The notes beneath the pieces are model-generated. The model had not been told where the DNA came from, ran no database searches, and saw only the letters and a program-made list of their open reading frames with translations. A program made the position numbers and the translations under genes. Below are positions 1 to 64,000 of a stretch of 64,000 nt of DNA, in pieces. The stretch spans positions 24,858 to 88,857 of the forward strand of contig JAFGTR010000136.1 in assembly GCA_016934055.1 (NCBI GenBank), read 5' to 3'. Positions within the stretch are counted from its first letter, which is position 1, and every line of letters starts with the position of its first letter. Origin of the DNA: Bacteroidales bacterium. GTDB taxonomy: Bacteria; Bacteroidota; Bacteroidia; Bacteroidales; UBA10428.

Positions 1-444
1 CGTGTCTTCTGTGGAAAATACAATTTTCATATCACCTGGTTTCAGCACATCTCCGACATTGAGTTTTGATGGCATTTCAAGAAAACCGCCTTCAAGTTGC
101 ATTTCCATATCCTTGAATCCCTCCATGGACTCCTGATTCAGAAAATTTCTCATGTCAAGGTAAAAAATCCCATTTTCACACCTTGCCTTCAATTCAGATT
201 TACCCTGGCTTTTACCCTTATTGTCAAAATATTCAGCCTCAATGGTTGCATTCACTGAACCGGCTTCTCTGGTAATCCCTGATACTTTTTGCACGACGGA
301 CCCTGTGAGTTTATTTTTTTTATCAAAACTTTTATACTCAAGCTGAGTATTTTCCGTCTCGGGCAAATACATGTTACAGTCCTGACCCAGGGTTACGACC
401 TGAAAGATAGCGACAAACGCTAAAACTCCTGCTAATCTTTTCAT
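1..444 (-). CDS. Exported hypothetical protein, 3' end truncated by the window edge
   Basis: Not in the ORF track. Manual reading from ATG at 444 gives MKRLAGVLAFVAIFQVVTLGQDCNMYLPETENTQLEYKSFDKKNKLTGS..., open to position 1, with a signal-peptide-like N-terminus. Confidence 0.8.
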   Translation of the reverse strand, partial: MKRLAGVLAFVAIFQVVTLGQDCNMYLPETENTQLEYKSFDKKNKLTGSVVQKVSGITREAGSVNATIEAEYFDNKGKSQGKSELKARCENGIFYLDMRNFLNQESMEGFKDMEMQLEGGFLEMPSKLNVGDVLKPGDMKIVFSTEDT

Positions 445-484
445 AGAATGATAATTTAATGGTTATTGAAATTGAAAAAGTTAA

Positions 485-1102
485 TCAGTTGATGATCACA
501 AGTGAATCGGCAAGGTTTGGCTTTTCTTTAGGTCGTGGTTCAGAACGTGATTTCCCGATGGCGATGAAGGCCAGCAGGCTTGAAGGTGGTTTAATGCCAA
601 GTATTTCTTCGATTTCTTTTCTGGCAATCATTGGGCCGCTCATCCAGCATGCAGCATAACCCATATCGACAGCTGAGAGCAACAGGTTCTGAATGCTTGC
701 ACCGGCACTTTGAATATCAGGATAATTACGTGTTTTATTGATCTCTTCATGCGAAAGGTCGGTTCCGCTTTCCAGCACGGTCTCATAAGGTTCTATCACC
801 AGGGCAAGAACAGCCGGAGCATCTTTAAAAAATGTCGAAAACCATGTGACCTGTGTTATGATGTTCTTTGATGCAACAGTTTTTTTCAAAGGCAGTTCAG
901 CAATTTTCCGGGCTATTGTGTCAGCCATTCTGTTCAGCACTTCTTTATTAATCACGGCAATGTATTTCCATGGCTGATAGTTGTTAACACTGGGAGCCAG
1001 GCCGGCCAGTCTGACCATTTCTTTCAGATCCTGAACGGGCACCTTTTCATCTTTAAACACCCTGACGCTGGTTCGTTTTTGTATTGCCGCTTTCAATTCC
1101 AT
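485..1102 (-). CDS. Nitroreductase family flavoprotein
   Basis: N-terminal KRTSVRVF, APSVNNYQPW and QNLLLSAVDMGYAACW motifs typical of nitroreductases. Confidence 0.92.
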   Translation of the reverse strand: MELKAAIQKRTSVRVFKDEKVPVQDLKEMVRLAGLAPSVNNYQPWKYIAVINKEVLNRMADTIARKIAELPLKKTVASKNIITQVTWFSTFFKDAPAVLALVIEPYETVLESGTDLSHEEINKTRNYPDIQSAGASIQNLLLSAVDMGYAACWMSGPMIARKEIEEILGIKPPSSLLAFIAIGKSRSEPRPKEKPNLADSLVIIN

Positions 1103-1183
1103 GGTTGAATTTTTCTTTAAAATAAGAAAAAAAACACGGAATATTAAAGGACTTTACAACGGTTTTTTCTGGCATTTCAGTCT

Positions 1184-1243
1184 GTTTTCAGCCTTCCTGC
1201 CAGCCAGGTTCGCTATCGCTCCTGAAGACCGGGTCTCATTAAA
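1184..1243. repeat. Dispersed intergenic repeat (copy 1; copy 2 at 41402-41466)
   Basis: GTTTTCAGCC..CAGGTTCGCTATCGCTCCTGAAGACCGGGTCTCATTAAA aligns with GTTTTTCAGCC..CAGGTTCGCTATTGCTCCTGAAAACCGGTCCTCATTAAA. Confidence 0.8.
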
Positions 1244-1342
1244 ATAATTCTAAATTGTTTTATATATTCATGAACTTTTAATAGATTTAGTATTGAAAAA
1301 AGAATAAGATAACCAAAGAGTGAGACGCTTAACACAAGGGTT

Positions 1343-2182
1343 ATGACGGTAACGGATCAGGATTTTCAGGTTTTTGTTTTTGCTCTCAAAAGCACATCAC
1401 GCTATGATTTCAGTCAATATTCGGAAAAATCGTTAAAGAGAAGACTTTTTAAAGTTCTCACTGATCATAAAATGAGCATGAACACGCTCATTTCCCGCAT
1501 TAAAGCCGACTATGCATTTGTTGAACAGGTGGTAAAAGAAATAACCGTAAACACCACGGAGCTTTTTCGCGATCCCCAGGTTTGGCAGGCATTACGTTTT
1601 TCAATCCTGCCCCGGTTCAAAAACAATACTGTAATCAACATCTGGCATTCGGGATGTTCAACGGGACAGGAGGTTTACTCCATGCTGATACTTCTTCACG
1701 AACTTGACCTTTTTGACAAGGCTAAAGTATATGCAACCGATATCAACACCGATGTCATTGAAGCAGCCAAAACAGGCGAATACAAATATCGGTTCAATAT
1801 AGCCTACCTTGATAATTTCGATAAGGTCATCAAGGAAAATCCTTATAACTATGAAGAATACAATGATGTGCCATACAACAAGTATTTCGATATTGATAAG
1901 ACAAACGATATTATCAAAATGAAAAGTTTCCTCCGGGAAAAGCCGGTTTTCAAAAAACACGACCTTGTGCTGGATAACAACACGCTGTATGTTAAGTTTG
2001 ATCTTATCCTCTGCAGAAATGTTATCATATATTTCAACTACGATTTGCAGAACAGGGTTTTTGAATTATACCATCAGAATCTTTATGAAAACGGCTGTAT
2101 GGTGTTGGGTTTGCACGAAACCATTTTAGGACTGAATGCTGCTAAATTCACAAAAAAGGGGCATGCTTATTATAAAAATTAA
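1343..2182 (+). CDS. cheR: Protein-glutamate O-methyltransferase CheR (motifs intact)
   Basis: YDFSQYS..SLKRRL, TVNTTELFRDP, IWHSGCSTGQEVYS, YATDIN, FDLILCRNVIIYF. Confidence 0.93.
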   Translation: MTVTDQDFQVFVFALKSTSRYDFSQYSEKSLKRRLFKVLTDHKMSMNTLISRIKADYAFVEQVVKEITVNTTELFRDPQVWQALRFSILPRFKNNTVINIWHSGCSTGQEVYSMLILLHELDLFDKAKVYATDINTDVIEAAKTGEYKYRFNIAYLDNFDKVIKENPYNYEEYNDVPYNKYFDIDKTNDIIKMKSFLREKPVFKKHDLVLDNNTLYVKFDLILCRNVIIYFNYDLQNRVFELYHQNLYENGCMVLGLHETILGLNAAKFTKKGHAYYKN

Positions 2183-2192
2183 CAGTGTTGGT

Positions 2193-2200
2193 TAAATTTG
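2193..2200 (+). promoter_or_regulatory. Bacteroidota sigma70 -7 box (TAAATTTG), putative internal promoter
   Basis: Matches TAnnTTTG in the gap upstream of the gene at 2289. Confidence 0.45.
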
Positions 2201-2288
2201 AAAGCATAAAGGCCGTTATTGATTTTTTTTGCTATAAATTTAGTGATGGTATAAAAATGATTGTTTACCTGAGTGAAATTACAGATTA

Positions 2289-4499
2289 ATGAAACATGAG
2301 GCTGTTACAAAATATGAACCCATGAAGAAATTATCGGCCATACCCAAAAAGCTTTATTATTTTTTCCTGATTCTTATATTGTTCTCAGTGACCATAGTGA
2401 TTGTGCTGTCAATCCTTCATCTGCACATCAGAAAAATCCATTCAGCTGAAAAGCAACTTTTACAGATAAAAGAAAAGATTGAAACCATAAATGCACGGCA
2501 TTATGAATATCTTGCTCTTGTGCTATATGGGAAAAATGATGACCAGGACATCTTTCATTATGCTGACCGGAATATGGACGATGTCCTGTTTAAGCTGACC
2601 GACTTAACCGGGCAACTTGCGGGTCATCGAGTGCTTCGAAAAAGAACTGATGTTTCTGCTTCACTTGAAACATTCAACACCGCAATTTCAGATTTTTCAG
2701 GTTTCATCACCGCTGTTATGTCCTCAATAAAGGAAAGAGGAAATATGTCTGAGGGTCTGATTTCAGAATGGTTCAGGCAGGCAGGAGAAATTGAGGTCAA
2801 CGGTGAAGAAATCGGCCAGGATTTTATTACTGGTCTCGAAAAAGTCAGAGCCCTGCAGTCAGCTTATATATTAACAAACAACAATGCCCTTATTGATGAA
2901 TTAAATAATCTTTTAATAAGCCTTCAAAGTCAGTTGCCAGTTGATGATATGGTCAATCCGGGCAAATTTGATGCCTTGTTGCAGCTCACTGCCAAAATCC
3001 TTGCCCTTAACAACAGAATAGGATTCTCCTCTCATCAGGGAGAACTTCCTGTTTATTATCAGCATTATGAAACCCTGAAGTCCAATTTCGAAAAACTGGT
3101 GGTTCTCATTAATGAAAACCTTAACCGGGCCACATTCTCAGCCTCATTGCTCAGTTATGGTCTTATTGTTTTGCTGTTGGCCGGCATGTTGCTTCTGGCC
3201 TATATTTTTCTTGACAAAAGTATTTTACGCCCTCTCATTGTCATCGGACAATTTGTCAACAGGCTTTCATCGGGTATGATCCCTGATGATTCTCTGACGA
3301 TCACAGAATCAGGCGATCCCGGAGGTATATCAGAACCGCTTAACAAGCTGGCCAAAGGATTAAAAGAAAAAACCGATTTTGCCAGAGATCTTAATCAGGG
3401 CCATTATTCCACCAAACTCGAACTGTTAAGCGATAAGGATGATCTTGGGCTTGAGATGAAAAAACTGCAGGAAAATATTATCTCTTCATCTGAAGAACAG
3501 GATCGCTATAACGAAGAAAATGCAAAGCGCAGATATATCAACGAAGGTCTCGCCAGATTTGCCAATATATTGCGGTTAAACAGCAATAACCTTGATAATC
3601 TTGGAGATGCCTTCATCCGTGAACTGGTAAAATACCTCAATGCCATTCAGGGTGGATTTTTCATGGTTGATGAAGAAGATAAGGAAAAGCCAGTCCTCAG
3701 ACTTGCAGCAGCCTTTGCTTACAACAGAAAGAAATATCTAGAAAAAACAATATTACTGGGAGAAGGACTGGTCGGCACCTGCGCCATTGAAAAGAAGACT
3801 GTTCATTTGACAGAAATGCCCCGCGGATATATTTTGATCACCTCCGGACTTGGTGATGCGCCGCCCGATAATCTTTTGCTGGTGCCTGTCATGCATGAAG
3901 AAGAGCTTATAGGTGTGCTGGAGATAGCATCATTAAATAAGTTCAGCGAACATGAGATTGCTTTCACCGAAGAGGTAGCCAGCAATCTTGGTTCAACAAT
4001 AGTGACAACCCGTATTAACCAGCGTACATCTGAGTTGCTTGCCAAATCACAACAGCAGGCACAGGAAATGGCCGAACAGGAAGAAGAAATGCGGCAAAAC
4101 ATGGAAGAGCTTAAAGCCACACAGGAAGAATCTTCCCGACGGGAAGAGGAGTTCAGTGGCATAGTTGATTCATTGAACTTGTCGGTATTCATAATAGAAT
4201 ATGATCTTGACGGAACGATTTCTTACATTAATAACAAATTCCTGCTGTTCATCAACAAAAAAAGCGAAGAGCTCATCGGCAAGACACATCCATATGTTTT
4301 TGGCGTTAATTCAGTTGTTGATTCTAAATTCTGGGCCCAGCTGAGCAACATGTCCAATACTACTGTTGCGGAAGATCTCAGCGTAGGAAAAAAAATATAC
4401 CGGATAAAGGAACATTTTTCGCTGGTTATAAACAAAGACGGGCTGCCTGTTAAAGTGTTGAACATCATGACAGAAATCCCCGGCAAAGAGACAACATAA
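2289..4499 (+). CDS. Membrane sensor: 2 TM, periplasmic helical domain, HAMP-like, GAF, Glu/Gln coiled coil, PAS; no output domain
   Basis: Two hydrophobic segments; ILRPL..HAMP; GAF motif AFAYNRKKY..GEGLVGTCA..ITSGLG..LLLVPV..GVLEIAS; QQQAQEMAEQEEEMRQNMEELKATQEE; C-terminal PAS (IEYDLDGTISYIN). Start may be 2322. Confidence 0.82.
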   Translation: MKHEAVTKYEPMKKLSAIPKKLYYFFLILILFSVTIVIVLSILHLHIRKIHSAEKQLLQIKEKIETINARHYEYLALVLYGKNDDQDIFHYADRNMDDVLFKLTDLTGQLAGHRVLRKRTDVSASLETFNTAISDFSGFITAVMSSIKERGNMSEGLISEWFRQAGEIEVNGEEIGQDFITGLEKVRALQSAYILTNNNALIDELNNLLISLQSQLPVDDMVNPGKFDALLQLTAKILALNNRIGFSSHQGELPVYYQHYETLKSNFEKLVVLINENLNRATFSASLLSYGLIVLLLAGMLLLAYIFLDKSILRPLIVIGQFVNRLSSGMIPDDSLTITESGDPGGISEPLNKLAKGLKEKTDFARDLNQGHYSTKLELLSDKDDLGLEMKKLQENIISSSEEQDRYNEENAKRRYINEGLARFANILRLNSNNLDNLGDAFIRELVKYLNAIQGGFFMVDEEDKEKPVLRLAAAFAYNRKKYLEKTILLGEGLVGTCAIEKKTVHLTEMPRGYILITSGLGDAPPDNLLLVPVMHEEELIGVLEIASLNKFSEHEIAFTEEVASNLGSTIVTTRINQRTSELLAKSQQQAQEMAEQEEEMRQNMEELKATQEESSRREEEFSGIVDSLNLSVFIIEYDLDGTISYINNKFLLFINKKSEELIGKTHPYVFGVNSVVDSKFWAQLSNMSNTTVAEDLSVGKKIYRIKEHFSLVINKDGLPVKVLNIMTEIPGKETT

Positions 4500-4530
4500 A
4501 AGCGGTTTTAAAAACATTTTGCACAGACCA

Positions 4531-5361
4531 ATGACTGAACTAGGAATTGTTGACATAAGAGAAATTATCAGAGCAATTAAAAGCATATACAATTACGACT
4601 TTGGAAATTATGCACTTACTTCTTTTAAACAAAGACTTGAGAGACTCATTATCCGGAACAATTTAAGCAATGCTGAAAGCCTGATAAAAAAACTGAGGGA
4701 TGAACCTGATTTTTTTGACATTTTTCTGCATGAGATTTCCGTCCCTTCTACTGAAATGTTCAGAGATCCCTCACTGTGGAGATGGCTTAGGGAAGATCTG
4801 CTGCCTTCTGCTATTGAAAAATGTGTGGGTCAATATAAGATATGGTTGCCGCACTGCGTTTCCGGTGGCGAGCTTTTCACTCTGATGATTGTATTGTCTG
4901 AATTAAATTTGATGGATAAGGTCAGTATTTTCGCATCTTCAATCAGCGATAAAAGCCTGGAGATTATCCGGGAAGGACAGTATGACCTGAAAAAGATCGA
5001 AGTCTCAACTGAAAATTATATTCGCGCAAACGGAACTGCTGCTTTTATGGATTATTACAAACTTGACCGGTATTATGCCTTCAGGGATCCTGCACTCATC
5101 GCCAATGTTGAATTCAATAAACTGAATATCAGTTTTGATAATGCCCCAACAAATATAAAGCTCATCTTATTCAGGAACAACCTGATTTATTATAATCCGG
5201 GTATGCAGGACCGGATATTGTCAGTATTGAATAACAGCCTATCAGCTACCGGTCATCTGATAATAGGCATAAAGGAAAGAATAACAGGTGTTAGTTCTGG
5301 CAAAGAGTTCGAGATTACTAATGAAGCTGAAAGTGTGTATAAAAAACGGATTATTGGTTGA
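4531..5361 (+). CDS. CheR-family protein with degenerate SAM-binding motifs
   Basis: YDFGNYALTSFKQRL and STEMFRDP are retained, but IWLPHCVSGGE and FASSIS replace the canonical IWSAGCSTGEE and ATDI. ATG at 4531 preferred over TTG 4519. Confidence 0.85.
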   Translation: MTELGIVDIREIIRAIKSIYNYDFGNYALTSFKQRLERLIIRNNLSNAESLIKKLRDEPDFFDIFLHEISVPSTEMFRDPSLWRWLREDLLPSAIEKCVGQYKIWLPHCVSGGELFTLMIVLSELNLMDKVSIFASSISDKSLEIIREGQYDLKKIEVSTENYIRANGTAAFMDYYKLDRYYAFRDPALIANVEFNKLNISFDNAPTNIKLILFRNNLIYYNPGMQDRILSVLNNSLSATGHLIIGIKERITGVSSGKEFEITNEAESVYKKRIIG

Positions 5362-5366
5362 GTATA

Positions 5367-5927
5367 ATGAATTATAAAGCAGTTATAATCGGTGGTTCTG
5401 CGGGAAGTTTCCAGGTGGTTACAAAGATACTGAGTTCCCTGCCAAAGACCTTTCCTGTTCCTGTTATGCTATGTCTTCACAGATTGAAACATGTCCGTTC
5501 AGGATTTGTTGAAGCGCTATCACTGAAATCCAACATACCTATTGAGGAGCCCTATGATAAAGACCAGTTGAAACCCGGCAGGGCTTATCTGGCGCCTGCC
5601 AATTATCATTTATACATTGAGCTTGCAAACCGGGTTGCCCTTTCCACGGAAGATGTTGTAAACCATTCCAGGCCATCCATTGATCTCTCATTGATAACCG
5701 CTGCCAATGCCTATCGCGAAAAACTTATCGGGATAATCCTTTCGGGAGCCAATAAGGACGGGGCCTTTGGCCTTAAAAAAGTACACGATTGCGGCGGTGT
5801 TACAATTGTACAAGATCCTAACGAATGTGAAGTGAAAACAATGACGACTTCTGCCCTGCAACTTACAAAAGCAGATTTCGTATATACCACTGACCAGATT
5901 ATCAGGTTTCTGCAAAAAATCAATTGA
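5367..5927 (+). CDS. cheB: CheB-type methylesterase, catalytic domain only
   Basis: IGGSAGS (Ser), CLHR (His), APANYHL, SRPSID, LSGANKDGA (Asp), IVQDP; no receiver domain. Confidence 0.92.
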   Translation: MNYKAVIIGGSAGSFQVVTKILSSLPKTFPVPVMLCLHRLKHVRSGFVEALSLKSNIPIEEPYDKDQLKPGRAYLAPANYHLYIELANRVALSTEDVVNHSRPSIDLSLITAANAYREKLIGIILSGANKDGAFGLKKVHDCGGVTIVQDPNECEVKTMTTSALQLTKADFVYTTDQIIRFLQKIN

Positions 5928-5931
5928 ACCG

Positions 5932-6726
5932 ATGATGAACCTTCAAAAATACAGGCGATTTATAATTGTGACTTTTCTTGTTATCGTCATTTCCGCCATC
6001 CTGACCCTGGCCGCTGTCTGGAATTCCATTCTGAGCAGCGAGGACATCAGGAATGAAGGCTGGATATTCGTATTCTTCTTTTTGTTAATAGCAGGCAGCG
6101 TTGTTCTTTTCTATTTTTCTTATAATCTCTCCGATTCAGTTGCCTTTGAAGATACTGTTAACAGTCTTGTTACAGCTGAGAAAGAAAAGCTGATCAAAAA
6201 AATGGAAGAAAGGAAAATGAAGGAAAAAGAGACATTACTAGAGGATGAAGATTTTAAAAACAGAATTGACCAGGTTTTTGCCGGACTGCAATCGGTTAAG
6301 TCAATTGAATCATTTGCCAACAAAGTATTGATGAATATTTCCAGGCAGGTTGAAATTGTTCGTGGAGTCTTCTTTTTTAAAGAAGACAAAAAAGACCTTT
6401 TTAAATGTATGGGCGAATATGCCCTCACCGGCAAAAAACCCGAACCATTCAAAACCGGGGAAAACTTAACAGGTCAGGTTGCAAAAAGTAAAACCCTGAC
6501 AAGCATTGAAGAAATTCCGGAAGACTATTTCAGGGTTGAATCAGGCTTGGGTGTCACTTTACCAAAGCATTTGATAATCTTTCCCTTGGTATTTGAAAAT
6601 AAAACATTGGCGGTCATCGAACTGGCAACTTTTAAAAAAATAGATGCTGTACAGTTCAAAATTTTAAACGCCTTAATTTCAGATTTAGGAGAAAGATTGA
6701 ATAAATTTGTTACTGCAAAAAAATGA
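5932..6726 (+). CDS. Membrane protein with 2 TM, coiled coil and GAF domain
   Basis: Two TM segments, then GAF motif GENLTGQVA..IPEDYFRVESGLG..LIIFPL..AVIELA. Confidence 0.8.
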   Translation: MMNLQKYRRFIIVTFLVIVISAILTLAAVWNSILSSEDIRNEGWIFVFFFLLIAGSVVLFYFSYNLSDSVAFEDTVNSLVTAEKEKLIKKMEERKMKEKETLLEDEDFKNRIDQVFAGLQSVKSIESFANKVLMNISRQVEIVRGVFFFKEDKKDLFKCMGEYALTGKKPEPFKTGENLTGQVAKSKTLTSIEEIPEDYFRVESGLGVTLPKHLIIFPLVFENKTLAVIELATFKKIDAVQFKILNALISDLGERLNKFVTAKK

Positions 6727-9347
6727 TCGTGGAGGAAAATAAGAAAACCACAATTAGTCAGATATTATCAACCCAGGTGATATGGCAGGCACTGATTGCC
6801 GGATCCCTGTTTCCCCTTATTTCCTGGGTTGTGGAGATCATCCGGATGCATGTATCATTTACATTTTCAGGTCTTTATCAAATTCATAAAAACAATCCCG
6901 TTTTATGGATCATGGATTTGATCCCCCTGCTTGTGATCGGTCTGGCATATATCATTGACAGGAAGCGCAAAAGTGAAAAACAAATATTTGACGAGCAGAT
7001 TAACGAGCGTGATGCCAGGCTTAATACAATGGCCGAGTTTTCAAAACAAATCGGAGAGGGCAATTATAATGTGGACCTTGATGTCACCAGCAGTCAGGAT
7101 TTCTTAGGCCATTCCTTACTTATGATGCGTGATAATCTGCTTGCCAATCATAAAAAGGAATCAGAAGAGAACTGGATTGCAGCCGGAAAAGAGAACATAT
7201 CCGAAATACTGCGGATACATAATAAAATAGAAACCCTGGCAGATCAGGTCATTGCCATGTTGGTCAACTATGTCGATGTTGTTCAGGGCGCCATGTATAT
7301 TTTCGATGAAGATAAAAAGGTGCTTTTCAATGTAGCCACCTATGCATATAACCGGAAAAAATACATCACACAGGAATTCAGGCTTGGTTATGGTCTGATC
7401 GGGCAATGTGCCTACGAAATGGAATACATTTACCGTACAGAGATTCCTGAAGACTACGTATCAATTACCTCAGGAATACTGGGAGATCAGAAACCACAAA
7501 GCATATTACTGATCCCTTTAATATCCGATGAAAAACTGCAGGGCGTTTTGGAATTTGCTTCTGTCAAAGCCGGCATCCCTGAATTGACGATCCGCTTTCT
7601 TATAGAACTTGGAGAGATCATTGCCCGCACCGTCTTTAATCTTAAAGTCACTCACCGCACTGAACAGTTGTTGAAAGAATCACAGGAAATGACCATTGAA
7701 CTGCGTGAGAATGAGGAACAGCTGCGTCAGAATGCTGAAGAGATGCGCGCCACGCAGGAAGAGCTGAAAAAATCAAATGAGCAGCTCGAATCAAAGGTGC
7801 TGGAAGTGGAGAATGCTCAAAAACGTTTGTATTCATTACTTGAAAATGCTTCCGAGGTCATCTCCATTTATGATGAAAACATGGTTCTTGTCTATGAAAG
7901 CCCCTCCGTAACAAAAATATTGGGATTCACACCTGAAGAAATGATGGGAGGTAAAGACATGGACAGGTTAACGCGGAAAGGGGAAAATTCCATGCGCAAT
8001 ATGTTTAAACAACTGTTGGAATCGCCCGCTGAACCGGTATCCATTCAATACACCTACATGAAAAAGAACGGTCAGAAGATATTTCTTGAAACAACCGGCC
8101 GAAATCTTCTGGAAGATCCGGCTATTAAAGGTATTATACTGAACTCCACCGACATCACTGAACGGAAAAGAGCTGAAAGGGAAGAGCGTCTTAAGAGTAA
8201 GATGCAGTCTTTGTCTGAAAACTCGCTTGATATGATTATCCGCCTGAGTACCGTTGGTCAGTTTTTCTATGCTAATCCGATGGTGGAACACTTTTTGGGA
8301 ATCGAACCCAAAGAGCTTATTAATAAAACGCTCAATGAGATTGAAATATCAGATGTCCTCTTCAACTATTTCAGGGAGACCATTGATGCCATTAAAGCAT
8401 ATCCCAATAAAACCAACCATGAATTAACTGTACCGGCGGTGTTTGATAATGTTCAATGTGAGCGCATCATGAGTTTTGCCGCCATTCCGGAATTCAATGA
8501 AAATGAACTGGAAACCATCCTCTTTGTCGGACATGATATAACAGAGGCCAAACAAATTGAACTTGAGATCCAGGACAAAAACCGTAAAATTGAAGACTCC
8601 ATTAATTATGCCCAGCGCATTCAAACTTCGATTCTTCCTGATATCAGGATAGTCAGGGAATCACTGCCCAAATCATTTATCTATTATAAGCCCCGGGATG
8701 TTGTCAGCGGAGATTTCCCATGGTTCTTCCGGAGAGGGGATGAGATTTTCATCGCCGCTGTTGATTGCACAGGTCATGGTGTACCGGGTGCACTGCTTTC
8801 CTTTGTCGGGTATTTTCTCCTCAACAGCATAGTGGATCACGAAAGAAAGCTTTCAGCTTCAGAGATATGTGATATGCTGCATTTTGGTGTTCGAAAAACC
8901 CTTAAACAGGAACTGGAAGATGCCGAAGCCCGTGACGGGATGGATATAGCATTTTGTAAGATCAACCACATCAATAAAGAAGTGCAGTTTGCCGGAGCTC
9001 ACAGGCCCCTTTATCTCTTACGGGACGGTGAACTCACCGAATTTAAAGGAGACCGGAAAGCTATCGGAGGAATTCCCCACAGGAAAAAAGAAGAAGAGAA
9101 TTTTACCAACTATATTATCAATTATAAACGGGGAGACAAGATATTTTTCTTTTCTGACGGATTACCCGACCAGCTTGGCGGACCTGAAGACAAAAAGTAC
9201 TCTCCAAAACGCATCCGTGAAATAATTTCAGAAAATAATACCATTCCAATAGAAAAATTTAGTAACCTTTTTGCCTCTGATTTCGAAAAATGGAAAGGAG
9301 ATGGAAAGCAAATTGATGATGTTTTATTAATTGGCATAGAATTTTAA
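6723..9347 (+). CDS. Membrane GAF-coiled coil-PAS-PAS-SpoIIE/PP2C Ser/Thr phosphatase (SiaA-like role)
   Basis: TM segments; GAF (YAYNRKKY..GYGLIGQCA..ITSGILG); two PAS (YESPSVTKILGF, YANPMVEHFLG); PP2C motifs PRDVVSGDF, DCTGHGVPGA, DGMD, FSDGLPDQLGG, QIDDVL. Confidence 0.9.
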   Translation: MIVEENKKTTISQILSTQVIWQALIAGSLFPLISWVVEIIRMHVSFTFSGLYQIHKNNPVLWIMDLIPLLVIGLAYIIDRKRKSEKQIFDEQINERDARLNTMAEFSKQIGEGNYNVDLDVTSSQDFLGHSLLMMRDNLLANHKKESEENWIAAGKENISEILRIHNKIETLADQVIAMLVNYVDVVQGAMYIFDEDKKVLFNVATYAYNRKKYITQEFRLGYGLIGQCAYEMEYIYRTEIPEDYVSITSGILGDQKPQSILLIPLISDEKLQGVLEFASVKAGIPELTIRFLIELGEIIARTVFNLKVTHRTEQLLKESQEMTIELRENEEQLRQNAEEMRATQEELKKSNEQLESKVLEVENAQKRLYSLLENASEVISIYDENMVLVYESPSVTKILGFTPEEMMGGKDMDRLTRKGENSMRNMFKQLLESPAEPVSIQYTYMKKNGQKIFLETTGRNLLEDPAIKGIILNSTDITERKRAEREERLKSKMQSLSENSLDMIIRLSTVGQFFYANPMVEHFLGIEPKELINKTLNEIEISDVLFNYFRETIDAIKAYPNKTNHELTVPAVFDNVQCERIMSFAAIPEFNENELETILFVGHDITEAKQIELEIQDKNRKIEDSINYAQRIQTSILPDIRIVRESLPKSFIYYKPRDVVSGDFPWFFRRGDEIFIAAVDCTGHGVPGALLSFVGYFLLNSIVDHERKLSASEICDMLHFGVRKTLKQELEDAEARDGMDIAFCKINHINKEVQFAGAHRPLYLLRDGELTEFKGDRKAIGGIPHRKKEEENFTNYIINYKRGDKIFFFSDGLPDQLGGPEDKKYSPKRIREIISENNTIPIEKFSNLFASDFEKWKGDGKQIDDVLLIGIEF

Positions 9348-9374
9348 TGAAAAAAAACAAAAATTAATAATACA

Positions 9375-9956
9375 ATGAACAATAAGAAGGATGTAAAAGG
9401 CTTTCTGGAATTTGTTTATGAATTCTATAAATCAATGAAAGCCCATGAGATTACCTTGATTTATGAAGGTGAAATAACGCATCAGATTACAAAAGCATTT
9501 ACTTCTCTGACAGAATCAAACATGTCAAAAGACGATGAACCAAATTCAGTTCAACGGAAAGTATTTCATGTGATGGTTGAATGCTTGCAAAACATCAGCA
9601 AACATGCCGACGATTTTACATCCAGTGATTACCTGTTTTCGGGCAGAGGCATTTTCCTGGTGAGCAAGGGAGACAATGAATACAGTGTTACAACCGGTAA
9701 TGCTGTAGAAAATGACAAAATTGAATACCTCACTGAACTGCTTGAAAACATCAATAAGATGGAAAAAGATGAGCTGAAAGAATTATACAAAAGACAGATG
9801 AAAGAAGGAAGACTGTCTGAAAAAGGCGGAGCGGGACTGGGCTTTATCGACATTAAAAGAAAAACCGGCAAGGAACTGGAATATCATTTTCTTCCCATTT
9901 CCGACGATACATCTTTCTTTTTACTAACTTCAACGATTTCTAGGTCTGAACTTTAA
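9375..9956 (+). CDS. SiaB-family (GHKL-like) Ser/Thr protein kinase
   Basis: LIYEGEI, VMVECLQNISKH (N-box), TTGN, GGAGLGFIDIKRKTG (G-box); lies between a PP2C gene and a SiaC-like gene. Confidence 0.85.
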   Translation: MNNKKDVKGFLEFVYEFYKSMKAHEITLIYEGEITHQITKAFTSLTESNMSKDDEPNSVQRKVFHVMVECLQNISKHADDFTSSDYLFSGRGIFLVSKGDNEYSVTTGNAVENDKIEYLTELLENINKMEKDELKELYKRQMKEGRLSEKGGAGLGFIDIKRKTGKELEYHFLPISDDTSFFLLTSTISRSEL

Positions 9957-9968
9957 AATGATTAATAT

Positions 9969-10346
9969 ATGGAAACAATCAAAATTCAAGGAACTGAAGA
10001 TACTCCTAAGATAATCCTGGATGCAGAAAATGAAATAATGGAAATTTCAGGACGGTCATTGCCTGAAGACGTTTCTTCATTTTATGAACCTGTGATTAAC
10101 TGGCTGAATGAGTATGCTGAGAATCCAAATAAAAAAACCATTATTAACTTTAAACTCACATATTTTAATACAGCCTCATCCAAACTCTTGCTTGATATCC
10201 TTATGAAACTTGAGGAAATGCATGAAAAAGGCCATGATGTGCTGATCCGCTGGCATTATCCCGAAGATGATGAGGATATGGAAGAAGCCGGAGAAGAATA
10301 TGCCGATATTGTGGATGTTCCTTTTGAACAGGTTGCATATTCGTGA
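9969..10346 (+). CDS. SiaC-family (DUF1987) phospho-acceptor protein
   Basis: TEDTP, ISGRSLPED, FYEPVINWL, LTYFNTASSK (phospho-Thr motif), WHYPEDDEDMEEAGEEY. Confidence 0.9.
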   Translation: METIKIQGTEDTPKIILDAENEIMEISGRSLPEDVSSFYEPVINWLNEYAENPNKKTIINFKLTYFNTASSKLLLDILMKLEEMHEKGHDVLIRWHYPEDDEDMEEAGEEYADIVDVPFEQVAYS

Positions 10347-10394
10347 TTACAGAACATACTGAATTCAACAACCCGTACAATAATTCTCATCTGA

Positions 10395-13300
10395 ATGAGT
10401 GAAGAAGTTCTCAGAGCCTTAATGCAGCTGTTTGCCATCATTGCCAAGCAGGATGAAGGTGTTGAGCAAACGCAGATGGAATATGTGAAGAATTTCCTGC
10501 AGCAACAGCTGAATGATGAAGAGGTCAAGGAATACTTCTCTCTTTTTGAACAATATGCGGGTTTAAGCGACACCAACGAAGAATCTGAAAACGAAGAGGA
10601 TAAAGGAACCCGCAAACTGACTTCCGTAAAGGATTCAGTCCGCATACTCGGGTTATGCAAAAAAATAAACAAAACCCTGACACAACGCCAGAAAGTGGTT
10701 GTTCTTGTGCGTTTATTCGAAATTATCAATGCCGACCGTAAGTTTACAGATCAACGCATGCAAATTGTCAATACGGTGGCTGATGTGTTTAAGGTTACCA
10801 AAGAAGAATTTGCCGTTATTGAGTCCTTTGTCATAAAAAACGAAGCCGAAGAACTTGATGATATCAACTTCCTTATTATTAACGATAAACCTGTTCATCC
10901 CCGTTTTGCAAAAAAAATACACACAAAACAACTGAATGCGAACATTTTTATTTTGCGTATCAATACAGTTGATCTTTACTTCCTGAAATATACCGGGAAT
11001 GAGGATTTGTTTTTAAACGGGCTTCCTGTCAGAAATAATCGCATATATCTGTTTGCAAACGGCGGTACGGTTAAAATGCCAAAAGCTGCTCCGGTATATT
11101 ACAGTGATGTCGCCTCCCATTTTCTTGCCGACACCGTGGCAAGTCAGATATCTTATACAGCAAGAGACCTTGAATTTAAGTTTCCAAACGGCAATATCGG
11201 CATCCGTGATGTCAGCTTTTCTGAAACCCATGGTCGTCTTATCGGCATCATGGGCGCCAGTGGGGCCGGTAAAACCACCCTGCTCAATGTTCTTTGCGGT
11301 ATCGAAAAGCCTTCAAAAGGAGAGGTGATCATAAACGGCTTTGATCTGCATAAAGAGAATGACAGGCTTGAAGGCGTCATCGGTCTGGTTCCCCAGGATG
11401 ATCTGTTGATTGAAGAACTTACTGTTTTTCAGAATCTTTATTTTAATGCCAAACTCTGCTTTAAAGATAAATCAGAAACCGAGCTTACCGAATTAGTGGA
11501 TAAGACCCTCCAGAATCTTGGCCTTTTCGACAGAAAAGATCTGAAAGTGGGTACGCCGTTGAAAAAAACCATCAGCGGTGGTCAAAGGAAAAGACTGAAC
11601 ATTGCCCTTGAGCTGATCCGCGAGCCTTCCATTCTCTTTATTGATGAACCGACTTCAGGATTATCATCAAGAGATTCGGAAAATGTGATGGACTTATTAC
11701 GCGAACTAACCCTTAAAGGAAAGCTTATCTTCGTGGTTATCCATCAGCCTTCGTCAGAAATATACAAGATGTTCGACAAAATGATCATCCTTGATACAGG
11801 TGGTTACCAGATTTATTATGGCAATCCTGTGGAAGCGGTGATGTATTTCAAAAGACTTGATGCACAGATCAACAGCGAAGTTGGCGAATGCCCTACCTGT
11901 GGTAATGTAAACCCTGAATTGATCTTTAACATTATCGAAGCCAAGGTGGTGGATGAATTCGGAAATTACACCGATGCCCGGAAGGTCACACCACAGCAGT
12001 GGGATGAGCATTACCATCACCTTATACGGTATAAAGAAGTCCCGACTGTTGAGACCTCACCGCCCAAAAACCTGCGCATACCTTCCTGGTTCAGCCAGGT
12101 GTGGATCTATTTTGTCCGTGACTTCCTCTCCAAGATCAGTAATCGTCAATATATTGCACTGAGCATGCTGGAGGCCCCCATTTTAGGCTTTATGCTCTCT
12201 TATATTATACGGTATTTCGAAGATCCTAATTCCAGCATCTATATATTCAGGGTCAATGAGAATATTCCCATTTTTATTTTCATGTCCCTGATCGTCGCTC
12301 TTTTCCTGGGATTGACAGTTAGCGCCGAAGAGATATTCAAGGACAGAAAAATATTAAAGCGGGAAGGCTTTCTTAATCTGAGCCGTTCCAGTTATCTGGT
12401 TTCAAAAGTTGCAATCCTGTTCCTCATTTCCGCTATCCAGTCTTTTCTTTTTGTGATCATTGCCAATACAATCCTTGGTGTTAAAGACATGTATTTCGTA
12501 TACTGGCTGGCGCTTTTCTCCACAGCTGCTTTTGCCAATATTCTGGGACTGAATATCTCTGCCACATTTAATTCGGCTGTGACCATTTATATCCTTATTC
12601 CACTGGTTATGATACCTATGATGATCCTGAGCGGTGCCATGTTCAGTTTTGATAAACTTAACCGCACCATAAGCCGCATCGACAAGGTACCGATAATCGC
12701 AGAGTTTATGGTGACCAAATGGACTTATGAGGCCCTTATGGTACATCAGTTTAAAGATAACCAGTTCATGTCATATGACAAATCCCGCATTAAACTTTAC
12801 GACCTTGAAAAGGTTGAAAGCCAATCCGATTTTAAAAAAGTCTACTGGCTTCCTGAATTAACCGAAAGACTCGAGCGAGTAACCCGCGAGCTTGATAATA
12901 TTGAAATGGTAAGCGTAACCGCCGATGACCTGACGCTTATTGCCAATGAAATTGAAGCGGAATGCAAGATCAACAAGGATATTGCTCCATTCACAGAGAT
13001 GAACATGTTATCACCGGAAAAATTCGACAAGACCACGGCACAAAAAGTCCATGAATTCTTTGAAACCCTTGATAATTATTATGGAGAAAAATTTCAACTG
13101 GTCAGTCATCAGAAAGAAAACTATATTAATTTCTGGATGGAGAACAATCCTGACGGCTATACATTGCTGCGTGACAACTATCATAATGAAGGGGTTTCTG
13201 ATATTGTAAGGAAAGTCTATGAAAAAAACAAAATACTTGAATTTAATCAGCAATTGGTTCAGCATTATGATCCTATTTATCAGGATCCGATACCGGCAAG

Positions 13301-13487
13301 CCCGGTAAGTATCCGCACCCATTTCTATTCACCGGCGAAGCCATTTCTTGGTAAAACATTTGATACTTACTGGTTCAACATAACAATAGTATGGATTCTG
13401 ACACTGCTGTTCTATGTTATTCTTTACTTTGACGGATTAAAAAAATTATTAACCTTTACAGAGCGTTTTAAAAAGAAAAATAAATAG
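10395..13487 (+). CDS. ABCG-type (NBD-then-TMD) ABC exporter with TerB-like N-terminal domain
   Basis: Walker A GASGAGKTT, PQDD Q-loop, ISGGQRKR signature, FIDEPTSGL, VVIHQPS; about 6 TM segments C-terminal; helical N-terminus LMQLFAIIA..IINADRKFTDQ. Confidence 0.88.
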   Translation: MSEEVLRALMQLFAIIAKQDEGVEQTQMEYVKNFLQQQLNDEEVKEYFSLFEQYAGLSDTNEESENEEDKGTRKLTSVKDSVRILGLCKKINKTLTQRQKVVVLVRLFEIINADRKFTDQRMQIVNTVADVFKVTKEEFAVIESFVIKNEAEELDDINFLIINDKPVHPRFAKKIHTKQLNANIFILRINTVDLYFLKYTGNEDLFLNGLPVRNNRIYLFANGGTVKMPKAAPVYYSDVASHFLADTVASQISYTARDLEFKFPNGNIGIRDVSFSETHGRLIGIMGASGAGKTTLLNVLCGIEKPSKGEVIINGFDLHKENDRLEGVIGLVPQDDLLIEELTVFQNLYFNAKLCFKDKSETELTELVDKTLQNLGLFDRKDLKVGTPLKKTISGGQRKRLNIALELIREPSILFIDEPTSGLSSRDSENVMDLLRELTLKGKLIFVVIHQPSSEIYKMFDKMIILDTGGYQIYYGNPVEAVMYFKRLDAQINSEVGECPTCGNVNPELIFNIIEAKVVDEFGNYTDARKVTPQQWDEHYHHLIRYKEVPTVETSPPKNLRIPSWFSQVWIYFVRDFLSKISNRQYIALSMLEAPILGFMLSYIIRYFEDPNSSIYIFRVNENIPIFIFMSLIVALFLGLTVSAEEIFKDRKILKREGFLNLSRSSYLVSKVAILFLISAIQSFLFVIIANTILGVKDMYFVYWLALFSTAAFANILGLNISATFNSAVTIYILIPLVMIPMMILSGAMFSFDKLNRTISRIDKVPIIAEFMVTKWTYEALMVHQFKDNQFMSYDKSRIKLYDLEKVESQSDFKKVYWLPELTERLERVTRELDNIEMVSVTADDLTLIANEIEAECKINKDIAPFTEMNMLSPEKFDKTTAQKVHEFFETLDNYYGEKFQLVSHQKENYINFWMENNPDGYTLLRDNYHNEGVSDIVRKVYEKNKILEFNQQLVQHYDPIYQDPIPASPVSIRTHFYSPAKPFLGKTFDTYWFNITIVWILTLLFYVILYFDGLKKLLTFTERFKKKNK

Positions 13488-13527
13488 TTAAATACTTACA
13501 GATTTTTTATAATTTTATTCTGATCGT

Positions 13528-13535
13528 TAACTTTG
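13528..13535 (+). promoter_or_regulatory. Bacteroidota -7 promoter box TAACTTTG
   Basis: Exact TAnnTTTG, ending 25 nt upstream of ATG 13561. Confidence 0.6.
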
Positions 13536-13560
13536 TGTAAATATTCAAATTGTAAGAATT

Positions 13561-14463
13561 ATGATTAAAAGGCTGGTCTATTTTTTGTTAGCTGTATTGA
13601 TAATCAGTTCATGTAAATCAGGGGGTGATCGTACTGCTGACTCCGATTTTGAGATTCCTGATTCCGTCTTAACCGAGGGATTGGAGATCTCTGAAGAGAC
13701 AATGCAAAATGTTGTGCAGAATATTTCTTCCCCTGTTGAAATGGCTGCTTTAATCAAAGAGCTTGGTGTTCCATACTCCAATAAATATTTATCATCTACT
13801 GCCAGGGTCGGTAAACTGTCGACCAATTTTCAGCAATCGCTGAATCTTGGTATATATGGTGCCGATCTGGGCTATCTAAACATGTATAACAAAACATCAG
13901 CTGTGATTGATTATATATCAGCCATAAAAACCCTGGCTGATGATATCAAAGTCGGGCAGTTTTTTGATTTTACCACATTAAAACGTTTGGCAACCAATAA
14001 TCAGAATCTTGATTCACTGATGTATATTTCCGTGCACAGTTTTAATCAGATGGATAAATACCTCCATTCCAACAAACGAAGCAACCTGAGTGCACTTATC
14101 ATAACCGGTGTATGGATCGAAGGGCTATATCTGGGGACACAGGTCGCTAAAGAAGCTCCTAACGACCAGCTGGCTGAAAGAATTGGCGAACAAAAAATTA
14201 CGTTGAATGAACTGATTCTTATACTTGAAAATTTTAAGAATGACAAACAATACGCTAAGCTGATCCGTGAACTTTTGCTTATCAAGGAACAATACAAGGA
14301 TGTTGTCATTAGAATTGAAAAAGGAGAACCTCAGATGATCGAAGAAGATGGCATGCTGACCATTGTTCAGAACGATAAAAGTATTATTGAGATCAGTCCC
14401 GAACAATTAAATGGCATTATTATCACAACCGAAAAAGTCCGTAACAGGTTAATCAGCTTATAG
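13561..14463 (+). CDS. Hypothetical lipoprotein
   Basis: Signal peptide with lipobox LIISSC; helical body containing LNLGIYGADLGY and ITGVWIEGLY. Confidence 0.8.
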   Translation: MIKRLVYFLLAVLIISSCKSGGDRTADSDFEIPDSVLTEGLEISEETMQNVVQNISSPVEMAALIKELGVPYSNKYLSSTARVGKLSTNFQQSLNLGIYGADLGYLNMYNKTSAVIDYISAIKTLADDIKVGQFFDFTTLKRLATNNQNLDSLMYISVHSFNQMDKYLHSNKRSNLSALIITGVWIEGLYLGTQVAKEAPNDQLAERIGEQKITLNELILILENFKNDKQYAKLIRELLLIKEQYKDVVIRIEKGEPQMIEEDGMLTIVQNDKSIIEISPEQLNGIIITTEKVRNRLISL

Positions 14464-14465
14464 GT

Positions 14466-14906
14466 ATGAAAAACATAAAGTTCATCATTTTATTTCTTGT
14501 CTTGTCCTGTGCCTTTTCACTTCGTGCCCAGGATATTTCACAACTAACAGCACAATGTGCCGCCAATGCCGGCGACGTAATGTATCTTAAAGATTTTGTC
14601 GTAAAACTTGATGCCGGAACTCCCGGTGGAGCACCGCCTACTGCAAGATTTGCCTTACTGTTGAGCAAAAGTGTCGTATACAGATTCTCAATCTGCACGG
14701 CACCAAATTCTGAAGGGGAAGCTGTTTTACAACTTTTCGATATGAACACCCTGTTGGGAAGTACATTTATTACCGCTACAGGTAAAGATTTCCCGTTTTT
14801 TGATTTCAAATGTCAGAAAACAGGCGTATACCATGTGTTCATTTCATTCAAAGAAGGCAAAGCAGGTGAAGGTGTTGGTGTCCTTTCGTATGTGAAAAAA
14901 CTCTGA
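14466..14906 (+). CDS. Exported hypothetical protein (Cys-containing, beta-rich)
   Basis: Signal peptide ending SLRAQ; 2 bp after the previous gene. Confidence 0.78.
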   Translation: MKNIKFIILFLVLSCAFSLRAQDISQLTAQCAANAGDVMYLKDFVVKLDAGTPGGAPPTARFALLLSKSVVYRFSICTAPNSEGEAVLQLFDMNTLLGSTFITATGKDFPFFDFKCQKTGVYHVFISFKEGKAGEGVGVLSYVKKL

Positions 14907-15926
14907 TTAAAAAGAATAAGTCCCGGGAACAATATTAAACCATTCATCAACTGCAACAAGTATTATTCCTGCTATCATGATAAACAACAGCAGGTTATTG
15001 AAACGATTGTTTTTGCATGATGAAAAATAATAACTCAGCAGATAGGCCAGGGAAATGCCCCCGATGTATATTGTGACCTGAGCAGCCGATGCGTTGATAA
15101 TCATTGTTATTAAGCTTAATACAAACAGCCAGAAGAAAAAAATGAAAAACACCCTTGATTGGATATTTTGCATACCGATTGTACGAATCATGTGAAAGCT
15201 TCCGATGACGACCAGCAATGCAAGATATCCATAATAGGCAAGCTGAACAGCTGAAAAATCATATGCCCTGCCTGACGATACAAAAGCGTTTCTTAATTCC
15301 TCCCCGATAAGGTTGAGCGGCTGATCCGTTAAAAACAGGTAAGAACCCCAAAACAGAGCAGGAAGAAAAAAGCCTATCCATGGGTAAAACCATTCCTGCC
15401 AGACTGTATTACGAAACAAAAACAAGGCAATCAAAAGAACCGGAAAGAAAAATACGGCAGGATAATAAATCAACACCGCAATCGATAAAAAAATACCCGC
15501 ATCAAGAAAATGATAGGTGAGTTTATCTTTTTTAAAAGATTGAAATATCCTGGCTATCATTATGATCACAAATAACGTGGCCATCATGGCCGGTGACAGA
15601 TACCGCAGCCAAAACAACCCGCCGGCTATGACAATATAAAAAAACTGCGGCATTTGTGATCTGGTTTGCAGGAACAACAAGCTGCCGTTGATTTGCACCA
15701 GAAAATAGCCATATAATAATATAATCCCGCAGGCCAGGACTGAAGAAATTACAGGCTTTGCTGATACGCTGAACGCCAGTAATCTGCCCAGGGGCCCGGC
15801 CATAGACAAATCAGAAGAAAAGGATACCGGAGAATTAAAAAAGGTATACAGCCATAACAATAAAGCAATGGCCGGCATAAGCATGAGCAAACCTGCCTTA
15901 TTGCTGTTGAAGGTTCTGATTAACAT
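14907..15926 (-). CDS. Polytopic membrane protein (DUF6427-like Bacteroidota family)
   Basis: About 10 hydrophobic segments; position downstream of trxA. Confidence 0.75.
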   Translation of the reverse strand: MLIRTFNSNKAGLLMLMPAIALLLWLYTFFNSPVSFSSDLSMAGPLGRLLAFSVSAKPVISSVLACGIILLYGYFLVQINGSLLFLQTRSQMPQFFYIVIAGGLFWLRYLSPAMMATLFVIIMIARIFQSFKKDKLTYHFLDAGIFLSIAVLIYYPAVFFFPVLLIALFLFRNTVWQEWFYPWIGFFLPALFWGSYLFLTDQPLNLIGEELRNAFVSSGRAYDFSAVQLAYYGYLALLVVIGSFHMIRTIGMQNIQSRVFFIFFFWLFVLSLITMIINASAAQVTIYIGGISLAYLLSYYFSSCKNNRFNNLLLFIMIAGIILVAVDEWFNIVPGTYSF

Positions 15927-15964
15927 AGCAGCGAAAAATGAGCAGGCACTGATTATAAAAGTGC

Positions 15965-16282
15965 TTATAACAATTTTTCAAGTTTGTTGATAAAATTTGC
16001 TTTGGGAACCGCTCCTACCTGTTTGTCAGCTACAACACCATCTTTAAAAAACAAAACAGTTGGAATATTGCGTATACCAAACCTTGCAGCAATACCCGGA
16101 TTGCTATCAACATCCACCTTCCCGACAATAGCCTTATCTTTATATTCTTCAGCTATCTCACTAACAATAGGGCCAATAATCCGACAGGGACCGCACCACT
16201 CTGCCCAAAAATCAATTATGACCGGCTTATCAGCTTTCATAACAACATCTTCAAAATTTGCTTCGTTTATTTCCAGTGCCAT
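15965..16282 (-). CDS. trxA: Thioredoxin
   Basis: DFWAEWCGPC active site, GIRNIPT. Confidence 0.97.
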   Translation of the reverse strand: MALEINEANFEDVVMKADKPVIIDFWAEWCGPCRIIGPIVSEIAEEYKDKAIVGKVDVDSNPGIAARFGIRNIPTVLFFKDGVVADKQVGAVPKANFINKLEKLL

Positions 16283-16335
16283 TGTATAATTTATAAGTTA
16301 ATATTCAATTAGTTACGACAATTCATCATGCCCAG

Positions 16336-16343
16336 CAAAGGTA
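16336..16343 (-). promoter_or_regulatory. -7 promoter box TACCTTTG for trxA
   Basis: Reverse complement of CAAAGGTA matches TAnnTTTG. Confidence 0.55.
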
Positions 16344-16373
16344 TAAAATCAAATTTTCACAAACAAAATATAT

Positions 16374-19300
16374 TTAACACAGCTTAAATTCAATCTCCGG
16401 ATTTTGAAATAAAAAATCAACAAACTCATCTGACAATTCAATATGTTTTGAACGGGAAAACAGATCAACGGCAATGTTCTCGGTAACATCAACCAGCGTG
16501 ACTTTCAGGTTGATATTACCTTTCCTGCCCTCAGTAAAAGATTTCAACTTATCAAGGAGGTTCTCTGAAAGCTCATCGAGAGGCAGCCGTAACTGAATAT
16601 TTTTAATAAGTTCATCGCGTGCATTGCTCAACAAACAAATACTTTTTACCCGAAATTCCGGTTCCGGAGTACTCTTCCATGTGTTTTCCTGCACAGATCC
16701 TTTAATCAGCAATGAATATCCCTCATAAAGGTAATTCCTGAAATTTTCATAATCTTTTCCAAAAAATGTAAATGTATAAGTATCAGTATAGTCTTCCAAT
16801 GTAAATCCGCCATATGGCTTGCCGTTTTTGGCAATGGCATTCTTTACACTGGTTACTATTCCTGCTATTGTCAGATCCCTGCCTTTCTGGGATGATAAAT
16901 CACGCAATTCAGAGAGTGTGGCATTACAAAAATGATTCAGTTCAATCCTGTAGTTATCGAGCGGATGAGCAGACAGGTAAATACCAATTAATTCCTTTTC
17001 CTTGCTCAGTTTCACAAGTGCAGGCCATTCTTCTTCCTGTGATGGTTTTGGCTTGACCACCTGAACAGCTGACATATCACCAAACAATGTTTGGGTGACA
17101 TTTCCCTGGCTTTGCATCAGGTTACCGTAACGAATAAGCTGTTCGATAAAACTCATTCCGTTTTCATCCCTGGCAAAGAACTCATAGCGGGCCGGCTCAC
17201 CAAAACTATCAAAGCCGCCTGCCTGCGCCAGCGCCTCCAGACACCTTTTGTTCACAATGGTAAGGTTTACGCGTTCAACCACGTCATAGATGCTTTTATA
17301 TGGACCCGATTTCCGGCGCACTTCAAGGATGTGCTCCACAGCTGATTCTCCAACACCCTTTATGGCAGCCAGCCCAAACCTGATCTGACCGCTTGTGTTA
17401 ACAGTAAAATTTGAAAAGCTTTCGTTGATATCCGGCACCAGGACGGTAAGACCCATACGCCGGCATTCATCCATGAAAAAGGTAATCTTTTTTATATCAT
17501 TAAGATTACGGCTCAGAACGGCAGCCATAAATTCAGCCGGATAATGTGCTTTCAGATAAGCAGTCTGATAAGATATGTAAGCATAACAGGTTGAATGTGA
17601 TTTATTAAAAGCATAATGTGCAAAAGACTCCCAGTCCTTCCATATCTTTTCCACTACTTCCGGATCATGACCCCGCTGTGTGCATCCTTCCTGGAATTTA
17701 ACCTTAAGCTGATCCATCATTGAAACAATTTTCTTACCCATCGCTTTTCGCAAGGAGTCAGCCATCCCTTTTGAGAAACCGGCCAGCAATTGGGAAAGAA
17801 GCATGACCTGTTCCTGGTAAACCGTGATACCATAGGTATCCTTCAAATAAACCTCCATCAATGAAATGTCATATTCGATTTTCTCACGGCCATGTTTGCG
17901 GTTTACATAACTGGGTATATAATCCATAGGGCCCGGCCTGTATAAGGCATTCATGGCGATCAGATCTTCAAAACGGTTAGGCTTTAGTATTTTCAGGTAT
18001 TTCTTCATGCCATCTGACTCAAACTGAAAGAGCCCGGTCGTATCGCCACGGCTGTAGAGTTCATATGTTAAGGAGTCATCCAGGGGAATGGCATTGATAT
18101 CAACATCGATATTTCGCGATATTTTAACATTCAGTATTGTATCTTTAATAATAGATAATGTCTTCAGACCCAGAAAATCCATTTTAAGCATGCCAACAGA
18201 TTCAATATGAGAACCGTCAAATTGCGTAACATTTAACTCGGCATCTTTATTCCGGCATATCGGAATATATTCTTCCAGATCGTCTTTACCGATGATGATA
18301 CCACAGGCATGAACCCCCGTTTGCCTCACAGAACCCTCCAGAACTTCAGCATATTTTAATGTACTTGTAACCTGTTCATTTCCGCTTTCACGTTCCTGTA
18401 AAAGCATTGGTGCCTTTTCATAAGCATCCCTGAATGAAATGCCGGGAACCTCAGGAACCAGTTTGGCCAGCCTGTCGGCTTCCTGCAACGGCAGCTTCTG
18501 TACACGGGCCACATCGCGGATAGCCATTTTCGGTGCCATGGTGCCAAAAGTAATAATATGGGCAACCCTCTTTTCGCCATATTTTTTAACAACATATTGC
18601 AATACTTTTTCCCGGCCGTCTTCATCAAAATCTATATCGATATCGGGCATTGATATCCGGTCAGGATTAAGAAAACGCTCGAAAAGAAGATCGTATTTTA
18701 TAGGATCAATATCTGTAATCCTTAAACAATAAGCCACAACTGAACCGGCAGCAGAACCCCTTCCCGGTCCCACTGACACATTCATTTCACGTGCTGCCCT
18801 TATCACATCCCAAACAATAAGAAAATATCCGGGAAAACCCATTTTTCTGATTGTATCAAGTTCAAATTCAATACGTTCTTTGACCTTTTCATCAAGTACG
18901 GTATAACGCTGGGCAGCACCTTCATATGTCAGATGCCTCAGGTATTCGTTGCTGTCAGCAAAACCCTCAGGAATTTGAAAATCAGGCATAATGGGGTCAC
19001 TGTTAAGCTCATAAGTCTCAACTTTATCAACAATTTCATTTGTATTGATAATGGCTTCCGGAATATCAGCAAACAAGGCCTTCATCTCCTGCTGTGTCTT
19101 CATCCATTCCTGATGTGTATACCTGAGCCTGTCGGGATCATCAATATCCTTTCCGGTACTGATACACAACAAACGGTCATGGGCATCAGCATCTTCTTCA
19201 TTGATGAAATGAACATCATTGGTAGCCACCACCTTCGTGCCGGTTTCCTTCGCAAGCTTCAGCAACCGGGTATTGACAAAAACCTGATCCTCATATACTT

Positions 19301-20594
19301 CTTTGTCAATTAGCGGATCTCCTGATTTATGTCGCTGCAATTCAAAATAATAGTCTTCGCCAAAAATACTCTTATACTCCTGTATGACTTCCAATCCCCT
19401 GCTTTCTTCTTCGTTCCGCAAAACCCAGGGCAACTCTCCGTGCAGACATGCTGTCAGTGCAATCAGACCGGCATGGTATTGCTTAAGCAACTCCTTATCA
19501 ATCCTTGGTTTGTAATAAAACCCTTCTGTCCATCCATATGATACAAGCTTTATCAGGTTTTTATATCCCTGCTTGTTTTTGGCCAGCAGTACTAAATGAA
19601 AACCACCACCATCCTGTTTCTCTGACTTTTCAAACCTTGACCGGCGTGCAATATATACCTCACAACCCAGGATAGGTTTAAGACCATGTTTCATGGCCTC
19701 ATTATGAAACTCTTTCACGCCAAACATGTTTCCATGGTCTGTTACAGCAATGGCTGTCATACCATCATTTTTGGCCTTTGCCATGACATGTCTTATATCT
19801 GCCGCGCCATCAAGTATAGAATATTGTGTGTGTAAATGAAGATGTGTGAACGTTACATCTGTAAGATCAGTATGCATCGAATCATCTGATTCCTCTTTCT
19901 GCTGCCCCGGCCTTTCTTTCCTGGCGTTCTTGTCGGGCCATTCCACAGGCGGAATGACAACAGGATTGCTCTTTTTGAAGTTTTCAAGCCATGATGGTCC
20001 TGCATCTTCCAACCTGATCTTAATTACATCAAGTCTGAGCAGTTCCAGAAAACAACGCGCTGTTGCAGCAACATCAGCCGCTGCGTTATGAGCTTCATTA
20101 AAATCTTCAGAAAACAGTTTTTGATGAAGCTCGGATAAAGTGGGCCATTTGAAATTTCCACCTTTCCCGCCCAGAAGTGCACAAAACTCTGTAGCCTCTT
20201 CTTTGGTGCAACAGTATGGCAGTGGTGACATCTCATCCGGCTGTCCGGTTCGCACATATTCAGCCCCAACAATTTTACGGTCAAAATCGATATTATGTCC
20301 GATCACAAGCTTCGTCTGCAATAACGAACGGTTAAATTCCTGCAAAACAAAGACAAGATCAAATCCTTCACGCAAAGCTCTTTCAGTTGAAATACCATGG
20401 ATTTTTTCGGCTGAAAATGGAATGGTAAATCCTGACGGTTTTATGATATAATTATAAGCTTTCAGTAAAACACCTTTCTCATCATGACACTCCCAGGCAA
20501 TTTGCACCAACCGGGGCCAATTAGCGATATCAGTAACCGGTGCATTGTAATTGGCCGGCAATCCTGTTGTCTCAGTATCGAAAATCAAGAACAT
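16374..20594 (-). CDS. dnaE: DNA polymerase III alpha subunit with N-terminal DEDDh 3'-5' exonuclease
   Basis: IFDTETTG..HNIDFD..AHNAAAD exonuclease; PHP HLHLHTQYS..TDHG; GPGRGSAAGS; MPDIDIDF; YAFNKSHS; C-terminal OB fold. Confidence 0.97.
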   Translation of the reverse strand: MFLIFDTETTGLPANYNAPVTDIANWPRLVQIAWECHDEKGVLLKAYNYIIKPSGFTIPFSAEKIHGISTERALREGFDLVFVLQEFNRSLLQTKLVIGHNIDFDRKIVGAEYVRTGQPDEMSPLPYCCTKEEATEFCALLGGKGGNFKWPTLSELHQKLFSEDFNEAHNAAADVAATARCFLELLRLDVIKIRLEDAGPSWLENFKKSNPVVIPPVEWPDKNARKERPGQQKEESDDSMHTDLTDVTFTHLHLHTQYSILDGAADIRHVMAKAKNDGMTAIAVTDHGNMFGVKEFHNEAMKHGLKPILGCEVYIARRSRFEKSEKQDGGGFHLVLLAKNKQGYKNLIKLVSYGWTEGFYYKPRIDKELLKQYHAGLIALTACLHGELPWVLRNEEESRGLEVIQEYKSIFGEDYYFELQRHKSGDPLIDKEVYEDQVFVNTRLLKLAKETGTKVVATNDVHFINEEDADAHDRLLCISTGKDIDDPDRLRYTHQEWMKTQQEMKALFADIPEAIINTNEIVDKVETYELNSDPIMPDFQIPEGFADSNEYLRHLTYEGAAQRYTVLDEKVKERIEFELDTIRKMGFPGYFLIVWDVIRAAREMNVSVGPGRGSAAGSVVAYCLRITDIDPIKYDLLFERFLNPDRISMPDIDIDFDEDGREKVLQYVVKKYGEKRVAHIITFGTMAPKMAIRDVARVQKLPLQEADRLAKLVPEVPGISFRDAYEKAPMLLQERESGNEQVTSTLKYAEVLEGSVRQTGVHACGIIIGKDDLEEYIPICRNKDAELNVTQFDGSHIESVGMLKMDFLGLKTLSIIKDTILNVKISRNIDVDINAIPLDDSLTYELYSRGDTTGLFQFESDGMKKYLKILKPNRFEDLIAMNALYRPGPMDYIPSYVNRKHGREKIEYDISLMEVYLKDTYGITVYQEQVMLLSQLLAGFSKGMADSLRKAMGKKIVSMMDQLKVKFQEGCTQRGHDPEVVEKIWKDWESFAHYAFNKSHSTCYAYISYQTAYLKAHYPAEFMAAVLSRNLNDIKKITFFMDECRRMGLTVLVPDINESFSNFTVNTSGQIRFGLAAIKGVGESAVEHILEVRRKSGPYKSIYDVVERVNLTIVNKRCLEALAQAGGFDSFGEPARYEFFARDENGMSFIEQLIRYGNLMQSQGNVTQTLFGDMSAVQVVKPKPSQEEEWPALVKLSKEKELIGIYLSAHPLDNYRIELNHFCNATLSELRDLSSQKGRDLTIAGIVTSVKNAIAKNGKPYGGFTLEDYTDTYTFTFFGKDYENFRNYLYEGYSLLIKGSVQENTWKSTPEPEFRVKSICLLSNARDELIKNIQLRLPLDELSENLLDKLKSFTEGRKGNINLKVTLVDVTENIAVDLFSRSKHIELSDEFVDFLFQNPEIEFKLC

Positions 20595-20829
20595 AAAAAA
20601 CCTCAGAAAAGAATTAAACTCCTGTTATTCAATTATTAACAAATTAACTTATTTTTTTATAAAGTTAACCCAAACCGGAGCAAATCGAAAGCGTTGTTCA
20701 TAAATATGCATAACAACTTATGCAGGAAATACAAACAATATTATTTCATTGAAAATTATAATCTTATCCCCAAAGCCGTAAACTTAACACAGGGTCAGTA
20801 CCAATCAGGTTTCTTATCCCTGATCACTT

Positions 20830-21405
20830 CTATAAAGATTGGGAACCTGAAGTTGTGCCAAGTAAAATGCTTTCAATCTGCTGTCTGAACATGTTTTTGG
20901 TTTCTTCAGGTGAACTGGCAATGCCCGCCGACATAGAAGGATTTCCTTTTAAAGGACAAAAGAGAAAAGCGGGTATGCTTTGTATGCCAAAAACAGAGGC
21001 CAGCTCTCTTTCTTTCTGAACATCAATTTTGTATATGATCACCTTACCGGCATATTCATGGGCTAATTCAGCAAGAATAGGACCTGTAATCCGGCAGGGA
21101 GCACACCAGTCAGCATAAAAATCAATCAGACAAGGCAAATTGCCTTTATATATCCATTCTGTGGCGTTCTTTTCATAATCCATAACCTTTTCCAGAAAAT
21201 CAGCTTTTGTTAAATGTACAGGTGCATTGATAAGAATATTCTCAGGTGCACCCGATTTATCGTTGACCACCTGAACAACTTTATTGTTGTCGCTGTCAGA
21301 TGAAGATTGATCACTTTTCAGAGTTTTATCCGGCTGACTGCTGCATGCCTGGAAGGTTAAAAAAATACTTCCGGCCAATAAAACCAAAGTTTTTTTCATT
21401 TTCAT
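20830..21405 (-). CDS. Thioredoxin-domain lipoprotein
   Basis: Lipobox FQAC; DFYADWCAPC; ATG at 21405 or 21399 more likely than TTG 21441. Confidence 0.88.
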   Translation of the reverse strand: MKMKKTLVLLAGSIFLTFQACSSQPDKTLKSDQSSSDSDNNKVVQVVNDKSGAPENILINAPVHLTKADFLEKVMDYEKNATEWIYKGNLPCLIDFYADWCAPCRITGPILAELAHEYAGKVIIYKIDVQKERELASVFGIQSIPAFLFCPLKGNPSMSAGIASSPEETKNMFRQQIESILLGTTSGSQSL

Positions 21406-21535
21406 AAATTTAAATTTTAAACAACTTATGCCTGACTTCAAATTCAGTTCTAAAAATAATGATTCTTATGAAGTATAATGTTATAATTTATGTTATTATT
21501 TATATATGTATATTTATATATATCATAAATTATGC

Positions 21536-21543
21536 CAAAGATA
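21536..21543 (-). promoter_or_regulatory. -7 promoter box TATCTTTG
   Basis: Reverse complement of CAAAGATA upstream of the thioredoxin lipoprotein gene. Confidence 0.5.
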
Positions 21544-21569
21544 ACAGAATATCAAATTACATTGTCTTT

Positions 21570-22241
21570 TCAGGAAGTTTTTTTGTTTTCTACATGACTG
21601 TTTTCCGGCCTCAGCATATACAAAGCTCCTTCTTCTGTAACTTGTACATCAATAATATTCAAAGAGATCATCTTTATCAGAATGGTTTCAGCACTATGTC
21701 GGGTGGTATGTGCTATCCTGGTGAACTTTGAAAGTGTAATAAAAGGATTTTTTTCAAGGTAGGTGACCAAAACCTTTTCTTCCCGGCCATATTTCAAAAA
21801 GGTACCTTTATAATTATGGCTGTTGTTCCATACTTTCAGAATAATCCTGTTGGCCTGAAAGTTCTGATCTGCAACACGGACAAAGGCAATCCATTTTCCC
21901 TTTTCGTCCTTCGCATAATGAGGACGTTTTTTACTTTTACTGATGATGGCCTCCAGCACCCATCGCCCATCGACATTCCACTTCCTTATCGTATAATCAA
22001 CCTTTGGTTTACAATATAAATGGGCAGCCGATTCTATCATGTATTCTTCTTCATCAGTTCTAACCCCAGTTATGACGCCATTGTCCTTTACACCAATCAA
22101 TAATTTACCACCATCGGTATTGGCAAAGGCCGACAAGGTCCGGGCGATTTTCCGGGCATCAGAAATCTCAAACTTAAAATCAAGATTTTGATTCTCCCCC
22201 TTGGCAATCAATGCTTTGATATAATGAGACCGGATTTTCAC
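21570..22241 (-). CDS. AlbA_2/Schlafen-like domain protein with C-terminal HTH-like region
   Basis: GENQNLDFK..IARTLSAFANTDGGKLLIGVKDNG motif. Confidence 0.85.
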   Translation of the reverse strand: MKIRSHYIKALIAKGENQNLDFKFEISDARKIARTLSAFANTDGGKLLIGVKDNGVITGVRTDEEEYMIESAAHLYCKPKVDYTIRKWNVDGRWVLEAIISKSKKRPHYAKDEKGKWIAFVRVADQNFQANRIILKVWNNSHNYKGTFLKYGREEKVLVTYLEKNPFITLSKFTRIAHTTRHSAETILIKMISLNIIDVQVTEEGALYMLRPENSHVENKKTS

Positions 22242-22520
22242 AAATTATCACATCGGATCAGGTCATCAAAATTAATTCATTTTATCGGTAAAGTCTTAAA
22301 AAGAATCAGGATGAGCGTAAATCATATCATAATTGAATATAAACCCGGCAACAAAAAAAGCATGCCAAAAAGTCAGTTTGTCATAACCAATAATTCTGAA
22401 AGAACACAATATTTCAGTTTCTTTTAGCTGTATAAAAAATGTATAATACACTTAACCCGTATATCAGGAAAGAATTAGTTCTTTTTCCGGAAAGGTCATA
22501 TTGATTATCGATTATTTTTA

Positions 22521-22528
22521 TACTTTTG
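22521..22528 (+). promoter_or_regulatory. -7 promoter box TACTTTTG for tRNA-Ala
   Basis: TAnnTTTG ending 13 nt upstream of the tRNA. Confidence 0.7.
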
Positions 22529-22541
22529 CCATCAAATTACA

Positions 22542-22615
22542 GGGGAATTAGCTCAGTTGGCTAGAGCGATTGCATGGCATGCAATAGGTCAGGGGTTCGA
22601 CTCCCCTATTCTCCA
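22542..22615 (+). tRNA. tRNA-Ala(GGC)
   Basis: GGGGAAT/ATTCTCC acceptor stem with G3:U70; D-loop AGCTCAGTTGGCTAGAGC; anticodon stem ATTGC-ATGGCAT-GCAAT; GGTTCGA T-loop; CCA not fully encoded. Confidence 0.97.
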
Positions 22616-22623
22616 CGTTTTTA

Positions 22624-22659
22624 AGCGGATTTTACCTGCTATCACAGGCAAATCCGCTC
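22624..22659. terminator. Hairpin or terminator downstream of the tRNA
   Basis: AGCGGATTT..CCTG..CAGG..AAATCCGCT inverted repeat between the convergent tRNA and flavodoxin genes. Confidence 0.6.
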
Positions 22660-22720
22660 ATTTATTGTGATACCTTCCTGTTTTTGTGTCTTTTTGGTAA
22701 AAGCATCAACCCTGATTCGG

Positions 22721-23140
22721 TTATTGAATAAAAGCATTAAGGCTTTCTTTATCAGATTCTGAGAGTAATCCGTTTTTCGATTTCCATTCCGGTAATATTT
22801 TGTTTTTCACGCCCGGAATATACTTTTTCATGGCCTTAAACATACTGCCCGTGGCAATGATGTAGGTGGTAAATAATCCGATCTGAATATTTTCAGGAAT
22901 GTCTGTCGCTTTGATTGCCTTAACCCACTTACGATCCGGGTGTTGTAATACAAAATACAGACCGCTGGTCCAACATCCCAAAAAAAGATAAGATATCTGC
23001 TCCAGATGGTCTTTCTTAAGTTCAGTTACCGGAATCACGCTGACAGAATAGCCTTTTTCTGTTAAAAACCTGGCCATTCCCTCGCCGTATTTCCGGGTTT
23101 TACCTTTTCTGCTCTGATAGACAATAAGTGCTTTTTTCAT
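22721..23140 (-). CDS. Flavodoxin-family protein
   Basis: ALIVYQSRKGKTRKY phosphate-binding loop; LFLGCWT. Confidence 0.8.
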   Translation of the reverse strand: MKKALIVYQSRKGKTRKYGEGMARFLTEKGYSVSVIPVTELKKDHLEQISYLFLGCWTSGLYFVLQHPDRKWVKAIKATDIPENIQIGLFTTYIIATGSMFKAMKKYIPGVKNKILPEWKSKNGLLSESDKESLNAFIQ

Positions 23141-23159
23141 TGTGTTAATAGTTAATAAT

Positions 23160-23492
23160 TAATTCAATTTGCCGGTCATAAAATTTTTAATATGATTTAA
23201 GAACCAAGAATGAAGATTTTTGATTTAAGAAGGGGAAGGCTTGGTTGTATAGTATTGATAATAATGTTTTTGTCTTTGACTTCATAAATCTTAAATTCGT
23301 ATATACGTGGCTAAAAATACTTTTCGGCTATTCGTGAATTTCTTGATTTCTAAAACCTTTGATATGTTATATGTTAGAAATATATTATTCGGGCATTCGT
23401 GGCAAAAAATGACTTTTTGAAGTGGCCTCAGTCTTAAACCTTAAATCTTTAATCTATTAAAATATAATTTCTACAGACAGCAACTTAAGTTA
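23160..23492 (-). repeat. Leader-region repeat element (copy 1, interrupted; copy 2 at 30826-30990)
   Basis: Reverse complement matches 30826-30990: TAACTTAAGTTGCT box, AAGATTTAAG, GAAGTCAAAG.CAAAAACA..ATCAATACTATAC..CCCTTCTTAAATCATATTAA..AATTTTAT..TTGAATTA. Confidence 0.8.
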
Positions 23493-23652
23493 AATAAATA
23501 ATATAAGCTGATTATAAGTTCTTTCAACTTGTCAGTTCAAAAATACAATTCTATTTTTATTATGGCATCTTTTTCTCTGCCACTTGAATGAGCAATTAAA
23601 ACTCATTGAAAGAAGTGCAACGAAAAATATTTGTTAATATTTGAATATTATG

Positions 23653-23660
23653 TATTTTTG
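23653..23660 (+). promoter_or_regulatory. -7 promoter box TATTTTTG for tonB
   Basis: TAnnTTTG ending 20 nt upstream of ATG 23681. Confidence 0.55.
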
Positions 23661-23680
23661 TATGGCTAAAAAACAAGACC

Positions 23681-24364
23681 ATGGAGCTTAAGAAATCAAA
23701 CAAAGCAGACCTTGAAGGAAAAAGACTCATTTTTCTTGAATTAGGTTTTATTGTTGTGCTGGGCATTGTACTTGCTGCATTTGAATGGACAAGTCGTCCT
23801 TCACAATCGACAGAGCTTCAGATATCAACTGAAGATGTCGGTGACGAAGAACAGATACCCATCACACGTCAGCAACAGGAAATAGAACCACCTCCGCAAA
23901 CTCAGGTTGTGGTTGAACTCAATATCGTTGATAATGATGTTGAACTCGATGATCAGCTTGAACTGGATGATCAGACAGCCAATGATGATATGGCTATGGA
24001 CATTATTGCCTATACACCCTCTGATGATGGTGAAGAAGTTGTTGAAGAAGTGTTTATCATTGTTGAAGACATGCCTACCTTTCAGGGTGGTGATCAGAAC
24101 GCTTTCCGTACATGGATTCAACAAAACCTCAGGTATCCTGAGATTGCGCAGGAAAATGGCATTAGCGGCAAGGTATATGTTCAGTTTGCCGTAAATTCCA
24201 GAGGTGAGGTTGTTGATGTCAAAGTCGTGCGTGGTGTTGATCCTGCACTTGATAAGGAAGCCGTACGCGTTGTATCCTCATCTCCGAAATGGGTGCCGGG
24301 GAAACAGCGGGGCAAGCCGGTAAAAGTGCAGTTTACCTTCCCCATTGTATTTGTTTTACAGTAA
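23681..24364 (+). CDS. tonB: Energy transducer TonB
   Basis: MELKKSNKADLE N-terminus, single TM, VEDMPTFQGG..LRYPEIAQENGISGKVYVQF..PGKQRGKPVKV C-terminal TonB domain. Confidence 0.95.
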   Translation: MELKKSNKADLEGKRLIFLELGFIVVLGIVLAAFEWTSRPSQSTELQISTEDVGDEEQIPITRQQQEIEPPPQTQVVVELNIVDNDVELDDQLELDDQTANDDMAMDIIAYTPSDDGEEVVEEVFIIVEDMPTFQGGDQNAFRTWIQQNLRYPEIAQENGISGKVYVQFAVNSRGEVVDVKVVRGVDPALDKEAVRVVSSSPKWVPGKQRGKPVKVQFTFPIVFVLQ

Positions 24365-24380
24365 AAGCAAAATTATTTTG

Positions 24381-24412
24381 AAAAACCCTGATCCAATGAT
24401 CAGGGTTTTTTT
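24381..24412 (+). terminator. Intrinsic terminator
   Basis: AAAAACCCTGATC-CAAT-GATCAGGGTTTTTTT. Confidence 0.85.
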
Positions 24413-24488
24413 GTAACTTTTCTCTGGAGAATCCGAATAAAACACTAAAATGTTACATTCAGATTCAAATGGTTAAAACAAAAAGACT

Positions 24489-25667
24489 ATGGTTATGAAA
24501 CACATATATTTTTCGGCTGTTTTCATACTCCTGATGGCAGGATGTACATCATCAAAAAAACTATTGCAGAAAGGCCAGTATGATGCTCTCATTCAAAGAT
24601 CTGTCAAAAAACTCATAAAAAATCCATCCAGCGAGGAGGATGCTGTTATGCTTGATAAAGCCTATAATCTGGCAAATGACAGAGACCTGGAGCGATTAAA
24701 ATACCTCAGAACGGAAAACAATCCGCGGTCCTATGATGAAATGTACAGAATATACTCAAATCTCAAGAGCAGGCAAACCAATGTCAGAAAAGTACTCCCG
24801 CTCAGGATCGGTGGACGTACAATACAATATGAATTTGTTGATTACGATAAACATATGGTTGAGGCGAAAAAAAAGGCAGCCGACTATTATTATGATAATG
24901 CAACAAAGCTCATGAATGTCAACACCAAGGAATCTTATCGCCAGGCCTATTATGAGTTTAAAAAAGCAAAAGACTATATGGGAAACGTATACCCTGATAT
25001 CGACAACCATATTCATGAATCACGGTATCTTGGGACCAGCCGTGTGCTGATGAGCGTGGTGAATAATACCCTTTTTAATCTTCCTCAAGATTTTGTCAAC
25101 AATGTGATAACAATTGACACACGTGAGTTCTCAAACGAATGGGTTGAATTCCATATACAGCGTCTTGATCGTGAAACCCAATATGATTATTATGTCGACC
25201 TGATTCTGGAGGTTATTGATATATCTCCAGATATGGCATCAGACAGGGATTACATTGAGAAAAAAACCATTGAAGACGGATTCGATTACGTGCTTGATTC
25301 AAGGGGCAATGTGATGAAAGACAGTCTAGGTAACGACATAAAAGTGAAGAAATATAAGGACATCACCTGTACGGTTATTGAAACCCTGCAGCAAAAGCAC
25401 TGTACCATACAGGGGCATCTCGAATTTATATCATTGAATCCCAAACAATTGTTAAAAAAAGAGCCTGTTTCTGCCTCAACACATTTTGAGCATCTGTCAG
25501 CAAGGGCAATAGGTGATATCAATGCACTGAAACCTGAAACGAGGAAGCTTATTCAGCAAAAACGTATTCCTTATCCTGATGATTTCGGTATGATTTACGA
25601 TTGTACCGAGACAATGAAACTTGCAATTCACGACGCATTAAAACATAACAGGTCATTCATTCAATAA
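24489..25667 (+). CDS. Hypothetical lipoprotein (helical/TPR-like)
   Basis: Lipobox LMAGC; long ORF. Confidence 0.8.
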   Translation: MVMKHIYFSAVFILLMAGCTSSKKLLQKGQYDALIQRSVKKLIKNPSSEEDAVMLDKAYNLANDRDLERLKYLRTENNPRSYDEMYRIYSNLKSRQTNVRKVLPLRIGGRTIQYEFVDYDKHMVEAKKKAADYYYDNATKLMNVNTKESYRQAYYEFKKAKDYMGNVYPDIDNHIHESRYLGTSRVLMSVVNNTLFNLPQDFVNNVITIDTREFSNEWVEFHIQRLDRETQYDYYVDLILEVIDISPDMASDRDYIEKKTIEDGFDYVLDSRGNVMKDSLGNDIKVKKYKDITCTVIETLQQKHCTIQGHLEFISLNPKQLLKKEPVSASTHFEHLSARAIGDINALKPETRKLIQQKRIPYPDDFGMIYDCTETMKLAIHDALKHNRSFIQ

Positions 25668-25680
25668 TTCCGGTTTTCAT

Positions 25681-26871
25681 TTGGGAGAGTATACCACCAG
25701 AACAGAAAAAGAGCGTGCCATACTTATTGGCGTTGCAAATAACGAATATGAACCAGGCCAGATCGAGAAATTCCTTGAAGAACTTGCCTTTCTTATTGAT
25801 ACAGCTGGCGCCGTGCCTGTAAGGTATTTCATTCAAAAACTTGACATTCCGAATGCCCGTACATACATCGGTAAAGGAAAACTTGAAGAGATCAGAGCGT
25901 ATATTCACACCCACGGGATTGACATTGCCATCTTTGATGATGAACTCTCACCCAGCCAATTGCGCAATATCGAAAGAGAGTTGAATATCAGGGTTCTCGA
26001 CCGCACCAACCTGATCCTGGATATATTTGCAGGCAGGGCCAAAACAGCTTATGCCAGAACACAGGTGGAACTTGCTCAGTATGAATATCTCCTTCCCCGG
26101 CTGGCCGGCATGTGGACACATCTTGAAAGACAGCGCGGCGGAATCGGCCTCAGAGGACCGGGTGAGACGGAAATTGAAACTGACCGAAGAATTATTCGTA
26201 ATAAAATTGCTCATCTGAAAGAACAGCTGAAGAAAATCGACCGTCAGATGACTTCCCAGCGTAAGAACAGGGGAAAACTTGTGCGTGTTTCACTGGTTGG
26301 CTATACAAATGTCGGCAAATCTACTCTGATGAACCTTTTGAGCAAATCAGAAGTTTTTGCTGAAAACAAGCTCTTTGCGACTCTGGATACAACCGTAAGA
26401 AAAGTGGTCATAGGGAACCTCCCTTTCTTATTGAGCGACACCGTTGGTTTTATCAGGAAACTGCCCCACCATCTTGTGGAGTCATTCAAATCAACACTTG
26501 ATGAAGTCAGGGAAGCCGATATTCTGCTTCATGTTGTCGATATCTCACATCCCGGTTTTGAAGAACAAATAAACATAGTGAACCAGACACTTCATGATAT
26601 CGAAGCGTCAAATAAATCCACCATAATTGTGTTCAACAAAATTGATATCTATCGGTTTATACAAAAAGATAATGATGATCTCTCTCCAAAAACAAAGGCA
26701 AATCTTTCATTAGCGGAATTAAAAAACAGCTGGATGGCAAAAAACAATTCACCCTGCATTTTTATTTCGGCCACAAAAAAGGAAAACATTGAAGAATTCA
26801 AATCGTTGCTTTACAGTCAGGTGAAAGAAATTCATATCACACGTTACCCATACGACAATTTCCTTTTCTGA
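25681..26871 (+). CDS. hflX: Ribosome-splitting GTPase HflX
   Basis: LILDIFA..QVELAQ, GPGETEIETDRR, GYTNVGKST, LFATLDTT, DTVGFI, NKID. Confidence 0.97.
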   Translation: MGEYTTRTEKERAILIGVANNEYEPGQIEKFLEELAFLIDTAGAVPVRYFIQKLDIPNARTYIGKGKLEEIRAYIHTHGIDIAIFDDELSPSQLRNIERELNIRVLDRTNLILDIFAGRAKTAYARTQVELAQYEYLLPRLAGMWTHLERQRGGIGLRGPGETEIETDRRIIRNKIAHLKEQLKKIDRQMTSQRKNRGKLVRVSLVGYTNVGKSTLMNLLSKSEVFAENKLFATLDTTVRKVVIGNLPFLLSDTVGFIRKLPHHLVESFKSTLDEVREADILLHVVDISHPGFEEQINIVNQTLHDIEASNKSTIIVFNKIDIYRFIQKDNDDLSPKTKANLSLAELKNSWMAKNNSPCIFISATKKENIEEFKSLLYSQVKEIHITRYPYDNFLF

Positions 26872-26930
26872 TGCCCTGATAAAATGATAGCCCGATGGCG
26901 TGTTGAAAATCCTGTAAGGGTATCTCTGAA

Positions 26931-27920
26931 TTATACCAATTGTTTCTTAACCAGGTATTCAGCAATCTGGATGGCATTTGTGGCTGCGCCTTTTCTCAGA
27001 TTATCCGAGACAATCCACATATTGAGTGTTTTAGGCTGTGTTTCATCACGGCGCAAACGTCCGACAAATACTTCATCACGGTTATGCGAATTTATGGGCA
27101 TAGGATAAACATTGTTTTTCGGATCATCAACCACAACAACGCCGGCTGTGTTTTCAAGAATACGGCGAACATCTCTCAACTCATATTCTCTTTCAAATTC
27201 AACATTAACTGATTCTGAATGACCCCCGATAACGGGTATTCTAACCGTTGTAGCTGTCACCCTTATGGAATCATCTTCCATTATCTTTTGCGTTTCGTTC
27301 ACCATTTTCATTTCTTCTTTGGTATAGCCGTCTTCAAGGAAAACATCAATGTGGGGCAACGCATTCATGTCAATTTTATGTGGATAAGCCATTTCTCCTG
27401 CGAGACCTTTTCTTTCATTCATCAACTGATCAACAGCCTTTTTTCCTGTGCCTGTAACAGACTGATAGGTTGATACAACAATGCGCTTTATCTTATAGAC
27501 TCTGTGAAGTTCTGCCAGGGCTACTACCATCTGAATAGTTGAACAATTCGGATTTGCAATGATTTTGTCTGACTTTGTCAGCACATGAGCATTCACTTCA
27601 GGAATGACAAGTCTGATGTCAGGCTCCATCCGCCAGGCTGAAGAATTGTCAACAACTGTGGTTCCGGCTTCAGCAAATTTCGGGGCCCATGCTTTTGATG
27701 TCCCTCCGCCTGCAGAAAAAACAGCCAGTTGAGGTTTCATGTCAATGGCATCCTGCATACCAACAACAGAATATTCCCGGCCTTTGAAAGTCACTTTTTT
27801 CCCGATTGATTTTTCAGACGCAACCGGTATAAACTCAGTGACCGGAAAATTTCGTTCTTCAAGAACCCTGATCATCTGTGATCCTACAAGGCCAGTAGCT
27901 CCAACAACCGCAACTTTCAT
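26931..27920 (-). CDS. asd: Aspartate-semialdehyde dehydrogenase
   Basis: VGATGLVG, DNSSAWRM, ANPNCST, STYQSVTG, DNLRKGAATNA. Confidence 0.97.
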   Translation of the reverse strand: MKVAVVGATGLVGSQMIRVLEERNFPVTEFIPVASEKSIGKKVTFKGREYSVVGMQDAIDMKPQLAVFSAGGGTSKAWAPKFAEAGTTVVDNSSAWRMEPDIRLVIPEVNAHVLTKSDKIIANPNCSTIQMVVALAELHRVYKIKRIVVSTYQSVTGTGKKAVDQLMNERKGLAGEMAYPHKIDMNALPHIDVFLEDGYTKEEMKMVNETQKIMEDDSIRVTATTVRIPVIGGHSESVNVEFEREYELRDVRRILENTAGVVVVDDPKNNVYPMPINSHNRDEVFVGRLRRDETQPKTLNMWIVSDNLRKGAATNAIQIAEYLVKKQLV

Positions 27921-27967
27921 AATGCAAATATTTAATGTTAATCAATCTATTGTTACAGACAAAAAAA

Positions 27968-28000
27968 TTGTCTCAAAAGAGTCACAGCCTTTTGAAACAA
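27968..28000. repeat. REP- or terminator-like hairpin in the asd leader
   Basis: TTGTCTCAAAAG-9nt-CTTTTGAAACAA, followed by a T7 run on the minus strand. Confidence 0.65.
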
Positions 28001-28075
28001 CCTTTTTGATTTTTAATCGTTTTTGGTTAATTTTCTCCAAATGTTATGCGGCAAAATTCGTAAAAAAAATGATTT

Positions 28076-30718
28076 ATGAAAGCCCCTTTCGTTATTTTTT
28101 CATTGCTTCCCTTTGCCTTATGCGCCCAGATAAATGAAGATTTTGAAACAGGCGATCTCCGTCAATGGCAGCAATTTCCTCCGCAACGCTGGGAATCATC
28201 TGCAATCACACCAATAAATGGACAATACGCCCTGCATCACATCTATAACAACAACTCGGCATGTTCCGACCGTATTTCACTGTTGCATGATCCTTTGTAT
28301 CTGGATTCTCTTACAACAACCTGGAAATTCAAGCTGTTTTATGCCTGTCAGCCATCATCCGAAAACAACTGGGCTGTTTATTTAACAGCTGACAGACCGT
28401 CGCCATACATGGACCCTGACAGCATTATTAATGCTTATGTGATTGGTGTTAATCTTTCCGGAAATGATGACATTCTGAGAACATACAAGATCATGAAAAG
28501 CCATGTGAGCACAATCATTGAAACTGATTTTAACTGGCAGACCATGACTTCTGTTTTGCATGGCAGCTGTATTGAGGTTACCCGCAATCCCGGCGGAAAA
28601 TGGTCATTGTCCATTGATACTGCAGGATCAGGTCAAAGTCTTATTGAGATTGGACGGGGCACAGATAAAGATATTATTATATCCGGACACACAGGCCTGA
28701 CATATAATTACACCCGTTCAAACGATCAGAAGATATGGTTTGATGATTTGACCATAACCGGCTTTTTCAGAGAGGATAAAGAGGTGCCCTGTGTGGAAAA
28801 CATTTTTGTTATGTCATCCAGCAGCATTAAGATCATATTTACAGAAGATTTAAAAACAGAAGAATTGACGCTTGCCGGATTTTCTGTTAATAACAATATC
28901 GGTATGCCTGCAGCCATGACTATTGAATCTGCCTCATCCATTGTGCTTACATTCAATAATTCATTTATCTCATCTCAAGCATACGATATAATCATCAGCA
29001 AAGCAGAGGATATCTATGGCAATGCCAATTATAACCTGAAAACCAGTTTTTTATATTATGACCCCCAACCCTATAATATTGTCATCAGTGAAATTATGGC
29101 TGATCCATCTCCGGCAGTCAATCTGCCTGAAGTCGAGTATCTGGAACTTTTTAACAATTCAGGCTATAACATAAATCTTCAGGGATGGGTATTAACTGCA
29201 GGTGAAAAATGCATTACCCTGCCTTCTTTCCTGATGGAAAAGCAAAGCTACGTTGTGCTTTGCGAAGCCCCTGATTCACTTTTGCTAAAACCATACGGGC
29301 CCGTCTTGCCAATACATGGCATGCCCGCACTGAACAACAAGGGACAAACGCTGACGCTGACAGATGCTGCAGGGGAAATTATCCATTCTGTTACCTATTC
29401 CGACAGATGGTTTAGTGATATCGGACAATCTGAAGGCGGCTGGTCACTTGAAATAATTGATCCCGACAATCCATGTGGCGGATATGCCAACTGGGACGGA
29501 TCTGAACACTTTCTGGGCGGGACACCGGGTTTTGTTAATTCGGTGCGGCGTTATAATCCCGATAATATTAGACCTGTTTTGCTCCATGCAGCCACCACAT
29601 GCGATTCAGGACTGCTGATATCCTTTAATGAGCCAATGCAATGCTCAGCAGCATCCGATCAATATGCTTATTCCGTTAACAACAACATCTTTCATCCTGT
29701 TAAAGCAGAACCAGTCCATCCCGATTTTTCAAACGTATTGCTTACCTTCCTGACAAAATTTGAACCATTCAGGCAATATGAGCTTATGGTAAAAAACAGT
29801 ATCAGTGATTGTTCAGGAAATCTGTTGCCAAACAGCTACATCAGTTTTGGGCTGGCTTATCCGCCTGATTCTTTTGATCTGGTGATCAACGAGATACTTT
29901 TTGATGCCCATGAAGATGAAGATTATGTTGAAATAGTAAACCGTTCTGAGAAAATTGTTGAACTCCTTGCAGTAAAGGTAGTTTTGGTGGACGAATATAC
30001 AGGGAAGATAAAAAAGGTGCTTCATGAAATTACGGCTCACCATCAGCTATTGCCTGAAGGTTATACTGTTTTAACAGGTAATGCAGCTGTTCTGCAGAAA
30101 TATTTTCACTGTCGTAACCCAGCTGCAATTATTGAGGCAACCGGAATATCATCACTTCCCGGCGAAACCGGTGCCATCGCGTTACTTGACGGAGATTACA
30201 GGACAATTGATAAATTCATCTACAGTTCAGATTATCATGATAAGCTGATAACCAATCCTGACGGCATTTCCCTGGAACGACTGAATGGTGATATTGCAAC
30301 CAACAATCCTGATAACTGGCATTCGGCATCTGCAGATGCCGGTTTTGGAACACCAGGGTACAAGAATTCGCAATCGATTATAAAGGAAGATGATTTGCCG
30401 ACCGGCGTATGGACAGAACCCGAAGTATTTACACCTGATAATGACAGCCATGATGATTATATTGTCATAAATTATCATTTTGACGAGCCGGGCATAATGG
30501 CTAACGTAATGATTTTTGATAACCGAGGATGTCTGGTTAAACAGTTGGCCAATAATGTAATGCTTGGAACTGATGGCTTTTTTATATGGGACGGTACTGA
30601 TATGAAAGGCCTTGTTGAATCAGCAGGATTGTACCTTATTTACACAGAAGTTTTTTCGGAACACGGCAGTCTGAAAAAATTCAAAAACACCTGTGTTCTG
30701 GCAAAAAGAATAAAATAA
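28076..30718 (+). CDS. Secreted lamin-tail-domain/Ig-like protein with T9SS type-B-like C-terminal domain
   Basis: Signal peptide; two LTDs (IVISEIMADP..EYLELFN; LVINEILFD..DYVEIVN); GGTPG..NS; C-terminal EVFTPDNDSHDD..WDG..GLYLI. Confidence 0.85.
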   Translation: MKAPFVIFSLLPFALCAQINEDFETGDLRQWQQFPPQRWESSAITPINGQYALHHIYNNNSACSDRISLLHDPLYLDSLTTTWKFKLFYACQPSSENNWAVYLTADRPSPYMDPDSIINAYVIGVNLSGNDDILRTYKIMKSHVSTIIETDFNWQTMTSVLHGSCIEVTRNPGGKWSLSIDTAGSGQSLIEIGRGTDKDIIISGHTGLTYNYTRSNDQKIWFDDLTITGFFREDKEVPCVENIFVMSSSSIKIIFTEDLKTEELTLAGFSVNNNIGMPAAMTIESASSIVLTFNNSFISSQAYDIIISKAEDIYGNANYNLKTSFLYYDPQPYNIVISEIMADPSPAVNLPEVEYLELFNNSGYNINLQGWVLTAGEKCITLPSFLMEKQSYVVLCEAPDSLLLKPYGPVLPIHGMPALNNKGQTLTLTDAAGEIIHSVTYSDRWFSDIGQSEGGWSLEIIDPDNPCGGYANWDGSEHFLGGTPGFVNSVRRYNPDNIRPVLLHAATTCDSGLLISFNEPMQCSAASDQYAYSVNNNIFHPVKAEPVHPDFSNVLLTFLTKFEPFRQYELMVKNSISDCSGNLLPNSYISFGLAYPPDSFDLVINEILFDAHEDEDYVEIVNRSEKIVELLAVKVVLVDEYTGKIKKVLHEITAHHQLLPEGYTVLTGNAAVLQKYFHCRNPAAIIEATGISSLPGETGAIALLDGDYRTIDKFIYSSDYHDKLITNPDGISLERLNGDIATNNPDNWHSASADAGFGTPGYKNSQSIIKEDDLPTGVWTEPEVFTPDNDSHDDYIVINYHFDEPGIMANVMIFDNRGCLVKQLANNVMLGTDGFFIWDGTDMKGLVESAGLYLIYTEVFSEHGSLKKFKNTCVLAKRIK

Positions 30719-30825
30719 TAAGCCCGCTTGCCACAATCATCTTTTTGTTCTGACTGTTTTCCGTAACATAAATCATTGTATAATCGTACTTATTTAAGAA
30801 ATTTATGCTTGAATAAAAATCGGTA

Positions 30826-30990
30826 TAACTTAAGTTGCTATTTATGAAAAAGATACTTAATTATTGATGTAAGATTGAAGATTTAAGATTTACGAAGTCA
30901 AAGGCAAAAACAATATAATCAATACTATACGAACCTGGCATTTCCCTTCTTAAATCATATTAAGAATTTTATAACTGGTAACTTGAATTA
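30826..30990 (+). repeat. Leader-region repeat element (copy 2, uninterrupted)
   Basis: Homologous to 23160-23492(-); ends 20 nt before ATG 31011. Confidence 0.8.
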
Positions 30991-31010
30991 TACAGTAAAC
31001 CGCCGGTATC

Positions 31011-32207
31011 ATGAAATATACCATCCTGGTCGCCGATGACTCAAAATTGTATTTTAATACAATTGAAGAAGCCTTCCGGCAATTGGGTGACAACTACAGG
31101 TTATTATGGGCCAGTACGGGCAAAATGGCATGTCTTTTGGCCGAAAGGCATTTACCTGACCTCATCCTGATGGACGTGATAATGCCGGAAATGAATGGCG
31201 TTCAAGCGATTAAAAAATTAAAAGAGAATCCCCTTACCTCAGATATACCGGTTATCATGTTATCAGCAACAGAAAGTTTGAAAGCAGCATATGAAACCGG
31301 TGCACATGATTTCATTTCAAAACCCTTCAAGCATTTCGAATTACTCATGCGGGTGAAAGCGTCACTGACACTCATTGACAAAATAAAGGAAATTAAAAAA
31401 CAAAAGGAAAAGCTTGAAAATGAGCATCAAAAAGTATCACAGCAACGCAAGGAGATGATTGATGACATAACTTATTCCAAACGTATACAAAGGGCCATCC
31501 TGCCAACAAATGATATGGTCAGAGGAATATTTCCTGAGCATTTCATTCTTAACATTCCCCGAAACATTGTAAGTGGTGATTTTTACTGGGTCGGGCAGAA
31601 ATCAGGGAAAAAAATCATACTTGTTGCTGACTGTACTGGTCATGGCATATCAGGAGCCTTCATGACCATGGCGGGAATTGCTTATATGAATGAGATATTC
31701 AATCGCTATAGTATCGAAGAACCGGCTGAATACCTATACCTGCTCAGGGAGCAGGTTATGAAGCTGCTCCATCAGAAAGGCCTTGAAGGAGAAGCCTCCG
31801 ATGGCATGGATGTTGCTCTTTGCATTGTTGATGAAAAGAATAAAACTCTTAAATATGCCGGCGCCAACAATCCGCTTTATTATGTCAACCAGAACGGATT
31901 AGAGGTTTACAAAGCTGACCGTATGCCTATTGGCATTCATGTTAATTTTACGATGCCTTTCACTTCGCATACCATCCTGTATACACCAGGAGATATGCTG
32001 TATCTTTTTTCTGACGGTTATGCCGACCAGTTTGGCGGACCTGATAATAAAAAATTCCGGTACAAACAATTTCAGGAGTTGTTGGCTTCGGTTCACAATG
32101 CATCATTGGCAGAACAGAATGAAACGTTGCTTCGCACGTTTCTGCACTGGAAAGGTGATGAAGAACAAATAGATGATATTCTTATTATTGGCGTTCGCTT
32201 ATCATAA
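31011..32207 (+). CDS. Response regulator receiver fused to SpoIIE/PP2C phosphatase
   Basis: VADDS..LILMDVIMP..FISKPF receiver; VSGDFYW, DCTGHG, DGMD, FSDGYADQFGG, QIDD. Confidence 0.92.
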   Translation: MKYTILVADDSKLYFNTIEEAFRQLGDNYRLLWASTGKMACLLAERHLPDLILMDVIMPEMNGVQAIKKLKENPLTSDIPVIMLSATESLKAAYETGAHDFISKPFKHFELLMRVKASLTLIDKIKEIKKQKEKLENEHQKVSQQRKEMIDDITYSKRIQRAILPTNDMVRGIFPEHFILNIPRNIVSGDFYWVGQKSGKKIILVADCTGHGISGAFMTMAGIAYMNEIFNRYSIEEPAEYLYLLREQVMKLLHQKGLEGEASDGMDVALCIVDEKNKTLKYAGANNPLYYVNQNGLEVYKADRMPIGIHVNFTMPFTSHTILYTPGDMLYLFSDGYADQFGGPDNKKFRYKQFQELLASVHNASLAEQNETLLRTFLHWKGDEEQIDDILIIGVRLS

Positions 32208-32278
32208 AATGCAATCTTTCAGTTCATGATTATGAATTTTAATGAAAGATTTCGTAATTTAAATTTTTATTAAATGCT

Positions 32279-34078
32279 ATGATTCATTTGTATCGCAACC
32301 GAGAAATTATAAAAACCATTGCACTGCTGATTTTTCTGATAACAGCATCTGTTCCTGGCTGCATAGTTATGGCTCAGGGGGATATTCCCCCCGGCATAAA
32401 AGATGAAATTGCCCAAAATGATCTGCTTACGGAAAAACTTATCAAGGAAGGCAAACAGGCTGAAGCTGTCAGCTATCTTAACCGGTCAGCATATCTGCTG
32501 CACACAAACGGCTTAATTGATGAAGCAGCAGATTATTATCTTAAAGTACTGAAAATTAACCAGCAACTTGGCAATCAAAAAGGCATTCAACTGGCATCCA
32601 ATAGTCTTGGTATGATCTATATTGATCTTGAACAATACGACAATGCCATACAACATCTGAAAAAGGCACTTCAATTGTCGAAACAATTTAATCAACCTGT
32701 TGAGACAGTCTCATGTCTTACCAATATAGCACTTGCACAACAGGGCTCAGGGAAACACAAAGAAGCCATTGCCACACTGGAAGCAGCCATTAGTACTGCC
32801 AAAGAGTTAAATGATCTCAAACTGTTGCGTCGCTGTTATGGTTTGGCTTTTGACAGTTATGACAAAACAGGTAATGCTGAAAAATCGCGGGCTTATTTTG
32901 AACTATATTCCTCCCTTGACAAAGAGATCAAAAAGCGGGAAATGGAAAATGTGAAGACAACTGCTGAAGATAAAGTAACTCAGGCTTATGCTGCAAAACA
33001 AATAACCGAGGAAGAATTAAAGGTAAAAAATGAACAGTTGAAAATTACAGCCGATTCCCTTCAGGTTGTTGAGCAACTCACCCGTGAACAGCGGCTGGAA
33101 CTGGAGTTACGCCAATCACAAATCGATAAAAAAGAAGCTGAGATCAAGATAGAAAAAATGAAACGTTTTCAGATTACTGCCCTGCTCCTGGGATCTCTTG
33201 TCTTCGCCGCCGTGCTCATCTATCTCCTGGTTCAGAATATCAGGTCAAAACAGAAAATAAAAGAACAAAAGGATCTGCTTGAAACTCAAAATAAAAATAT
33301 CACAGCCAGTATCAGGTATGCCAAAACAATACAACAGGCTATTCTGCCTGATATATCAACCCTTAAAAAATACTTTGAAATTTTCATAATGTATCAGCCC
33401 AAAGATATAGTATCCGGTGATTTTTACTGGTTTTCTGAATCACATGCCAGAACATCAGACAAAAAAAGCCTTTTTCTTGCAGTTGTTGACTGCACCGGTC
33501 ACGGTGTTCCGGGTGCTTTTATGTCAATGATAGGAAATCGTCTGCTGAATGAAATAGTCAATGAGCACCGGATTGATGATCCGGCTAAAATACTGGAGCT
33601 TCTGAATGCTGAGATCCGTTTGGTTTTAAGACAGGAACAGACTGAAAATAACGACGGGATGGATCTTTCCTTATGCCACTTCACCCGTAACAATAATGAA
33701 GAAACAGGCCTTACCTTTGCGGGGGCAAAAAGAAACATGCATGTCATCAAAAAAGAAAGGAAAGAAATCATCAAACTGAAAGGTGACAGGATATCCATCG
33801 GCGGTGTAGGTCAGCATTTGGGAAAGATACAATTCAAAAACCATGATATCCTGCTTTCCAAAGGCGACCAGTTATACCTTTCAACCGACGGTATCATTGA
33901 CCAAAACGGTCCCGACCGAAGTCGTTTTGGCACCAACAGACTTGAAGAAATTTTATTTAAATACTCAAAGTATCCGATGGAAGAACAAGAGTATTCTATC
34001 CGGCAGGAAATTGACAGGTTTCGTCAAAATGAAGAACAGCGTGATGATATTACATTGATGGGTATAAAAATAATTTAA
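32279..34078 (+). CDS. TPR-repeat sensor, TM, SpoIIE/PP2C phosphatase
   Basis: Signal/TM, TPR motifs (SNSLGMIY..YDNAIQHLKKAL), second TM, PP2C motifs PKDIVSGDFYW, DCTGHGVPGA, STDG, QRDD. Confidence 0.9.
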   Translation: MIHLYRNREIIKTIALLIFLITASVPGCIVMAQGDIPPGIKDEIAQNDLLTEKLIKEGKQAEAVSYLNRSAYLLHTNGLIDEAADYYLKVLKINQQLGNQKGIQLASNSLGMIYIDLEQYDNAIQHLKKALQLSKQFNQPVETVSCLTNIALAQQGSGKHKEAIATLEAAISTAKELNDLKLLRRCYGLAFDSYDKTGNAEKSRAYFELYSSLDKEIKKREMENVKTTAEDKVTQAYAAKQITEEELKVKNEQLKITADSLQVVEQLTREQRLELELRQSQIDKKEAEIKIEKMKRFQITALLLGSLVFAAVLIYLLVQNIRSKQKIKEQKDLLETQNKNITASIRYAKTIQQAILPDISTLKKYFEIFIMYQPKDIVSGDFYWFSESHARTSDKKSLFLAVVDCTGHGVPGAFMSMIGNRLLNEIVNEHRIDDPAKILELLNAEIRLVLRQEQTENNDGMDLSLCHFTRNNNEETGLTFAGAKRNMHVIKKERKEIIKLKGDRISIGGVGQHLGKIQFKNHDILLSKGDQLYLSTDGIIDQNGPDRSRFGTNRLEEILFKYSKYPMEEQEYSIRQEIDRFRQNEEQRDDITLMGIKII

Positions 34079-34089
34079 ATATAAAAGCC

Positions 34090-34614
34090 ATGCCAATCAT
34101 CAAAGAGGAATACCAGCAGAACTGCCTTCTGACCTATCAGGGCCCTATTACGGTCAACCTCGTATCCTTTCTCGGTAACTATATCAAATCGTTTATCGAA
34201 TACGACACCAAAGTGCTTGTAAGATTATTCAAAATATACATTGAATTAACCCAAAATGTTTCTTACTATTCATCTGAAAAACAGCAGGTTAAAAATGGTG
34301 TCAATTGTGGCGTTGGTTGGTTTACAATACAGGAATCGGATGATTCATTCAGAATCACCACCGGTAACAGGATACTTAAATCAGACGGAAAAAAGCTTAC
34401 GCAATACTGTAACGAAATTAACCAGCTCAATGAAGAAGAACTGCGTGATTTAAAAAGAAAGACAAGGGCCCAGGCGATGGTGAGAGATGTTGGTGCTCAT
34501 ATTGGATTAATTCAAACCAGTCTAACCAGCGGAAGCCAGCTTGATTTCAAAATTGATCCCGTTGACAGGCTGCATTCCTTCTTTACCATTTCAACAAAAG
34601 TTATGAAACAATAA
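34090..34614 (+). CDS. SiaB-family kinase-like protein (divergent G-box)
   Basis: LTYQGPI, IELTQNVSYYS, TTGN, GAHIGLI; paralog of 9375-9956. Confidence 0.78.
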   Translation: MPIIKEEYQQNCLLTYQGPITVNLVSFLGNYIKSFIEYDTKVLVRLFKIYIELTQNVSYYSSEKQQVKNGVNCGVGWFTIQESDDSFRITTGNRILKSDGKKLTQYCNEINQLNEEELRDLKRKTRAQAMVRDVGAHIGLIQTSLTSGSQLDFKIDPVDRLHSFFTISTKVMKQ

Positions 34615-34632
34615 TTAGTGCATGATAAAATT

Positions 34633-35013
34633 ATGGAAAGTCTGATCATTAATGAGGTAAAAGGATCGCCCTATTATCCTGCAGTTAGTTTTAATGCTGA
34701 AACCGGTGTCTGTGAAATGCGGGGTGAATCATACATGGAAGAAACCTATAAGTTTTATGAACCGTTAATTGGCTGGATAAACACTTATATCCTACAAAAA
34801 AAGCCGCTGGAGATGCACTTTAAGCTTACCTATTTTAACACCAATTCTTCACGCCTGATCCTTGATATACTTGATATTTTTAATAAATACCACGAAAGCG
34901 GAGGGTCAGTCAATGTTTATTGGTATTATGATAAAAAAGATCCGGATATGGTTGAAGAAATTGAAGATTTTATGGCAGAATCCGGAATGGAAATAAAAAT
35001 GATACCCTTCTGA
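34633..35013 (+). CDS. SiaC-family (DUF1987) protein
   Basis: GESYMEE..FYEPLIGWI..LTYFNTNSSR..WYY..DPDMVEEIEDF; ATG 34633 preferred over GTG 34618. Confidence 0.88.
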   Translation: MESLIINEVKGSPYYPAVSFNAETGVCEMRGESYMEETYKFYEPLIGWINTYILQKKPLEMHFKLTYFNTNSSRLILDILDIFNKYHESGGSVNVYWYYDKKDPDMVEEIEDFMAESGMEIKMIPF

Positions 35014-35038
35014 TTCTTTTTGTGATTTAATGCAGAGT

Positions 35039-35779
35039 TTATAAAATCTTTGCTTTAAAATATTCACGGTTCAGGCATGCAATATGGGATAAGGAAATAT
35101 TTTTAGGACACTCAACCTCGCATGCCCCCGTATTGGTACAGGCACCAAAACCCAGTTCATCCATTTTGGCCACCATCTTTTTCACTCTTTCTTTTGCTTC
35201 AACCCTGCCTTGCGGCAGCTTAGCAAACTGTGAAACTTTTGACGCAACGAACAACATGGCTGAAGCATTTTTACAAGCTGCAACACAAGCACCACATCCT
35301 ATACAGGCAGCTGCATCCATGGCCAGTTCGGCATCTTCCTTGGGAACAAGTATGGTGTTGGCATCGGGTACTCCTCCGGTGCTCACGGATATGTAACCAC
35401 CAGAGGCTATGATTTTATCAAAAGCGCTCCGGTCGACAACAAGATCTTTAATGACAGGAAATGGCTTTGCACGCCAGGGCTCAACAGTAATGGTATCTCC
35501 ATCACGGTAACGCCGCATATGCAATTGACAGGTTGTCACACCATCATCCTGTCCATGTGGACGACCGTTTATGTATAAACCACAGGCACCACAAATGCCT
35601 TCACGGCAATCGTGATCATAGCAAACCGGCTTTTCGAATTTGTCGATTAACTGCTGATTGAGAATATCCAGCATTTCCAGAAAAGAACATTCCGGTGAAA
35701 TCCCGGTAACATGGTATGTGACAAACCTGCCTTTTGCCCTTGCATTTTCCTGCCGCCATATTTTAAGGGTAAAATCCAT
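35039..35779 (-). CDS. sdhB: Succinate dehydrogenase/fumarate reductase iron-sulfur subunit
   Basis: [33 protein letters not shown]. Confidence 0.96.
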
Positions 35780-35808
35780 AAGAACAAACTGAATAATATT
35801 TTTCTTTT

Positions 35809-37749
35809 TTAAATCTTATAGTTTCGTATTGCCACTTTAATATCCTCATATTTCAATGGTTCTTTATGCATCTCATGCTCCCTGTCCGATGCCTTGTATT
35901 CCCATACAGCAACAAACATGAAATCATCATCATTGCGCATGGCTTCTCCTTCATCCGATTGGTGTTCTTCCCTGAAATGACCGCCACAGGATTCTTCCCG
36001 CTGCAGTGCATCACGGGCCATTAACTCACCGATTTCAATAAAATCGGCCACTCTGCCAGCTTTTTCAAGTTCAGGATTCATTTCATCATAACGCCCCGTG
36101 ACCCTCACATCTTTCCAGAATTCTTCCTTCAGGGCAGAAAATTCCTTTAGTGCGCTTTCAAGTCCGCTTTTGTTACGAGCCATTCCAACCATTTCCCAGA
36201 GCTTTAGACCAAATTTCCTGTGTATGGCGTCAACAGATTGTTTCCCTTTTATAGAAAACAGTTTATGAATATTGTCACGGACACTATTCTCTGCTCTTTC
36301 AAACTCAGGCAAGGTCACCGGCATCCTGGGAACGAGAATTTCTTCAGCCAGGTAATGCTGCAAAGTGTATGGCAGAATAAAATAGCCATCGGCCAGACCC
36401 TGCATCAATGCTGAGGCTCCAAGTCTGTTAGCCCCATGGTCTGAGAAATTGCATTCGCCAATGGCAAACAGTCCAGGGATTGTCGTCATCAGGTGATAGT
36501 CTACCCATAATCCGCCCATACAATAATGTATGGCGGGATATATCATCATGGGTGTCTTATAAGGATTTTCATCCACAATCTTTTCGTACATCTGAAACAA
36601 ATTACCGTATCTTTCCCTGATAACATCTTTGCCAAGATTTTTTATGGCGTCTTCAAAATCAAGGTAAACAGCAAGTCCCGATCCCACACCAAATCCTGCG
36701 TCACATCGATCCTTGGCAGCTCTTGAAGCGACATCACGCGGTACAAGATTACCGAAAGCCGGATATTTTCTTTCGAGGTAATAATCCCTGTCTTCCTCAG
36801 CCAGGTCAGCGGGTAATTTTGTTTTGTTACGCAAAGCTTCTGCATCCTCACTTTTCTTTGGTACCCAAATACGGCCATCATTTCGGAGGCTCTCACTCAT
36901 CAGAGTCAGTTTTGACTGATAATCTCCGTGAACAGGAATACATGTCGGATGGATCTGCACAAAAGAAGGGTTGGCAAAATATGCACCCTTTTTATAGGCC
37001 TGCCAGATAGCACTGCCATTTGCCCCCATGGCCATTGTGGAGAGAAAATAGGCTCTTCCGTAACCTCCGGTCGCCAGTACAACAGCATGCCCAAAATGCC
37101 TTTCCAATGCTCCCGTTATAAGATTCCGGGTAATGATACCCCGTGCTTTACCTTCAATGATTACCAGGTCAAGCATCTCCGTACGCGGGAAAAAGGTGAT
37201 CTTTCCCGCATTTACCTGGCGCATCATAGCCCCGTATGCGCCAAGCAAAAGCTGCTGTCCTGTTTGTCCGCGTGCATAAAAAGTACGTGAAACCTGTGCT
37301 CCCCCGAAAGAACGATTCTTCAGCACTCCGCTGTATTCACGGGCAAAGGGTACACCCCGCGCTACACACTGGTCAATAATCGATCCGCTCACTTCAGCCA
37401 ACCGGTAAACGTTAGCCTCACGTGACCTGTAATCTCCCCCTTTTATGGTATCATAAAAAAGCCTGTAAACACTGTCCCCGTCATTGGGATAATTTTTTGC
37501 CGCATTGATACCGCCCTGGGCAGCAATACTGTGTGCCCTGCGCGGACTGTCCTGGTAACAAAAAACCTTCACGTTAAAACCCTGCTCTCCCAGGCTGGCT
37601 GCAGCCGAAGCTCCTGCAAGACCTGTGCCTACCACTATAATATCAAGTTTGCGCTTATTGGCAGGACTGACCAGCTTTTGTGTCGCTTTGAAACGTGTCC
37701 ATTTCTCAGCTAAAGGACCTTCCGGAATTCTGGCATCAAGTCTTATCAT
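35809..37749 (-). CDS. sdhA: Succinate dehydrogenase/fumarate reductase flavoprotein subunit
   Basis: [42 protein letters not shown]. Confidence 0.97.
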
Positions 37750-37770
37750 ATCATGTTGATATTCTGTTTT

Positions 37771-38442
37771 CTACATAAAAAAGTAAATATAAACCGGTAT
37801 CAGTGTGAATCCGGCCGTTACCAGTATGGTATACAAAACACCAATAACTTTTATCCATGGTGTATATAGCCTGTGATCAAGACCCAGGGTTTGAAAAGCT
37901 GACCAAAAGCCATGCAACAGGTGAAAGGCAAGAAAAATAAAACAGACAATATAAAATATCACAAATCCAGGGATTTTAAACTTCTCAATGACAAGTATGC
38001 CAAGATCGTGATAGGATTTCCCGTTATAAAAAACCACAGGGATTTCACCGGAAAATTTTGATTTGAAAAAGAAATCTGACAGGTGAATGATAATAAAGAC
38101 AGTAATAATAACAGCGGTATGAATCATGAATTTGGAAAAAAAAGAAGTCTGTGAATAATTGTTAATGCTGTAAAACCTGCCCCGGGCAATCCAGTTTTTT
38201 ATTTGCAGATAAAAGCCATAGAACATATGAAGGAACAATCCTCCAAACAATATGATTTCCACAATTTTAATCAGCAGATTGGAAGACATGAAATGGGCAG
38301 CTTTATTAAAAGATTCCCGTGTATCGGAAAAAATAAGAGACAGATTAATTCCCAGATGAACAACCAGAAATACAATAAGAAACAATCCTGCCAATGACAT
38401 TATCAGTTTTTTACCTATTGATGAGGTGAAAAGATTGCTCAT
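37771..38442 (-). CDS. sdhC: Succinate dehydrogenase cytochrome b subunit
   Basis: SSIGKKLIMSLAGLFL..VHL, 5 TM with heme-ligand His (FHLLHGFWSAFQTLG). Confidence 0.94.
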   Translation of the reverse strand: MSNLFTSSIGKKLIMSLAGLFLIVFLVVHLGINLSLIFSDTRESFNKAAHFMSSNLLIKIVEIILFGGLFLHMFYGFYLQIKNWIARGRFYSINNYSQTSFFSKFMIHTAVIITVFIIIHLSDFFFKSKFSGEIPVVFYNGKSYHDLGILVIEKFKIPGFVIFYIVCFIFLAFHLLHGFWSAFQTLGLDHRLYTPWIKVIGVLYTILVTAGFTLIPVYIYFFM

Positions 38443-38700
38443 AAAACTGTATTTAAAATAAAAAGAGATTACAGCCCTTTGTAATCCTCAATTACCTGCC
38501 AGCCATTGCCAGGCGGGCGGAAATTGAGTAAAACAGTTAAGATGCCGTTTGAGACAACCTCCTGCAAATATATTCCCGGACACAAGATAATAAAATACCT
38601 TTTACCATTATCTTATAATTTAGAAACATTTTAAAGTAATACTTCATTTTTTATTATCTTTCGTTTTTGTTGTTCCGAAAAAAAGCTTTAACCCAGGGAT

Positions 38701-39498
38701 ATGGACCATCAGATCAAATTCCGTCAGAAAACCTTGCATGCAGTTTCTGAAGGAGAAGGTATTCCCCTTCTTCTCCTTCATGGTTATCTTGAGTCATTGC
38801 GCATATGGGACAGTTTTGCCGGCCTTTTAAAACATCATTATAAGGTCATCCGCATGGATCTTCCCGGCCATGGACAATCGGATGTTATTGCTCCTGTTCA
38901 TACCATGGAGTTAATGGCAGAATCTGTTTCAGCCGTACTCAATGCCCTTGCCATTGATGCCTGCATACTGGTTGGTCATTCAATGGGCGGTTATGTTACA
39001 CTCGCAGCTGCTGAAAAAACTGACAGACGTCTTCTCGGCTTCTGTCTTTTCCACGCCGCTCCCTTTGCCGATAACGATGAAAAAAAAGCCAGCCGCGACA
39101 AAGAAATTGACCTGGTGCGCAATGGTAAAAAAGATTTAATTATCAATACCAACATACCCAAAGGATTTGCTGACGATAACCTGGAAAAATTCAGAGCTGA
39201 GGTTGAAATGGCCAGACAAATTGCACTTGGTACTTCTGATGCCGGAATAATAGCTGCATTGCAAGGCATGAAACAACGGCACGACAGATCTGCCATAATT
39301 CTTCAAAGCCCGGTACCCGTGCTATGGATACTTGGACAAAAAGATAATTATATCGATTATCATAAAATAAAAGATAAAATCTGTCTTAACCCGAAAGGGC
39401 AATTGCTTAAGCTGGAAAATGCAGGACACATGGGCTTTATTGAAGAATCACAAAAAGCTTTAAAAGGTATTATGTCTTTTTTCGGAACTGACTCATAA
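38701..39498 (+). CDS. Alpha/beta hydrolase
   Basis: LLHGYLES, DLPGHG, GHSMGG nucleophile, GQKD, AGHM. Confidence 0.92.
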   Translation: MDHQIKFRQKTLHAVSEGEGIPLLLLHGYLESLRIWDSFAGLLKHHYKVIRMDLPGHGQSDVIAPVHTMELMAESVSAVLNALAIDACILVGHSMGGYVTLAAAEKTDRRLLGFCLFHAAPFADNDEKKASRDKEIDLVRNGKKDLIINTNIPKGFADDNLEKFRAEVEMARQIALGTSDAGIIAALQGMKQRHDRSAIILQSPVPVLWILGQKDNYIDYHKIKDKICLNPKGQLLKLENAGHMGFIEESQKALKGIMSFFGTDS

Positions 39499-39593
39499 GC
39501 CGTAATTCCTTCGTCATCATTGTTGTATTTATATTTTCTTTATTTTTGTTGAAATTCTGTAATATTTGTAATTGCTTTTTAACATCTGAAAAC

Positions 39594-40262
39594 ATGGAAG
39601 AAATCTATCAGCAGATTGCACATTGTGTTGAGTTTGGTAAGATCAATAAAATATCTCCTTATCCGCCTGACATGAAAGGGCAGGATGGTGCTGATGAATT
39701 GACCAAATATGCACTTGACAACGGAGCATCTCCGGTGGATGTACTGAACCGGGGACTGGTAACCGGCATGGAAAAGATAGGCGTTAAATTCAGAGAAAAT
39801 AAGGTGTTTGTGCCCCAGGTGTTGATGTCTGCCAAAGCCATGAACACAGCCATGCAACACCTTAAACCATATTTCCAGTCAGGTGCTGTTAAACGTAAAG
39901 GCACATTTATCATCGGAACAGTGGTAGGTGATTTGCATGATATCGGGAAAAACCTGGTTTCAATGATGGTAGAAGGCAGCGGCTGGGAGGTCATTGACCT
40001 GGGCACAGATGTTAAAGCCGAGAAATTCATAAATGCCACCAAAGAACATCCCGGTAGCGTTGTTGGTTTATCAGCGTTACTAACGACAACCATGGTCAAC
40101 ATGGAACAAATAGTTAAAGAATTGCATACTCAGGCGCCTGGTACAACAATACTGATAGGAGGGGCGCCCGTAACTGATGAATTCAGGGAAAAAATTGGTG
40201 CAGATTTTTATTCTCCCGATCCCCAGGGAGCCGTTGAATACCTCAACCGTATGGTGGCCTGA
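39594..40262 (+). CDS. Corrinoid (cobalamin-binding) methyltransferase protein
   Basis: Cap domain FVPQVLMSAKAM; GDLHDIGKNLV (DxHxxG); GLSALLTTT; IGGAPV. Confidence 0.93.
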   Translation: MEEIYQQIAHCVEFGKINKISPYPPDMKGQDGADELTKYALDNGASPVDVLNRGLVTGMEKIGVKFRENKVFVPQVLMSAKAMNTAMQHLKPYFQSGAVKRKGTFIIGTVVGDLHDIGKNLVSMMVEGSGWEVIDLGTDVKAEKFINATKEHPGSVVGLSALLTTTMVNMEQIVKELHTQAPGTTILIGGAPVTDEFREKIGADFYSPDPQGAVEYLNRMVA

Positions 40263-40375
40263 AACTGCTTTCACGGGAAACTTTATGTCAAAAGGAAATC
40301 TGTATTATGGGGACAGCCCTGTCATGATCCATATTCTTAAATCAGTAACATTATCCTGAATATAATGTCATAATT

Positions 40376-41260
40376 ATGGGAAAAATACTGGATAAACTTA
40401 AATCAGGCAAGGTGCTTGTATCTGATGGCGCCTGGGGTACTTTTCTGCAGGCAAAAGGTCTGAAACCAGGAGAATGTCCTGAATCCTGGAATCTTTTGCA
40501 TCCTGAGGAAGTACTTGATATTGCAAAACGATATATTGAGGCTGGAGCTGATATCGTAGAAACCAACAGTTTTGGTGGAAACCGGCTCAAACTCTTGCAT
40601 TACGGCCTCGACCATCAGACTACTGAAATTAACCAACGCGCTGCTGAATTATCAAGAAAAGCTGCCGGAAAAGAAAAAATCGTGATCGGATCTGTTGGCC
40701 CAACCGGAAAAATACTCATGACCGGAGAAGTAACAGAAGAAGAACTGTATGAAGCTTTTAAAGAACAGTCAATAGCCCTTGCAAAAGGCGGAGTGGATGC
40801 CATTGTTGTGGAAACCATGAGTGATCTCGATGAAGCCCGTATTGCAGTAAACGCAGCCCGTGAGAATACAGCATGTGAGATAATCTGTACTATGACATTT
40901 GAAAAAACCATGACGGGTGAATATCGTACAATGATGGGTGTCACGCCTGCCGAGATGGTTCACACACTGAAAAAGACGGGTCTTGATATCATCGGCGCCA
41001 ACTGTGGTAACGGAATTGAAGGTATGACTTTTATTGTGAAGGAAATACGGCTATCGGACAAGGACATACCCGTATTGATCCACGCCAATGCAGGCATGCC
41101 TGTATATCATGAAGGGAAAACCGTTTTCCCTGAAACTCCTGAACAAATGGCCGCATTTGTGCCTTCACTTGTCAAGGCAGGAGCAAATATAATAGGAGGA
41201 TGTTGTGGAACAACACCTCAACATATCCTCAGAATTTCGGAGACTATAAAGAACTTATAG
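40376..41260 (+). CDS. Homocysteine S-methyltransferase family protein (stand-alone MetH Hcy domain)
   Basis: DGAWGTFLQ, ETNSFG, GSVGPTG, ETMSD, GANCG, ANAGMP, GGCCGTTP Zn ligands. Confidence 0.93.
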   Translation: MGKILDKLKSGKVLVSDGAWGTFLQAKGLKPGECPESWNLLHPEEVLDIAKRYIEAGADIVETNSFGGNRLKLLHYGLDHQTTEINQRAAELSRKAAGKEKIVIGSVGPTGKILMTGEVTEEELYEAFKEQSIALAKGGVDAIVVETMSDLDEARIAVNAARENTACEIICTMTFEKTMTGEYRTMMGVTPAEMVHTLKKTGLDIIGANCGNGIEGMTFIVKEIRLSDKDIPVLIHANAGMPVYHEGKTVFPETPEQMAAFVPSLVKAGANIIGGCCGTTPQHILRISETIKNL

Positions 41261-41299
41261 GTCTGTAATTAAAATAATATCCTTTATGACAACCGGCTT

Positions 41300-41466
41300 T
41301 TAAGAAAAACCGTTACAATGCTTAAGCACTTTTTTTCCGGATAATGACGCACTTCGTCTGAAAGATCGCTCCGATTGTTATCGGAGCTAATTACGACCAT
41401 CGTTTTTCAGCCTGCCTGACCGGCAGACAGGTTCGCTATTGCTCCTGAAAACCGGTCCTCATTAAA
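41300..41466. mobile_element. MITE-like composite repeat with nested palindromes
   Basis: Right part matches 1184-1243; contains GCTCCGAT-TGTT-ATCGGAGC (41368-41387) and CCTGCCTGACCGGCAGACAGG (41411-41431); left boundary uncertain. Confidence 0.55.
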
Positions 41467-42853
41467 TTTTGCATGCCTGCTCAACCTCAACAATGGTTTT
41501 GGGGATCGGGTCACCCAGTACATGATGACCGGTCGACGTTACAAGCACATCATCTTCAATTCTGATTCCGCCAAAATCAAGGTATGGCTTTAATTTATCA
41601 TACCGGATAAACTCGGTAAATTTTTTCTCTGCTTCCCATTTTTCTATCAGGGGTGGAATGAAATATATGCCAGGCTCAACGGTTATCACAAAACCGGGTT
41701 CAAGCTTTCGGGCCATACGAAGATAAGCCAGTCCGAATTGTCCACTGCGCTGAACATCAACGTCATATCCTACATAATCTTCACCCAGATCTTCCATATC
41801 ATGCACATCAAGCCCCATCATATGACCTAACCCGTGAGGGAAGAAAAGTGCGTGTGCCCCAACCGATACAATATCAGCCACATTACCCTTTAACAGTCCA
41901 AGAGATTTCAGACCTTCAGTTATTATGGCAGCTGCATTCATATGGATATCGCGGTAAGGTATACCCGGTTGAATACCCGAGATTGCTTCTGTTTCTGCTT
42001 TTAAAACAATGCTGTAAATATCTGTCTGGCGTGATGTAAACCTGCCTCCCACCGGTATGGTTCTTGTAATATCTGTAGCATAATGCAATCTGCTTTCAGC
42101 GCCGGCATCAATAATAAGCAACTGATTTTCTTTCATCCGGTTCCCATGATAATGATTGTGTAAAATTTCACCATTAACAGAACAAATAATCGGATAAGCC
42201 ATGCTATACCCCTGTTTTAATGCCATGCCTTCAATCATACCGGAAATTTCATATTCAAACACTTCAGGTTTCGCCATTTTCATAGCATTCAAATACATAG
42301 GCCTGGTGACAGCATTCAACGTTGATTCAATCTCCTGAATTTCGTTATCATCTTTAACAGACCGCTGGGACACAACAGCCCTGATCAATTCTTCCGAAGT
42401 ACTATCTTCTCTTTTACCGTTACCGGTTTCCATCAGAAATGCAATTTGTGCTTTTCTGTCTTCCCTGTATGGCGGGAGATAATGAATCTTCCTGTTTTTG
42501 GCCATAGCCTTACATAAATCACCCGCCAGTTTTTCCATTGGCCTTACAACTTCAATGCCGACATTCTCTGCTTTCTTGCTCATAGATTCCTGATATCCCA
42601 TCCAGATAATATCTTCAACCCCCAGATCATCACCATAAAGAATCTGCTCGCCCGATTGTGTGTCTAAAAGTACGGCAAGGTCAGGCTCATCATGACCGGC
42701 ATAATAGAGAAAATTGCTATCCTGACGGAAAGGATAAGTGTTTGCGGAATAATTCATAGCAGATTCCTTATTACCGAATAAAAGGATCAATCCGTTCCCG
42801 ACCTTTTGCATCAGATTTTTACGGCGTTGTGTATAGACTTCAGCAGTATGCAT
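41462..42853 (-). CDS. pepP: Xaa-Pro aminopeptidase (M24B)
   Basis: FRQDSNFLY, IDAGAE..YATDITRT, HGLGHMMGLDVHD, TVEPGIY, GGIRIEDD. Confidence 0.95.
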   Translation of the reverse strand: MHTAEVYTQRRKNLMQKVGNGLILLFGNKESAMNYSANTYPFRQDSNFLYYAGHDEPDLAVLLDTQSGEQILYGDDLGVEDIIWMGYQESMSKKAENVGIEVVRPMEKLAGDLCKAMAKNRKIHYLPPYREDRKAQIAFLMETGNGKREDSTSEELIRAVVSQRSVKDDNEIQEIESTLNAVTRPMYLNAMKMAKPEVFEYEISGMIEGMALKQGYSMAYPIICSVNGEILHNHYHGNRMKENQLLIIDAGAESRLHYATDITRTIPVGGRFTSRQTDIYSIVLKAETEAISGIQPGIPYRDIHMNAAAIITEGLKSLGLLKGNVADIVSVGAHALFFPHGLGHMMGLDVHDMEDLGEDYVGYDVDVQRSGQFGLAYLRMARKLEPGFVITVEPGIYFIPPLIEKWEAEKKFTEFIRYDKLKPYLDFGGIRIEDDVLVTSTGHHVLGDPIPKTIVEVEQACKI

Positions 42854-43014
42854 AATAATTTGTTTAATGGTTTATTTCGTTTTAAAATTAAGATCATTTC
42901 ATGACCTAAACCAAAAGTTTTATCAATATTTGTCTTTATCAGCAAAATCAGGTACGAATGCCTTGTCTTTATATTGATTTTTCATACCTTCGTATATATC
43001 CAGTTAAAACACAG

Positions 43015-43749
43015 ATGCCATACCGTCGGTTACCCAACACAGATGTGGCCAGACTCAGAGCTCTCAGGATTGCTTTTGAGAAAGGCAAGGAATTACCGCC
43101 TTTTGATCTTGCCTATACTCAAAGCACACTTCAAAGAATACAGTCGTTTCTGCCAACCTTTGAAAAAATCCTGATGGAAACCCGCCAGGCTTATAATCTT
43201 CAGGTTGAAAAAAGCAAAGATTTCGGAAAAGTACTGCGAAAGGCAAGATTGTATATTTCTCATTTTATCCAGGTCGTCAACATGGCCATAGCACGGGGTG
43301 ATCTGCCGGCTGCTGAAAGGAATTTTTTCAGTCTCTCAAGTGATCAGAAGAATGTCCCGCTTTTTAATACTGAAGCTGAACTGATTAACTGGGGAGAAAA
43401 GCTGATTTCAGGAGAAAATATGAGAATATCCAAAGGGCGCACACCCATAACAAATCCTACCATTGCCGTTGTAAAAGTTTGGTACGAAAAGTTCATGGAT
43501 ACTTATAAATATCAGAAAATCCTTCAGAAAAACCATGCCAGGGCTCAGGAAAAACTCAACGTATTAAAGAAGGAAGCAGATGAGATCATTTTAGCCATTT
43601 GGAATGAAGTAGAACATTATTATTCTTCTCTTTCAGAGGATAAAAAACGTGAAAATGCAAAGCTTTATGGTTTGGTTTATGTTTTGCGCAAAGCGGAAAA
43701 GAAAAAACTTGAAATGCTGGTCCAATCAGCTAACGGAGAGACGGCGTGA
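43015..43749 (+). CDS. Conserved Bacteroidales hypothetical protein
   Basis: MPYRRLPNTD..RLRAL N-terminus, ARLYISHFIQV; ATG 43015 follows a TACCTTCG promoter-like box. Confidence 0.8.
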   Translation: MPYRRLPNTDVARLRALRIAFEKGKELPPFDLAYTQSTLQRIQSFLPTFEKILMETRQAYNLQVEKSKDFGKVLRKARLYISHFIQVVNMAIARGDLPAAERNFFSLSSDQKNVPLFNTEAELINWGEKLISGENMRISKGRTPITNPTIAVVKVWYEKFMDTYKYQKILQKNHARAQEKLNVLKKEADEIILAIWNEVEHYYSSLSEDKKRENAKLYGLVYVLRKAEKKKLEMLVQSANGETA

Positions 43750-44667
43750 TTTTTCATGATAAAACAACAGGTATGACAGCATAATGCCGCCCGCAAGGCT
43801 TAACCACAACCATATATCCGCATTGGTACCCAATTCGTCAAGACCTGAGGCATCATTAACCGGATGCCTGAAAAAGTAGTATCCCACAATAATTATATTA
43901 TTTGTAAAATGAGCCAGCATTGGTATCCATATTGATGTGGTCCATACAAAAAGATAGCCAAACAACATCCCCAACAACAGGCGTGGTAAGAACCCGTAAA
44001 ATTCAAAATGAAAAAAACTGAACAACAGGGAAGAAATAATTATTCCCCAATGGATGTTACGTGTCCAGGTTATGAACAAACGCTGAAAAATTCCACGAAA
44101 AAGCAGTTCTTCACCAACAGCAGGTAAAACTGCCATAACAATAATATTGACAATAAAATCTGACACCGACTTAGTATCCAGAAAGAGATTTGTAAGCCGA
44201 CCATAATTATCCCGTAACGCACCTATCTCTTCTTCCAGTTTGTTTAACGATTGCGGCAGGTCAAGCCGGCTGTTCAGACCGGCAATATAGTTAACAGCCG
44301 GGATCCAGATCACCATAATGAAGACAACGAGCACAACACTGAAAAAAGAAGGCCTGGTATCCATCTTTAAATAAGAAATTACACCTGAGCCGAAAAAGAA
44401 AGATGCAATAAATGACGGACAAACAAAAAGGCCGATGGTCTGTATTATTTGCAGAAGCTTTAAGGCAGCAACATTCGAAGCTTCGGGATTATCCAGAACA
44501 GCCATGACCTCAGTCAGGGAAAGGTTATATGACATCATGACAACAAGCAAACCAATGATGCCGGTAAAGAGAAAAAAAACAAATATCAGAAACAGTACAA
44601 ATATCAACTTGTACCACGGTGGGGAACTCATAATAAAATCCCTGTATTGCGTTAAATAACGACTCAT
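43726..44667 (-). CDS. CPBP/CAAX intramembrane metalloprotease
   Basis: GEELLFRG, FSFFH, AHFTNN motifs; multiple TM. Confidence 0.92.
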   Translation of the reverse strand: MSRYLTQYRDFIMSSPPWYKLIFVLFLIFVFFLFTGIIGLLVVMMSYNLSLTEVMAVLDNPEASNVAALKLLQIIQTIGLFVCPSFIASFFFGSGVISYLKMDTRPSFFSVVLVVFIMVIWIPAVNYIAGLNSRLDLPQSLNKLEEEIGALRDNYGRLTNLFLDTKSVSDFIVNIIVMAVLPAVGEELLFRGIFQRLFITWTRNIHWGIIISSLLFSFFHFEFYGFLPRLLLGMLFGYLFVWTTSIWIPMLAHFTNNIIIVGYYFFRHPVNDASGLDELGTNADIWLWLSLAGGIMLSYLLFYHEKSRRLSVS

Positions 44668-44730
44668 ACATTGTGATATAATAATTCCGTATCTGTCTTT
44701 TACGGCTTAAAGCTGCTGCATTATAAGCGG

Positions 44731-44805
44731 CAAAAGTAAGGTATTTTCATCACTCGCCCAAGTTGTGCTCTGATATCTTTAAAAGGGTATAATTTAGTAT
44801 TTTTG
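44731..44805. promoter_or_regulatory. Divergent -7 boxes (TACTTTTG minus at 44731-44738; TATTTTTG plus at 44798-44805)
   Basis: Both match TAnnTTTG between the divergent CPBP and dusB genes. Confidence 0.55.
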
Positions 44806-44822
44806 CTTCCTAAAAAAAAATT

Positions 44823-45800
44823 CTGACTGCAATCGGCAACATAATACTGCGTGAAAAGCCTCTTTTTCTCGCCCCCATGGAGGATGTTACTGATCCGAGT
44901 TTCCGGTTTATCTGCAAGCAATTCGGAGCTGATGTTATGTATACAGAGTTTATTGCTTCGGAAGGGCTGATCCGTGATGCATCCAAAAGCATAAAGAAAC
45001 TCGATATCTTTGATTATGAGCGGCCTATTGGTATCCAGATATACGGACATCAAATGGATAGTATGGTAGAAGCCGCAAGAATTGCGGAAGCGGCCAAACC
45101 TGATCTGATCGATCTTAATTTCGGCTGCCCGGTAAGGAAAATTGCCACCCGCGGTGCCGGGGCAGGGATGTTGTGTAATGTACCTCTCATGACAGCACTG
45201 ACCAGTGCCGTTGTCAGAACAGTCAAATTACCCGTCACTGTAAAAACCCGCCTTGGCTGGGATGAATGCAATAAAAATATTGTTGATATTGCTGAAAAAC
45301 TTCAGGATACCGGTATTAAAGCCATCACCATTCACGGCCGCACCAGGGCCCAGCTTTATAAAGGTTCTGCTGACTGGACGCTGATCGGGGAAGTTAAAAA
45401 AAATCCCCGGATGAAAATTCCTGTGATCGGAAATGGCGATATTATTTCTCCCAAAAGCGCAGAAATAGCTTTTAACCGTTATGGCGTAGACGGGATTATG
45501 ATCGGACGCGGCGCTGTCGGCCATCCATGGATATTCAGGGAAATTAAACATTACCTTGAAACCGGAGAGCTTTTGCCCGATCTTACCATTGCAGAAAAAG
45601 TGTCACTCGCTAAAATCCAGCTTCAAAAATCCATTGAATGGAAAGGCATCCCGGTAGGGATATACGAAATGAGGCGTCATCTCAGCAATTACTTTAAAGG
45701 TCTGCCCGATTTCAAGGAAACCAGGTTAAGACTGGTTACCAGTCTTGACCCATCAGAGATAAATTCAATACTGGAGTGTATTATTGATAAATACCATTAA
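44823..45800 (+). CDS. dusB: tRNA-dihydrouridine synthase B (probable non-ATG start)
   Basis: LAPMEDVTD, DLNFGCPV, TVKTRLGW, IHGRT, IGNGDI, MIGRG; the frame extends upstream of ATG 44877 as (L)TAIGNIILREKPLF to TAA at 44811. Confidence 0.92.
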   Translation: MTAIGNIILREKPLFLAPMEDVTDPSFRFICKQFGADVMYTEFIASEGLIRDASKSIKKLDIFDYERPIGIQIYGHQMDSMVEAARIAEAAKPDLIDLNFGCPVRKIATRGAGAGMLCNVPLMTALTSAVVRTVKLPVTVKTRLGWDECNKNIVDIAEKLQDTGIKAITIHGRTRAQLYKGSADWTLIGEVKKNPRMKIPVIGNGDIISPKSAEIAFNRYGVDGIMIGRGAVGHPWIFREIKHYLETGELLPDLTIAEKVSLAKIQLQKSIEWKGIPVGIYEMRRHLSNYFKGLPDFKETRLRLVTSLDPSEINSILECIIDKYH

Positions 45801-45823
45801 TTTTGCCCAAAATTTAGCCCGAG

Positions 45824-46960
45824 ATGTTCAAAGAAGATGATTTTGAAGACATACGCCCATACAATGATGATGAGATCAATCCGGCTCTTAAAAGAATAAT
45901 TTCAGAACCTTTATTTGAGAAAATTCTGGATTTTTTATTCTCGGACCAGGATAAAGATGTGATCAGGCATAAGCTTGCCGAGACATATACGGCAGCCGAT
46001 TTTCAACGCAATTTCATGCATCCCCTGGTGTATTCTGTTATTGAAAAAACATCTGACGGACTTACTTCCGATGGTTTCGAGCAACTTACACCGGGAACGC
46101 CTTATCTTTTTGTTGGCAACCACCGCGATATTGTTCTTGATTCAGCCATTCTTCAGGTACTCCTGGTTGATCACAATCACACCACATCTGAAATCACTTT
46201 TGGCAGTAACCTGATGATCAATCAGTTTATCATTGATCTGGGAAAAGTAAACCGGATGTTTAAAGTTATACGCGGTGGCAACAAGATGGAGCTGATGCGC
46301 AATTCTCAAAGACTGTCGGCTTATATCCGTCATACCATAAAAAATAATAAAACATCAGCCTGGATTGCCCAACGATCAGGCCGGACAAAAGACGGGAATG
46401 ACAAAACAGAACCGGGATTGCTAAAAATGTTCAATATGAGTGGTGATAAAAGCTTTCACGATTCTTTCGCCGAACTGAATATAGTTCCCCTCGTAATCTC
46501 TTATGAATACGAACCCTGTTGTGCTCTTAAAATAAAAGAACTTATTGCTTCACTTGATGGGACATATCAAAAAACACAGGATGAGGACCTGAAGAGCATC
46601 ATTACCGGCATAACCCAGGCCAAAGGCAAAATTCACATGTCGATTGGCAAACCTGTCAATCATTTTTTAAAAGACATCAATCCGGCAGATACTGTCAACA
46701 ACAAAATAAGCCGGCTTGCAGAATTGATCGATGCCGAAGTATACAGGCATTATAAACTGTGGCCATCCAATTATATTGCTTGTGATATGGCTTTTAATTC
46801 AGATGAATACAGTAATCAATACACCGCAAAAGACAAGGAATTATTTTTGCAGTACATGGAAAATGAAATCAGGGGAATTGCAGGTGACAGGAAAATGATC
46901 GAAGACCTTTTCCTGAAAACATATGCAAATCCCCTGATTAATATCAGCCGCTTAAAATAA
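45824..46960 (+). CDS. Glycerolipid acyltransferase family protein
   Basis: NHRDIVLD (HxxxxD), WIAQRSGRTKDG. Confidence 0.88.
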   Translation: MFKEDDFEDIRPYNDDEINPALKRIISEPLFEKILDFLFSDQDKDVIRHKLAETYTAADFQRNFMHPLVYSVIEKTSDGLTSDGFEQLTPGTPYLFVGNHRDIVLDSAILQVLLVDHNHTTSEITFGSNLMINQFIIDLGKVNRMFKVIRGGNKMELMRNSQRLSAYIRHTIKNNKTSAWIAQRSGRTKDGNDKTEPGLLKMFNMSGDKSFHDSFAELNIVPLVISYEYEPCCALKIKELIASLDGTYQKTQDEDLKSIITGITQAKGKIHMSIGKPVNHFLKDINPADTVNNKISRLAELIDAEVYRHYKLWPSNYIACDMAFNSDEYSNQYTAKDKELFLQYMENEIRGIAGDRKMIEDLFLKTYANPLINISRLK

Positions 46961-46993
46961 CGGCTTCAATGACATAAACCTGAAAACCTGATC

Positions 46994-47602
46994 TTATTTG
47001 ATTTGTTTCAGTATATAGCCGGCCAGCGATTTGCCCAGTTTGGCATATGATTCTTCAATGCGGTAACCGGTGTCAAAATCATAGCCGAAAGCATCCTGCC
47101 CCGGACAGTTGTCTGCTGTAAGAGAAGCTTTTTCTTCACCGGTGGAAATATCTTTAAAGGTAACGACCACATCAATATAGGCCGGTTTTCTCATAACACC
47201 CACATTAAATCCGGGTTCTGTAAATATGGTATGAACATTCATCTCATATTGTGCATCAGTCACGTCCCTGTTTCCAACCAGTCCGGCTTTCTCCATATAT
47301 TTGTTGAACAGCGTTTCAAACTTGGGTTCATAACGGGTTTCCCTGTCTGACACCCAGGATTCTGCCCATGTATCACCTTTCCCGGCTTCCTTTTCATTGT
47401 ATTCAGTTTTCTTTTTTTCAATATAGTCTTCTTCTTTGTCAAACTTCCCTACAGCCATATCACTGTAGTCAAATGTTACCAGCAGGGATTTCTGTCCTTT
47501 AAGAAAGTCCAGCGATCCTTTCTGCATCTTGATCTTTTGTGCGTTCAGGCATAATCCTGCAGCGAATACCTGAATTACAATGAAAACTAAAAGTTTTTTC
47601 AT
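46994..47602 (-). CDS. Exported hypothetical protein
   Basis: Signal peptide ending LNAQ; 202-aa ORF. Confidence 0.8.
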   Translation of the reverse strand: MKKLLVFIVIQVFAAGLCLNAQKIKMQKGSLDFLKGQKSLLVTFDYSDMAVGKFDKEEDYIEKKKTEYNEKEAGKGDTWAESWVSDRETRYEPKFETLFNKYMEKAGLVGNRDVTDAQYEMNVHTIFTEPGFNVGVMRKPAYIDVVVTFKDISTGEEKASLTADNCPGQDAFGYDFDTGYRIEESYAKLGKSLAGYILKQIK

Positions 47603-47644
47603 GGTTTTAAATTTAAATTATTCGTTAATCGTAATAGTTAAATC

Positions 47645-47728
47645 AATGTCGTTAAGTTAAGTTTTTTTGTCCTCTCCCTGAACCCTCTCCGGGAGAAGCA
47701 CATAATTCGGTCTTAACTTAACAACATT
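47645..47728. mobile_element. MITE with IS4-family-like terminal inverted repeats
   Basis: AATGTCGTTAAGTTAAG ... CTTAACTTAACAACATT (16/17 match) around a 50-bp spacer; no transposase. Confidence 0.65.
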
Positions 47729-47854
47729 CAAAGATAAATATAAAAAAATAGCATTAATATAAACACTGGTATGCGTTAAAATAATGAACTCTTTTGAAAA
47801 AAAAATGATTCTGATTATCTTCGTCTGAAAGACAAAGCCTGAATCACCTGCAAA

Positions 47855-48298
47855 ATGAAAAAAATCCTTGTTCTGTTTATTTTATTTTCATCACTAATCA
47901 ATTATAGTGTTACCGGGCAGCAACACCTTCAGCGCCGGTATGAAACTTTTCTTGAAGAGTATACGCGCATGAAAACCAGGGGCATTGTTTCATTGAGTAT
48001 CGGTGGTGTTGCCCTCGTTTCAGGCACTATTCTCACTGTTGACGGAATACATCGTCTTAACAATATTGCAGATGACGGATCCTCTGAGGCTTATGATAAG
48101 CAAATGGAGGCTTCTCTTGAAGTTATTGGCGGACTGATTTGTGGTCTTATTGGTGTTCCACTCACATCGGTTGGTATTGTACACACTATTCTGGGCTCAC
48201 GTAAAAGCAATGAATACAAAGAAAAATTGCAAAACCTTTCCCTGGGTGCCGTCTGTACTCCCCGGGTTAAGGGGCTGTCATTGGTGTACCGGTTTTGA
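47855..48298 (+). CDS. Hypothetical membrane protein
   Basis: Signal peptide, two Gly-rich hydrophobic segments, C-terminal SLVYRF. Confidence 0.7.
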   Translation: MKKILVLFILFSSLINYSVTGQQHLQRRYETFLEEYTRMKTRGIVSLSIGGVALVSGTILTVDGIHRLNNIADDGSSEAYDKQMEASLEVIGGLICGLIGVPLTSVGIVHTILGSRKSNEYKEKLQNLSLGAVCTPRVKGLSLVYRF

Positions 48299-48342
48299 TC
48301 CTGTCAAAACCAGATATTGGTATTAAAATCATCTGTTTGCTT

Positions 48343-51300
48343 TTAAGCCCTTCTTCTGAGAATGAAGAAAAGATTGGACGTAAACCTGGAATTATCGACC
48401 ACCGCCATATTCATGTTATGGGTTTCCGCTATTTCAGCAATTCTTTTTCCTGAAAAGAAATGGAGCCTTTTGTTCAATACCTTGTTGTAACCAAAACGGG
48501 TTGAGAAGAATTCTGTATACCGGGTTCCAAGATGCCTTTTTTGCAGATCTTTATCAGCATCCCGGATGATGATGAATCCGTCCGGATTCAGATTATTAAT
48601 GCATTGAATCAACAATTGTTCCTGTTTATCTTCCGGTATATAATGCAATACATCACTCAGCAGAAAAACATCAGTACCGGTAAACGGATAGGTTAAAACA
48701 TCGCCTGTCACAAAGCTGATCCTGTCGTTTTTTGAAATGCAGTTATTCGCCAGCTCAATTTTATCAGGGTCATAATCAATGCCCAGAATTCTTCTTTTTT
48801 CTGAAGTAAAACAAAGCATATAGGCAATATGTCCGTACCCGCATCCGATATCGACAATATTGGCATCGCGCGGAACAAGACCATGAATAAAGGTATAATT
48901 CTTTTCCAGTGACAATTTGATTCTTGTATACCATTCCAGCACCGGCCCCTTGAATATGTAATTACGGATGAGTTTTTTCCTGAAATAAGCAGGCGTTTCC
49001 AACTCAACCTTCATCTTTTCAAATTCATTTCTGAAAAATTTAAGAATGGTTTTCGTACGTTCATGATAATTCTTGCCAAAGCTATCATCCTGGACTTTTA
49101 TCCTTGGAAAAGCTTTCAGTGTTATCCGGCCGCCTTTCAGATGATTCTCACCCTTGTTCATGCAATCGCCTGACCCATGAATAATGACCGGGGTGATGTC
49201 GAGACTCAGCTTTTCGGCCAGTAAAAAAGCTCCTTTGTGAAACCGCCTGATGCGTGAGTCGGGAGAACGTGTCCCCTCAGGAAAAATCAGGATGGAATAT
49301 CCGTCTTCCACTTTTTTCTTCAGTTTTTCAATCAGGTTCTCATAACCTCCGGTTACCGGATAAAAATCAAGATACCTGATCACCAATGCATAAACCGGAT
49401 TATTCCAGACCCAACTGGTTGTCAGAACAATAATTTTAGGACTCAGCATCAACAGTAAAGGCAGGTCGAGATGTGACTGGTGATTGGCAATGATCACCGA
49501 CGGCGTGGTAAAATCCAGGTGATTGGCACTGATGATTTTCCTTTTGATATTGGCCATTGCAGTTAAAGGAATTCTCAGGCTATACATCATAAGGTAATGC
49601 ATGATGCGCTTTTTTGTTTTTCCGGGCATTGGCAATAGATATACAAGAAAAAGCATGAGGTTCATAAAAATGCTCAGCACAAGACCGGCAGAAAGCACTA
49701 TTAAAGTGAATATTATATCTGTAAGTGTTAAGGGTAATCTACGGTTCCTCCCCTTTTTACTCACCAGCCAGTAAAAAATGAGAGGCTCGAAGGCATATGA
49801 AATCAGCACCACCGAAAGCAGGCCGATAATCGAAATAAGGGCAATGGAATGTAACGACGGATGTTTTGCCAGAATGAGGACACCTGTCCCTGACAAGGAT
49901 ATCATCACAGAAATTAAAATACAGGTTTTGTAGGAAAGCAGGTTTTTATTATCGCTTTTATAGCCCTGAACAAGACCCTGCATGATATAAATACTGTAAT
50001 CGATACCAAGACCTGTGATAAAAGAAGAAATAATAATATTGAAAATATTGAATTTTATGCCGGCCATACCCATTATACCCAATGTCCACACCCAACTCAG
50101 AAAAATTGGTATGAAAGTGATGAAGCCCAGTTCAAACCTGCCGAAAGCAATGATGAGAATGATGAGGATAAGCGATAAACTGACATTGGCAATAAAATTG
50201 AAATCCTGGCTCAATGAATCAACCATACCTGAAAGAATTGATTTTCTGTCCATAACATAAATGCCATCCAGTCTGCTAATGTCATTTACAACCTCTGCCT
50301 TATTCTGATCATCTACCTTAATAACTGAAACAACGGTTGACAACTCAGCAGAAGCATTTATATTATCCGCATAAAAATAGGTTTGCAGTTTTTTAATGTC
50401 AGTACTGTCAATGAGTGAATAATTCTTATCTATAAGGTTATAAAATTCAATGAAGGATGATGTTTTAAAACCAATATCTGTGGCCGCCTTCTTAAAATCC
50501 TCAATAAAATCATGTTTTCTTTCAAATGTCCACCAGGCATTCCACCGTTCAATACGCTGTTGCTGAAGAGAATCAGAATATAATATCGTTCCCGGCGAAC
50601 TGAAATTTCTTACTTTTTTCTGCTGAAGGAAACAGTTACCCTTTTCCAACAGTCGTTCATTGTTTCTGAGCGCCTCCTGCATATCTTCACCATATGCAAC
50701 AACATAAATGGAATTTAGTTTTAAGTTATTGATACGGTTAAGTTTTTCCTCTGTTTGAGCCAGTTCTTCTGATATATAATTCATTTTCATCATATCACTT
50801 TCAAAACCGACATTGTCAACAAATATGAGGGATACTATTGTTACAACAACCATAAAAAGCAGAAGAAGTCTTTTCTTATGAAATTCATAATGTGTTATCT
50901 TATCCAGTACACGTTCAAGGTAATTTTTTTCTTCAGTCTTGTCTTCCTTTCCTCTCGTCATATCGAGTATATGCGGCATAACGACCATGGTAAAAAACGA
51001 AGCCGTAATAACACTGATGGCAGCCAGCATGCCAAGCTCATGCAAAGATTCTGACGATACAAACACCAGACTGATAAATTCGAAGGCCGTTGCAAAACCA
51101 CAGACAATAATAGGGAAAGACACATCTTTTATGGTGTCGGTAATGGAATGCCTGTGTTTGTAATGTGTGGTTATGTGCAGGGCATAATCAACCGTGATGG
51201 CCAGGATTACGGTTCCAATGCTGAGGGATATGACGGAAATTTTAGCCTGAATCAGGTAAATAACAGCCAGGGCAACCAGTCCTCCGAAAACTGCCGGCAG

Positions 51301-52206
51301 GAAAATAAAAGGGAATAAACGCTTTTTGCGTATAGAAAAGCTGATGATAAGAAGAAGCAGTGTAATGGTGATGGATAATGTAAGCCTGATGTCCTTTTTC
51401 AGCCGCTCTGCATTGCCCACTGCTACAACTGCTGAACCAAAATAGTCAATATTGATTTTATTTCCGCCATTCCTGATGATAGTCTTAACTGCCTTATCAA
51501 GTTGTTTTACAAAAACCGAATTCTGGGAAGTGGCACTTGAAGGATATACCGTTGTTAAAAAAAGCAGGAGGTGACGCTTGCCTTTTGAAAAAACACAACC
51601 ATCAATGATCACATAATTATCATCATTCTGAAAGGCAGCCAGTTTCTTCAGGGCAATTCCGCTTATCCCAACCGGATCACGCACGATCATTTTTTTCATG
51701 GCAAAACTCGCCGGTGAAAGCAGTGTATTGTAACTGTTTTCAAGTGTTTCGTTAATTCTTTGCGGGGCAGTCAGGCTATCCAGCGTTAAATAATCCTTTT
51801 CTTCCAAAAAAAGAGGTAAATTCCGGTAAAAAATATCAGTAACATCCTCCATCACATTATCAGCCACGCTGAAAGTAATACCTTTTATATAAGGCTGAAA
51901 AGCAGAACTTTGCAGCGTGTCGGCCAGATATTCTGCTTGCCGGATCAGTTCTTCGGGATCAGGGGCCAGTGTGGAATCAGCCAGTGAAACCATAACGATG
52001 ATCTTGTCAAGAAACGTCGACTGCTCAATAATCCTTGTGATATCAGCTTTTTTATCAAATCCTGTGATCATCTTGGTGATATCCTCTTCAAATCTGATCC
52101 TTGATGCAAGAAAAAGGGCAACGAGACCGGTCACCAGGATGACGGCAAAAAAGATCAGCCGCTTATTCCTGAAAAAGTCATAGAGTAACAGAAAAAACTT
52201 TTCCAT
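48343..52206 (-). CDS. MMPL/RND transporter - lysophospholipid acyltransferase - SAM methyltransferase fusion (flexirubin/aryl polyene cluster)
   Basis: Two MMPL halves (AITVDYALH, GLGIDYSIY); ANHQSHLD..FPEGTRS; VDIGCGYG. Confidence 0.92.
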   Translation of the reverse strand: MEKFFLLLYDFFRNKRLIFFAVILVTGLVALFLASRIRFEEDITKMITGFDKKADITRIIEQSTFLDKIIVMVSLADSTLAPDPEELIRQAEYLADTLQSSAFQPYIKGITFSVADNVMEDVTDIFYRNLPLFLEEKDYLTLDSLTAPQRINETLENSYNTLLSPASFAMKKMIVRDPVGISGIALKKLAAFQNDDNYVIIDGCVFSKGKRHLLLFLTTVYPSSATSQNSVFVKQLDKAVKTIIRNGGNKINIDYFGSAVVAVGNAERLKKDIRLTLSITITLLLLIISFSIRKKRLFPFIFLPAVFGGLVALAVIYLIQAKISVISLSIGTVILAITVDYALHITTHYKHRHSITDTIKDVSFPIIVCGFATAFEFISLVFVSSESLHELGMLAAISVITASFFTMVVMPHILDMTRGKEDKTEEKNYLERVLDKITHYEFHKKRLLLLFMVVVTIVSLIFVDNVGFESDMMKMNYISEELAQTEEKLNRINNLKLNSIYVVAYGEDMQEALRNNERLLEKGNCFLQQKKVRNFSSPGTILYSDSLQQQRIERWNAWWTFERKHDFIEDFKKAATDIGFKTSSFIEFYNLIDKNYSLIDSTDIKKLQTYFYADNINASAELSTVVSVIKVDDQNKAEVVNDISRLDGIYVMDRKSILSGMVDSLSQDFNFIANVSLSLILIILIIAFGRFELGFITFIPIFLSWVWTLGIMGMAGIKFNIFNIIISSFITGLGIDYSIYIMQGLVQGYKSDNKNLLSYKTCILISVMISLSGTGVLILAKHPSLHSIALISIIGLLSVVLISYAFEPLIFYWLVSKKGRNRRLPLTLTDIIFTLIVLSAGLVLSIFMNLMLFLVYLLPMPGKTKKRIMHYLMMYSLRIPLTAMANIKRKIISANHLDFTTPSVIIANHQSHLDLPLLLMLSPKIIVLTTSWVWNNPVYALVIRYLDFYPVTGGYENLIEKLKKKVEDGYSILIFPEGTRSPDSRIRRFHKGAFLLAEKLSLDITPVIIHGSGDCMNKGENHLKGGRITLKAFPRIKVQDDSFGKNYHERTKTILKFFRNEFEKMKVELETPAYFRKKLIRNYIFKGPVLEWYTRIKLSLEKNYTFIHGLVPRDANIVDIGCGYGHIAYMLCFTSEKRRILGIDYDPDKIELANNCISKNDRISFVTGDVLTYPFTGTDVFLLSDVLHYIPEDKQEQLLIQCINNLNPDGFIIIRDADKDLQKRHLGTRYTEFFSTRFGYNKVLNKRLHFFSGKRIAEIAETHNMNMAVVDNSRFTSNLFFILRRRA

Positions 52207-52212
52207 AATCTT

Positions 52213-53361
52213 TCAGCTTACCACACGTTTTTTCCTGACAAGCTTCAGGACAATAAATGAAATGAATCCGGCCATTATGGCCAGAATACAGGCAAAAACA
52301 ATACTCCCCACAACATACTGAAGCAGGCTATTTTCAAATGATTTGATGGACAAGTCACTGGTGAACTTTATCCGGCTTCCTGTATCCAATACAATACCCC
52401 CTGTAACATAACTGGCATAAAGGATAAAAGGGATCATCGGCGGAATGCTGATATTAGCCGCAACACTGACAACGAACTTGCTCAGTTTAAAAACATGGGC
52501 CAGAGCCAGGGCCGTTATCAGCTGAAATCCCCAAATGGGAACAATGCCCATAAATATGCCCAGTGTAATAGCCAGCGCTATATCCATATTGGTATCATCA
52601 GACAACAGTATATGTTTATTGACAAATGCCCTGATATTCTCTTTTTTTAAAAATCTCAGGAAATAAAATGGCTTAATATAAAGCAAGGTTATTACGACCA
52701 GTATAATATTCAGCAGACTGATCCTGGCAAAGTCGGTTAAAGGTCTGAAATGGCTGATCCTTTCCTGTTTTGGGGGATAAAAAACCTTCACGGGAACACT
52801 CACAATATTAATCCCTTTCCAGGCCGCACGGACAAGTATCTCAAGTTCAAATTCATACTTGTTTGTAAAGAACTTCATCCCCTTTATTTGATTTAACGGA
52901 TATAATCTGAATCCTGTTTGTGTATCCGTCAGTCTTATCCCTGTAAGAAACCTGTACCAGAAATTGGAAAACCGGTTTGCGAACCGGCTCCCTTTTGATA
53001 TTTTTTCCGGCACAAGGTTACGCGCACCGACAATCAAAGTATCAGGCTCTTCAATAATTCTTTTAACAAAGATCCTTATGTCGGCAGCATAATGCTGCCC
53101 GTCAGAATCCATGGTTATGGCATAATCAAAACCTTCCTCTGTCGCCAGTTCAAATCCTTTTCGGATGGCATATCCCTTGCCTCTGTTTGGATTATAAGAT
53201 ACTGTTCTGAGAAAATCAAATTTTTCTAATACCTGGGCAGTATTATCCGATGAGCCGTCATTAACAACGATGATGTCTTTTGTGATCAGAGAAACATCTG
53301 ACAGAACCCTTTCAAGTGTTGTATCATTATTATAAGTCGGAATAATCACACAGTATTTCAT
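52213..53361 (-). CDS. GT2 glycosyltransferase with DUF2062 membrane domain
   Basis: VIIPTYNN, VVNDGSSD, NRGKG, MDSDGQH, DTQTGFRLY; C-terminal GIVPIWGFQ..NISIPP. Confidence 0.9.
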   Translation of the reverse strand: MKYCVIIPTYNNDTTLERVLSDVSLITKDIIVVNDGSSDNTAQVLEKFDFLRTVSYNPNRGKGYAIRKGFELATEEGFDYAITMDSDGQHYAADIRIFVKRIIEEPDTLIVGARNLVPEKISKGSRFANRFSNFWYRFLTGIRLTDTQTGFRLYPLNQIKGMKFFTNKYEFELEILVRAAWKGINIVSVPVKVFYPPKQERISHFRPLTDFARISLLNIILVVITLLYIKPFYFLRFLKKENIRAFVNKHILLSDDTNMDIALAITLGIFMGIVPIWGFQLITALALAHVFKLSKFVVSVAANISIPPMIPFILYASYVTGGIVLDTGSRIKFTSDLSIKSFENSLLQYVVGSIVFACILAIMAGFISFIVLKLVRKKRVVS

Positions 53362-53430
53362 GCCCGCCTTTGCTTCTGTTTTATAAAAAATCAACCGAAA
53401 TACTGAAAAAGCATGTCCTTTCGTCCCCGT

Positions 53431-54141
53431 TTACCGGTGAGCTATGGGTTTGTGAAATGACAGGTTAACACCGATCTGTCCGCCGGTATAGTTTAAATCA
53501 AATCTGTCGAATTGTTCGGTGCCAATATATGTTCCCTGGGTTTCAGGGCCTTTGGCATTGGCCAGGTTAAAAGCTAAATAAGGCTGAACACTAATGCCGT
53601 TGAACTGAAGGCAGTATCCCAAATTCACCCTGAAACCAATTTTATTGCGTGTAATGTCTTCAAATTTCATGAAATGATATTGAGCTCCTCCTCCCAGGAA
53701 AAGAGCGTGACGCCCTGTTCCGGTAGGAACATAAAAATTCACAAGCAATCCGGGGGAAATACGCCTGAAATTATAAAAATGATTGGTTCCGTTGGTGATG
53801 ATGATCCATTTCGGGCCAAGAGCGTACTCGAGTATGGCTGTAATATCAATCCATTTTATTTTATAGGTCAGAGAGGCGTTTAAGGCTTCATACATGTAAA
53901 TGTCAGTATTACCATAACTCGTTATGATATTGCTTGGTAAATCTGCCTCAATATATTCGTTCACATCTTCAGGATAAAAGACACCAATACCAATGCCTAA
54001 ACCGGGATAAAAACCGTTTGTTTTGGTGAATGTGTATTGTGCCTGAAGAAGCTGCGCTGAAATGATAAAAGTCATTATACTTAAGGTTGTTCCAAATCTT
54101 AATAAACGACAGGATTTCATTTTACTTGGTTTTGTATTCAT
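53431..54141 (-). CDS. Exported hypothetical protein, probable outer-membrane beta-barrel
   Basis: Signal peptide, alternating Gly/aromatic strands, C-terminal GVNLSF. Confidence 0.65.
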   Translation of the reverse strand: MNTKPSKMKSCRLLRFGTTLSIMTFIISAQLLQAQYTFTKTNGFYPGLGIGIGVFYPEDVNEYIEADLPSNIITSYGNTDIYMYEALNASLTYKIKWIDITAILEYALGPKWIIITNGTNHFYNFRRISPGLLVNFYVPTGTGRHALFLGGGAQYHFMKFEDITRNKIGFRVNLGYCLQFNGISVQPYLAFNLANAKGPETQGTYIGTEQFDRFDLNYTGGQIGVNLSFHKPIAHR

Positions 54142-54404
54142 TTTATTTATAAATTAATCAGGTAAGTATTGAAGTGATTTTTAGAATTGTTGACAGGATA
54201 ACTCATTCATGTAAACCAGTAAGGTAAAAATGTTAACATATCCATAATTGATAAGTCCTGCAAGTTAACAAAATAATTTAACCCCGAAAATATAAGGTTA
54301 TTATCAAAACCTTTAGCATAATACTATGTTTTTTATTATTTTGCACCAATTTTTTAAAACCTTTCTTATTAACATTTGTTTTTCTCTATTATTTAATTTA
54401 AAAA

Positions 54405-55949
54405 ATGCTCAATTTAGGGGAACGCTTTATTACCGCGGAAGATTTTCAGCATGTTCTATACGGCGATGAAAAAATCAGAATTCCTGAATCGGTTACAAAA
54501 AGAGTTATTCATAATTTCAATTTTCTTCAATCGTTTCATCAGGATAAGATAATTTATGGTATTAACACAGGTTTGGGTCCTATGGCACAATACAGGATTG
54601 ATGATGCTGACCGTATCAGCCTTCAGTATAATGCCATAAGAAGCCATGCAGCCGGAATCGGTCAACCTGTTGATCCGCTTTACGTTCGTTCGGCGCTTGT
54701 TGTTTTGCTGAACAATTTTCTCCGGGGCCATTCAGGCATCCATCCGGAAGTGACTGAATTAATAAAAGAACTGATCAACAGAAACATAACCCCTGTAGTC
54801 CCTGAACATGGCGGTGTTGGGGCCAGCGGTGACCTGGTACAGCTTGCTCATATAGCACTTGCCCTGATAGGTGAAGGCGATGTTTACCATAATGATACGC
54901 TCATGCTGTGCAGGGATGCTCTGACAAAAAACAACCTGAAACCAATTTCAGTCCATATACGTGAAGGTCTGTCACTGATAAACGGGACTTGTTTCATGAC
55001 CGGTACCGGCATGGTCAACCTTATCCATGCCAAAAATCTTCTTTCCTGGACAATCCTGGCCTGTGCCATGATCAATGAAATTGTAAGATCTTTTGATGAC
55101 AGTTTCTCCAAAGAACTCAACCAGGTAAAACTACACACCGGACAGAACACCATTGCTGAAATAATCAGAAAAATACTGTCAGACAGCAAGCTGATCCGGA
55201 AACGTGAAGATCACTTTTATAATCATAACCATGAAAATATATACATAATCGCTGATAAAGTACAGGAGTATTATTCCATACGCTGTGTACCCCAGATACT
55301 TGGTCCCATTTACGATACTTTAACCGGATCCGAAAAAATATTGCTGAACGAAGCCAATTCATCATGCGATAATCCCATGGTTGATGATGAAAACCAAAAC
55401 ATATACCATGGCGGTAATTTTCATGGTGATTATGTCTCTTTTGAAATGGACAAAGTAAAAATCGCCGTGGTTAAATTGTCATTGCTTCTGGAAAGGCAGA
55501 TCAATTACCTCATGAACGATAAGCTTAATGGTAAACTTCCGCCCTTTGTCAACCTTGGCAAACTGGGTGTGAATTTTGGTATGCAGGGAGCCCAGTTCAC
55601 AGCCACTTCCACCGTTGCTGAAAATCAATCGCTTGCCTATCCAAACTATCTTCACAGTATACCCAACAACAACGACAACCAGGATGTTGTGAGTATGGGC
55701 ACCAATTCGGCTTTGCTGGCAAAAAAAGTTATTGAAAATACCTATCAGGTGCTTTCCATTGAATTTCTCAGTCTCGTTCAGGCTATTGATTATATGGGTA
55801 TTGAAAACCGGTTGTCTTCGGTCACCAAAAGAACTTATACTGAAATCCGCAATATCGTTCCGAAATTTGAGGAAGATACTGTTAAATACTTGGAAATTAA
55901 AGCAATAAAAGAATACCTTTGCTCTAATTTTGTCAAAACCTGCAATTGA
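54405..55949 (+). CDS. Aromatic amino acid ammonia-lyase (flexirubin-type tyrosine ammonia-lyase-like)
   Basis: YGINTGLG, MIO-forming GASGDL, EGLSLING, YSIRCVPQ, GGNFHG, NQDVVSMG; context of a type II PKS-like cluster. Confidence 0.9.
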   Translation: MLNLGERFITAEDFQHVLYGDEKIRIPESVTKRVIHNFNFLQSFHQDKIIYGINTGLGPMAQYRIDDADRISLQYNAIRSHAAGIGQPVDPLYVRSALVVLLNNFLRGHSGIHPEVTELIKELINRNITPVVPEHGGVGASGDLVQLAHIALALIGEGDVYHNDTLMLCRDALTKNNLKPISVHIREGLSLINGTCFMTGTGMVNLIHAKNLLSWTILACAMINEIVRSFDDSFSKELNQVKLHTGQNTIAEIIRKILSDSKLIRKREDHFYNHNHENIYIIADKVQEYYSIRCVPQILGPIYDTLTGSEKILLNEANSSCDNPMVDDENQNIYHGGNFHGDYVSFEMDKVKIAVVKLSLLLERQINYLMNDKLNGKLPPFVNLGKLGVNFGMQGAQFTATSTVAENQSLAYPNYLHSIPNNNDNQDVVSMGTNSALLAKKVIENTYQVLSIEFLSLVQAIDYMGIENRLSSVTKRTYTEIRNIVPKFEEDTVKYLEIKAIKEYLCSNFVKTCN

Positions 55950-55971
55950 TAAACGAATAGCTTTATTGATT

Positions 55972-56700
55972 ATGAAACATGCATTAGTCACGGGAGGTTC
56001 AAGAGGCATAGGAAGGGCAATATCCATTAAGCTGGTTTCGCTGGGATATCATGTGCTTGTTAATTATAAGTCAAATGAAGAAGAAGCAAAGCAAACGCTG
56101 ACAATGATTAAACAAGCCGGCGGCAGCGGTGAATTGATGAAATTTGATGTGACCATTCCCCGGCAGGTTGATGAAGCCATCAGCAAATGGAGTGAAGTTC
56201 ATAAGGATGGTTATATTGAAGTGCTTGTTAATAATGCAGGAATCCGAAAAGATATCCTTTTGATGTGGATGGAGGACCATCACTGGAGGGATGTCATTGA
56301 CACCAACCTGAACGGCTTTTTTTATGTGACACGTGCATTGCTTAAAAATATGCTTGTCAATAAATACGGCCGGATCGTGAATATTGTATCCTTGTCAGGA
56401 TTAAAAGGATTGCCCGGACAGGTCAATTATTCAGCGGCCAAAGCAGCTGTTATAGGTGCGACAAAAGCGCTGGCGCAGGAGATCGGGAAGAAAAATGTCA
56501 CGGTAAATGCTGTTGCTCCGGGATTTATCAGAACCGATATGACAAAGGATTTAAATGAGAATGAATTAAAAAGCCTGATTCCGCTTAACCGGTTCGGATT
56601 GCCCGAAGAAGTAGCTGAAGTGGTTTGCTTCCTGGCATCCGAAAAAGCATCATACATTACAGGTGAGGTCATATCGGTAAACGGCGGGCTCTACACATAA
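55972..56700 (+). CDS. fabG: 3-oxoacyl-ACP reductase
   Basis: TGGSRGIG, NNAG, YSAAK; ATG 55972. Confidence 0.93.
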   Translation: MKHALVTGGSRGIGRAISIKLVSLGYHVLVNYKSNEEEAKQTLTMIKQAGGSGELMKFDVTIPRQVDEAISKWSEVHKDGYIEVLVNNAGIRKDILLMWMEDHHWRDVIDTNLNGFFYVTRALLKNMLVNKYGRIVNIVSLSGLKGLPGQVNYSAAKAAVIGATKALAQEIGKKNVTVNAVAPGFIRTDMTKDLNENELKSLIPLNRFGLPEEVAEVVCFLASEKASYITGEVISVNGGLYT

Positions 56701-56719
56701 TTTATAGTTTTCTTGGATC

Positions 56720-57940
56720 ATGAAAAGGGTAGTCATTACAGGTATAGGGATCTATTCCTCAATCGGAAAGAATCTTGATGAAGTTAAAAACGCACTTTTT
56801 CAGGGCAAATCAAACATTGTTCTGGATCCTGAAAGAAAAGCCTATGGATATCAGTCAGGGTTAACCGGGAAACTTGAACGACCCCAGCTTAAAGGTGTCA
56901 TTGATCGCCGGTCCCGTGTCTGTATGCCTGAACATGCTGAATATGCCTATATGGCTACTGTTGAAGCATTAAAATCAGCGAGTATTCCGCAAGACTTTTT
57001 TGACCGGCATGAAGTTGGGATCCTGTATGGAAATGACAGCAGTACACCAGCTGTTATTGAATGTGCTGACATCATACGTGAAAAAAGAGACACAACATTG
57101 GTGGGCTCAGGATCCGTTTTTCAGTCAATGAATTCATCAGTGACCATGAATTTATCAGTGATCTTTAAGCTGAAAGGTGTTAACTTCACCCTTAGCAGTG
57201 CATGTGCCAGCGGCTCTCATGCCATTGGCATGGGATATCTGATGATACGGCACGGTTATCAGGATATGATTATCTGTGGAGGATCACAGGAAGTCAATCT
57301 TTTTTGCGTAGGCAGCTTTGACGCACTCAATGCGTTTTCAAAACGGGAATCTGAACCTCAAAAAGCATCCAGGCCATTTGATAAGAACCGGGACGGCCTC
57401 GTGCCCAGCGGTGGTGCCGCTACCGTAATCCTCGAAGACCTCGAACACGCCCTTAAAAGAGGGGCTCCTGTTCTGGCTGAAGTGATAGGTTACGGATTTT
57501 CCTCCGATGGCGTACACATTTCAGTTCCCGATGTTGACGGCCCTGTCAGGGCTATTGCAATGGCACTGAAAGATGCAGAACTGGACCCCGGTAAAATTGA
57601 CTATATTAACGCCCATGCCACATCAACATATGTTGGCGATCTGAATGAAGCAAAAGCCATTGATCAGCTTTTTGGCCGGCATAGACCACTGGTATCCTCA
57701 ACCAAATCAATGACAGGACATGAAATGTGGATGGCCGGTGCAAGTGAAGTTGTATATTCTATTCTGATGATGCAGAATTCCTTCGTGGCCCCTAATATCA
57801 ATTTCGAGGAACCTGATGAATTCAGCGCTAAACTGAATATAGCTGATAAAACCACACAAAAAGAGATTAACATCTTTCTGTCAAACTCATTTGGATTTGG
57901 AGGAACGAATTCATGTTTGATTATAAAAAAGTATCATTAA
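56720..57940 (+). CDS. Beta-ketoacyl-ACP synthase
   Basis: SSACASG, INAHATST, STKSMTGH, SNSFGFGG. Confidence 0.95.
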   Translation: MKRVVITGIGIYSSIGKNLDEVKNALFQGKSNIVLDPERKAYGYQSGLTGKLERPQLKGVIDRRSRVCMPEHAEYAYMATVEALKSASIPQDFFDRHEVGILYGNDSSTPAVIECADIIREKRDTTLVGSGSVFQSMNSSVTMNLSVIFKLKGVNFTLSSACASGSHAIGMGYLMIRHGYQDMIICGGSQEVNLFCVGSFDALNAFSKRESEPQKASRPFDKNRDGLVPSGGAATVILEDLEHALKRGAPVLAEVIGYGFSSDGVHISVPDVDGPVRAIAMALKDAELDPGKIDYINAHATSTYVGDLNEAKAIDQLFGRHRPLVSSTKSMTGHEMWMAGASEVVYSILMMQNSFVAPNINFEEPDEFSAKLNIADKTTQKEINIFLSNSFGFGGTNSCLIIKKYH

Positions 57941-57945
57941 CTTTG
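57938..57945 (+). promoter_or_regulatory. Internal -7 box TAACTTTG upstream of the ACP gene
   Basis: Exact TAnnTTTG overlapping the KS stop codon. Confidence 0.45.
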
Positions 57946-57961
57946 CAATTATTTTAGTATT

Positions 57962-58210
57962 ATGAACAGGGAAGATATAACAAAAATCATTAATGGTTTT
58001 TTGGTTGAAGAATTTGAGATTGAAGAAGGTAAAATAGCGCCGGATGCTCATCTTAAAAACGACCTTGGTCTCGAAAGTCTCGACTTTGTGGATATTGCAG
58101 TAATAGTACAGAAGGAATTCGGCCTTACGCTGAAAGGTGAGGAAATGACCTCTATCAGAACCCTGGATCATTTGTATGATTACATCCAAAACTGCATTAG
58201 TAAGAAATAA
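57962..58210 (+). CDS. Acyl carrier protein
   Basis: DLGLESLDFVD phosphopantetheine site. Confidence 0.93.
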   Translation: MNREDITKIINGFLVEEFEIEEGKIAPDAHLKNDLGLESLDFVDIAVIVQKEFGLTLKGEEMTSIRTLDHLYDYIQNCISKK

Positions 58211-58216
58211 CCAGAT

Positions 58217-59131
58217 GTGACTTCATGGAAGGGTAAAACAAGGGGCGGATTAACCGGATACAAAATCTTTATCAGCGTCCTGAAATTTTCAGGTCTTCCA
58301 TTGGCTTATTTTTTATTGCGCTTCGTAGCTTTCTATTTTTTTGTCTTCTCACCAAAATCCTTTGTCCCAATTTTTTCCTTTTACAGGAAAAGGCTTTATT
58401 TTGGTTTTTTGCGGTCAATACTTTTTATATACCGCAATTATTTTGCTTTCGGGCAGGTGCTCCTGGATAAAGTGGCAGCCATGGCAGGCTTTCGGACAAA
58501 TTTCTCTTTTACCTATGAAGGCGAGACATACCTCCGGGAAATGGTTGAAAATGGTCCAGGAGGATTGCTGATAAGCGCCCATATCGGCAATTTTGAAATG
58601 GCCGGTAACATGCTCGAGCGACTTAAAACCCCGGTCAATATTATTATGTTTGATGCCGAGCACGCCAGGATCAAAGATTACCTCTCATCTGTTACCAGCA
58701 GAAACTTCAACGTCATTGTGATAAAAGAAGACAATACCCATATCTATGAGATCAACAAGGCTTTCCGTGAAAAACAGATCATCTGTATTCATGGTGACCG
58801 TTTCTTACAGGGAAGCAAAACAATGACCATTGATTTCCTGGGCGGGAAAGCCCTTTTCCCCACAGGCCCTTTTTACCTGGCTATGAAGTATAATGTACCG
58901 GTATCATTTGTCTTTGCTATGAAAGAAGGAAAAAAGCATTATCATTTTTATGCTTCCCCTCCAAAATATTATCCACAGCAGGGTTTACAACAAAAAAGGG
59001 ATCAGACCATCAAGACCATAATTAAAGATTATATTGACCTGATGGAAAAAACAATACGAAAATACCCGTCACAATGGTTTAATTATTACAATTTCTGGCA
59101 AACAAATGATCATGACAAGACAACAGCTTAA
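58217..59131 (+). CDS. LpxL/LpxP-like acyltransferase
   Basis: WKGKTRGG N-terminus, SAHIGNFE, HGDR, PSQWFNYY. Confidence 0.88.
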   Translation: MTSWKGKTRGGLTGYKIFISVLKFSGLPLAYFLLRFVAFYFFVFSPKSFVPIFSFYRKRLYFGFLRSILFIYRNYFAFGQVLLDKVAAMAGFRTNFSFTYEGETYLREMVENGPGGLLISAHIGNFEMAGNMLERLKTPVNIIMFDAEHARIKDYLSSVTSRNFNVIVIKEDNTHIYEINKAFREKQIICIHGDRFLQGSKTMTIDFLGGKALFPTGPFYLAMKYNVPVSFVFAMKEGKKHYHFYASPPKYYPQQGLQQKRDQTIKTIIKDYIDLMEKTIRKYPSQWFNYYNFWQTNDHDKTTA

Positions 59132-59160
59132 CAGAGCAATATATTAACCCCGATAATATT

Positions 59161-59583
59161 ATGAAGCCATCAGAATATGCCATTCTTGAACTGATACCCC
59201 AAAGACCGCCCTTTGTGATGATCGACCGGCTGGCTGAAGCCACTGAAAAATCAGCAAAAGGACAACTTTTCATTAAAGAAACCAATGTATTGTGTCATAA
59301 CGGAAGTTTTCAGGAAGCAGGTCTGATGGAATGCATTGCCCAGACAGCTGCAGCCTTTACCGGATACCGTCAGCTTTGTGCAAATAAGGAAATTGCACTG
59401 GGTTATATCGGCGCCATTAAAAACCTTGTCATCCATTCTTTACCACCGGCAAATACAGAAATTCAATCAGAGATCATCGTCGACAACGAATTGCTGGGTT
59501 ATACAATCGTTACGGGAAAAATCTTTCAGGATAAAACCCTGCTGGCCGAATGTGAGATGAGAATACTGCTGGACACGCCGTAG
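59161..59583 (+). CDS. Hot-dog fold 3-hydroxyacyl-ACP dehydratase (ApeP-like)
   Basis: LIPQRPPFVMID, ECIAQTAAA, GYIGAIK. Confidence 0.88.
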   Translation: MKPSEYAILELIPQRPPFVMIDRLAEATEKSAKGQLFIKETNVLCHNGSFQEAGLMECIAQTAAAFTGYRQLCANKEIALGYIGAIKNLVIHSLPPANTEIQSEIIVDNELLGYTIVTGKIFQDKTLLAECEMRILLDTP

Positions 59584-59759
59584 ATTGTCTGAATTTGGAT
59601 TATCAGGATTTGTGGATTTGCAGGATTGGCAAAGAACCACAGCTAAAGCCTGAGCATCACTTTCACTTTTGTTGTCATGCAGAATAAGGAAAATCGAATC
59701 TCGCTCCTGCCTGGCAGACAGGGAGTAACGGGGAAGCAAAAAAGTTACCCTTGCAGAAT

Positions 59760-60152
59760 TCAGGGGGCTTCCAGATACTCACCCCTGAAACTGCAGAAAA
59801 CTGTCGCTTCATGAAATACTTTTGCTTTACAGGACAACAGTTCGTCTTCTGTATCTTTCAGCCGCAGTTCTATATCGATTACCGGATTTGATTCAGGACT
59901 GATAAAGGCAATGTATTTAATGGTCCCGGCATTTTTCAGCATCAGGTTTTTCTTCAGATGATGTGACAACAATTCCTTCACAATCTGAATTGTGCAAACA
60001 CCTGGTAAAATCGGATTTCCCGGAAAATGGCCCTTAAAAATCTCATGAGAAGAATTCAACTTTACCCGCATTATGAGTACTTGATTAACACTGTCTTCCT
60101 GTATGTTTTCTATAGCATACAGGTCATTCAGAAACTGCTGCTTATTTTTCAT
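59760..60152 (-). CDS. FabZ-like dehydratase (ApeI-like)
   Basis: IFKGHFPGNPILPGVC. Confidence 0.88.
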   Translation of the reverse strand: MKNKQQFLNDLYAIENIQEDSVNQVLIMRVKLNSSHEIFKGHFPGNPILPGVCTIQIVKELLSHHLKKNLMLKNAGTIKYIAFISPESNPVIDIELRLKDTEDELLSCKAKVFHEATVFCSFRGEYLEAP

Positions 60153-60804
60153 GAAGTGCTGTTATATGGATATCCAGTTTCAATTTATAGTGTGAAATCA
60201 TCACAGAATCAATCAGATTATCTGTCATACCGTAAAACTGAAGGTTAACCTTTTTCCCTGTACACGAAGTCTGAATAATTGTATCCGCATTTGTTCTGTC
60301 TGCCCGCTTAAAATAATAACGGGCTCCCAACCCTGTTCTTTGCCTGAATATTATCCGGTCGTTCAGTGGATTTACATATGCCTTCATGTTTTTATCCTTA
60401 TCAGGCCTATGATAGATCATCAATGCCAAATCATTTTTCAGGGTTCTGACAACGGATTTTTTGTTCAAAGCATCAAGGCAGTAATGCAGATTGTAATCAC
60501 CATTCCTGAATAATTCCAGGTCAAAAATCTTAATGCCAAGCTCAGTGATAAAAAGTACCCTGTGGCTTTCATCCGAAACCGGCTTTATCACCATTAATCC
60601 GCTGAAATGGTTCCTGTAAAAATCAACATTGGCTTTGTATAAAACAGGATTATCTTCCCCCTGAAACCAGGGTGTAATTTCCACAGTCGTAAGGGCAGCT
60701 TCAGGCAATCGCTGAGTGTTGTTCAGCAAAGAGGCTGCACAACCGCCCAGCAAAAGAAGACAGAGGCTACTTAAAACTAAATTTTTCAAGAGGCACTTCA
60801 ACAT
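60142..60804 (-). CDS. Hypothetical lipoprotein of the pigment cluster
   Basis: Lipobox LLGGC; FSGLMVIK..ELGIKIFD. Confidence 0.75.
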   Translation of the reverse strand: MLKCLLKNLVLSSLCLLLLGGCAASLLNNTQRLPEAALTTVEITPWFQGEDNPVLYKANVDFYRNHFSGLMVIKPVSDESHRVLFITELGIKIFDLELFRNGDYNLHYCLDALNKKSVVRTLKNDLALMIYHRPDKDKNMKAYVNPLNDRIIFRQRTGLGARYYFKRADRTNADTIIQTSCTGKKVNLQFYGMTDNLIDSVMISHYKLKLDIHITALHEK

Positions 60805-61411
60805 TCAATTGCTTGTTGATGAAATCTATTTTGGTGTAGTCGTCTCCTGATTCGACCATTTTCAGGCCCGAGACTGTAAGATCATTCTTATCAAAAAATA
60901 TCTGTACCTCATTAAGCATTTCTTTCATTTTCTCAGCACGGGGTACCAGTTTAACAAAATACTGCCTGTTGTTTTCAAAATATGCAATAGCATAATCCTC
61001 GTCATTCTTAAGAAGTTCACCCTGGATACAGCCGCTGATAAACCGGTTCATTTCCTGGAACATCTTGTTTGACTGTATATCATACAGTTTTTGATTTTTC
61101 TCATCACGGGTAAACAATTGATTGTTGCTGATAATGATCAGGTATTGCGTTGGTTCGGTATATTCCCAACGGATATTGTTTTCTTTTTTGAAGAAGAATT
61201 GCCCTTTTGATATGATCTTTTCCGATAATACACTCAGGTTCTTTTCCTGGATAAAATCGCTGACGATGGTTTGTGTCGATTCAGACATGGTAACCAGCTT
61301 ATTTTTAAAGCCTTCAATATCACCCATCGGCATAAAGGATGTCTGGGCTGAAACCCTGCAGGCCAATAAGGTTAACACAAAACAAAAGGTATATGTTGCT
61401 GACTTATTCAT
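60767..61411 (-). CDS. LolA-like lipoprotein/lipid carrier
   Basis: SDFIQEK..SKGQFFFKK..IRWEYTEP..GDDYTKIDF. Confidence 0.88.
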   Translation of the reverse strand: MNKSATYTFCFVLTLLACRVSAQTSFMPMGDIEGFKNKLVTMSESTQTIVSDFIQEKNLSVLSEKIISKGQFFFKKENNIRWEYTEPTQYLIIISNNQLFTRDEKNQKLYDIQSNKMFQEMNRFISGCIQGELLKNDEDYAIAYFENNRQYFVKLVPRAEKMKEMLNEVQIFFDKNDLTVSGLKMVESGDDYTKIDFINKQLNVEVPLEKFSFK

Positions 61412-62177
61412 AGGCGTTAATGCTTAATAATTTGTCCAGTCGTTCAAAATGGTAATGCTTCTCCTTTGCAAAGTTGATGAATTTTTCCAAAACCGGAATA
61501 ATGTGCAAGCCGGTGTCATGAAAAAGAATGATTTCAGCGCTTTTTGTATTTTTTACGAGCCGGTTATAAAGCTTTTGTTCATCTTTTATAACAGTATCCT
61601 TTGACTTCAGGGTCCACCCGATGATAGTGTAATTCGTCTTTCGCAATGCCCTGGCCAGTGTCGGATTTGTAACTCCGTAAGGAGGCCGGAACAATTTTAT
61701 CTTTTTCTTTATAACACGTTGTATCAGCTTTTCTGTTTCAGTCAGTTCCTTCTTCATCCTTTTAGCAGAAAAAAGATCAAACATAAAATGATGGGAATAA
61801 CTGTGTCCGCCAATAATATGGCCTTCATTATCCATACGTTCGAGCAATCCGGGATGTTTTAATATCTTCGATCCTATGCAGAAAAATGCAACCTGCAAAT
61901 GGTGTTTCTTCAGCAAATCCAAAACCTGAGGCGTTACCTGATCATCAGGTCCGTCGTCGAAGGTTAATGCAATAACTTTCGCGGAAGAATCTGCCGAACA
62001 GATAACGTTCATGTAAAAGCCCGAACGAATGTTTACGGATCCATATGCCAGCAAGCCTGTTGTCACAATAATAATGCCACCATACCACCATATGCTTAAG
62101 GTGACAAAATAGTTAACAGCGGATATCAGGATAAGCATCAGAACGGCAGCAATGAGTATTTTATGATATTTCAGCAT
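61404..62177 (-). CDS. Polysaccharide deacetylase (CE4) family protein
   Basis: ALTFDDGP, HSYSH, FRPPYG, ILFHD. Confidence 0.92.
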   Translation of the reverse strand: MLKYHKILIAAVLMLILISAVNYFVTLSIWWYGGIIIVTTGLLAYGSVNIRSGFYMNVICSADSSAKVIALTFDDGPDDQVTPQVLDLLKKHHLQVAFFCIGSKILKHPGLLERMDNEGHIIGGHSYSHHFMFDLFSAKRMKKELTETEKLIQRVIKKKIKLFRPPYGVTNPTLARALRKTNYTIIGWTLKSKDTVIKDEQKLYNRLVKNTKSAEIILFHDTGLHIIPVLEKFINFAKEKHYHFERLDKLLSINAYE

Positions 62178-63238
62178 GTTGAAACTAAGAAAATCCCATG
62201 GTTCACGCTTCTGAGATGATTGTATATCAAAATGTTCTTCATTTTGCCAACAGGCTTGTCATCACATTTCAACACAACCGGCACTTGTTGTGTCTTGAGT
62301 ATCATCGATGCCAGGTAAAGGGCAAAAGACGAAGAGGTATCGTATTCGCCGCACAGATGCTTATAATAACCGCAGGGTAACCGGCTGAAAAGAGTCCGTC
62401 CCAGATGATGGTAAACTTCATCCGCCACACGATCACCGTTCATGCCTGTTATTACAAAGTCAACATTGGCAATATCTCCAAGATGGGTACTGACAAAATC
62501 TTGTATTTTTCTTTCAGCTTCAGCATGACTGTCAGGTTTGTAAAAAGTACTTACGGCATTTATCTTTGCCAGGGATTTTTCACTTTTACTCTCACTGAGC
62601 AGGAAAAAGGCAACACCCTCCCCTGGTAAGCTGCCATCATCTTTATAATCCAACAGCCTGAGGTTATCAAGGGATTGTTTTTTCCACAAGCCAAGGCGGC
62701 TTGTGATGGTATATGAATGGTCGGTTAATTCATCCAGTCCGCCCACCAGGACATTCGATGCAGAATGCTCCTGTAAAAGCATAAGTCCGTCAAGCAAGGC
62801 ATCTTCAAACGAAAAGCCCCGGTGCACAAAGGTGTTGTTGTAATTTTTACATTTCAGCATAAGCGCAATGGCAGCGGCAACGGTATTGTGTGTTGACTGG
62901 ATAAAGGGTGTCGGGTTAAGCAGTTTTTCTTCATTAGCATACAACGAGCCGAGGAATTTCTCGGTGTCGGCAATGCAACCCAGACCGGTACCGGTCACTA
63001 TTGCACCCGGATTATCAATGCCGGCATCACGCAGGCATTTCAAGGCAGCACAAACACCCATTTTGACAATGCGGCTCATGCGCCTTGATGCCATGGGATC
63101 CATAAAATCAATATAAGCAGGTTCAATGCATTTCAGATAATCTGCATGATGGTATGCCATGACCTCCTGCAGAAATCCTTCGCCGGTAAAAGTGTTTTGT
63201 GGTGATATGGCTCCAATGCTTTGTATATATGCCTTCAT
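62171..63238 (-). CDS. Beta-ketoacyl synthase chain-length factor
   Basis: RRMSR..GTGLGC..PTPFIQSTHN..SFEDAL; no catalytic TACSS motif. Confidence 0.85.
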   Translation of the reverse strand: MKAYIQSIGAISPQNTFTGEGFLQEVMAYHHADYLKCIEPAYIDFMDPMASRRMSRIVKMGVCAALKCLRDAGIDNPGAIVTGTGLGCIADTEKFLGSLYANEEKLLNPTPFIQSTHNTVAAAIALMLKCKNYNNTFVHRGFSFEDALLDGLMLLQEHSASNVLVGGLDELTDHSYTITSRLGLWKKQSLDNLRLLDYKDDGSLPGEGVAFFLLSESKSEKSLAKINAVSTFYKPDSHAEAERKIQDFVSTHLGDIANVDFVITGMNGDRVADEVYHHLGRTLFSRLPCGYYKHLCGEYDTSSSFALYLASMILKTQQVPVVLKCDDKPVGKMKNILIYNHLRSVNHGIFLVSTC

Positions 63239-63239
63239 T

Positions 63240-64000
63240 TTAACTCCCCGAAAATATTAAGCTCGTGTTATTGCCTCCGAATCCGAAAGAATTCGACATC
63301 ACATGCCTGACAGGCTTGTTGTATTGAAAATCTGTAACAGGAGAAAATGCCAGTTCAGTCATCTTTTGCCTGAAAAACAGGTTCGGATAGATCCATCGAT
63401 TCCGTATCGCCATCACGCATAAAACAGCTTCAATGGCGCCGGCAGCACCAAGTGTATGGCCGGTAAAGGATTTGGTTGAACTGCACAAAGGCACGTTTTT
63501 ATCAAATAGTCTTTCAATAGCTATCCCCTCAGACAGGTCATTGTTTTTAGTCCCGGTGCCATGCGCATTGATATAATCGATCCGGCCGGGTTCAAGTCCG
63601 GCAACATCAAGAGCCTTTTTCATCGACAGGTAGGCTCCTTCCCCTTCAGGTGAAGAAGCTGTCTGGTGAAAAGCATCACAGGCATTGCCATAACCGGTAA
63701 TTTCACACAATACTTCTTTATGATCTTTCCTGACCGACCTTTCAGATTCAATCACCAAGAATCCTGCCCCCTCTCCCAGGGTCAGTCCGTTCCTTTCCTC
63801 GTCAAAAGGCTTGCAACCGTTTTTGTCCAGTATCATCAGGCTGTTAAATCCATTCAGGGTAAACAGGGTGAGGGCATCAGTACCACCAACAATTACCCGG
63901 TCGAGTATGCCGTTTTTGATCAGCCTCGAGCCAAGCAATATGGCATTTGCCGAAGATGAACATGCCGTGCTGATGGTTGCCAAGTAGTCCTTTATGCCCA
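63240..64000 (-). CDS. Beta-ketoacyl-ACP synthase (5' end outside the window)
   Basis: ISTACSSS, INAHGTGT, STKSFTGHTLG, SNSFGFGG; frame stays open to the window end. Confidence 0.93.
   Translation of the reverse strand, partial: GIKDYLATISTACSSSANAILLGSRLIKNGILDRVIVGGTDALTLFTLNGFNSLMILDKNGCKPFDEERNGLTLGEGAGFLVIESERSVRKDHKEVLCEITGYGNACDAFHQTASSPEGEGAYLSMKKALDVAGLEPGRIDYINAHGTGTKNNDLSEGIAIERLFDKNVPLCSSTKSFTGHTLGAAGAIEAVLCVMAIRNRWIYPNLFFRQKMTELAFSPVTDFQYNKPVRHVMSNSFGFGGNNTSLIFSGS

What the first reader, a model, noticed from the sequence alone, without database searches (positions are those of the whole stretch)
1343..14906. Candidate undescribed system: CheR/CheB methylation wired to a SiaABC-like Ser/Thr switch and an ABC exporter
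Seen: a co-directional, tightly spaced run of cheR, TM-HAMP-GAF-coil-PAS, cheR', cheB, TM-GAF, TM-GAF-coil-PAS-PAS-PP2C, siaB-like, siaC-like, TerB/ABCG exporter, lipoprotein and secreted protein. The window has no CheA, CheW, CheY, MCP signalling domain, histidine kinase or GGDEF gene. Established: CheR/CheB normally adapt MCPs, and non-chemotactic cheR/cheB pairs occur beside GAF-containing hybrid histidine kinases. In Pseudomonas aeruginosa the SiaA phosphatase and SiaB kinase control SiaC, which activates the cyclase SiaD. Inference: here methylation tunes a PP2C phosphatase, giving an adapting partner-switch system whose output may be export rather than c-di-GMP.
Basis: partly seen in the sequence, partly recalled or inferred. 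Interest (0 to 1): 0.88.

Follow-up and report, generated by a model that had tools for sequence, protein, structure and literature searches.

The report
Methylation-tuned phosphatase switch gating an exporter
An eleven-gene operon kept in many Bacteroidota appears to join chemotaxis-type methylation enzymes to a membrane sensor-phosphatase, a phosphothreonine switch protein and an ABC exporter, a way of wiring these known parts that has not been described.

Summary
Window 1343-14906 (+) carries eleven tightly spaced genes: cheR1, a TM-GAF-coil-PAS sensor (S1), cheR2, a cheB without receiver domain, a TM-GAF protein (S2), a TM-GAF-coil-PAS-PAS-PP2C phosphatase (SiaA-like), SiaB, SiaC, a TerB/FHA-like/ABCG transporter, a lipoprotein and a small secreted protein.

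The order is conserved. All seven genes after cheB are present in order in 45 of 47 related loci long enough to show them. Class-level relatives also keep it.

Three of those relatives have no MCP, CheA/CheW or GGDEF gene. Their only CheB is the one in this cluster, so its substrate there cannot be a chemoreceptor.

The best candidate substrate is a nearly invariant helix after the GAF domain, with Glu-Glu pairs at heptad spacing (EELRQNxEELxATQEE). It occurs in the phosphatase and in output-less sensors, and these sensors often lie next to cheR/cheB.

A complex model places SiaC's phospho-threonine face on invariant residues of the transporter's TerB domain (score 0.82, best control 0.00). 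A paralogous TerB-ABC gene also lies beside SiaB/SiaC.

Methylation, binding and the exported cargo are all inferred, not shown. I file it as a new variant of a known kind, of high interest.

The parts
1343..2182 (+). cheR1, a canonical CheR methyltransferase (279 aa)
   Evidence: Pfam CheR at E 1.7e-34. It aligns to solved CheR 5ftw at E 3.6e-28 and keeps the WHSGCSTGQEVY, ATDI and CRNVIIYF motifs. All but one of the 57 orthologue rows tallied keep the glycine-rich motif, and all 57 keep the CRNV.IYF motif.
2289..4499 (+). S1, a sensor with no enzymatic output (736 aa). Layout: TM, ~245-aa periplasmic region, TM, HAMP-like stretch, GAF, Glu-rich coil, PAS.
   Evidence: Pfam finds GAF_2 at 433-571 and PAS at 621-691. 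TM segments lie at 25-43 and 290-308. S1 is missing from 13 of the 50 related loci that have both cheR genes.
4023..4148 (+). Glu-rich coil of S1 (residues 579-620, with EELKAT at 606-611); proposed methyl-accepting helix
   Evidence: Ten columns are invariant across 8 paralogues of this genome.
4519..5361 (+). cheR2, a degenerate CheR paralogue (280 aa, TTG start); probable pseudo-enzyme or adaptor
   Evidence: Pfam CheR at E 1.6e-23. Where solved CheR 5ftw has CSTGEE, ATDI and CRNVFIYF, CheR2 reads WLPHCVSGGELF, ASSI and FRNNLIYY. Its stop overlaps the cheB start by 4 nt.
5358..5927 (+). cheB, methylesterase domain only, no receiver domain (189 aa)
   Evidence: Pfam CheB_methylest at E 5.2e-48 covers residues 9-183 of 189. 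The GGSAGS, CLHR and GANKDG motifs are kept in most of the 68 orthologues tallied: 66, 61 and 68 respectively. Equating them with the Ser/His/Asp triad is from recall.
5932..6726 (+). S2, TM-TM-linker-GAF (264 aa); constant neighbour of cheR-cheB, role unknown
   Evidence: Pfam GAF_2; two TM segments. It is present in every variant of the cluster, including the minimal cheR-cheB-S2 trio of L119. No conserved Glu-Glu pair.
6723..9347 (+). SiaA-like receptor phosphatase (874 aa): TM-TM, HAMP-like stretch, GAF, Glu-rich coil, PAS, PAS, PP2C
   Evidence: Pfam finds SpoIIE at 673-873, two PAS and GAF_2 at 169-302. Residues 608-872 match the NCBIfam SiaA model at 157.8 bits, below the 700-bit equivalog cut-off.
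7656..7781 (+). Glu-rich coil of the phosphatase (residues 312-353; EEQLRQNAEEMRATQEEL at 331-348); proposed methylation site E339/E340
   Evidence: Mean column identity is 0.92 over residues 331-345 in 58 orthologues, second only to the PP2C core block at 0.95, among the consecutive 15-residue blocks printed. Sequences.
9375..9956 (+). SiaB-family protein kinase (193 aa)
   Evidence: PF19788 at E 1.2e-42. NF038262 scores 174.8 bits against a cut-off of 85. PDB 6kko_A at E 1.5e-12.
9969..10346 (+). SiaC-family phosphoprotein (125 aa); the Thr68 codon is at 10170-10172
   Evidence: PF09345 at E 1.7e-43. PDB 6kko_C at E 2.7e-18, with NT(A/S)S aligned. Y65-K72 is invariant in 51 sequences.
10395..13487 (+). 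TerB / FHA-like / ABCG-type transporter (1030 aa). TerB-like helices 1-154 (10395-10856), FHA-like beta domain 159-227 (10869-11075), then ATPase domain, ABC-2 membrane domain, a ~200-aa extension and a last TM segment.
   Evidence: Pfam TerB, ABC_tran and ABC2_membrane. Residues 270-756 align to ABCG1 at E 1.2e-39. AF2 model of 1-262: pLDDT 87. The best fold matches are FHA domains, at a weak E of 0.016.
13561..14463 (+). Lipoprotein of an uncharacterised Bacteroidota family (300 aa)
   Evidence: No Pfam or NCBIfam family. Cys18 is kept in at least 90% of 51 sequences. The AF2 model is helical with a small beta sheet, pLDDT 78, and has no PDB fold match at E <= 0.001. It is co-conserved with the transporter.
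14466..14906 (+). Small secreted protein (146 aa)
   Evidence: No Pfam family. Signal-peptide-like N-terminus. Co-conserved at 35-93% identity.

Best explanation
This is one operon encoding a signalling chain with four steps.

(1) Sensing. A membrane receptor-phosphatase (SiaA-like: TM, GAF, Glu-rich coil, PAS, PAS, PP2C) senses a signal. Output-less sensors with the same GAF-coil module (S1 here, others elsewhere in the genome) probably help it.

(2) Adaptation. CheR1 methylates, and the receiver-less CheB demethylates, glutamates of the conserved coil. The pairs lie at heptad spacing, and the central one, E339/E340, sits in an EExxAT context. This resets receptor output as it does in chemoreceptors, but without MCP, CheA or CheW. 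CheR2 has lost SAM-site motifs and probably acts as an adaptor. S2, a TM-GAF protein, always accompanies cheR-cheB and may tether or regulate them.

(3) Switch. The PP2C domain removes, and SiaB adds, the phosphate on Thr68 of SiaC.

(4) Output. Unphosphorylated SiaC docks by its Thr68 face onto the N-terminal TerB-like domain of the ABCG-type transporter encoded next. This switches export of an unknown cargo, in which the co-conserved lipoprotein and secreted protein take part.

Shown: the genes, their domains, their conservation and their co-occurrence. Inferred: methylation of the coil, its effect on the phosphatase, SiaC-TerB binding and the direction of regulation.
For: Operon and conservation.
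- Gaps of -4 to 106 nt, and no intergenic terminator-like site listed inside the run.
- 45 of 47 loci have the full downstream set, and 50 of 53 have both cheR genes.
- Family f15 relatives keep cheR-cheB-S2-SiaA-SiaB-SiaC-TerB_ABC-lipoprotein. The same-order G243 keeps the whole set.

Substrate is not an MCP.
- G359, G111 and G311 have 0 MCPsignal, 0 CheW and exactly 1 CheB, the one in the cluster.

Coil as substrate.
- Ten columns are invariant across 8 paralogues.
- Among the printed 15-residue blocks it is the second most conserved stretch of the phosphatase, at 0.92.
- In 522 instances from 150 proteins, Glu is 93-97% at profile positions 20-22 and 28-29, with A/T at positions 32-33. The acidic pairs lie 7 residues apart.
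- In the phylum sample, the 5 of 401 genomes with strong coil hits are exactly the ones found to carry this cluster, and all have CheR.
- 15 of 80 metagenome loci centred on a coil carry cheR and/or cheB. In 13 of them the gene lies directly beside the coil gene. About 0.8 CheR would be expected in 0.88 Mb at this genome's density of 4 per 4.54 Mb.
- These loci fall into two different operon types.
- The genome with only a cheR-cheB-S2 trio has 3 coil proteins elsewhere, one of them with PP2C.
- Coil proteins carry varied sensor domains but no enzyme other than PP2C.

Switch.
- SiaB and SiaC match the solved P. aeruginosa pair, and the Thr68 motif is invariant.

Output.
- No GGDEF in 5 of 5 cluster genomes.
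- A paralogous TerB-ABC (44% identity over the full length) lies next to SiaC and SiaB in G000 and in G243.
- Complex model of TerB_ABC 1-262 with SiaC: ipSAE 0.82 in three runs (0.83, 0.82, 0.82), best of 3 controls 0.00. Partner pLDDT is at least 92, and at least 98% of contacts are shared between runs. The tool's own calibration had 58 of 80 solved complexes and 2 of 110 mismatched pairs reach the mark; it warns that these counts hold only roughly with my own alignments.
- The interface uses SiaC 63, 65-72, 75 and 102-114. It uses transporter residues 75-86 and 120-131. Of these, S81, V82 and L85 are invariant even in the 31-34% identical paralogues.
- The same SiaC residues (Y65, N67, T68, S69, I71, M75, L107, E110) bind the SiaD stalk, and Thr68 phosphorylation blocks that binding (PMC8457831, passages read).
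Against: - No experiment or read data shows methylation.
- The coil could be conserved purely as a signalling helix between GAF and PAS.
- Only one of its four acidic pairs fits the full chemoreceptor consensus EExxA(S/T), which I quote from recall.
- The core pairs are almost always Glu, not the Glu/Gln mix typical of chemoreceptor sites.
- S2, not a coil protein, is the constant neighbour of cheR-cheB, even in L119 where no coil gene is adjacent. S2 could therefore be the real substrate or partner.
- 65 of 80 metagenome coil loci show no cheR/cheB in the DNA held. Only 3 of the 8 coil proteins of this genome lie beside such genes.
- This genome and G243 have full chemotaxis systems, so cross-talk is possible.
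- The complex score may owe something to solved SiaC complexes that use the same SiaC face.
- The cargo is unknown. The lipoprotein fold and the Atlas searches gave no lead.
Confidence: 0.5

Rival explanations
1. CheR/CheB act on another protein of the cluster, most likely S2 (TM-GAF). Alternatively they are tethered by S2 and modify something not yet recognised. The Glu-rich coil would then be only a structural signalling helix.
For: S2 follows cheB directly in every variant seen. This includes the minimal cheR-cheB-S2 trio of L119, which is followed by housekeeping genes. S2 has a Glu/Lys-rich linker between its TM segments and its GAF domain.
Against: The S2 linker has no conserved residue. 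Only the GAF core is conserved, and there is no conserved Glu-Glu pair. S2 identity falls to 24-40% in the more distant relatives, while the coil stays nearly invariant. The L119 genome does hold coil proteins elsewhere.
Confidence: 0.2
2. The cheR/cheB genes are spare adaptation enzymes for the organism's ordinary chemoreceptors. On this view they merely sit next to an unrelated SiaABC-ABC module.
For: The genome has about six MCP genes and two CheA/CheW sets. In G243 the cluster directly abuts a chemotaxis cluster.
Against: Three relatives keep the cluster with no MCP, CheA or CheW in the genome. The main chemotaxis cluster has its own CheR and its own receiver-bearing CheB. Overlapping stop and start codons tie the genes together, and the order is kept across class-level divergence.
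Confidence: 0.05
3. The SiaA/SiaB/SiaC switch is real, but its target is not the transporter. SiaC would control some other protein in trans, and the transporter, lipoprotein and secreted protein are only co-transcribed cargo or an unrelated function.
For: The genome has 14 SiaC paralogues by BLAST, most without an obvious neighbouring target. Other SiaB/SiaC loci in the phylum lack a TerB-ABC gene (L135-L137). A structure model is not proof of binding.
Against: TerB-ABC lies beside SiaB/SiaC in two paralogous arrangements, each conserved in two genomes. The third ABC paralogue (C198) aligns to this transporter only from residue 182 on, so its N-terminal region is different. No SiaC paralogue lies on its contig. 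The complex model passes its controls, and its contacts fall on invariant residues.
Confidence: 0.2

Closest known systems
SiaABCD of Pseudomonas aeruginosa (PP2C SiaA, kinase SiaB, phosphoprotein SiaC, diguanylate cyclase SiaD)
   Same: A membrane PP2C, a SiaB-family kinase and a DUF1987 SiaC with the NT(A/S)S threonine lie in the same gene order. The predicted target-binding face of SiaC is the one that binds SiaD (PMC8457831, passages read).
   Different: - No SiaD or any GGDEF gene in the 5 cluster genomes searched.
- The gene next in line is a TerB/ABCG transporter.
- The phosphatase has GAF, coil and two PAS domains ahead of the PP2C, and matches the SiaA model only over that domain.
- cheR, cheB and extra GAF sensors are part of the operon.
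Chemosensory pathways with alternative outputs, for example stage-1 F7 clusters that carry anti-sigma antagonists and a serine phosphatase (Ortega et al. 2020, PMC7184735, one passage read). Also Wsp of Pseudomonas, from recall.
   Same: CheR and CheB are encoded together with a PP2C-type phosphatase and a small switch protein, and the output is not flagellar.
   Different: Those systems are built on MCP, CheA and CheW, and they act through a response regulator. Here there is no MCP, CheA or CheW in the operon, nor in the whole genome for three relatives. CheB has no receiver domain, and the phosphatase itself carries the candidate methylation helix.
CheB-CheR fusion sensor kinases common in Bacteroidota (for example the 976-aa protein on contig C72 of this genome)
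   Same: Methylation enzymes are used outside chemotaxis, next to a coil with Glu-Glu pairs at heptad spacing. C72 has five overlapping EExx[S/T][S/T/A] matches, one heptad apart. CheR is widespread in the phylum: 210 of 401 genomes score over the cut-off.
   Different: In the fusions, the enzymes, the coil and the kinase are one polypeptide. Here the enzymes are separate, the coil motif is distinct (the A1 profile does not hit C72), and the output is PP2C. I found no paper on the function of these fusions.
Rv1747 of Mycobacterium tuberculosis, an ABCG-type exporter with N-terminal FHA domains controlled by Ser/Thr phosphorylation (from recall; not looked up)
   Same: A half-transporter with the ATPase domain ahead of the membrane domain, and an N-terminal regulatory region that includes an FHA-like fold. 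Control comes through a Ser/Thr phosphorylation system.
   Different: Here the FHA-like match is weak (best E 0.016), and Pfam lists no FHA family for this protein. A TerB-like domain precedes it. The proposed regulator is a small phosphoprotein that binds when unphosphorylated.

Membership tests
SiaABC partner switch | SiaB-family kinase | tested here: met
   NF038262 scores 174.8 bits against a cut-off of 85. PDB 6kko_A at E 1.5e-12.
SiaABC partner switch | DUF1987 SiaC with the phospho-acceptor threonine (Thr68 in P. aeruginosa) | tested here: met
   PF09345 scores 147.5 bits against a cut-off of 24.5. The threonine aligns with that of 6kko_C and is invariant in 51 sequences. The NCBIfam equivalog model scores 95.6 against a cut-off of 150, so this is the same family but not an equivalog.
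SiaABC partner switch | PP2C phosphatase SiaA encoded upstream | tested here: met
   SpoIIE/PP2C sits at residues 673-873. The best NCBIfam match is SiaA, at 157.8 bits over residues 608-872 only and below the 700-bit equivalog cut-off.
SiaABCD system | Diguanylate cyclase SiaD as the target of SiaC | tested here: not met
   GGDEF has 0 matches in G000 (96% complete) and 0 in G243, G111, G311 and G359.
Chemotaxis-type methylation (CheR/CheB) | CheR fold with intact SAM-site motifs | tested here: met
   Met for CheR1. Not met for CheR2, which reads ASSI where solved CheR has ATDI and has a changed glycine-rich motif. The role of these motifs in SAM binding is from recall.
Chemotaxis-type methylation (CheR/CheB) | CheB methylesterase domain | tested here: met
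   PF01339 scores 163.5 bits. Conserved Ser, His and Asp motifs are present. There is no receiver domain.
Chemotaxis-type methylation (CheR/CheB) | Substrate is an MCP held in a CheA/CheW array | tested here: not met
   No MCPsignal or CheW on the window's contig. None in the whole genomes of G359, G111 and G311, which keep the cluster.
Methyl-accepting proteins | Glutamates actually methylated by CheR | not testable with these tools
   Only the motif and its genomic context could be examined.
ABCG-type (ABC-2) exporter | ATPase domain ahead of an ABC-2 membrane domain, with intact ATPase motifs | tested here: met
   ABC_tran at 271-421 and ABC2_membrane at 568-785. Residues 270-756 align to ABCG1. 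Walker A, signature and Walker B motifs can be read in the sequence. The nearest NCBIfam model, TIGR00955, is below its cut-off.
TerB domain | Pfam TerB match above its cut-off | tested here: met
   32.5 bits against a cut-off of 24.4. The model is helical over residues 1-154.
FHA domain | FHA fold with phosphothreonine-binding residues | tested here: inconclusive
   The top fold matches are FHA domains, but the best E is 0.016 and none reaches 0.001. Pfam lists no FHA family for this protein at E <= 0.01. I did not see the canonical Arg/His residues when reading the sequence.

The most novel reading that the evidence does not exclude
GAF-coil proteins would be a second family of methyl-accepting receptors, independent of MCPs.

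- They have interchangeable sensor modules (dCache, beta-propeller/Y_Y_Y, helical bundles, HAMP) and a shared cytoplasmic GAF plus Glu-rich helix.
- Most have no output domain of their own.
- They would be adapted by a dedicated CheR/CheB/S2 set.
- They would signal together through one family member that carries a PP2C domain. That gives a chemoreceptor-like, adapting sensory array whose currency is phosphothreonine on SiaC rather than phospho-CheY.
- The final effector would be an ABC exporter rather than a motor.
Probability: 0.3. Interest if true: 0.9.

Novelty: new variant of a known kind. Interest (0 to 1): 0.8.

Why it matters
Glutamate methylation by CheR and CheB is the textbook memory device of bacterial chemotaxis, and it is normally tied to chemoreceptors and the CheA kinase. 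Here the same enzymes are kept in genomes that lack all of these. They sit in an operon with a sensor-phosphatase that carries a chemoreceptor-like Glu-rich helix.

If the helix is methylated, three things follow:
- Sensory adaptation has been moved onto a Ser/Thr partner switch.
- The many orphan cheR/cheB genes of non-motile Bacteroidota gain a testable substrate.
- SiaC-type proteins (one family, 14 copies in this genome, no cyclase to regulate) gain a first non-cyclase target, the TerB domain of an ABC exporter.

That would also give the poorly understood TerB domain a concrete role as a docking site. The system looks tractable. The proteins are small or modular, and several relatives have one- to twenty-contig genomes listed as 100% complete, though I did not check whether any is cultured.

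Tried and rejected
Anti-phage defence. PADLOC gave only generic ABC-ATPase matches for the transporter and nothing for the other nine proteins scanned, so I dropped that reading.

Promoters and terminators. The scans were at background level: 47 sites against 40.4 +/- 7.6, and 16 against 12.0 +/- 3.3. They gave no sub-operon structure.

Protein Atlas. The searches returned only unnamed Bacteroidota clusters for the lipoprotein and the secreted protein. The lipoprotein model had no PDB match at E <= 0.001.

BLAST with home-made domain exemplars was too insensitive to type the 150 coil proteins. I replaced it with a Pfam scan of 48 of them. These were every third of the 150, with the two longest dropped to stay under the size limit.

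Phyletic test of coil against CheR. It is weak, because CheR is in 229 of 401 sampled genomes. It only shows that no strong coil hit lies in a CheR-less genome. One weak hit does: G367, E 5.6e-4.

Expression. No RNA holder was listed. Laying a metatranscriptome of the same study gave one identical 158-nt contig at 13200-13357 and four short, unlike pieces. This is not usable as evidence of transcription or of an operon. Three DNA runs from other samples, two of them from other studies, hold near-identical pieces across the whole stretch.

Literature. Searches found no paper linking CheR/CheB with SiaABC, DUF1987, PP2C methylation or a TerB-ABC target. Only one paper in the library contains 'DUF1987'. 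One search was wasted on a term that matched unrelated words. Supplements were not consulted. Subscription journals are not covered, so 'not in print' holds for this library only.

Papers read.
- PMC8457831: passages only.
- PMC7184735: one passage.
- PMC9239204: passages, nothing relevant.
- The MCP methylation consensus, Rv1747, Wsp, the CheR SAM-site residues and the CheB triad are recalled, not looked up.

Full report
1. What is there.

Window 1343-14906 holds eleven + strand ORFs. The gaps are 106, 19, -4, 4, -4, 27, 12, 48, 73 and 2 nt. A divergent nitroreductase gene lies upstream, and a convergent DUF6427 gene starts right after the last stop.

Domain calls:
- CheR: 1343-2182 and 4519-5361.
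- GAF + PAS: 2289-4499 (S1).
- CheB methylesterase without receiver: 5358-5927.
- GAF: 5932-6726 (S2).
- GAF + 2 PAS + PP2C: 6723-9347.
- DUF6272: 9375-9956.
- SiaC: 9969-10346.
- TerB + ABC_tran + ABC2_membrane: 10395-13487.
- The last two proteins have no family.

S1, S2 and the phosphatase each have two hydrophobic segments. HAMP is not reported for S1, but it is reported at the matching position in a paralogue and in a relative's phosphatase.

DUF6272 is the SiaB family, and it and SiaC match the solved P. aeruginosa SiaB-SiaC complex 6kko.

2. The rest of the genome.

The assembly is 4.54 Mb, 96% complete, with these features:
- About six MCP genes.
- Two CheA/CheW sets.
- A complete che cluster on C137 with its own CheR and receiver-bearing CheB.
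- A CheB-CheR fusion kinase on C72.
- 80 HATPase_c matches, none on the window's contig.
- No GGDEF at all.
- 14 SiaC and 5 SiaB paralogues by BLAST, or 10 SiaC by Pfam.

It had to be tested in relatives.

3. Conservation.

A search with CheB returned 64 loci from species-representative MAGs labelled Bacteroidales, Salinivirgaceae or Marinilabiliales, with CheB identity of 49-97%.
- Of the 47 loci with at least 9.5 kb after cheB, 45 carry S2, phosphatase, SiaB, SiaC, transporter, lipoprotein and secreted protein in order.
- The two exceptions are L076, where the phosphatase match is fragmentary, and the distant L119.
- Of the 53 loci with enough upstream DNA, 50 carry both cheR genes, and 37 of those 50 have an S1-sized gap between them.

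S1 is thus optional; the rest is the core.

In a 401-genome sample of the phylum, SiaC occurs in 24 genomes. Three class-level relatives (family f15) carry cheR-cheB-S2-phosphatase(1119 aa)-SiaB-SiaC-transporter-lipoprotein. The same-order genome G243 carries the full set directly abutting a chemotaxis cluster.

4. The substrate cannot be an MCP in some genomes.

G359, G111 and G311 (5-20 contigs, listed as 100% complete) have no MCPsignal, no CheW, no GGDEF and a single CheB, the one in the cluster. It makes a substrate encoded within or alongside the cluster the economical reading.

5. A candidate methyl-accepting helix.

Directly after the GAF domain, both S1 and the phosphatase carry a motif of the form QEEELRQNxEELxATQEE. 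Six other GAF proteins of this genome carry it too.
- Among the consecutive 15-residue blocks of the 58-sequence orthologue alignment, it is the second most conserved stretch of the phosphatase (0.92), after the PP2C core (0.95).
- A profile of it finds 3441 cluster representatives at E <= 0.001 among 1.84 billion.
- In 522 distinct instances from the best 150 proteins, Glu is 93-97% at profile positions 20-22 and 28-29, with small residues at positions 32-33. Acidic pairs lie at 14-15, 21-22, 28-29 and 35-36, exactly one heptad apart.
- The pair at 28-29 sits in EExxAT, which matches the chemoreceptor methylation consensus as I recall it.
- The CheB-CheR fusion kinase on C72 has a related EExx[S/T][S/T/A] motif in five overlapping matches, one heptad apart.

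6. Who carries the coil.

Of 48 sampled coil proteins:
- 46 have PAS, 39 GAF_2, 6 PP2C and 5 HAMP.
- No kinase, cyclase or MCP signalling domain is among the 25 commonest families shown.

In this genome and in family f15 the coil proteins have dCache, Reg_prop/Y_Y_Y or HAMP inputs. They have no enzymatic output, except for the phosphatase.

7. Coil and cheR/cheB go together.

- In the phylum sample, the coil is strongly present in 5 of 401 genomes (best E <= 3.6e-15). There are three further weak hits (E 1e-4 to 6e-4).
- Those five are the genomes shown to carry the cluster, and all have CheR.
- Of 80 metagenome loci centred on a coil (0.88 Mb in all), 15 have cheR and/or cheB. In 13 of them it is the immediate neighbour. 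At this genome's density (4 CheR in 4.54 Mb), about 0.8 would be expected.

The 15 loci fall into two operon types. One is like the window. The other is cheA-cheW-cheR-kinase-(cheD)-cheB followed by a GAF-coil-PAS gene, as on C137 of this genome.

The distant locus L119 has only cheR-cheB-S2 followed by housekeeping genes. That genome holds three coil proteins elsewhere, one of them ending in PP2C. The prediction that such a genome must have coil proteins survived this test.

8. The two CheR genes differ.

- CheR1 keeps the motifs seen in solved CheR.
- CheR2 reads ASSI for ATDI, CVSGGE for CSTGEE and FRNN for CRNV. Its orthologues read ASS, ATY, ASC or similar at the first of these sites.
- The single CheR of family f15 belongs to the CheR2 lineage by overall similarity but has the canonical motifs.

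CheR2 therefore looks like a duplicated enzyme that lost catalysis after CheR1 arrived.

9. The output.

SiaC's known target is a cyclase, and none exists here.
- The next gene is an ABCG-type half-transporter.
- The AF2 model of its first 262 residues (pLDDT 87) shows a TerB-like helical domain (1-154) and a beta domain (159-227). The best PDB matches of the beta domain are FHA domains, but weakly (E 0.016).
- A paralogue (44% identity over the full length, also with TerB) lies convergent with another SiaC-SiaB pair on C116. The same arrangement recurs in G243.
- A third paralogue with a different N-terminus has no SiaC on its contig.

The complex model of transporter residues 1-262 with SiaC scored 0.82 against 0.00 for the best of three controls. 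Its contacts are SiaC 63, 65-72, 75 and 102-114, and transporter 75-86 and 120-131.
- S81, V82 and L85 are invariant even in the paralogues.
- The SiaC face is the one that grips the SiaD stalk, where Thr68 phosphorylation blocks binding (PMC8457831).

This supports binding but does not show it. Part of the score may reflect the model's memory of solved SiaC complexes.

10. Reading.

The most economical mechanism has four parts:
- a methylation-adapted receptor-phosphatase, helped by output-less receptors of the same family;
- control of SiaC phosphorylation by that phosphatase and SiaB;
- gating of the exporter by unphosphorylated SiaC;
- the lipoprotein and the secreted protein as envelope partners or cargo.

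The weakest link is the methylation itself. The main unexplained part is S2, which is bound to cheR-cheB more tightly than any coil gene.

11. Novelty.

The parts are known families. The wiring was not found in the searchable literature. It consists of CheR/CheB without MCP, CheA or CheW, a coil-bearing PP2C receptor, and SiaC acting on a TerB-ABC exporter.

The nearest described systems are SiaABCD and chemosensory clusters that include a serine phosphatase and anti-sigma antagonists. I file it as a new variant of a known kind. There is a 0.3 chance that the GAF-coil proteins are a separate class of methyl-accepting receptors.

Noticed in passing
window 31011-35013 (+): A second SiaABC-like set lies in the same window, with no cheR/cheB and no ABC gene after it. 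Its parts are REC-PP2C (31011-32207), a second PP2C protein (32279-34078), a SiaB paralogue (34090-34614) and a SiaC paralogue (34618-35013).
   Followed up: partly
whole genome G000: SiaC is greatly expanded: 14 paralogues by BLAST and 10 by Pfam, against 5 SiaB paralogues and no GGDEF gene. Most SiaC copies stand alone, without an adjacent kinase or obvious target.
   Followed up: partly
G000 contig C137:19570-30089 (locus L050): A chemotaxis-like cluster reads cheY-cheA-cheW-cheR-kinase-cheD-cheB(REC). It is followed by a GAF-coil-PAS-PAS protein (767 aa) and a hybrid kinase. The coil protein sits where a receptor gene usually sits, and no MCP was detected in this cluster in G000. The same arrangement recurs in 7 metagenome loci and in G243.
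   Followed up: partly
G000 contig C72:13144-16074 (locus L055): A 976-aa CheB-CheR fusion protein carries heptad repeats of an EExx[S/T][S/T/A] motif, five overlapping matches, after the CheR domain. Such long CheR-bearing frames are common in the phylum. Their function appears uncharacterised in the papers searched.
   Followed up: no
window 4519-5361 (+): CheR2 and its orthologues have lost motifs that are conserved in solved CheR enzymes, while the single CheR of more distant relatives keeps them. This looks like a case of a pseudo-methyltransferase retained next to an active paralogue.
   Followed up: yes
locus L119:9167-11285: A minimal cheR-cheB-S2 (TM-GAF) trio is followed by quinolinate phosphoribosyltransferase and other housekeeping genes. 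The SiaA-like coil-PP2C gene lies elsewhere in that genome. This points to S2 as the core partner of the two enzymes.
   Followed up: partly
window 16374-20594 (-): A DNA polymerase III alpha subunit with an N-terminal RNase_T-type exonuclease domain fused to it. I took this to be ordinary and did not pursue it.
   Followed up: no
window 28076-30718 (+): An 880-aa protein with lamin-tail (LTD) and Big_5 domains, just upstream of the second PP2C/SiaB/SiaC set.
   Followed up: no
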